32,000 bases of DNA from Pirellula staleyi DSM 6068 (GCA_000025185.1 CP001848.1:2730001-2762000), one strand, 5' to 3'; positions 1 to 32,000 are shown, counted from the stretch's first letter. Translations and numbers: made by a program. Notes: a model not told the origin generated them from the sequence alone.

Positions 1-231
1 AACAATTTCGTGATTGATCCAGGGATAGCCTTCCGCCAAGTAGCTGTAGGTGGTGGTGGCTGGGAGCCCACTCTGCAAGGCATCGTGACCATACTGAATA
101 TGTCCCCACAGATCGGGATCGGCCACGTTCAGCGACATCGCCACGAGCCCCGCCATCACGACCACGACGAGCACTGCTCGGTCGAGATAGCGTGCCAGGA
201 ACGATTCTTTCGTGCTGCTGGGCTGTGTCAT
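1..231 (-). CDS. Integral membrane protein, N-terminal fragment (gene continues past the left edge); possibly a GT-C-type membrane glycosyltransferase
   Basis: ATG at 231..229 on the minus strand, open in frame to position 1. It is absent from the ORF track because it has no stop in the window. Translation MTQPSSTKESFLARYLDRAVLVVVVMAGLVAMSLNVADPDLWGHIQYGHDALQSGLPATTTYSYLAEGYPWINHEIV has a short charged N-terminus, one clear TM helix, then an Asp-containing loop. The family assignment is a guess. Confidence 0.4.
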   Translation of the reverse strand, partial: MTQPSSTKESFLARYLDRAVLVVVVMAGLVAMSLNVADPDLWGHIQYGHDALQSGLPATTTYSYLAEGYPWINHEIV

Positions 232-534
232 CGGGACTTCTCAGGGGAGTACATTCGAAACAGATCGCCTTGCATGGATCGCTGGAAATATAGGTTGCTC
301 GAAAATGCAAACCGGGAGCTGGATTGGGCCAAGTTGAAAAGGTGGCGGGCCGGCGCAGCGAGGAAGTTCCGATTGCATCACTTGGACGGGTCGCACGGGC
401 TCGCTAGGATTGTGTGCGATGAGTGTGCAGCAACTTCGCGAGGATTTCTCTTGTCGCGAGCGACGTGACTTGCCGCATCCGCCGATTTGTCCTTCCACAT
501 CGACCTAGCACCGATAGTCAGCGAGATTTGCCGT

Positions 535-1491
535 ATGGATAGTCATTTGGAGATCGATGGGGTCTCGCTCAAATTGAGCCACCCCCACGACGCGACCGGC
601 CAATGGATTGGTCAATACGAGGTTTTGGAGCAGCTGCTGGCATGTTGGTTGACGGTGGGGGACGAAGATCTGCCACTTACGCCTCGCTTAATCGGCTCGC
701 CCGGTATCGGCAAAACCGCGCTGGCGATGGCAGGGGCCAAGCTCCGTCAGCAAGAGCTGTATATCTATCAGTGCACCGCCGATACGCGTCCCGAGGATCT
801 GCTCGTCACGCCGGTGCTCGCCGAAAGTGGCAAGATTGCCTACCACGCTTCGCCGCTGGTTACTGCGATGATTCGTGGCGGTGTCTGTGTGCTCGACGAA
901 GGAAACCGGATGAACGAAAAGTCGTGGGCCAGCTTGGCTCCACTTTTTGATCAGCGGCGTTACGTCGAATCGATCGTCGCGGGGATCACGATCAAAGCGC
1001 ACAAGAACTTTCGCTGCACCGTGACGATGAACCAGGACGAATCGACCTACGAGATTCCGGACTATATCCTCAGCCGACTTCAGCCGGGACTTGCACTCGG
1101 CTTTCCTGATCGGCAAGACGAGATGTCGATCCTGCAATATCACCTGCCCTTTGCCGAGCCAGAGATGCTGGCGCTGACCGTCGACTTTCTGCAGCGAGCG
1201 CACAGCTTGAAGCTCGATTTTTCGCCGCGCGATGGCATTAACATGCTCCGCTACGCGATCAAACGCCTGTCGCAAAAGAGCGATCATCCTCTTTCGCGCG
1301 ATGCAGCCTGGCGCGAGGCACTCGAGAAATGTCTCGGAGACGATGCCCTCGATCTCGATGCTGCCGCGCGACGTCGCAGCCGCACACTCGGTGATTCGCA
1401 AGTTCCACTGGGGCTCGGCGACTTCTTCTTCGATCCCGATGATCCGCTGCATCCCGATCGGATGGACGACGACGAGGACGACGATTCGTAA
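535..1491 (+). CDS. AAA+ ATPase, AAA_5 / MoxR-CbbQ-NorQ class, with an acidic C-terminal tail
   Basis: ORF 487..1491. Position 487 is TTG; the first ATG is 535 (MDSHLEIDG...). Walker A is GSPGIGKT (694..717) and Walker B-like is [12 protein letters not shown], followed by [12 protein letters not shown], typical of AAA_5 (PF07728). The C-terminus is [19 protein letters not shown]. Confidence 0.75.
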
Positions 1492-1552
1492 TCGCTCCGT
1501 TCTCCTGTGCAGCTGACCAGCATCGTGTGACACCTCTGGTCAAGAAATGGCG

Positions 1553-1586
1553 ATGCCCGACCAAATTCCGGAATTTGATCGGGCAT
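1553..1586. terminator. Near-perfect 34-nt palindrome/hairpin between convergent genes (candidate bidirectional terminator)
   Basis: ATGCCCGA-c-CAAATTCCGGAATTTG-a-TCGGGCAT. It lies about 60 nt after the ATPase stop and about 120 nt after the stop of the minus-strand OMP gene. There is no flanking U-run, so intrinsic-terminator status is uncertain. Confidence 0.3.
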
Positions 1587-1704
1587 TGCGATGGACAAGC
1601 CAAGGCGAGTGTCGGATTTTCGACAATCTCTGCCAGCTCCGTCGCCGGAACAATCGGACGAGCGGAGCTATCGAACCAAGGAGAGGGCCAACTTCGGCGT
1701 CTGC

Positions 1705-3096
1705 TTAGAAGCAGAACTCGAAGCCAGCGTAGCCACCGTGCAGCAGCAAGCTGCTATCGGAGTTGATGTAACCGGCTGCTTCCAGATTCTGGAAGTCAGC
1801 AGGAATTTGTTGGCTAGTGATACCCACACCACTCACACCCATCACTCGGTAACCGAAGTTGAAGGCGAAGTGTTGCGAGAACTGCCAGCGGGCACCAGCA
1901 TCGAGCTGAGCGATGAAGGCAACCGTGTCTTTCGAGCCTTTCACGGTGTAGTCGAGGCCACTGTTCACACCGTTGTTGATCGTGGCGTAGCCGTTCGAGC
2001 CTTCGACACACTGTTCAGCGTAGATGTGGTTGCCGTACACGCCACCCTTACCGTTACCGTAGATCGTGAAGCAGTCGAACAGTCGGTAGCTGATGCCACC
2101 ACCCAGTTGGAAACCAACCAGGGTGTTGTTCACGTTGTTGTAGTAGGTGAGTTCGGTGTCGTCGTGATCGAAGAGGGTGTCGTCAGCATCCGTGGCGAAC
2201 GACAGCTTGTCGTTGAACGTAAAGATGCGGAGCCCCATCAGCCAGTTGCTGCCGAAGCGTGGACCGCAGCTGTTGCAGCCAGCCGAGCCGTTGAGGCCCG
2301 TTCCGCAAACTCCGCAGCCGAACATTCCGCCGCCGTAGCTCTGGCCGAGGAAGTTGACTTCGACGTTGTGGATTTCGTTTTCGGTGTACAGGCGGTGAGC
2401 AGCGGCACCAGAATACCAGTCCATCACGTTCTGGTCGGTTGTACCGTTGTCGTAGTCGAGGCTGCTGAAGTCGATGTTCGACATCAGGCCAGCTCCGCCA
2501 GCGGGATCATAAGCAAAGCTGTTGTTATCGCCGGGGTAGAGACCCCAGTAGGTGACTTCCAGAGCGTTATGACCGCAGTTGAAGCCGTACCCCAAACGGG
2601 TTTCGAATCCGCCCGACCATTGCAGTGGCGAATCACAGGTGCAGAGCTCAGGTGAGAAGGTCGTGTCGTTGAGCGAGGCGACGAATCCACTCGAGTATTC
2701 GCGAGTCATCCAAAGTGCGCCACCGTAGGCATACACAAAGTTCTTGCAGCAGCCGCCGGGGCCGCACATGCCCGATTCGCAGCCACCCACACCATCGGTG
2801 CAACCAATTCCCGAATCACCCCACTCTTGTTGCATGGCCTGATGATAGTCGGGGCTCACCATGGGAGCCTGCATCGGCTGCTGATCGCTGGGGCTGACCA
2901 CCGAAGCTTCGGGAGTTGCAACTCCTTCAGGCTGGTAGAAATTCTCGTTCGCGGCGACTCGCGTCACGGGATAGTTAGCGGTTGCCGAAGGAATCGGCAG
3001 CAAGCTGGGGGTACCAAACTCTTGAGCGCTCACAAAGCTGCTGGACAGAGCCAAGCCGAGCGCTACGAACAGACCACGGGCGTAGAAGGATTTCAT
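1705..3096 (-). CDS. Outer-membrane beta-barrel protein, planctomycete BBP7-like, with Cys/Gly-rich inserts
   Basis: Track ORF is 1705..3654. The internal ATG at 3096 is preceded by AAGGAG (3103..3108) with a 6-nt spacer and gives a signal peptide, MKSFYARGLFVALGLALSSSFVSAQE. The body has alternating aromatic/Gly beta-strand-like segments (VTYWGLY, FQLGGGISYRLF, FAFNFGYRVMG) and the C-terminus is ...GGYAGFEFCF with a terminal Phe, as in OMPs. The family name BBP7 is from memory. Confidence 0.7.
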   Translation of the reverse strand: MKSFYARGLFVALGLALSSSFVSAQEFGTPSLLPIPSATANYPVTRVAANENFYQPEGVATPEASVVSPSDQQPMQAPMVSPDYHQAMQQEWGDSGIGCTDGVGGCESGMCGPGGCCKNFVYAYGGALWMTREYSSGFVASLNDTTFSPELCTCDSPLQWSGGFETRLGYGFNCGHNALEVTYWGLYPGDNNSFAYDPAGGAGLMSNIDFSSLDYDNGTTDQNVMDWYSGAAAHRLYTENEIHNVEVNFLGQSYGGGMFGCGVCGTGLNGSAGCNSCGPRFGSNWLMGLRIFTFNDKLSFATDADDTLFDHDDTELTYYNNVNNTLVGFQLGGGISYRLFDCFTIYGNGKGGVYGNHIYAEQCVEGSNGYATINNGVNSGLDYTVKGSKDTVAFIAQLDAGARWQFSQHFAFNFGYRVMGVSGVGITSQQIPADFQNLEAAGYINSDSSLLLHGGYAGFEFCF

Positions 3097-3102
3097 CGCA
3101 TA

Positions 3103-3108
3103 CTCCTT
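3103..3108 (-). promoter_or_regulatory. Shine-Dalgarno AAGGAG of the OMP gene
   Basis: Plus-strand ctcctt at 3103..3108 reads AAGGAG on the minus strand, 6 nt upstream of the ATG at 3096..3094. Confidence 0.5.
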
Positions 3109-3740
3109 ACGGCAGGATCGATCCATCGATCTCACGACGCGCAGTCCATCTAGCGCATCGAGGATGGTTCTTAAATCCGTTGTAAAAGCTGGGGGGGACA
3201 TCCCGTCCCCACGATGGCATCCATTCCACACGCACGTTTCATCCTGTGCGGCGTTAGACACTCGAACAATCCGTCGCTTGTGTCTGCAGGAATTGATCGG
3301 CGTAAAAGCACTCGCGGTATCGCTCCAACAACATCGCTTGACAAGTTTTTTCTGCGCGCCGCATGTTGCAGTCGCTAGCGTAGGAATCCCTAGGCGCAGC
3401 CGGACAAAGGAGTTATTCCGTGTGGACCATTGGCGCGGCCGCGCATCGTGCAAACCGCGAATAACCGCTAGAAACAGGCCCAAAACGGGCTGCGGGGGCG
3501 TAAGATAGCCCACGGTTAGTGCCAGGCAAATCATTTTTGGAAATAGGGACTCACCAAGCGGCGAGATCTGCGCCGCTGCTAACTTTCTCCGGGATCGCAT
3601 CCCCTTTCCGCTACCGCCGCTACAGTTGGCATTGTCCGGCGATTTAGACGACAATCAGTCGGCTCTGGGAGCACTATTCCCGGCATATTCGTACCAAGTG
3701 ACACGCGAGTAACACTCACCACCCTTTGCAGCCGCACACC

Positions 3741-5753
3741 ATGCACCTTGCTACCTCTCGCTCGATAGCTCGGCGATCCACAACCATCGCGCTACTGCTC
3801 ACAACGCTCTGCTTAGCCCTCCTATCACCAGTCGCTGCGCAGACGACGAAGCGGATCCCGCCGATTCCACGCGTCCTTCCACCTCCCGGTATTCAGCTGC
3901 AGCCGGAAGTTCGAGAGCGACTCGAAATTAAACTGGCCGACTTGCGTCAGCGCTACGCGAAAGTGAATCAGCATCCCGAGCGAGCCGATGTCGACGCGCT
4001 GCTGAAGTCGGTCGAGTTTGCCATCGAAATTGGCGAGTTCTATAACGAAAAAGAAGTGGCCAAAGCCGAGGAGATTCTCGAACTGGCATCGCTGCGGTTG
4101 GCTTCGCTCGTCAAAAAGCTGGTCCCTTGGCAGAGGCAAACGGGACTGGTGGTGCGCGGGTTCCATAGCGCCATCGATGGAAGTCCTCAGCCTTATGGAC
4201 TGGTGATTCCCGAGAAGCACGATTTCACCAAGCCTGTCCCACTCTATGTCTGGCTTCATGGACGTGGCGACAAAGCGACCGATCTCCACTTCGTGCACGA
4301 GCGAATGACCAAGACGGGACAGATCTCTCCACCGGGCGCGATCGTCCTGCATGCGTTTGGGAGGCAATGTGTCGGATTTAAATCGGCAGGCGAGATCGAT
4401 GTGCTCGAGGCGATAGCCGCTGTCGAGCAGCGCTACAGCATCGACCCATCGCGGATCGTCATGATGGGGTTCTCGATGGGTGGAGCAGGGGCTTGGCATC
4501 TGGGGGCACATTACGCCGACAAGTTTGTAGCGGTAGCTCCCGGCGCTGGATTTGCCGAGACCGCACGCTACGTCAAGCTAACGCCGCAGAACTATCCTCC
4601 GAAATACGAGCAACTGCTGTGGGGTGCCTACGACGTGCCAGGCTATGTTCGCAATTTGTTCAACACCACCACGATTGCTTACAGCGGAGAACTCGACAAA
4701 CAGATCCAGGCGGCACGTGTGATGGAAGAGGCCTTCACCGCCGAGGGGAAGATGCTCACACATCTGATCGGTCCTGGGGTGGAGCATAAGTACGAGCCCA
4801 AAACGCTCGAGAAACTGCTGGCTCAGATCGGCGAGGTGGTAGCTCAAGGAAAGAGCGAATTTCCTTCACGCATCTCCCTGCAAACACGAACGCTCCGTTA
4901 CAGCCGCCTCTACTGGGTAGAAGCAACGGGGCTCGCGCGCCACTGGGAAGATTCGCGGATCGATGCCGAGCTCGACAAAGATACGGTGGTTCTGACGACG
5001 AAAAATATCCGTGAGCTGGCGATCTACGATCCGGTTGTTTCGCTGCTCCGCAAGGTGAATATCGACGGGACGGAGCTCTCCCTGGCAGCGGCGAGTAAGC
5101 CCGGCGCGCCGCTGGTGCTTCGTCAATCGGAACAAGGATGGGAGATTGCCGGTTCGTCGATCGATACCACAACGCTGCGCAAGTTTCCCAAACTGCAGGG
5201 GCCTATCGACGATGCCTTCATGGGGCCGTTTCTGGTCGTTACACCGACAGGCAAAAGCCAAAACCCTCGTTTCCAGGCTTGGGTTGATTTTGAGCTCGCG
5301 CATTTGCGAAGTCGCTGGAAAGAGGTGATGCGGGGCACGCTTCCTGAAAAAGCAGATCGTGAAGTGACGGCCGACGATCTGAAGCACCACAACCTCATTC
5401 TGTTTGGCGATAGCGATTCGAACTATGCCATCGAACGTCTGTCGCCACGCTTGCCGATCAAGTCGGTCGGAGGGCAGTGGACGTGGGGAGATCAAACCTA
5501 CGATGGGGACCAGTTCGTACCAGCCTATATCTTTCCGAGTCCGTTGCGGGGAGATGCGCCGAGGTATGTGGTGCTCAATAGCGGGCTCACCTTCCGCGAG
5601 GCTCACGACAAAACCAACTCGCAGCAGAATCCGAAGTTGCCCGACTGGGCGATTCTCGACCTCGAGCAAACCCCCAGTGCGATCTCGGCAGGAAAAGTTG
5701 TCGAGGCTGGTTTCTTCGGCGAGCAGTGGGAGCGTTTGCCAGCCGTTGAATAA
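3741..5753 (+). CDS. Secreted alpha/beta-hydrolase (serine esterase/peptidase type) with a ~300-aa C-terminal region of unknown function
   Basis: Track ORF starts at TTG 3726; the first ATG is 3741. Signal peptide: MHLATSRSIARRSTTIALLLTTLCLALLSPVAAQ. Nucleophile elbow GFSMGG (Ser codon 4473..4475) is preceded by YVWLHGRGD. Candidate acid is YSGELDKQ and candidate His is GPGVEHKY. Confidence 0.7.
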   Translation: MHLATSRSIARRSTTIALLLTTLCLALLSPVAAQTTKRIPPIPRVLPPPGIQLQPEVRERLEIKLADLRQRYAKVNQHPERADVDALLKSVEFAIEIGEFYNEKEVAKAEEILELASLRLASLVKKLVPWQRQTGLVVRGFHSAIDGSPQPYGLVIPEKHDFTKPVPLYVWLHGRGDKATDLHFVHERMTKTGQISPPGAIVLHAFGRQCVGFKSAGEIDVLEAIAAVEQRYSIDPSRIVMMGFSMGGAGAWHLGAHYADKFVAVAPGAGFAETARYVKLTPQNYPPKYEQLLWGAYDVPGYVRNLFNTTTIAYSGELDKQIQAARVMEEAFTAEGKMLTHLIGPGVEHKYEPKTLEKLLAQIGEVVAQGKSEFPSRISLQTRTLRYSRLYWVEATGLARHWEDSRIDAELDKDTVVLTTKNIRELAIYDPVVSLLRKVNIDGTELSLAAASKPGAPLVLRQSEQGWEIAGSSIDTTTLRKFPKLQGPIDDAFMGPFLVVTPTGKSQNPRFQAWVDFELAHLRSRWKEVMRGTLPEKADREVTADDLKHHNLILFGDSDSNYAIERLSPRLPIKSVGGQWTWGDQTYDGDQFVPAYIFPSPLRGDAPRYVVLNSGLTFREAHDKTNSQQNPKLPDWAILDLEQTPSAISAGKVVEAGFFGEQWERLPAVE

Positions 5754-5992
5754 AGGTTGTGGAACCAACGAGCGAGCGGAATCAGCTGGTTTCCCCATCT
5801 GTCGGGGGCTGCAATGAAGATTGCGCGGCGCGTGACATTCCGCGCGAAACTTTCCCTCTCTCCTTCGGTTAATAGTTTCCATACAGGGTGCATGCAGCAG
5901 CATCTCATCCGCACCCTGCCGCAATAATTGCTGGCTCGAAATCATCAGAGCTGGCAGAGATTGGCGAGCGTACTTCCGGGAGATTCCAGCAG

Positions 5993-7645
5993 ATGTCGAC
6001 ACGATTGTTCTCACGTTGGTTGTCGCTCCGAATGTCCTTTCTCGTGGCAATCGGGATCATGCTTGGCCTGACAGGGGGGCCTGTTTCTGCGGCCGATCGC
6101 CCCGATCCCATCGCGACCGCTGCCGAGGTCGACAAGCTGCTGACTACGGAGCTCGGCAAAAGCGAAGTGCCGCTCGCCAGTAGCGATATCTACTTGCGGC
6201 GTGTCACGCTCGACATCGCAGGTCGTCCACCATCAATCGGCGAGATCACGGCCTTCTCGTTCGATCCTTCCGACGCTAAGCGGAGCGCTGTGGTGGATCG
6301 GCTGCTTTCCACTGACGACTATGCCACGAACTGGGCCCGTTACTATCGCGACGTGATCCTGTATCGCCGGACGGAAGATCGAGCGGTGATTGTGTCGCAG
6401 GAACTCGAAAAGTATCTCGCGGGGAAACTCTCGAGCGGCGCTTCGTGGGGAGAGATCGCGACCGAGATCATCACCGCTGAAGGGGAGTATGAGGATAACG
6501 GCGCGACATCACTGATCATCGCTCAGCAAGGCCGCCCCGAGGAAACCGTGAGTGAAATCTCACGCATCTTTTTAGGGATTCAGATTCAGTGTGCGCAGTG
6601 TCACGATCATCCGACCGACCGCTGGAAGCGCGAGCAGTTTCATGAACTGGCGGCGTTCTTCCCACGCGTAGCCTCGCGGATCATCATACAGCCCGATCGC
6701 CGGAGTATTGCGGTGACGGTTTCGGACAGCCCGTTTGGCCGCAATTTCAGCATGAATAATGTTCGCTTCCGTGGGTCGCCCGAGCACTTCATGCCCGACC
6801 TCAAAGATCCGTCGTCACAAGGGACGAAGATGCAGCCGGTCTTCTTTGTGACGGGGCAAAAGCTTCCGCTCGGTGCGAAGGATGCCGATCGTCGCGGCGA
6901 ACTTTCGAAATGGATCACCGCTAAGGATAATCCCTACTTCTCGCAGGCGCTGGTGAATCGCTTGTGGAGCGAACTGGTCGGAGAAGGTTTCTACGAGCCT
7001 GTCGACGATATTGGTCCCGATCGAACGGCAACAGCTCCCCAAACACTTGAGTACCTGGCCACCAAGTTTGCCGAAGCGGACTACGATCATCGCTGGTTAC
7101 TCAAGACGATTATTGCAACCGAAGCATACCAGCGCGAGAGTCGGAGTCGTCGCGAACCCGACGAAGTTCCGATGCAGGCGAATGTGTCGCAGCGACTCCG
7201 TTCGGATCAACTCTTCAGCAGCTTGCTCGTGGCACTCGATCTGAGTGAGCCCGAGACACCAGCGGGAGCGCCCGGTGGTCCTTATGCGAACTTCCGAAGT
7301 CCTCGCAACCTGTTTGCCAGTGCGTTTGGCTACGATCCGAGCAATCTGCGCGATGAAGTACAGACATCGATTCCTCAAGCGTTAGTGATGATGAACTCTC
7401 CGATCTTCAGCCGCGCCATCAGCGCGAGAAGTCGCACGAGTGGCCTCGGCAAACTGCTGGTTGAGATTTCCGATGATCGCGAAGCGGTGATGGAGTTGTA
7501 CCTGCGTGTGCTTGCTCGTCAGCCGAGTCTTTCGGAACAAGAGACCGCGCTCAACTACATCCGCAGCACCACCAGTCGTGGTGAAGCATTTGAAGACCTC
7601 CTCTGGACGCTGCTCAACAGCACCGAGTTTTTGCATCGGCGGTAG
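5993..7645 (+). CDS. DUF1549/DUF1553 (PSCyt2/PSD1) domain protein, secreted
   Basis: Track ORF starts at 5888. ATG 5993 gives signal peptide MSTRLFSRWLSLRMSFLVAIGIMLGLTGGPVSAAD. DUF1549-type block: LRRVTLDIAGRPPSIGEITAF...DRLLSTDDYATNWARYYRDV. Central motif: CAQCHDHPTDRWKREQFHELAAFF. DUF1553-type end: ALVMMNSP...LWTLLNSTEFLHRR. Confidence 0.85.
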   Translation: MSTRLFSRWLSLRMSFLVAIGIMLGLTGGPVSAADRPDPIATAAEVDKLLTTELGKSEVPLASSDIYLRRVTLDIAGRPPSIGEITAFSFDPSDAKRSAVVDRLLSTDDYATNWARYYRDVILYRRTEDRAVIVSQELEKYLAGKLSSGASWGEIATEIITAEGEYEDNGATSLIIAQQGRPEETVSEISRIFLGIQIQCAQCHDHPTDRWKREQFHELAAFFPRVASRIIIQPDRRSIAVTVSDSPFGRNFSMNNVRFRGSPEHFMPDLKDPSSQGTKMQPVFFVTGQKLPLGAKDADRRGELSKWITAKDNPYFSQALVNRLWSELVGEGFYEPVDDIGPDRTATAPQTLEYLATKFAEADYDHRWLLKTIIATEAYQRESRSRREPDEVPMQANVSQRLRSDQLFSSLLVALDLSEPETPAGAPGGPYANFRSPRNLFASAFGYDPSNLRDEVQTSIPQALVMMNSPIFSRAISARSRTSGLGKLLVEISDDREAVMELYLRVLARQPSLSEQETALNYIRSTTSRGEAFEDLLWTLLNSTEFLHRR

Positions 7646-7707
7646 TGGTTCGTAAGTGCGTGGCGCGAGTGTTGTTCCCCAGTTCTACGTTGGTATCGAG
7701 GTTCCTT

Positions 7708-9006
7708 ATGTTTGCATTTCATCGCCAAACCAGCATTACTTTGGGACGTGGTACGCAGATGAACCGTCGCGAAGTGCTGCGAGCGATTCCACTAGCAGCT
7801 GCTTCGGCGGGACTCTTATCGTGGACCGATCTTGTAACACTGCAGGCCGAAGATCTTCGCAAGCGAGGGAAGGCTTGCATCTTGCTGTGGATGGGTGGTG
7901 GCCCCAGCCAATTTGAAACTTGGAGCCCTAAGCCGGGGACTTCGACGGGGGGTGAAACCAAGGCGATCGAGACCAGCGTCGCAGGTATTCAGATTTCCGA
8001 GAACATGCCAAACGTAGCGAAGCAAATGCAGGAGATTTGCTTGATTCGTTCGATGAACAGCCGCGAAGGAGCGCATCCGCGAGCGACCTACTTGATGCAT
8101 ACCGGATACCTGCCGACGTCGAGCGTGAAGTATCCGACGCTTGGTTCGCTGGTATCGAAAGAAATCGGCGATGCGACCAGTGAGTTGCCCAGCTTTGTGC
8201 GGATCGGGCTAGGGCGGGGACTCGATGGTGGTGCCGGGCTGCTGGGTGTCGACTTTGATCCGTTTAGTCTACAGGCAGCGGGTCGCCTGCCCGATAACAC
8301 GGCGCTCACGACGAGTGAAACCCGTTTCGATCGTCGGCTTCGATTACTCTCGCAGATTGAAGGCGATTACGCCCAGCAAGGTGGCCGCCAAGTGGTGTCG
8401 GATCATCAAAAGGTGTATGCCCAAACGGCCAAGATGATCAAGAGTCCCGAGATGAAGACGTTTGAGCTCAGTGGCGAATCGGCCAAAACGCGCGAGGCTT
8501 ATGGAAGCTCGAACTTTGGTAAGGGATGCTTACTGGCGCGGCGGCTGATCGAGTCGGGAGTGACGTTTGTCGAAGTGACGCATGGCAACTGGGACACGCA
8601 TGACGACAACTTTGCGAGAAGCAAGGAATTGTGCGGTGGAATGGACCAGCCTTACGCCGCGCTGCTGGCAGATTTGAAAGCCCGCGGGCTGCTGGATAGC
8701 ACGCTGGTGGTGTGGATGGGAGAGTTTGGTCGCACACCGCGCGTGAATCCTCGTGCCGGCCGCGACCACTATCCCAAGGCGTTCAGCGTGGCCCTTTCGG
8801 GTTGTGGCGTGAAAGGGGGCCAAGTGATCGGCGCGACGAACAAAACCGGAGAAGAAGTGACCGACAAACCGGTCGGCGTAAGTGATCTGCTCCGAACGAT
8901 CTGTCATCGCCTCGAAATCGATGCCGACAAAGAGAACATGAGCAGTATCGGCCGCCCCATCAAGCTGGTCGATGGGGGCGAAGTGATTCAGGAAGTTGCT
9001 GGATAG
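7708..9006 (+). CDS. DUF1501 (sulfatase-fold) protein with a twin-arginine signal
   Basis: Track ORF starts at GTG 7645, overlapping the upstream stop. ATG 7708 is preceded by GAGG (7698..7701); ATG 7759 (MNRREVLRAIPLAAASAGLL) is an alternative start. It has an RR Tat-like motif, then ILLWMGGGPSQFETWSPKPG and HGNWDTHDDNF, MGEFGRTPRVN, GRDHYP, typical of DUF1501. Confidence 0.85.
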   Translation: MFAFHRQTSITLGRGTQMNRREVLRAIPLAAASAGLLSWTDLVTLQAEDLRKRGKACILLWMGGGPSQFETWSPKPGTSTGGETKAIETSVAGIQISENMPNVAKQMQEICLIRSMNSREGAHPRATYLMHTGYLPTSSVKYPTLGSLVSKEIGDATSELPSFVRIGLGRGLDGGAGLLGVDFDPFSLQAAGRLPDNTALTTSETRFDRRLRLLSQIEGDYAQQGGRQVVSDHQKVYAQTAKMIKSPEMKTFELSGESAKTREAYGSSNFGKGCLLARRLIESGVTFVEVTHGNWDTHDDNFARSKELCGGMDQPYAALLADLKARGLLDSTLVVWMGEFGRTPRVNPRAGRDHYPKAFSVALSGCGVKGGQVIGATNKTGEEVTDKPVGVSDLLRTICHRLEIDADKENMSSIGRPIKLVDGGEVIQEVAG

Positions 9007-9023
9007 TTTTGGGTAGTTGCTTC

Positions 9024-10304
9024 CTAGCCTACAAAGCGGAGCAGAGCATATTTCTTCTTGCCGCTCCGCAAAACCACCGTGGTCTCGCTCGCCAAGCTGG
9101 CGGGCGAAAGCTTCATGTCAACCGCGGTGATTTTCGTGTTGTTAACGTAGGCTCCGCCTTGCTCGATCGTGCGGCGAGCTTCTTTTTTGCTCGGCGCGAG
9201 TCCCGATTCGACAAGCGCGTCGATTAGCGAGAGTCCATCGCCGCTGAGCCGATCCTTGGGAAGCTGCTGGCTCGGTACGTCGGCAAAAATCTCGGTCAGC
9301 TGATCATCTGAAAGCTGGCTGATTTCGGCCCCAAAGAAGATGGCTGTCGCTCGCTCGGCGGCTGACAGCCCTTCGGTGCCATGGATCATGCGCGTCAGTT
9401 CTTCGGCCAATCGCTTCTGGCTTTGGCGAGCAGCGGCATCGGTGCTGCGGCTCGCGTCGAGTGCGTCGATCTCCTCTTGTGTCAGTTCGGTAAGGAACCG
9501 CAAGCACTTGCCGACATCGGCGTCGGCGACGTTCACCCAGTACTGATAAAACGCGTAAGGGCTGGTTCGTTTGGCCGAAAGGTAGATCGCACCTTTTTCG
9601 GACTTACCCATCTTGGTGCCGTCGGACTTGAGCAGCAGCGGGCAGGTCATACCGTACAGCTGAGGTCCTTGCATCCGGCGGGCCAGGTCGATGCCAGCGG
9701 TGATGTTGCCCCACTGATCGCTACCGCCAATTTGCAGCTCGCAGCCGAAGTGTTTGTTGAGATGCACGAAGTCGTAGGCTTGCAGCAGCATGTAGCTGAA
9801 CTCGGTGTAGCTGATGCCAGCTTCGCGTTCGAAGCGTCCCGAGATCGAGTCCTTCGCCATCATCACGCTCACCGGCACATGCTTGCCGACATCGCGCAAA
9901 AAGTCGAGGAACGAAAACTTTCCCATCCAGTCGTGATTGTTCAGCAGGCGAGCGCCGCTCGGGCCCTCGAAATCGAGGAGCAATCGAAGCTGTTGTTCGA
10001 TACCGGCGACATTCTTGGCGAGCGAATCGGTATCGAGCAGTTTTCGCTCTTCGCTTTTTCCGCTGGGGTCGCCGATCATGCCGGTCGCGCCACCGACGAG
10101 CGCCAGGGGGCGATGCCCCGCTTTTTGAAACCGCCTAAGCAGCATCAGGGGTAAGAGACTACCGACGTGCAAGCTGTCGGCGGTGGGATCGAAGCCACAG
10201 TAGAGCGTGCGCGACTGCTCGGCGAGCCACTTTGGAAGTTCATCGGGGGACGTGGTTTGATGAATCAGGCCACGCCAGGAAAGTTCGGCGAAAATGTCGG
10301 TCAT
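9024..10304 (-). CDS. tyrS: Tyrosine--tRNA ligase
   Basis: 426 aa. N-terminus MTDIFAELSWRGLIHQTT...LYCGFDPTADSLHVGSLLPL (HIGH-type motif), GGATGMIGDPSGKS, KMSKS-type KMGKSEKG, and a C-terminal S4-like domain (LIDALVESGLAPSKKEARRTIEQGGAYVNN). Confidence 0.95.
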   Translation of the reverse strand: MTDIFAELSWRGLIHQTTSPDELPKWLAEQSRTLYCGFDPTADSLHVGSLLPLMLLRRFQKAGHRPLALVGGATGMIGDPSGKSEERKLLDTDSLAKNVAGIEQQLRLLLDFEGPSGARLLNNHDWMGKFSFLDFLRDVGKHVPVSVMMAKDSISGRFEREAGISYTEFSYMLLQAYDFVHLNKHFGCELQIGGSDQWGNITAGIDLARRMQGPQLYGMTCPLLLKSDGTKMGKSEKGAIYLSAKRTSPYAFYQYWVNVADADVGKCLRFLTELTQEEIDALDASRSTDAAARQSQKRLAEELTRMIHGTEGLSAAERATAIFFGAEISQLSDDQLTEIFADVPSQQLPKDRLSGDGLSLIDALVESGLAPSKKEARRTIEQGGAYVNNTKITAVDMKLSPASLASETTVVLRSGKKKYALLRFVG

Positions 10305-10612
10305 AAGATCGGTCGGCTCGGAACGAACTAGTGTTCAGGTGGATGACTTCGGAATGGTCGGTTGCCAGGCTCGCCGTTTTGCGGGGAGTATCGCCTTACG
10401 CTTTTAGCCAGCGGAGTAGCCCAGTATTCGACGAAAAAAGCCCCAGATTGTCTAGCGGGCGGACAGCATCTGGCGGCGCGGTTTTTCCGGGAGACATCGC
10501 AGCAGCACTGCTGCAGGAAGGGAGCGAGGAGCCTAGAATAAGGTTCTTGTCATTGCCTGGATGTTTCGGTGATTCGCCACTTTTCTCACCCGCAACGCAC
10601 CGTTATTCGCTT

Positions 10613-11584
10613 ATGCCCACGATCCCATCCAAGCCGATCAGCCGACGCGAGTGGATTGTCCGCTCCACCGCTGCCACGCTTGCGCTTGGATCGCTGGGCA
10701 CTAGTGGTTGCATGTTTGGGGGGCCTTCTCCACTTCCCGACCTCGTTTGGGGACGACGCGGCAATAGTCCAGGGAAGTTCACCAAGCCTCGCGCTGTGAC
10801 AATCGACGCCGCTGACAATCTCTACGTGGTCGATACCACCCCTCGCATTCAAGTCTTTACCGGCGATGGCGAGATGCTGCGGAATTGGCAAACGCCCGAG
10901 TTTGCCAACGGTAAGCCTTCAGGGCTGTCGATGGATCGCGAGGGAAATCTGCTCGTCTCCGATACGCACTACTTTCGCGTGCTGACCTACACACCCACAG
11001 GCGAGCTATTGAAAGATCGCACGATTGGTGGCGTTTGTGGTCATGGGGAAGGAGAGTTCGGTTTTGTTACCGATTGCGTTCAGGACTCGCAAGGAAATTA
11101 CTTCGTTGCCGAGTATGGCGAGTTCGACCGCATTCAAAAATTCTCGCCTGATCGCAAATTTTTGCTGCAATGGGGCTCGCCCGGCGGTGAATTGATGCAG
11201 TTCAAGCGTCCGCAGAAGCTGGTGATCGACGACCAGGATCAGCTGTGGGTTACCGACGCTTGCAATCACCGTGTCCAGGTGTTCGACATCCGAGGGAACC
11301 AGGTGAAGCTAGTAGCGCACTGGGGTCAGCATGGCTATGAACCGGGGCAGCTGAACTATCCCTACGATATTTTGCTCGACGGCCAAGGGCACGTCTATTT
11401 GTGCGAGTTTGGGAATCATCGCGTGCAGAAATTCACGCTTGATGGGAAGTTTTTGGCGAGTTGGGGGACGAACGGACGGGAGCCCGGCCAACTCGACCAA
11501 CCTTGGGGAATTATTCAGGATAGTCGTGGGCGGATGTATGTACTCGACTCCTACAACCATCGAGTACAGCGGTTTTGGTTGTGA
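10613..11584 (+). CDS. NHL-repeat beta-propeller protein with a Tat-type signal, possibly a lipoprotein
   Basis: Track ORF starts at 10331, but the first 94 codons are low-complexity and would leave almost no divergent promoter space next to tyrS. ATG 10613 gives MPTIPSKPISRREWIVRSTAATLALGSLGTSGC. There are repeated NHL blades with YVVD / LVSD / WVTD / YVLD and NHRVQVF, NHRVQKF, NHRVQRF. Confidence 0.8.
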   Translation: MPTIPSKPISRREWIVRSTAATLALGSLGTSGCMFGGPSPLPDLVWGRRGNSPGKFTKPRAVTIDAADNLYVVDTTPRIQVFTGDGEMLRNWQTPEFANGKPSGLSMDREGNLLVSDTHYFRVLTYTPTGELLKDRTIGGVCGHGEGEFGFVTDCVQDSQGNYFVAEYGEFDRIQKFSPDRKFLLQWGSPGGELMQFKRPQKLVIDDQDQLWVTDACNHRVQVFDIRGNQVKLVAHWGQHGYEPGQLNYPYDILLDGQGHVYLCEFGNHRVQKFTLDGKFLASWGTNGREPGQLDQPWGIIQDSRGRMYVLDSYNHRVQRFWL

Positions 11585-11729
11585 CGTTTGACCAAACGTG
11601 TCATGGTGAAGAAACCGGGGATTTTGGACCCACTCGATAGTGGGAAGTGTACAACGCATCGGATAGACTGACGGGCGTGGAAAAGTAGCAGCAAAACAGC
11701 GCAGCTCTTGCGCCGGATGGCGAGTGGCA

Positions 11730-14700
11730 ATGGGCAACTACAACATCACCTTCGACGATCCTTGGCTGCTGCTTCTGTTGCTTGCGCTCCCGTTGATTTG
11801 GATCTACAGCTTCCGCTCGCTTTCGGGGCTTGGTCCCTACCGCCGTATCTTTGCCCTGTCGCTTCGCTCGCTGGTGCTCACCGCGCTGGTGCTCGCGCTG
11901 GCTGGTGTGCAGCTTCAAAAAACCACCGACCGGATGACGGTCCTCTATCTGCTTGATCAGTCCGAGAGCATTCCGAAACGAACCCGCGAAGCGATGCTCG
12001 AGTACGTGACGCGCGATGTGGCCGTGCATCGACGAACGGGCGATCTGCAAAACCCCGTGGAAGATAAAGCGGGCATCATCATTTTCGGTCGTGAAGCGAC
12101 CATCGAATATCCACCCTTTGCCGACGAAATTCGAGCCTCGGGAGTACTTGAGAGTCTGTTCGAACTGCGGACCGATGCCACCAACATTGCAGCTGCACTG
12201 AAGCTCGCGTCAGCATCGTTTCCTGAGGACTCAGCCAAGCGGATCGTGATTGTTACCGATGGTAACGAGAACTTGGGGGATGCCCGAAGTGTCGCGAAAT
12301 CGCTCACCGACAACGGCATCGGTATCGATGTCGTGCCGATCAAGCTATCGTCGACGGCAGAAGTGGCTGTGGAGAAAATTTCGCTCCCCCCCGATATTCG
12401 CCGTGGTCAGCCGCTCGAAGCGCGCGTGGTGGTCGAGAACTTCACGAAGCCGACGAAAGATAACCCCACCGCCGAAGTTGCGGGGCGTCTGAGAGTGCAG
12501 CGCACCTTTGGGGGCACAACCGAGGCGATTGGCGAGAAAGATCTCGAAGTCACGCTCAAGCCGGGCAAAAATGTGTTCGCGTTTCAGCACACCATTGATG
12601 TTCCCGCTGGCTATACCTACTCGGCGGAGTTCTTTCCCGACGATGCCGCGTTTGATCTTCAGCAGCAAAACAATAAAGCCACTTCTTTCACGCATGTGCG
12701 TGGCAAGGGACGCGTGCTTTTGATCGAAGATTGGGAGAGTCGCGGCGAGTTTGCATTTCTCGTGCAGCGGCTTGGGGAAATGAACATCGAGGTCGATGTT
12801 CAGCCGAGCGACCGACTCTTTACCAGTCTGGCAGAGCTGCAGGGGTACGACTGCGTGGTGATGGCCAATGTGCCGCGCGCTAGTGGTGGCGAGACCGACA
12901 ACAAAGAAGCGACGAACTTCTCCGACGAGCAAATCTCGATGCTCGTTCGCAACACCGAGCAATTCGGCTGTGGTTTGGTGATGCTCGGCGGCCCCAACAG
13001 TTTTGGTGCAGGTGGTTGGGCCAACACCGAACTCGAAAAGGCGATGCCGGTCGATTTTCAAATCAAGAACGAGAAAGTCAAAGCGGTTGGCGCGCTGGTG
13101 ATGATGATGCACGCCAGCGAACTCGCGCAAGGCAATTACTGGCAAAAAGTGATTGGCCAGGAAGCGCTCAAAGTTCTCGGACCAAGCGATTATTGCGGCT
13201 GTGTTCACTGGGACGATTTCACGGGGCGCGACAACTGGCTCTGGCGCGATGGTGCGGGAAAAGGTCTGGTGCGCATCGGCGGTCAGCAAAAGTCGATGCT
13301 TGGTCGACTCGATCGGATGGCTCCAGGCGATATGCCGCAGTTCGAGCCCGCGATGACCATGGCTCTTAAAGACCTGAAGCCCAACCCGGCTTCGGTGAAG
13401 CACATGATCATCATCAGCGACGGTGATCCTTCGCCACCGAGCGGAACCATTCTGAATCAGTACAAGCAAGCAGGCATCAAAATCACGACAGTCGCTGTTG
13501 GTACGCACGGACCAGCCGGAAGCACGCCGCTGCAAAACATCGCCAACGCCACCGGCGGCAAGTACTACGTCGCCACGAACCCTAAGGCCTTGCCCCGCAT
13601 TTTTCAGATCGAAGCCCGGCGAGTTGCCCGTCCTTTGGTCTACGAAGACCCCGCTGGATTCAGTCCCGGCATTATCGATCCGACGCACGAAATGATGCAG
13701 AACATCGGCACGACACTGCCGCCGATCAAAGGCTATGTGCTGACGACGGTGAAAGAGAATCCGCTCGTCGAAGTCCTCGCGCGGTCGCCTAAGCCGGGCG
13801 CCGGTCCCGAGAATAGCACGCTGCTGGCGAGCTGGACTTACGGCGCGGGGAAGACCGCAGTTTTTACCTCCGACGCTGGTCAGCGCTGGGCCAATTCTTG
13901 GACCGAGTGGGAGAACTACGACAAGTTCTATAGCCAGATGATTCGCTGGGCGATGCGTCCCGTGAATGAGGATGGCAAGTTCTCCGTCGCCACCGATGTG
14001 AAAGATGGCAAGGTCCGTGTTGTTGTCACAGCGCTCGACAAAGACGACGAATTCCTCAACTTCCTGAACATGTCGGGCGCTGGCACCGGTCCGGAAATGG
14101 AGAACGTGCAGCTGTCGCTCAAACAGGAAGCACCGGGACGCTACGTCGGTGAATTTCCAGCGGATAAAGCAGGGAGCTATCTGCTTGCGATCAGCCCCGG
14201 TTCGGGCAAGGTGCCGATCCTGGCTGGTGTGAATGTTCCTTACTCGGCCGAGTTTCGCGAACGGGAATCGAACCGCGCTCTGCTCGATAATCTGGCGAAG
14301 CTAAAGCCTAAGGATGGTGAAGTTGGTACTGTGCTTCCCACGGAGCTCGAGCCATCCGAGGTGAATTCTCTGGTCGCCGCGCTCGACACTTTTCGCCGCA
14401 CATTGGCTCGCGCGATTAGCATCGAAGATGTCTGGCCCCCTTTGCTGGTCCTTGCGGCAGCTCTCTTTTTGTTCGATGTGTTTGTGCGACGTGTGACAGT
14501 GCACTTCTACTGGATAGCTCCCGCACTGAAGAATCTCTGGCGTCGCATGCGTGGTCAGCAGCTCGAAGCAGTGGCCGATGAACGGATGGAACGCCTGCGT
14601 GGACGCAAGGCAGCCATTAGTCAGCAAATGGAAGATCGTCGCGCTGCCTCACGTTTCGAGCCCTCCCCCGATGCTCCGGTGGAAGGTCGTGACCTCGATA

Positions 14701-14852
14701 CTGTGCTGGGGGATGCCACGCTCGCCAGCGATCGCCCCGTCGCTGCATCACCGGAAAAAACGCCGACCGCAACACCTGAAACTAAAGATGCCGACAGTTA
14801 CACCGAACGACTCCTTGCTGCCAAAAAGAAAGCCAAGCGCGACGGCAAATAG
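11730..14852 (+). CDS. Giant BatA_N + VWA membrane protein (VWA, GATase1-like module, second degenerate VWA-like module, C-terminal TM and charged tail)
   Basis: Track ORF starts at GTG 11724; ATG is at 11730. The N-terminus FDDPWLLLLLLALPLIWIYSFRSL matches the aerotolerance-regulator N-terminal (BatA_N) pattern. First VWA has MIDAS DQSES (11955..11969) and IVIVTDGNENLGD. Middle block: RVLLIEDWES...YDCVVMANVP. Second VWA-like block ends HMIIISDGDPSPP...ITTVAVG...ATGGKYY. Late TM: VWPPLLVLAAALFLFDVFV. Confidence 0.75.
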   Translation: MGNYNITFDDPWLLLLLLALPLIWIYSFRSLSGLGPYRRIFALSLRSLVLTALVLALAGVQLQKTTDRMTVLYLLDQSESIPKRTREAMLEYVTRDVAVHRRTGDLQNPVEDKAGIIIFGREATIEYPPFADEIRASGVLESLFELRTDATNIAAALKLASASFPEDSAKRIVIVTDGNENLGDARSVAKSLTDNGIGIDVVPIKLSSTAEVAVEKISLPPDIRRGQPLEARVVVENFTKPTKDNPTAEVAGRLRVQRTFGGTTEAIGEKDLEVTLKPGKNVFAFQHTIDVPAGYTYSAEFFPDDAAFDLQQQNNKATSFTHVRGKGRVLLIEDWESRGEFAFLVQRLGEMNIEVDVQPSDRLFTSLAELQGYDCVVMANVPRASGGETDNKEATNFSDEQISMLVRNTEQFGCGLVMLGGPNSFGAGGWANTELEKAMPVDFQIKNEKVKAVGALVMMMHASELAQGNYWQKVIGQEALKVLGPSDYCGCVHWDDFTGRDNWLWRDGAGKGLVRIGGQQKSMLGRLDRMAPGDMPQFEPAMTMALKDLKPNPASVKHMIIISDGDPSPPSGTILNQYKQAGIKITTVAVGTHGPAGSTPLQNIANATGGKYYVATNPKALPRIFQIEARRVARPLVYEDPAGFSPGIIDPTHEMMQNIGTTLPPIKGYVLTTVKENPLVEVLARSPKPGAGPENSTLLASWTYGAGKTAVFTSDAGQRWANSWTEWENYDKFYSQMIRWAMRPVNEDGKFSVATDVKDGKVRVVVTALDKDDEFLNFLNMSGAGTGPEMENVQLSLKQEAPGRYVGEFPADKAGSYLLAISPGSGKVPILAGVNVPYSAEFRERESNRALLDNLAKLKPKDGEVGTVLPTELEPSEVNSLVAALDTFRRTLARAISIEDVWPPLLVLAAALFLFDVFVRRVTVHFYWIAPALKNLWRRMRGQQLEAVADERMERLRGRKAAISQQMEDRRAASRFEPSPDAPVEGRDLDTVLGDATLASDRPVAASPEKTPTATPETKDADSYTERLLAAKKKAKRDGK

Positions 14853-14969
14853 AGAGGTCGCACCAAGCGCGACTCGCTCACACACTGACGCCTGCCAATT
14901 GATCCCAGCTCATCCCAGCTTCTCATCACCTAGAACCACCAATCCTTAGCAAATTCTTCAGGACCATCC

Positions 14970-16001
14970 ATGAGTATCGGCGAGACGATGCAACAAGACG
15001 CGGAGGAGTTCCGCAACCGCTACACGGCTGTCAAAGCTGAAATTCAACGCGTGATTGTGGGACACGACGACATTGTGCACGGCGTCCTCACCGCGATGTT
15101 TATTGGTGGTCACTGCTTGCTGGAAGGTGTACCTGGACTCGGCAAAACGCTGCTGGTCCGCACGCTCTCTGAAACGCTCGACCTGCAGTTTAACCGGATC
15201 CAGTTCACCCCCGACTTGATGCCCTCTGACATTCTCGGCACGAACATGATCAACGAAAACGCCGAAGGTCGGCGTGTGTTCGAGTTTCAAAAAGGGCCGA
15301 TCTTTACACAGATCTGCCTCGCGGACGAAATCAACCGCGCTACGCCAAAAACACAGTCGGCACTTCTGGAAACGATGCAAGAGGGAACCGTCACCGTTGC
15401 TGGTGTCCGCTATCAGCTCGACAAACCGTTCTTTGTCATGGCGACGCAAAACCCGATCGAGCAAGAAGGGACCTACCCGCTCCCTGAAGCGCAGCTCGAT
15501 CGTTTCCTCTTCAAACTCGTCGTGGGCTACTCGAGTCGCGATGAACTAGCGACCGTGGTCGATCGCACCACGCGTGGTGTGGTGATTGAGCCGAAGAAAG
15601 TGATGGATGGGACCGAGATTCGGAAGTGGCAGAAGTTGATTCGCGAAGTGATTCTCGCGCAGCATGTGCAGGATTATCTTGTGCGACTCACGCTCGCCAC
15701 CCATCCTCAAGGACCCTTCGCGCTTCCGGTCACGAATCAATATCTTCGCTGGGGCTCATCGCCCCGTGGTGCGCAAACACTAGCGCTCGCTGCGAAGGTA
15801 CGAGCACTTCTCGAAGGACGCTACAACGTCAGCTTCGAGGATGTGCGCCGCGTTTATCTCCCAGCTATGCGGCACCGTGTGGTGCTGAACTTCGAAGCAC
15901 AAGCCGAGGGTCTGGATACCGATCGTGTGCTGCTCGAAATTCTCGAAAAGCTTCCAGAGAAGGCCGACGATGCCCCGGTCCGCGCCACGCTTTCCAGGTA
16001 A
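14970..16001 (+). CDS. MoxR-family AAA+ ATPase (AAA_3)
   Basis: GHCLLEGVPGLGKTLLVRTLSETLDLQFNRIQFTPDLMPSDILGT, Walker B/sensor ADEINRATPKTQSALLETMQE, and VMATQNPIEQEGTYPLPEAQLDRF. This is the classic MoxR signature. Confidence 0.9.
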   Translation: MSIGETMQQDAEEFRNRYTAVKAEIQRVIVGHDDIVHGVLTAMFIGGHCLLEGVPGLGKTLLVRTLSETLDLQFNRIQFTPDLMPSDILGTNMINENAEGRRVFEFQKGPIFTQICLADEINRATPKTQSALLETMQEGTVTVAGVRYQLDKPFFVMATQNPIEQEGTYPLPEAQLDRFLFKLVVGYSSRDELATVVDRTTRGVVIEPKKVMDGTEIRKWQKLIREVILAQHVQDYLVRLTLATHPQGPFALPVTNQYLRWGSSPRGAQTLALAAKVRALLEGRYNVSFEDVRRVYLPAMRHRVVLNFEAQAEGLDTDRVLLEILEKLPEKADDAPVRATLSR

Positions 16002-16065
16002 TCGCTCGCGAGCCCGTTGCTCGATTTCGTTTCGTGCTCTGTAAACTCCTTGCGACCCATCTCCC

Positions 16066-16956
16066 ATGCCATCCGCGAGTCTGCCACTCCTGAGTCCCGC
16101 GCTCCTTGCCCAGCTCGAACGGCTGGAACTCGTGAGCCGCAAGATCTTTCGTGGACGGATGAAAGGGGAGCGGCGCAGCAAACGCAAAGGGCAGAGTGTC
16201 GAGTTCGCGGATTTTCGGAACTACGTGCCGGGCGATGACCTTCGCTTTATCGACTGGAATCTCTTTGCGCGACTCGAAAAGTTGTTCCTCAAACTGTTCC
16301 TGGAGGAAGAAGATCTCCACTTCTATGCCCTTATCGATACCAGTAGCAGCATGGATTTCGGCGAGCCTTCCAAGCTCAACTATGCCAAGCAACTCGCAGC
16401 AGCACTGGGCTTCATCGGTCTCTGTCGCGCCGATCGTGTGAAGATCGAAACCCTCTCGACAACCACGAAAAACCCTGGTCCGACACTCCGTGGCCGCTCG
16501 AGCATGTGGCGTCTAATGGAGTATCTCGATGGCATAGAGGCTGGCGCTAATATTCCACTCGCCGAAGGGGTGAAGAATTTTTGCATCCGGAACTCTGGCA
16601 AGGGAATCTTGGTACTCATCAGCGACTTGATGGACAAATCGGGCTACGAGCAGGCTTTGCGATTGCTGGTGGCTCAGCAGATGGATGTCTACGTGCTCCA
16701 CGTCATGTCCCCCCTTGAACTCGATCCCGATATCAAAGGGGATCTCAAGCTGGTCGACTGCGAAGATGACGACATCGCTGAGGTGACCGTTAGCAAGCCA
16801 CTTCTCGATCGCTATAAGCGAACCCTAGCCGCCTTCATCGATGGCGCGCGCGAGTTCTGCACGCGCCGCGGCATGAGCTACTTGATGACCAGCACCGATA
16901 CGCCGGTCGATCGTTTGGTCTCGAGCTACCTTCGCAAACGTGGTCTGGTTCGCTAG
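16066..16956 (+). CDS. DUF58 domain protein (MoxR-associated)
   Basis: RKGQSVEFADFRNYVPGDDLRFIDWNLFARLEKLFLKLF is the DUF58 (PF01882) signature. It is followed by a VWA-like ALIDTSSSM block. The gene sits directly downstream of MoxR, as in Bat-type operons. Confidence 0.9.
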   Translation: MPSASLPLLSPALLAQLERLELVSRKIFRGRMKGERRSKRKGQSVEFADFRNYVPGDDLRFIDWNLFARLEKLFLKLFLEEEDLHFYALIDTSSSMDFGEPSKLNYAKQLAAALGFIGLCRADRVKIETLSTTTKNPGPTLRGRSSMWRLMEYLDGIEAGANIPLAEGVKNFCIRNSGKGILVLISDLMDKSGYEQALRLLVAQQMDVYVLHVMSPLELDPDIKGDLKLVDCEDDDIAEVTVSKPLLDRYKRTLAAFIDGAREFCTRRGMSYLMTSTDTPVDRLVSSYLRKRGLVR

Positions 16957-16976
16957 TGCCCAGCTGAGGAATTGTC

Positions 16977-18998
16977 GTGCTCCGTTTTCACCTTCTCATC
17001 GCCGACTTCTTCATCAACACCCTGTCGTTCTGGCAGTGGGGTGTGATCGCGCTGGTTCCGCCCCTGATTTTGGCTCTCTACTTTCTGAAGCTTCGGCGTC
17101 AGCCCCTGGCTGTTCCCAGCACCTATCTCTGGGCCAAAGCGATCGAAGATCTGCATGTCAATTCGCTCTGGCAACGGCTCCGGCAAAACATCCTGCTGCT
17201 GCTGCAGTTGCTGCTCGTGCTGCTGCTGATCTTTTCACTCCTACGCCCCGGGTGGCAGGGGACTGAGCTTCTTCGCAATCGGTTTGTCTTTCTCGTCGAC
17301 ACTTCCGCCAGCATGAGCGCAAGCGATGTGTCGCCAACACGCCTCGACGATGCCAAACGCCAGGCCATCGCCCTCATTCGTCAAATGAAGTCGGGCGATG
17401 TGGCGATGCTGATCAGCTTCTCGGATACGGCGAAGATCGAGCAGAGCTTTACCGATAATCGTCGTCTGCTAGAGCAGAAGGTACAGCTGATCGAGCAAAC
17501 AAATCGACTCAGCGACTTAAGCGAAGCACTTCGAGCCGCTTCGGGACTTGCCAATCCCGGTCAAAGCAGCGACCCCGACAATCCCGACGATACGCAGGTG
17601 GCCGACGAGCTGCCTGCCGAACTGTTCATCTTCAGCGATGGTGGGTTTGCTACGATCCCCAATTTCCGACTCGGCAATCTCGAGCCTCGTTATCAAAAGA
17701 TAGCGACCGACAATATCAAAAACGTCGCTGTCGCCGCATTCAGCACCGAAGGGAACCCCGAGAAGCCGGGGGAAGTGCAGGCCTTCGGTCGCCTCGAGAA
17801 CTATGGCAGCGAGGAAGTGACGGCAGAGGTTTCGCTCTATCTCGAGGATGCCTTGCTCGATGCTAAATCGATCACCATTGCGCCGCGTAGTACCGACACT
17901 AAAGCAGCGGGCTCGACCGGGGTCGATTTCACCCTCGGGGAACTCGAAAGTGGTGTGCTCAAGCTCGAAGTGAATGTGAAAGATCAATTGCCGCTCGATA
18001 ACCGGGCCTATGCCGTAGTGAATTTGCCTCGGCAAGCGAAAGTGCTGCTGGTCACCCCTGGTAACGATCCGCTAATGCTGGCGCTCGCCACCGATGAAGC
18101 GATGAAACTGGCGACTGTCGCAACAATCGATCCCGAGAAGCTGACAACACAAACGGTGAAAGAGCAACTCACCAGTGGTGCCTACGATCTAGTGATCTTC
18201 GACCAATGTGTGCCGACGGAGATGCCAGCCGCCAGTACGCTCTTTATTGGCCGGCTTCCACCTACGCCCGAATGGAAAGCGGGAACCAAGGGGCTGCCAG
18301 TGATCGCCGATGTTGATCAAGTACATCCCCTCACGCAGCTCGTGCAGATGTCGAATGTGAATATCTTCGAGGCCTTTGCCATCGAGGCCTCTCCACCTGG
18401 AAGCACCAAACTGATCGACTCCGATCTGGGCTCGCTCTATGTGGTGGGGCCACGTGGCGGTTATGAAGATGCCGCTATCTCGTTTGACATCTATTCGCAA
18501 GGAAAGGATGGGATTACGGTCAACACGAACTGGCCCATCCGCCGCAGCTTTCCCGTGTTTGTGATGAACGCTGTGAAGTATTTGGGAGGTGTTCGTACTT
18601 CGCTGGCGACCCCGAATGTTAAACCAGGTTTTCCCGCGGTTCTGCGTAGCGACGTACCGGTGAAAAGCCTGCTTGTGGAATCACCACGCGGTGATCAGGT
18701 GGAAGTGCTGCGCGAAGTGACGAGCAACTATGTTTTCACTCGCGTCGACGAGCTTGGGGTGTATAAGGTGCGGGAAGGTTCGGGGCAGAAAGTGAAACAG
18801 CAGTTCGCCGCGAACTTGTTCGACTCTCGTGAAAGTGATTTGACCCCAGCCGATAAACTAGAGATCGGCCACGAAGAAGTGAAGGCAACCGTGGCTCGCC
18901 AAGTGGCCCGCAAAGAGCTGTGGAAATGGCTTCTCGTGGCTGCGATCGTGGTGCTGGTCTTCGAGTGGTATGTCTACAATCGACGAGTCTATTTGTAG
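16977..18998 (+). CDS. BatA-like membrane protein (BatA_N + VWA + GATase1-like module, C-terminal TM)
   Basis: GTG start 16977 is preceded by GAGGA (16966..16970) with a 6-nt spacer. N-terminus: WQWGVIALVPPLILALYFLKLRRQPLAVPSTYLW. VWA MIDAS DTSAS (17298..17312) sits in FVFLVDTSASMSA. LLVTPGNDP...YDLVIFDQCVP is the GATase1-like block. C-terminal TM: LWKWLLVAAIVVLVFEWYVY. Confidence 0.8.
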   Translation: MLRFHLLIADFFINTLSFWQWGVIALVPPLILALYFLKLRRQPLAVPSTYLWAKAIEDLHVNSLWQRLRQNILLLLQLLLVLLLIFSLLRPGWQGTELLRNRFVFLVDTSASMSASDVSPTRLDDAKRQAIALIRQMKSGDVAMLISFSDTAKIEQSFTDNRRLLEQKVQLIEQTNRLSDLSEALRAASGLANPGQSSDPDNPDDTQVADELPAELFIFSDGGFATIPNFRLGNLEPRYQKIATDNIKNVAVAAFSTEGNPEKPGEVQAFGRLENYGSEEVTAEVSLYLEDALLDAKSITIAPRSTDTKAAGSTGVDFTLGELESGVLKLEVNVKDQLPLDNRAYAVVNLPRQAKVLLVTPGNDPLMLALATDEAMKLATVATIDPEKLTTQTVKEQLTSGAYDLVIFDQCVPTEMPAASTLFIGRLPPTPEWKAGTKGLPVIADVDQVHPLTQLVQMSNVNIFEAFAIEASPPGSTKLIDSDLGSLYVVGPRGGYEDAAISFDIYSQGKDGITVNTNWPIRRSFPVFVMNAVKYLGGVRTSLATPNVKPGFPAVLRSDVPVKSLLVESPRGDQVEVLREVTSNYVFTRVDELGVYKVREGSGQKVKQQFAANLFDSRESDLTPADKLEIGHEEVKATVARQVARKELWKWLLVAAIVVLVFEWYVYNRRVYL

Positions 18999-19009
18999 CC
19001 CTTTTCGTA

Positions 19010-19023
19010 CGCCAAGCTTGGCG
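19010..19023. terminator. Perfect 14-nt palindrome CGCCAAGCTTGGCG just after the BatA-like gene (weak terminator candidate)
   Basis: It begins 12 nt after the stop at 18998. It could fold as a 5-bp stem with an AGCT loop. There is no U-run. Confidence 0.2.
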
Positions 19024-19201
19024 CCGCAATCTTCGATCATGGCGGCTTTGGAGTTGCCGAGGTGTATAGCACGGCCACAGGTTTTTCGCAGTTGATCGTT
19101 AATATTCGGGTCTGCCTCACTAGAGCTCTCGGGGACCTGGGTGCTATTCTAAACGCCCCGGAAGTCGCGTCACCGCGCAAGTTAGTTCCTCAAATCTGTG
19201 A

Positions 19202-20020
19202 GTGGTTTTGCTCGTGTCACAACGAATTCAGTTGGTGGTTTGCGATTGGGCCGGAACAACGGTCGACTTTGGTTGCCTAGCACCGGCAGCTGCTTTTCTC
19301 GAGGCTTTTGCGCGTCACAAGCTGATGCTGACGATGCAGCAAGTGCGGGCTCCGATGGGGCTGCATAAGTACGATCATGTTCGCACGCTGCTGGAAATGC
19401 CTGCAGTGAGTGAGCAGTTTCAATTCGTGTACGGCCGACCTTGGGTCGAAGCCGATGTGATGAACATCTATCACGAAGTGACCCCGCTGCAAGCAAGTGC
19501 TTGTGAGAATCACAGTGTGCTGATTCCTGGTGTGGTAGACGTTGTTGCCACGCTCCGCAGTCGTGATGTGAAGATTGGATCGACCACTGGCTATCCACGT
19601 GTTGTCGCTGAAGTGGTTTACGAGTTGGCCAAGGCCCAAGGGTATGAGCCCGACTTCAATGTGGCAGCCGACGATACTCCAGCCGCTCGGCCACTTCCGT
19701 GGATGATCTTCCGGATCATGGAAAAGCTCGATATTTTTCCACCTCTCGCGGTCGTGAAGATCGGCGATACGGTTCCTGATATCGAGGAAGGTCGCAACGC
19801 AGGATGCTGGAGCATTGGCGTCACGCAAACGGGAAGCGAAATGGGACTCACACCCGAAGAGTTCGCCGCGCTCCCGGAAGATGTGAAAAAGCATAAGACC
19901 GAGATCGTCGGTCGAAAACTGCTTGACGCGGGTGCACACTACGTCATTCCATCGATCATCGAACTGCCGCAGATGATCGACCACATCGAAGCTGGTATGG
20001 AGACTGGCCAGAAGCCGTAG
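19202..20020 (+). CDS. phnX: Phosphonoacetaldehyde hydrolase (phosphonatase), HAD superfamily
   Basis: VVCDWAGTTVDFGCLAPAAAFLEAF (HAD motif I with the PhnX-type DWAGT), VRAPMGLHKYDHVRTLLEMP (Schiff-base Lys context), IGSTTGYPR, and IGDTVPDIEEGRNAGCWSIGV. The start is uncertain: GTG 19202 or GTG 19214. Confidence 0.8.
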   Translation: MVLLVSQRIQLVVCDWAGTTVDFGCLAPAAAFLEAFARHKLMLTMQQVRAPMGLHKYDHVRTLLEMPAVSEQFQFVYGRPWVEADVMNIYHEVTPLQASACENHSVLIPGVVDVVATLRSRDVKIGSTTGYPRVVAEVVYELAKAQGYEPDFNVAADDTPAARPLPWMIFRIMEKLDIFPPLAVVKIGDTVPDIEEGRNAGCWSIGVTQTGSEMGLTPEEFAALPEDVKKHKTEIVGRKLLDAGAHYVIPSIIELPQMIDHIEAGMETGQKP

Positions 20021-20036
20021 TTGAGCTTGTTGGTTT

Positions 20037-20064
20037 GCGTCGCCAGCAAATCGGTCAGCGACGC
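20037..20064. terminator. Hairpin between convergent phnX and the giant minus-strand gene (candidate bidirectional terminator)
   Basis: GCGTCGC (20037..20043) and GCGACGC (20058..20064) form a 7-bp GC-rich stem with a 14-nt loop inside the 64-nt convergent gap. There is no clear U-run. Confidence 0.3.
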
Positions 20065-20084
20065 CGATCGTTACTTCATCACGA

Positions 20085-23000
20085 TCAAGGCGATGGGGCA
20101 GGGGTCTTAGGTTGTCCAAAAATCTTTTCCAGCCCCTTGTTGAGCCCCTGCTCAAGTAGCCCCTGCACGGCGCGATTGGCGAACTGTTTAGCAAGGTTCC
20201 CAATCGCGGTGCCGTCGAGTTGCGGCTTGTTGATCTGACCACGAATCGGGATCGAGATTCGTTGTCCCTTCAATCCGACCAGCAGTGGTTTGCCGTCGAC
20301 CCATTTGTCGGGAATCGGAATTTCCGACAGCATCTCGAGCGACTGATCGAGCCCGACACTTCCTTGGGTGATGAGGGCCACTTCTTTCACGGTCATCGTG
20401 AGACCACGGTGATAGACCCGACCATCGACCACTTCGACTTGCACTCGTTGTTCGGGCAGGATAATCCAGCCGCGCGGCTCGGTGGGAGCAGTTGCGAGTG
20501 GATTGTTCTCCACGGCGCTCTTCAGCTGCTTGATGACGCCAAGGTATTGCTCGGCCAGCGGGCCGGGACCAATTTGAGCAGCATGGATGGTCAAGAGACC
20601 TCCCGCTGTGATCTCTTTTTCGCGATTCTCTGAGAAGAGTGGCACCGATACGCCCACAAGTTCGACCGAGAAGGTGCCTTGCGCTTCGGTGGCATCCGCG
20701 ACCACGGGGGCGACGAACTTCAGCCAGTCGCGGCACATGTCGGGAGAGATACGAACCTTCGTGAGCAGCGGACCTTTGTCCATGATGAGGCGAGGCTGTG
20801 GTTCCCCCAAAGTGATTCGCGGAGCAGCGATGAATTGTCCTTCGCTGAGCATCATGTCAATCGGTCCAAGGAACAGGACACCATCTGCGAGTTTGGCGCT
20901 CAAAAGTCCTTGCCCACCGACAAGCCCCATGTAGCGAATCGAATCCCAGCCGATGCCCGCTTCTGCCTTCAAAGATTTTGAAATGAATCCTGTGGGAGAG
21001 GATGCATCGGTGGCAGGCTGTAGCAGAGGGCCGGTGATTGAGAATGGCCGGCGGTCTTGCCCGGCGATGTTGAACGTGGGACCTAGAATCGGCGAGAGCA
21101 TTTGGGTGAGCTGTTCCATCACTACAACGGTTTCACCCTTAAGGTCGACGAGCATTTCACTTGTTAGTTTTTCCATCGTCCCCGACATCTGCACGCTGGC
21201 AAATGACGAGAGCAGGTTCATCGAAGCAAGCTGAGCCTTGTCGCTCGTAGGATCGTAGGTGGCTGCGCCGGTGATGCGGGCTGTTTTTTCGCTCCAGCTA
21301 CGCTGCACTGGTTCAAGAGGTCGCGAACCGGGTCGCGCGGCTGGATCAACGGGTGGCTGTTCGAGCCAAACGTACTGCACGTTATTCGCGCTGGTATCGA
21401 TGGTCGCATCAATCACATTGCCGATGTACTTGAGTTCCACGCGGCCAACCAATTCGCCTGTTAGCTGCGATTCGAACGGCTCAGCAGGTTTTTCAAACCA
21501 TTTGCGAAGCCGCGTGAGGTCGCCCCGATATTCCACGAGTCCTGTGACGGCGACACCGGGCGAAGCGGTGGCGATGTTGATGTTCTCGGCGCGAAGAGCG
21601 ATCGACGAACTGCGTACGGTGGTCGATGGAAACGATGCGCTGAAGCTAGCGAGATTCACCACACCACTGGTGGCTACTTCCACACGAGGTTCGCGAATCG
21701 CGAGGCCAGAACCAGTTGCCATCAGCTGCGAAACGATGATCGAGGTTTCGCCAAGTTCGATTTGCTGCGAAGAGAACGCTCCACCACCGCTCCCATCGAT
21801 GACGCCCGCAATGATCCAGTCTCCGAGCGACAGAAACGTTTGAACCCGAGGCATCCAGGTCGCGAGATCCCCTTCGAGTTTCCAGTTCACAGGCCAAAGA
21901 GCACTGGGGGAAGGATTCTTCACCACGCCGGTGAGATTGGCGGTGAAAGCATCGGTTCCTGAGCGGACACTCAGCTGCGCGGCACTCAGCTCCGAAAGAC
22001 CGGTCGCGCTAGGCAAACCTTCTGCTGAGGCAGTGATTTTCAGCTGATCTTCGTGCCACGGGAGGAGTCCTGGCAGAATGACATTGAGCTTATCGAGCGA
22101 GCCATCGGCGGTTAGTTGCCAAGTCTCGCCAGGTTGCTGTTGCCAACGGACATCCAGGTTCATCTGTCCCGCGAGTTCTACCGACGCTAAGTCGATGAGA
22201 CGCGAAAGTTCGCTTGCCAGCTTATCGAGATCGGCTTTCGCGATGAGGCGTCCCGCGCGCAGATCCCCCTCGCCTTGCAGGTCGAGAAAGCTTGATTTCA
22301 CAAAGACTTGCTCGATCGCGGCCAGAGAAAACTCGGGGCGAACGAGGGCCGAGACTTCGAGTGGTTGATCCCAAGCGACTTGACGACCGGCGGCTTCTCC
22401 CTGCAATTTCGAAGTTTTTGCGGTGAGAGAAAACCGCTTAGCTTCAGCAACACCTTGGGATGTCGCGCTGATAGCAAGCGTGCCCGAGGTGATGCGTGCC
22501 GATTCTTTCATGTGCAAAGTAGCCGGCAATTGCTGGGCAATAGCCGCGAGATCGACCGACCCTTCGAGTTGCAAATCGGAGTCGCGGGCCACTTTTTGCC
22601 AATCGATCGGCGCGGAGGTTGCGGTGGAAGTGGGGGCTGGCATCGCCGACCCATCGGGCGCGACCACTACCGGCACGGTGGAAATCGTTGCTGGAATTGC
22701 GATACTTCCGCGACCACTCAGCGAGGCCAAGTTCGAGCGTAGCGAGATCCCCGCCAGCGACCATGCTTCGCCCTTGCGGACAATCTTGGCGCTGCTCTCT
22801 TCCACAGCGACACGCACCATTTCGCCAGCGGCCATGGCTGTCGACTGCACGACAAGATTACGCGAAGAGAGCTTGGAGAGATCGGCCGTCAGTTGCTCGC
22901 CACCATTCGACCACTCGGTCAACACGGTGCACGTAATCGATCCGCCGATGGCCAAGCCTGTTTGAGCACGACGCAAAAATGGTGTTGCGATATCCGCAGG

Positions 23001-23792
23001 AAATTCACTCACCAGCATGCCAGCGCGGCCTGTTCCTAGGCTGCCATCGACACCGGGCGACCATTCGAGTTCGCCTTGAATTTCTCCCACCGACTGTGGG
23101 CTCGCGGGAGGAGCTCCTGCTTCAGCAGCCTGACGAACGACGGCCGAAAACTTCGCTTGTTTAGGTTGATCAGCGGCCGCTGTCCAGTTGGCATCCGCAT
23201 TGAGATTCTCGACGTGGTAAGCCACTTTGGTTTTGTCGTCGATGATTTCGATCAGACCTTGCTCGATCGTTACTCCTACCGCAATCTGCGGCGCAGCTGA
23301 CGAACCGGCGTCATCGCCTGTGGATAGTTTTGCGAGTAGATCCTCGACGTTGCTTCCCTCATCGCGCACGACGATGCGAACCACGGGCTGTGTAATGGTG
23401 ATACGTCCGGGATCTTGCCAGGCACGAACGATGTCGAGCAACGACTTCTCGGTCCGAATCTGCTTCACTGCCGCAATCGGTTCGCCCGCATCGCCACTCA
23501 CCTTCAGCTCATTCACGACAATCGGCGACATCCACGACAAGCTGATGCTCGACGCATCGATCTTGCCAGCGAGCTGCGGCGCGGCATATCCGAGCGCTGT
23601 CTTCCAAAGACCGGTGGAGACAATGATCGTAGGCGCGAAGAAGACTAAAACGCCGAGTAGTACGAGTCCAAGAAATGCCCGAAACAGCCAACCGCCACGT
23701 TTCTTTGGCGCAGGAGTTTCGTCGGCACCATCGTCGTCTGGTACGTCGTAGAGATCATCTTCGGCGACTCGCCGTTTATTACGTTTGGCCAT
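20085..23792 (-). CDS. Giant N-terminally anchored envelope protein, AsmA/TamB/YhdP-like (putative)
   Basis: Track ORF starts at TTG 23807; ATG is at 23792 (MAKRNKRRVAEDDLYDVPDDDGADE...). It has one TM (WLFRAFLGLVLLGVLVFFAPTIIV), then GKIDASSISLSWMSPIVVNELKVSGDAGEPIAAVKQIRTEKSLLDIV...ITITQPVVRIVV, resembling AsmA/TamB N-termini. About 1100 aa of an Ala/Ser/Gly/Leu/Thr-rich body follow, with no catalytic motif that I recognise. That it is coding is near certain; the family call is tentative. Confidence 0.5.
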   Translation of the reverse strand: MAKRNKRRVAEDDLYDVPDDDGADETPAPKKRGGWLFRAFLGLVLLGVLVFFAPTIIVSTGLWKTALGYAAPQLAGKIDASSISLSWMSPIVVNELKVSGDAGEPIAAVKQIRTEKSLLDIVRAWQDPGRITITQPVVRIVVRDEGSNVEDLLAKLSTGDDAGSSAAPQIAVGVTIEQGLIEIIDDKTKVAYHVENLNADANWTAAADQPKQAKFSAVVRQAAEAGAPPASPQSVGEIQGELEWSPGVDGSLGTGRAGMLVSEFPADIATPFLRRAQTGLAIGGSITCTVLTEWSNGGEQLTADLSKLSSRNLVVQSTAMAAGEMVRVAVEESSAKIVRKGEAWSLAGISLRSNLASLSGRGSIAIPATISTVPVVVAPDGSAMPAPTSTATSAPIDWQKVARDSDLQLEGSVDLAAIAQQLPATLHMKESARITSGTLAISATSQGVAEAKRFSLTAKTSKLQGEAAGRQVAWDQPLEVSALVRPEFSLAAIEQVFVKSSFLDLQGEGDLRAGRLIAKADLDKLASELSRLIDLASVELAGQMNLDVRWQQQPGETWQLTADGSLDKLNVILPGLLPWHEDQLKITASAEGLPSATGLSELSAAQLSVRSGTDAFTANLTGVVKNPSPSALWPVNWKLEGDLATWMPRVQTFLSLGDWIIAGVIDGSGGGAFSSQQIELGETSIIVSQLMATGSGLAIREPRVEVATSGVVNLASFSASFPSTTVRSSSIALRAENINIATASPGVAVTGLVEYRGDLTRLRKWFEKPAEPFESQLTGELVGRVELKYIGNVIDATIDTSANNVQYVWLEQPPVDPAARPGSRPLEPVQRSWSEKTARITGAATYDPTSDKAQLASMNLLSSFASVQMSGTMEKLTSEMLVDLKGETVVVMEQLTQMLSPILGPTFNIAGQDRRPFSITGPLLQPATDASSPTGFISKSLKAEAGIGWDSIRYMGLVGGQGLLSAKLADGVLFLGPIDMMLSEGQFIAAPRITLGEPQPRLIMDKGPLLTKVRISPDMCRDWLKFVAPVVADATEAQGTFSVELVGVSVPLFSENREKEITAGGLLTIHAAQIGPGPLAEQYLGVIKQLKSAVENNPLATAPTEPRGWIILPEQRVQVEVVDGRVYHRGLTMTVKEVALITQGSVGLDQSLEMLSEIPIPDKWVDGKPLLVGLKGQRISIPIRGQINKPQLDGTAIGNLAKQFANRAVQGLLEQGLNKGLEKIFGQPKTPAPSP

Positions 23793-23840
23793 CACTGCAC
23801 CGCACAAAAAGCCGAGAAATCGCGGGATAAATACCCCGCC

Positions 23841-23846
23841 ATTCTA
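23841..23846 (-). promoter_or_regulatory. Candidate -10 box TAGAAT upstream of the giant gene
   Basis: Plus-strand attcta reads TAGAAT on the minus strand, roughly 45-50 nt upstream of the ATG at 23792, inside the ~230-nt gap after the MCE gene. No convincing -35 is present. Confidence 0.2.
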
Positions 23847-24023
23847 CGCGGTTGTACACTTTGCGACCTAGGTCGAATTCGCAAGATGAAAGAGCCGAGT
23901 TTGACGCGTGCAGTGGCCGCTAGCAAGCTCGCCAGCAGCGTGCCGTTAGGCCAAGAGATAGGCTCGCATGGAGCCCGAAAAATGCCAACTGCTAGCGAGT
24001 GCTTAGGGTGTCGCGAAGGGTCG

Positions 24024-25214
24024 TTATTCTTGGGGAAACGGCGTAGAATCCCACGAAGTTTGGTCGATCGTGAAAGGTTCGTAGCTTTCGCCGTCGTTGT
24101 AAACGGCTGGCTTGGTGCCAACCCCCAGCGGCCGGCGATCGATGGCACCCTTCACGCCGAGCTGACGAGGATCGCGAGCAATCTTGTCACTAAAGATGCG
24201 CACGTCATCGAGAATCGGCTTGATGCGCGAGGTGATATCTTCGGCATTGGCCAGGGTGCGATTCAGCCGATCGTAAAGCTCGCCATCGTTCATCAGGCGG
24301 CCGAGCGTACCTTCGCGGCTGTTCAGCCCATCGGTGAATTCCACCAGTTGCTCGAGAAGCTGATTTACATTCGACAGGCTGCCGTCGAGGTTCTCAGCAA
24401 TCTGTCCACCTCGTTCACCCAGTGGCTTGGTGAAGTTTTCGAGATTTGCCAGGTTGCGATCTGCTCGCTCGCTCACACTCTTGAATCCCTCAAATGCTTC
24501 GTTTGCGTTCTGCAGGGTCACGCGAGCTTCCGCCAGAAGTTTCGGTACATCGTTGAGTGACTGCTTCATCCCGTCGCGCAGTTCTGGATCGCCAAACACC
24601 GTGTTGATAGTGCTCATCGTGGTGTTGAATTGATCGAGCGCCTTCTCTGTTTTTTGAAACAAACGAGGAAGCTGATCATCGTTGTTAGCGACGACGGCAT
24701 TCAAGTTCGAGGCGGTCTGACCGACCCGATTGCTCGCTTCTTGAATGCTTCGCAGTGCGATCCGCATGTCGGTTTCGAGATTCACAAGCACGTCGAGCGG
24801 ATTACCCGCGACCACACCGTTTTGAATCTCCGAGCCGTCGGTCAGTTGCTGTGGATTCGCGACAACAGCATTGCCCGGAACAAACTCAAGCACGGCATCA
24901 CCGAGCACGCTGGCGGTGGCAATGCGGCAGAGTTCGCTGTCGAGAATTACATAGCGGCTGTCGATATCGGTCGACACGCGCACACCGCTGGGCTTCATCA
25001 GCTCGACTTGGGTCACGCGACCGATCGAGACACCACTTTTTCGTACAGGTGTCCCTACGGTTACGCCTGGGGCGGTCGGAAACAGCACCGAGACTTCATA
25101 GGTGCTCGTCCCTGGAAAGGGCATGTCGCCGAGTCGCGTCACCAAGATGCCGGTGATGATGGCGGCGATGAGTACGACGACGCCGACGCGAAACCGAAGT
25201 GTTCTTTCATCCAT
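24024..25214 (-). CDS. mlaD: MCE/MlaD-family protein with a single MCE domain and a long helical C-terminal extension
   Basis: N-terminal TM (FRVGVVVLIAAIITGILV). MCE domain: YEVSVLFPTAPGVTVGTPVRKSGVSIGRVTQVEL...LGDAVLEFVPG. About 275 aa of heptad-like Asn/Leu/Glu-rich sequence follow, including GTLGRLMNDGELYDRLNRTL. Confidence 0.85.
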   Translation of the reverse strand: MDERTLRFRVGVVVLIAAIITGILVTRLGDMPFPGTSTYEVSVLFPTAPGVTVGTPVRKSGVSIGRVTQVELMKPSGVRVSTDIDSRYVILDSELCRIATASVLGDAVLEFVPGNAVVANPQQLTDGSEIQNGVVAGNPLDVLVNLETDMRIALRSIQEASNRVGQTASNLNAVVANNDDQLPRLFQKTEKALDQFNTTMSTINTVFGDPELRDGMKQSLNDVPKLLAEARVTLQNANEAFEGFKSVSERADRNLANLENFTKPLGERGGQIAENLDGSLSNVNQLLEQLVEFTDGLNSREGTLGRLMNDGELYDRLNRTLANAEDITSRIKPILDDVRIFSDKIARDPRQLGVKGAIDRRPLGVGTKPAVYNDGESYEPFTIDQTSWDSTPFPQE

Positions 25215-25321
25215 GACCGTTCTCGCATCCTGCTATTGGCCACACGATTATCGTGGAAAACCGGCGGCAAACGTTCGTTATCGATGATTTGTTGGTGAAG
25301 TGGTTTCGAAAGACAAGGCGT

Positions 25322-26191
25322 TTAGTGGGCAGGCATCATGGCACTCGATTGACGAAGTTCCATGAGCCGCTCGCCCGCTTCGCCACGAATGAACTGCCGA
25401 ACGCGACGATCCTTGCAGCGCTCGAGTTCTTCTGGCGTTCCATCGAAAATCACTTGCGATTCTTCAGGGCTAAGTCGAGGGAGCGGATAGAGCATCACCA
25501 CTCGATCGGCCACTTTGTGAGCAGTTCGCATGTCGTGCGTGATCACGATGCCGGTGACATTGTGATGTCGGCGCGTGCTCATGATGAGTTCGTTAATCAC
25601 GTCGCTCATGATCGGGTCGAGACCGGTGGTTGGCTCGTCGTAGAGCATCAGTTCGGGATTGAGCACAAGCGCTCGCGCGAGACCTACGCGTTTACGCATA
25701 CCACCCGATAATTCAGCCGGTTTTTTCGTCACGACGGTATCGGGCAAACCAACTTCGGCGAGTCGCGCTAGTACCAGTTCCTGCACCTGCTTGTCGGTCA
25801 CTTGGCGATGTTGACGCAAGGGAAACGCAACATTCTGGCCCACCGTCATGCTGTCGAACAAAGCCGCGTTTTGGAACAAATAGCCGAGCCGAATTCGCTC
25901 ACGTGTCAGCTCTTTATCGCTGAGGCGACTTAAGTTCTTTCCGTCGAACAGCACTTCGCCAGAGGTGGGACGAAGCAGGCCGACGAGCGATTTAAGGAGC
26001 ACTGTTTTTCCACAGCCCGATTCGCCAATGATGCAGCAGGTTTGTCCTCGTGGAATGGTGAGCGACAGATTGCGCAGCACTCGCTGCGTACCGAACTGCA
26101 CACTCACGTCACGAATGTCGACGAGGGGCCGGTCGCGCGAAGTGGATTCGCGGCTTGGCATGTCGCTCGGTGATGTTGGTTCGTTTTCCAC
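25322..26191 (-). CDS. mlaF: ABC transporter ATP-binding protein, MlaF type
   Basis: Walker A GESGCGKT, Q-loop LFQNAALF, signature LSGGMRKRVGLARAL, Walker B LMLYDEPTTGLDP, H-loop ITHD. The start is GTG 26191 or ATG 26161. Confidence 0.9.
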   Translation of the reverse strand: MENEPTSPSDMPSRESTSRDRPLVDIRDVSVQFGTQRVLRNLSLTIPRGQTCCIIGESGCGKTVLLKSLVGLLRPTSGEVLFDGKNLSRLSDKELTRERIRLGYLFQNAALFDSMTVGQNVAFPLRQHRQVTDKQVQELVLARLAEVGLPDTVVTKKPAELSGGMRKRVGLARALVLNPELMLYDEPTTGLDPIMSDVINELIMSTRRHHNVTGIVITHDMRTAHKVADRVVMLYPLPRLSPEESQVIFDGTPEELERCKDRRVRQFIRGEAGERLMELRQSSAMMPAH

Positions 26192-26222
26192 GGCAAAAAC
26201 CTACAGGATTAGGGAGTATCGA

Positions 26223-27092
26223 CTAGAACAGTTTCCCGGCATTCGGAACGAGTTGATAGTAAAGCGTGTAGAGCATTTTCCCGAGGAACAGGTCGATCAC
26301 GAGGATCAGGACAAACGAATGGACAAAGGCTGCGGTTGCAGCGCGACCGACACCTTCAGCACCGGGGGTGCAGTGAAAACCGCGATAGCAACTCACCACC
26401 GCAATCGCAGCCCCAAAGAAGAGACTCTTCAGAATGCCACTGAACAGATCGAAGTTGCCGACGAACTGTTCGCTGTTGTACCAGTAGTGATGTTTGTCGA
26501 TGCTTAAAACGACGGTGCTATAGAAATAGCCCCCCACCACTCCCATGAAGTCGGCCATGATTGTGAGGGTGGGAATCAGGAATAGGCACGCGAGAAATCG
26601 TGGGACTACCAGATAGTAAATCGGATCGGCCCCCATGCTCTCCAGCGCGTCGATCTGCTCGGTCACGCGCATCGTGCCGAGTTCTGCTGCCATGGCGCAG
26701 CCAACGCGACCAGCGAGCATCGTCGCGGCCAGCACCGGGCCAAGCTCGCGCACCAGCGTCATGTTGATGACAGCTCCCATGCGCGTTTCGAGTCCCAGAT
26801 CGCGAAACGTAAAGTAGCTCTGCACGGCAAGCACCATGCCGATGAACGTGCCAGTGAGCGCGATCACCGGAAGACTCAGCACACCCACTTGGTAGAAGTT
26901 GGGAAGCAAGGTTTCGCGGCGTGGAAGCTTAAAGAGCATCCAGCTGATCGTGCGCATCGCAAAAATCGTGAGATCGCCAATTGTGATCAGTCCATCGACG
27001 ACCACGGCCCCCCAGTCGGTCACCTGATCGGCAAGCGATTGCAGAATCCCTGCCGGTGGCTGCTGGTTGCTGGTTGGTGCGTCGGTCGACAT
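26223..27092 (-). CDS. mlaE: MlaE-family ABC transporter permease
   Basis: VRELGPVLAATMLAGRVGCAMAAELGTMRVTEQIDALESMGADPIYYLVVPRFLA is the conserved MlaE (PF02405) core. The protein has multiple TM segments. The ATG is at 27092. Confidence 0.9.
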   Translation of the reverse strand: MSTDAPTSNQQPPAGILQSLADQVTDWGAVVVDGLITIGDLTIFAMRTISWMLFKLPRRETLLPNFYQVGVLSLPVIALTGTFIGMVLAVQSYFTFRDLGLETRMGAVINMTLVRELGPVLAATMLAGRVGCAMAAELGTMRVTEQIDALESMGADPIYYLVVPRFLACLFLIPTLTIMADFMGVVGGYFYSTVVLSIDKHHYWYNSEQFVGNFDLFSGILKSLFFGAAIAVVSCYRGFHCTPGAEGVGRAATAAFVHSFVLILVIDLFLGKMLYTLYYQLVPNAGKLF

Positions 27093-27358
27093 CGCAAATC
27101 CTCGCGACTTTCCGTGTCATGTTCTGGAAGTTTTGCTCAGCCGCTTGGGCCGACACTTCGCTCCCTGGATATTGCGCAGGGAGGGATAGTCAGCGGCTAT
27201 TTTCGGTTGTAGCGACTGCAGAGCTTGAGTCGAGTTTACGGCCTGAACCATTTTTTCTGAAGTTTCCGGCAATTTCTGCCGAAGGGAGCCTCACTTCAGT
27301 GCCTTGCTAGCAGGGTTCAGCGCCAATTTGTGGCCCACCTGGGTGTCATTAGCAGAAG

Positions 27359-28621
27359 TTGAGCGAGGGGACGATCCCTTTTGCATTGCCGCTAGCAGAG
27401 AATTACGATCGACCATCCAGCAAGTCCGCAGCGCATGGCCCCGCGCTACTCGCGACACCGCTGCTGCCGGAGGTCCCAGTGACGATTGACCCAGTGGTTC
27501 GATTTCGAAGCGACATCGAGAAGCTCTCGCCGTCGAGTGATCTCTACGCGACGACGTTTGTCGAGAAACTTCTCGCGCTCGCGATTGAGCTTGGCGCGAG
27601 CGATATCCATTTGCAGCCGACCGCAGGCAAGTTGACGATCGATTTGCGGATCGATGGTGTGCTGCAGTCGGTGGGGCTGTTCAGTGCCGGGACCTCGACC
27701 GACATTATCGCGCGGCTGAAGGTGCTGGCCAAACTCCTGACTTATCGAACCGACGTTCCTCAAGAAGGTCGCTTGCACGATCCAGCTCAAGCGATCGAAA
27801 TGCGCATCAGCACCTTTCCGACGATGGCTGGCGAGCGCGCGGTGGTTCGGCTGTTTGCTCCACGTGGCAAGTTGCGCACGCTTGGCGAACTCGAGTTCAG
27901 CGCCGATGTGCTTCGTCAGCTTCACGATTGGCTCGCGCAGTCGAGCGGCGCCATCCTCCTCACAGGACCTGCCGGGAGCGGCAAGTCGACGACCGCTTAC
28001 GCCGCACTGCGCCACGTGGCAAGCAACTCCACCATGCGTCGCAGCATCCTCACGCTTGAAGATCCAATCGAAGTGGTGGTGGAAGGGGCTGTTCAGTCGC
28101 AGGTTCAACCCTCTGCCGGTTTCACCTTGGCAACAGGGCTCCGCTCTCTGCTGCGCCAAGACCCTGAAGTCATCATGGTGGGAGAAGTGCGCGATCGCGA
28201 GACGGTGGAAACCTTGATTCAAGCCTCGCTGACCGGGCATCTCGTCGTGAGCACGTTTCATGCGGGGAGCACCGCTGACGCACTTTGCCGTCTCCTTGAT
28301 CTGGGGATCGAGCCGTACTTGGTACGCTCCGCCATTCGCGGTCTTTGGCATCAACGCCTCTTGCGTCGCCGAGCGGCAGAATCGATGGACTACGCAGGCC
28401 GGTTTCCGATCGTCGAGGTACTTCCGCCGCTCGAAGGGGAGCTTGCAAAGAAACTTCTCGCTCGCAGCGACGCGCGCGAGATTCAGCAGGCGAGTCTATG
28501 CGCGGGAATGATTCCCCTCCGATCGCGCGCGGAAGAAGCACTCGCGAGTGGGAGAACCGATTTGGCCGAGATTGTTCGAGTTCTCGGAATTTCTGCTGGC
28601 GATCCCCCCACGATCGAGTAG
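27359..28621 (+). CDS. GspE/PilB-family secretion ATPase (T2SSE), compact form
   Basis: GASDIHLQP, Walker A GPAGSGKST, Asp box LTLEDPIEV, Walker B VIMVGEVRD, His box LTGHLVVSTFHAG. No in-frame ATG lies upstream of the conserved core, so the start is non-ATG (TTG 27359 or a downstream TTG/GTG). The protein is at most 420 aa. Confidence 0.85.
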   Translation: MSEGTIPFALPLAENYDRPSSKSAAHGPALLATPLLPEVPVTIDPVVRFRSDIEKLSPSSDLYATTFVEKLLALAIELGASDIHLQPTAGKLTIDLRIDGVLQSVGLFSAGTSTDIIARLKVLAKLLTYRTDVPQEGRLHDPAQAIEMRISTFPTMAGERAVVRLFAPRGKLRTLGELEFSADVLRQLHDWLAQSSGAILLTGPAGSGKSTTAYAALRHVASNSTMRRSILTLEDPIEVVVEGAVQSQVQPSAGFTLATGLRSLLRQDPEVIMVGEVRDRETVETLIQASLTGHLVVSTFHAGSTADALCRLLDLGIEPYLVRSAIRGLWHQRLLRRRAAESMDYAGRFPIVEVLPPLEGELAKKLLARSDAREIQQASLCAGMIPLRSRAEEALASGRTDLAEIVRVLGISAGDPPTIE

Positions 28622-28687
28622 AATCGCGTCGCTTATCTAGGCCACTTTTCTATCATCCTCCGTCATATCCGCTCATCTACCACGTCG

Positions 28688-29755
28688 ATGGATCAGCGCA
28701 CCTCCTCCGTACTCGGGATCGAGCAACTCGCTTGCTTACACGACGAGATCGCTGCGATCTCGCGAGCAAAGTTGCCTCTTGGCGATGCGCTCACGGCGTT
28801 TGGCAACGATGTACCTGGAAAGCTCGGAGCAGCAGCGCGTGAAGTGGGGAGTCGAATTGCCAGCGGAGAATCGCTCGAACAAGCGGTCGGGGCCGTTTCC
28901 TCGCACTGGCCGCAGGCTTACTCGGCCGTCGTCAAGATTGGTGTGCGGGTCGGACGACTTCCAGCGGCGCTTGAAGCGATTGCCGATGTCAGCCGCACGA
29001 TTGTGGCTGCCCGACGCGCCGTTCTCTCGGCGATGATCCCACCCCTATTTGTTTTTTTCCTCGGCTATGGACTGTTGCTGTTTTTCATTGCCACCTCCGC
29101 GCAAACGATGCTGGACTTTGCGCTCGAACTCAAAGTGCCTCGCATCGAGCAGTTACAGTCAATATTCGATGCCACGCGATCAACCATGTGGCTCTGGGGC
29201 CCCGCGATCCCACTGCTAATCATCGCCTATCTCGCCTTCTCGTGGTTTCGGCTTGGGCGGACGATTCGAGTTTCCCCCGAACGAGGTCGGCGTTCGCTGC
29301 ATCCAGTCCGACGCCTGGCATCGCTGCAAGCTTTTCAGATGCAGGCTACTTTTTGCGATCTCCTCGCGCTTTTGGTCGAAAACCAAGTTCCTCTTCCTGA
29401 AGCGATTCGACTCGCTCAGCGCGCGCTAGGACCTTCGCTAGAACACCCCTCGCTCGAAGTTTGGGCCACCGCGCTCGAGCGAGGTGAACGTGCTCCTCGA
29501 TTTCCCGAAGTATTGCCGAGCGCTTTGGAAGCCGCTTTAACCAGTGGTGATCCACGCGCAAACGCCCTGGTGCTGCGGGCCATCGCTACCGAGCGCCGTC
29601 GCGAAGCTGCCAGCGGGCTGTACTGGCTCACCACCAAGTTTCCGCTGATTGCTGTCTTCCTCTTCGCCGGATCGATGGCGATCACTTATGTTGCCGTCAC
29701 CATCGTGCCGTGGATGTTGATGCTCAATCGGCTTTCCACACTGGAGGGGTTATGA
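28688..29755 (+). CDS. GspF/PilC-type platform protein, paralog 1 (two T2SSF repeats)
   Basis: Repeat 1: IASGESLEQAVGAVSSHWPQAYSAVVKIGVRVGRLPAALEAIAD, followed by TM IPPLFVFFLGYGLLLFFI. Repeat 2: LVENQVPLPEAIRLAQ...LPSALEAALTSGD, followed by a C-terminal TM. This is the T2SSF (PF00482) pattern, read by eye. Confidence 0.7.
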   Translation: MDQRTSSVLGIEQLACLHDEIAAISRAKLPLGDALTAFGNDVPGKLGAAAREVGSRIASGESLEQAVGAVSSHWPQAYSAVVKIGVRVGRLPAALEAIADVSRTIVAARRAVLSAMIPPLFVFFLGYGLLLFFIATSAQTMLDFALELKVPRIEQLQSIFDATRSTMWLWGPAIPLLIIAYLAFSWFRLGRTIRVSPERGRRSLHPVRRLASLQAFQMQATFCDLLALLVENQVPLPEAIRLAQRALGPSLEHPSLEVWATALERGERAPRFPEVLPSALEAALTSGDPRANALVLRAIATERRREAASGLYWLTTKFPLIAVFLFAGSMAITYVAVTIVPWMLMLNRLSTLEGL

Positions 29756-30798
29756 GCCAAGTCCCTCCTCCCGAAAATGCCCCACTACTAGTTTCTAGTT
29801 CCGCGAATCAGTCGCTTGTTTCGGCCGCCATGCTGCTGGCCACCACACTTTCGCAGCGAGAAGAAGTCCATCTTCGCCGCATCGCCGAGTTGCTCTCGCA
29901 AGGGATGACGATCGACCAGGCTCTCTCGCACGATGCGAAGAAGGTGCGCGTTGTTTCGCTCACGTCGGTCGCTGCGCTGAAGCTCGCAGCCAGCAGCGCT
30001 GAACCAGTCATCGCCATGAGTCGCTGGATCGAAAACCGCGCGCGGGGCAAACGTGTCTGGCAGCGCTTTCGCTCCGCTGTCGGCTATAGCGTCTGGGTAT
30101 CGCTCGGAACCATCGTGCCACTCCTGTTGCTGCAATGGGGCTGGGGTGTTTTCATTTACTCGCCACTGCTCACCATGATTCGCGAATTCGGGCTTAGCAA
30201 CATCCCAGTTCATTTCGAGGGGCTCGAGTGGTGGATGCTCCGAGGAGCGCCAGCCAGTTTGGCGCTGTACATCGCCGCGCTCGTCGCTGTCGGACTCTTT
30301 CGAATCCTCAGCGGCCCACTCGCCTGGTCCCGCTTCAGCCGAGCTATACCCGTTCTTGGTCCGATGCAGCAATGGACATCTGCCGCCTGGTGGATGAAAG
30401 ATCTTTCGCTGCTCCTAGAGTCCGAGCAGACCCTTCCTGCCGCAATTGCAGGGACAAGTCAACTCGGCCACGATCCGGTACTGATCGAGTTGTCCGAAGA
30501 GCTTGGTCGCGAGATCGCATCCGGCCAAACGTTGGCTGCTTCCATCGGCCGCTTTAGTGAGATTCCAGGCTCGGTGATTCCGCTTGTTTCGCTCGGCGAA
30601 AGGCAAAATTCACTTCCTGCCCAGTTGATGTGTGGTGCCGAGATTCTCGAGGCACGACTCGAAGCCTGGGCAGAATTCCTTTCCGGCACGCTCCCCACCA
30701 TTTTGCTGATGTTGGTCGGTCTCGTGGCGTTCGGTCTGCTCTATCAATCGATTGCGATGGGACAGGTGATGATGATGGTGATACAAGGACTTACATAA
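29752..30798 (+). CDS. GspF/PilC-type platform protein, paralog 2
   Basis: ATG 29752 is preceded by GGAGG (29743..29747) and overlaps the upstream stop as ATGA. Repeat 1: LLSQGMTIDQAL. Repeat 2: IASGQTLAASIGRFSEIPGSVIPLVSLGERQNSLPAQL, plus the C-terminal TM LPTILLMLVGLVAFGLLY. Confidence 0.6.
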   Translation: MSQVPPPENAPLLVSSSANQSLVSAAMLLATTLSQREEVHLRRIAELLSQGMTIDQALSHDAKKVRVVSLTSVAALKLAASSAEPVIAMSRWIENRARGKRVWQRFRSAVGYSVWVSLGTIVPLLLLQWGWGVFIYSPLLTMIREFGLSNIPVHFEGLEWWMLRGAPASLALYIAALVAVGLFRILSGPLAWSRFSRAIPVLGPMQQWTSAAWWMKDLSLLLESEQTLPAAIAGTSQLGHDPVLIELSEELGREIASGQTLAASIGRFSEIPGSVIPLVSLGERQNSLPAQLMCGAEILEARLEAWAEFLSGTLPTILLMLVGLVAFGLLYQSIAMGQVMMMVIQGLT

Positions 30799-30864
30799 AG
30801 CGATGGAACGAGACCCGGTTCGGGCAGCCGAACGACCCTAACGTTTTTTGACGAACGATTTCTG

Positions 30865-32000
30865 ATGGGACCTGTTGCGTTTCTACTACTGCTGCCGCTG
30901 GCCGTGGCCCTCAAGATGGCAAGTCGCCTACTCGAGCCGCTCGATCAACGTTCGCGCGCGAGCACGTACTATCTGCTCGATCAGGTAAGCCATCTTCTCT
31001 TTATTTTCGTACTGTTTGCTTTGATCTGGGTACTCACAGGGTGGCTCTCCCTGTTGGTGAACCTGCTGCTGATCGTGGTGCTGCTGATGTATGTCGATCG
31101 CTTTCGACGCGCCGAGCACGAAGCGCTCCTCTGGTCGCTCGCTATCTCAGCCGAACGTGGCGTGAACATCATCGAGGCCGCTGAAGCCTATGCAAGTGAA
31201 TCGACAAGCGACGTGGCAATTCGCAGCAGCGCCATAGCGACCTCGCTACGCGGTGGACAATCGCTCGAAAATGCGGTGCGTTATGCTCGCTTGCGACTCT
31301 CGACCTGCATGAAGCTTGCCGTCAGTTTCGGTGGACGCCTGGGCCGAGTTTCTCCTCTGCTGGAACTTCAGAAAAGCGAGGCCATGGCTGTCGCCAATCA
31401 GCTGCGAGGGCAAGTTCTGAATGTCATCATGCTCCTGTTTCAGCTGTTTGTGCTCTGCTTTGTCGTTTGCTTCACGATACTTAAGATTATGCCCGTGATG
31501 AGAAAAATATTAAGCGAGTTCGGTCTGAAAGAACCCGACGCTTTTCAGTTCGTATATCGGCTGCTTGAGCAAGACTGGTTCTTTCCGCTCGGTGGCATCA
31601 TCGTCACCGTAGTTGCGATTGCTGGGCCGATACTGATGGCTTTGCTGATCTTCATTTACGTCGGATGGATATCACGTGGTCTACCAGGAATCTCTTGGAT
31701 GACTCGCCGCTACGATGCGGCACTTGTCCTCGCGGGAATTCGGCACGGAGTGCTGGCAGGACTTCCGCTCGATGAAACGCTCCTGCGTTTGGCACAGGTT
31801 TATCCCCTTTGGTCGATTCGTCACCGACTCGAATTGGCCCGGCGACGGATTGCGGGTGGAGCCAACTGGACGACTGCTCTGCAGAACGTGGGGCTCCTTC
31901 CTCAGGCGGATGCGGCTCTGCTCGATTCCGCAGAGCGGGCTGGCAATCTCCCTTGGGCTTTGAAGGCAGTGAGTGAAGGACTCCTGCGGAGGCTATTGCG
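30865..32000 (+). CDS. GspF/PilC-type platform protein, paralog 3, with an extra N-terminal hydrophobic region (3' end outside the window)
   Basis: It is not in the ORF track because it has no stop in the window. ATG 30865 is the first start codon after the in-frame TAA at 30796. Translation: MGPVAFLLLLPLAVALK...HLLFIFVLFALIWVLTGWLSLLVNLLLIVVLLMY, then LRGGQSLENAVRYA and LLDSAERAGNLPWALKAVSE (T2SSF-like repeats). It is open to position 32000. Confidence 0.55.
   Translation, partial: MGPVAFLLLLPLAVALKMASRLLEPLDQRSRASTYYLLDQVSHLLFIFVLFALIWVLTGWLSLLVNLLLIVVLLMYVDRFRRAEHEALLWSLAISAERGVNIIEAAEAYASESTSDVAIRSSAIATSLRGGQSLENAVRYARLRLSTCMKLAVSFGGRLGRVSPLLELQKSEAMAVANQLRGQVLNVIMLLFQLFVLCFVVCFTILKIMPVMRKILSEFGLKEPDAFQFVYRLLEQDWFFPLGGIIVTVVAIAGPILMALLIFIYVGWISRGLPGISWMTRRYDAALVLAGIRHGVLAGLPLDETLLRLAQVYPLWSIRHRLELARRRIAGGANWTTALQNVGLLPQADAALLDSAERAGNLPWALKAVSEGLLRRLL

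Follow-up and report, generated by a model that had tools for sequence, protein, structure and literature searches.

An operon of the class Planctomycetia encodes a GspE-type ATPase and three full-length platform paralogues of the GspF/PilC type

The platform protein PulF/GspF of the T2SS (type II secretion system) is the product of one gene and belongs to the T2SSF family, with two cytoplasmic six-helix bundles and three membrane helices. How many subunits GspF/PilC platforms contain, and how they act, is debated in type IV pilus and T2SS biology, where dimers, trimers and tetramers have each had their proponents. PulF was reported to be trimeric (PMC10790770) and F has been described as 'most plausibly a homotrimer' (bioRxiv 10.64898/2026.05.07.723501). 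Our Foldseek and sequence searches of the PDB returned no full-length experimental platform structure, just cytoplasmic domains and an architectural model from 2016. TadB/TadC (CpaG/CpaH) is the only well-known platform made from more than one gene product; its two half-size proteins arose by gene fission and have one T2SSF domain each (PMC12019362; PMC6668835), and CpaG/CpaH has been modelled as a C3 trimer of heterodimers in which non-identical chains supply six T2SSF bundles (PMC12019362). Within the Planctomycetes, Planctopirus limnophila has a phylum-specific, type IV filament-like operon, Plim_0401-0410, in which genes for GspE-family ATPases and a T2SSF protein precede hypothetical genes restricted to the phylum (PMC10632474). 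This locus was essential in Tn-seq, and the six other GspE paralogues of that genome were all non-essential (PMC10632474).

We examined a 32,000 nt stretch of the Pirellula staleyi DSM 6068 genome (CP001848.1:2730001-2762000), referred to here as the window. Four ORFs on the + strand lie at its right end, where a preliminary description had placed them: a compact GspE/PilB-type assembly ATPase, E (27479..28621, 380 aa, ADB16811.1), followed by the platform paralogues F1 (28688..29755, 355 aa, ADB16812.1), F2 (29752..30798, 348 aa, ADB16813.1) and F3 (30865..32000, ADB16814.1). The size of about 350–380 aa first given for all three platform ORFs fits F1 and F2, but F3 is 419 aa long (100% identical to P0001, a P. 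staleyi protein of that length) and the end of the window cuts the gene after 378 codons, 41 codons early. Gaps of 66 nt separate E from F1 and F2 from F3 (30799-30864), the latter as originally reported. The stop of F1 and the start of F2 overlap in the ATGA at 29752..29755 (+ strand), which can be read directly in the sequence as had been noted and implies probable translational coupling; the same 4-nt overlap is called in two relatives, L001 and L082, the second a strain with 98.2% identity. Upstream of E the ORF map leaves a divergent intergenic region (27093..27478) between mlaE on the - strand and E. The operon's promoter is presumed to lie in this stretch, where a consensus scan found no promoter-like site beyond shuffle expectation.

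All four proteins match the expected Pfam families above curated thresholds. E scored 269.2 bits against T2SSE (PF00437; E = 5.5e-80, threshold 24.9). Its longest ORF begins at a TTG at 27359 and would encode 420 aa; the deposited product starts at the GTG at 27479, and the exact 380-aa product is recorded for P. staleyi. The best PDB match of E is EpsE (1P9R), with an alignment that takes in the N2E and CTE domains only and ends where the CM subdomain begins, so E is without the N1E domain, through which GspE binds GspL. The Zn-binding CM segment of about 30 residues is also missing from E in the Pirellula clade, a deletion present only in the window, L082 and L001. Against T2SSF (PF00482, curated cut-off 25.2 bits), F1 scored 71.7 and F2 46.7 bits, and F3 also passed; Pfam gives two stretches in each protein, in line with the two repeats noted earlier. 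Hydropathy indicates three hydrophobic segments and no N-domain in F1, and three hydrophobic segments in F2.

The locus runs on beyond the window, as had been anticipated. The preliminary description found no pseudopilin gene, which is true of the window itself; in L082, pilin genes lie directly past the position where the window ends, beginning 4 nt ahead of the F3 stop, and 4-nt start/stop overlaps join F3, g5, g6, g7 and g8. The N-termini of g5 (RRG|TTISE) and g6 (AG|KSLVE) are prepilin-type, and that of g7 is hydrophobic without Glu5. The product of g8 carries N_methyl (TIGR02532, 27 against a cut-off of 16.3) on a GspG-like N-terminus and a DUF1559 domain (PF07596, 154 bits against 23.3), followed by the H-X9-DG signature (TIGR04294, 32.7 against 19), which can be read in its sequence as H-PGGAMFVLG-DG. 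This gene, outside the window, thus has all the features of DUF1559/H-X9-DG prepilins, a family so far recognised just as a large set of expanded paralogues with no assigned function. The operon consists of E, F1, F2, F3, three small pilin-like genes and a DUF1559/H-X9-DG pilin gene, to which Pirellulaceae operons add a gene for a small membrane protein. The absence of secretin and prepilin peptidase genes noted for the window extends to the flanks, as none was called within ~10 kb in L001 or L082.

With E and F1–F3 from the window and g5–g8 from L082, the locus has the make-up of the 'generic' system of the type IV filament superfamily, which Denise et al. 2019 define by the joint presence of genes for an ATPase, an inner-membrane platform and a major pilin. 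What the operon encodes is a machine of the type IV filament superfamily, of the T2SS/endopilus kind. The best NCBIfam matches are GspE and GspF, though scores are far under the canonical T2SS equivalog cut-offs: E reached 315 of 630 bits with TIGR02533, matching from model position 110, and with TIGR02120 F1 reached 59 bits (across residues 8–337), F2 39 and F3 30 against 424. No GspC/L/M or GspD gene was called in the ~10 kb that flank the locus to each side in L001 and L082, and none in the 27 kb that precede it in the window. As for type IVa pili, PilB scored 272 against 676 and PilC at most 27 against 700, and the L001 and L082 flanks gave no call for PilT or PilMNOPQ. Com pilus models gave 210.6 against 300 (ComGA) and at most 33 against 240 (ComGB). 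A Tad/Flp assignment is contradicted by the F proteins, which at 348–419 aa have two T2SSF stretches each, and by E, which scored 40.6 bits with a TadA-family model (cut-off 373); the ATPase here is GspE/PilB-like, whereas that of Tad is TadA/CpaF-like. No curated equivalog model was therefore reached for T2SS, type IVa pilus, Com or Tad identity. Plim_0401-0410, made up of E, PilT, E, a single F and six hypothetical genes (PMC10632474), is distinct from the E-F-F-F operon, and we found no description of the E-F-F-F arrangement in the literature searched. These results bear out the earlier suggestion of an undescribed filament or secretion machine, now within a larger conserved operon.

A gene-neighbourhood comparison, as first proposed, showed that the F1-F2-F3 order is kept in 55 of the 63 loci with enough upstream DNA, usually with E first. 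E lies no more than 5.2 kb upstream of the F genes in 30 of 45 loci and is not adjacent in about a third, and a DUF1559 pilin gene is found 0.5–3.3 kb downstream in 51 of 62. The arrangement occurs in Pirellulaceae, Thermoguttaceae, Planctomycetaceae, Isosphaeraceae and Gemmataceae, the sole locus of the last family (L077) having only two F genes. The operon is specific to the class Planctomycetia, and the four genes of the window are its front half. Three loci have an orphan F3 gene (L060, L079, L081) and three an orphan F2+F3 pair (L013, L030, L040), with no F1, ATPase or recognisable pilin genes nearby; the F subunits are therefore not strictly inseparable.

The three platform proteins of P. 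staleyi are only about 20% identical to one another and equally distant from real PilC. With BLASTP, the best F1/F2 segment was 29% identical over 146 residues and out of register, and the F1/F3 and F2/F3 comparisons gave marginal or non-significant segments only (best E 0.001 and 1.5, respectively). Mean identity was 34–38% within groups, 19–24% between groups and 18–22% to PilC. Each F gene scored two- to ten-fold better with the HMM of its own group than with those of the others: 363 for F1 against at most 63 from the other two models, 360 for F2 against 37 from the F1 model, and 362 for F3. A neighbour-joining tree recovered the three groups with bootstrap values of 69, 57 and 100, and hhalign gave collinear full-length homology between groups (E from 3e-55, for F2 against the F1 group, to 5e-27). 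F1, F2 and F3 are three ancient, separate orthologue groups. As identity between groups is at most ~24%, the duplications are not recent, in agreement with the first impression that these paralogues are old. It could be argued that a single F gene is functional, the rest being decaying relics or annotation artefacts, since F3 is barely above the Pfam threshold (28.8 against 25.2 bits) and the TMS1 Tyr is lost in P. staleyi F1 and F3. Against this, the ORFs are intact, at least five families conserve all three as distinct orthologue groups, the duplications are not recent, and dN/dS relative to L082 is 0.04 for F1, 0.29 for F2 and 0.07 for F3 (0.13 for E). Each F gene is by these ratios under purifying selection, and the idea of decay is effectively refuted.

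Evidence that two of the platform proteins, F2 and F3, associate physically comes from natural fusions. In eight loci F2 and F3 form one continuous ORF of about 790 aa, joined at the N-terminal extension of F3 by non-homologous linkers of 19–28 residues in seven loci and 133 residues in L050. A search of 5.8 billion proteins returned at least 11 such fusions. Of the 150 best F3-type clusters at 50% identity, 48 are F2~F3 fusions, and no F1 fusion was found among these 150. AlphaFold2 modelled one fusion (P0019, 790 residues) with a pLDDT of 87.5 and a pTM of 0.83, with disorder confined to the linker. The model shows a predicted single rigid F2:F3 assembly of defined arrangement; as a covalent fusion it says nothing of a ring. 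These observations bear on the possibility that F1, F2 and F3 are separate homo-oligomers that alternate on one ATPase, each serving a different class of DUF1559 or minor pilin. Planctomycetes do carry dozens of DUF1559 pilin paralogues: P. limnophila has 68 (PMC10632474) and T. immobilis 91 (PMC8567305). The three F genes equal the minor-pilin-like genes in number, and orphan F3 copies occur. Recurrent covalent fusion, however, forces F2 and F3 into one complex, the AlphaFold2 model packs their modules together, and order and copy number are fixed in the 55 loci noted above. Independent substrate modules would also predict lineages in which the main operon has multiplied or lost individual paralogues, and none was seen. 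We consider alternating platforms distinctly improbable.

The idea of a heteromeric platform, put forward in the preliminary description, gains from the three fixed-order orthologue groups, the frequent F2~F3 fusions and the confident fusion model. Its two proposals, a heteromeric platform and an undescribed machine, are mutually compatible, and our preferred reading joins them: a Planctomycetia-specific filament machine with a platform that would be an F1/F2/F3 hetero-oligomer, most simply a 1:1:1 pseudo-trimer. We give this a probability of roughly 0.55, and it is the association with F1, the stoichiometry and what the filament is that we infer.

A different division of labour would have F1 as a canonical homotrimeric platform, surrounded by tight F2/F3 heterodimers (e.g., 3:3:3) that replace the GspL/M/C or PilM/N/O subcomplex in alignment and anchoring. 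F1 is the most GspF-like of the three, with the top GspF score and a full-length match, and its group retains the TMS1 Tyr-Pro motif. F2 and F3 act as a unit, since fusions account for a third of the 150 best F3-type clusters and orphan pairs occur without F1, and an E that has no N1E, with no GspL/M/C called in the flanks, may need another anchor. F3 also has additional membrane helices. Its extension, which F1 and F2 do not have, spans about 80 residues (1–81, 30865..31107, + strand, from hydropathy) and is probably three helices, a hydrophobic helix and a hydrophobic hairpin of ~45 residues (segments 1–23 and 35–81); given an odd number of membrane spans, the F3 N-terminus would be periplasmic. 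The extension is kept in most F3 orthologues, with HMM matches that start at positions 2–4, and the GspF-like core begins at about residue 90, residue 92 onward aligning with F1 residues 21–307 by hhalign. Against an accessory role, F2 and F3 are collinear with F1 and have the whole platform architecture of two repeats and three helices; like pore-forming platform proteins they also keep the TMS1 Tyr and the TMS3 Pro. An assembly of T2SSF bundles from nine subunits is unprecedented and would misfit the ATPase pore modelled for PulF and CpaGH, and equal, coupled expression suits 1:1:1 no less than 3:3:3. We regard this arrangement as possible but unlikely.

Comparison with PulF also indicates where the three-gene platform departs from its relatives. 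At the group level the TMS1 Tyr-Pro and TMS3 Pro are conserved as in PulF/GspF, with the Tyr kept in 50/54 F1, 59/59 F2 and 70/73 F3 sequences and the Pro in all three groups. At the position of the TMS3 Glu (E370 in PulF), which GspF and PilC proteins conserve and which lies along the proposed PulF channel, all three groups have a hydrophobic residue instead, namely Leu, Val, Phe or Tyr. Because of this replacement and the loss of the TMS1 Tyr from P. staleyi F1 and F3, the platform may not work exactly like PulF. Other differences are three distinct genes in place of one, the lack of the N-domain, and the additional N-terminal membrane segment of F3.

In the hetero-oligomeric reading, F1, F2 and F3 would form one platform, most simply a 1:1:1 pseudo-threefold ring whose six T2SSF helical bundles would face the pore of the E hexamer. 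Such a ring would share the geometry put forward for PulF/GspF as a homotrimer and for Tad CpaG/CpaH as a trimer of heterodimers, with the difference that the ring here would be 3 x 2 domains from three full-size chains rather than 3 x (1+1). Since E has no N1E and no GspL/M/C was called within ~10 kb in the two Pirellula-clade relatives, E probably docks directly on the F ring. ATP-driven conformational changes of E would be transmitted through the ring, which would pull peptidase-processed pilins out of the membrane and add them to the growing filament; the three minor pilins may prime this filament and the DUF1559 pilins would presumably build it. A more far-reaching version, which we hold to be rather unlikely, is that the operon is the dedicated assembly machine of the DUF1559/H-X9-DG superfamily, the largest paralogue family of Planctomycetes and one with no assigned function, and builds the fibres that emerge from crateriform structures, fibres with a supposed role in catching macromolecules that are then taken up into the enlarged periplasm. 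The platform would then be an obligate asymmetric F1:F2:F3 heterotrimer, each subunit gating one minor pilin and so templating the filament tip. We found no link between the family and a dedicated assembly machine in the literature searched.

Three distinct full-length platform genes have been kept in fixed order through the whole history of one bacterial class, with two of them often welded together, and this provides independent evolutionary support for a three-protomer platform. The arrangement suggests that a motor component of debated subunit number occurs naturally in a three-part form, one that permits subunit-specific mutagenesis, aids cryo-EM through its broken symmetry, and lets one ask if all three pilin entry gates are required. 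If the dedicated machine with an obligate heterotrimer were true, it would be the first naturally symmetry-broken rotor of a type IV filament. Two DUF1559 pilin-like proteins are essential in P. limnophila, and with this operon there is a first concrete candidate for a machine to serve the dozens of such proteins encoded in each planctomycete genome.

At the right end of the window, which is from Pirellula staleyi DSM 6068, and on the + strand, a GspE-type ATPase gene (E, 27479–28621, 380 aa as deposited) is followed by three platform genes, F1 (28688–29755, 355 aa), F2 (29752–30798, 348 aa) and F3 (30865 to beyond 32000, 419 aa with 378 codons inside the window). Their predicted products are exact matches to ADB16811.1–ADB16814.1 (UniProt D2R1U2–D2R1U5). 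Pfam T2SSE matches E (5.5e-80), and T2SSF matches F1, F2 and F3 above the curated threshold in two stretches apiece. The preliminary description had proposed one ATPase and three mutually divergent T2SSF genes in tandem, and this observation is confirmed because the coordinates, the ATGA overlap of F1 and F2 (29752–29755), the 66-nt gap between F2 and F3, the Pfam matches and the BLASTP divergence, with paralogues that hardly recognise one another, all agree. Some details needed correction: E is intact and on the same strand as described, but its start is likely 27479 instead of the TTG at 27359 that opens the longest ORF; the proposed length of about 350–380 aa suits F1 and F2 but not F3; and while each paralogue does have the two T2SSF stretches, F3 carries an additional N-terminal membrane extension of its own.

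The E–F1 spacer (28622–28687) and the F2–F3 spacer (30799–30864) are both exactly 66 nt, show no RNA folding beyond that of shuffled sequences (z about 0.4) and have no terminator-like site. Promoter and terminator scans gave nothing above shuffle expectation, and base composition is uniform, showing no sign of a recently acquired island. Divergent from E on the − strand is an Mla-like operon (20085–27092) encoding MlaE, MlaD, an ABC ATPase and a protein of 1240 aa that matches DUF748 weakly and below threshold; its place next to E is conserved only within Pirellulaceae (window, L082, L001, L004, L006). Gene sets typical of planctomycetes occupy 5888–9006 and 11724–18998, among them a DUF1549/DUF1553 (PSCyt2/PSD1) and DUF1501 pair, and a MoxR AAA_3, DUF58 and BatA/VWA cluster adjoining a 1042-aa VWA and GATase1-like protein.

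As the preliminary description had anticipated, the locus runs on past the window, as contigs from L082, a 98.2%-identical strain, and from L001, a more distant relative whose F3 is 50% identical, both show. After F3, and joined to it and to each other by 4-nt start/stop overlaps, come genes for three small proteins of 143, 188 and 190 aa. Prepilin N-termini of the classical type are seen in the first (RRG|TTISE) and the second (AG|KSLVE), while the N-terminus of the third is hydrophobic but lacks Glu5. The following gene encodes a 378-aa protein with a GspG-like N-terminus, N_methyl, DUF1559 (PF07596, 154 bits) and a C-terminal H-X9-DG motif (TIGR04294, above cut-off), and then a 143-aa membrane protein. 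The earlier remark that no pseudopilin, secretin, prepilin peptidase or GspL/M gene is visible in the last 4.6 kb of the window thus changes for the pilins, which lie just beyond the window, and holds for the others: the genes called up to about 10 kb away in L082 and L001 include none for a secretin, a prepilin peptidase, GspC/L/M or PilMNOP. At the level of predicted genes, the content of the machine is established.

To gather relatives, one genome per GTDB species was scanned with an F3 alignment, giving 117 confirmed matches; the best 80 of the 117 are all from Planctomycetota, in families including Pirellulaceae, Lacipirellulaceae, Thermoguttaceae, Planctomycetaceae, Isosphaeraceae and Gemmataceae. 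HMMs were built for E, F1, F2 and F3 and used to score all six-frame ORFs; every gene typically scored 300–490 bits with the model of its own position versus about 40–200 bits with the other two models. The arrangement seen in the window is conserved, with the order F1-F2-F3 kept in 55 of the 63 loci with enough upstream DNA and E found upstream (within 5.2 kb) in 30/45. Isosphaeraceae and some Pirellulaceae encode E elsewhere, and one exceptional Gemmataceae locus has two F genes only. A DUF1559 pilin is encoded 0.5–3.3 kb downstream in 51/62 loci, and ORFs resembling the three small genes after F3 occur at conserved offsets across loci.

Some large genomes also carry orphan copies whose surroundings contain neither an ATPase gene nor recognisable pilin genes, either F3 only (Singulisphaera; L060:9815-11074, L079:9842-11071, L081:9821-11068) or F2+F3 pairs, unfused or fused (L030:8567-11257, L040:8846-11227, L013:8726-11086); these may be exchangeable platform subunits. 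Two genes stand between E and F1 in some Thermoguttaceae- and Planctomycetaceae-type genomes (L016:6621-7600, L025:6657-7663, L028:6527-7105, L053:6355-7358), encoding an ECF sigma-70 factor of roughly 185 aa and a small anti-sigma-like membrane protein, which hints that the operon is under envelope-signal control in these loci.

Mean identity is 34–38% inside each F group and 19–24% across groups. Since identity to bona fide PilC proteins is 18–22%, the paralogues are as distant from one another as from another member of the family. Each F group was recovered in a neighbour-joining tree (bootstrap 69, 57 and 100), in which F1 and F2 were weakly paired. By hhalign the three are homologous full-length and collinear, F3 consisting of a roughly 90-residue extension plus the core. 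Compared with L082, dN/dS is 0.13 for E and lies at 0.04–0.29 for F1, F2 and F3. Judging from the low identity between groups, the recovery of each group and the low dN/dS, F1, F2 and F3 are old and maintained, as had been suspected by eye, and are neither recent duplicates nor relics.

The proteins fail the NCBIfam equivalogs GspE, GspF, PilB, PilC, ComGA, ComGB and TadA by wide margins, with GspE and GspF the best matches, so by these profiles the system is a member of the type IV filament superfamily within no named subtype. In a large survey of type IV filaments (PMC6668835), Tad and some archaeal systems are the only ones reported with paired platform genes, and Planctomycetes are not mentioned. 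No description of the operon came from literature searches covering Planctomycetes, GspE/GspF, pilins and DUF1559 or from a 2025 review of the phylum. The E orthologues are all about 400 aa and, unlike GspE, have no N1E domain. Cysteines (mostly C-x-C ... C-x-x-C, about 25–30 residues apart) are kept at the site of the GspE zinc-binding CM subdomain in 38/41 of them. E is compact because the Pirellula clade (window, L082, L001) has deleted this whole segment, at 28460–28540 in the window (E residues ~330–350) by comparison with L002–L081.

A candidate orthologue first considered in Planctopirus limnophila was Plim_0401-0410, a Planctomycetes-specific filament-like locus with six phylum-restricted hypothetical genes that is almost entirely essential in Tn-seq (PMC10632474). 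The supplementary tables of that study give its content as E/PilT/E/single F plus the six hypothetical genes, making it a different system. The neighbourhoods of Plim_0426, 0753, 1294 and 1369 were also rejected, none being E-F-F-F in the table rows before Plim_3387 and Plim_4189. All GspE paralogues other than Plim_0408 and Plim_0410, both of the single-F locus, are non-essential (PMC10632474), so any P. limnophila orthologue of E would be dispensable in the laboratory.

Among known platforms, PulF has been argued to form a homotrimer whose central channel is lined by a TMS1 Tyr and a TMS3 Glu; the same study notes that TadB/TadC would assemble as a trimer of heterodimers (PMC10790770), and CpaG/CpaH have likewise been modelled in this way (PMC12019362). 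In a 2026 preprint, F is described as 'most plausibly a homotrimer' (bioRxiv 10.64898/2026.05.07.723501). Foldseek and sequence searches found no full-length platform structure in the PDB. In contrast to PulF-type platforms, all three F groups are without an N-domain. Each group keeps the TMS1 Tyr, and the residue after it is Pro in the F1 and F2 groups and Leu in the F3 group; P. staleyi is atypical, its own F1 and F3 having lost this Tyr. Conservation extends to the TMS3 Pro, but in every group a hydrophobic residue takes the place of the Glu before it.

A single ORF of about 770–950 aa encodes both F2 and F3 in 8 loci. The junction is a 19–28-residue linker rich in Gly, Gln, Tyr or Pro in 7/8, and a 133-residue linker with additional hydrophobic segments in L050; linkers of different lineages are not alignable. 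At least 11 further F2~F3 fusions came from a search of 5.8 billion proteins, and when 1.84 billion cluster representatives were searched exhaustively with HMMER, 48 of the 150 best F3-type clusters proved to be such fusions. A metagenomic protein of 1342 aa (P0126) was rejected as a larger natural fusion; its F2~F3 frame runs into minor-pilin-like downstream sequence, most likely through a frameshift or an error of gene calling. The linker connects the last F2 membrane helix to the first helix of the F3 extension. The C-terminus of a platform protein is periplasmic, and hydropathy suggests that the extension holds an odd number of additional helices (one plus a hairpin), which would allow fusion with the cytoplasmic domains of F3 still inside the cell.

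An AlphaFold2 model of one 790-residue fusion (P0019, 33-sequence alignment) has a mean pLDDT of 87.5 and a pTM of 0.83, with pLDDT below 50 only at residues 1–7, at the linker (355–371) and in a short loop (400–404). These scores imply a defined relative placement of the F2 and F3 modules, and in the fusions and the predicted structure F2 is tightly associated with F3. That F1, F2 and F3 are alternative homomeric platforms is disfavoured by the fusions, and we consider it improbable. An arrangement in which F1 is the core platform and F2/F3 an accessory heterodimer seems somewhat less improbable, though still unlikely. We infer that F1 sits in the same ring as F2 and F3, and the stoichiometry likewise. 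The evidence best supports a type IV filament operon that is specific to Planctomycetia and whose platform is a hetero-oligomer, in the simplest case F1:F2:F3 at 1:1:1, and the obvious candidate for its function is the assembly of DUF1559 pilin filaments.
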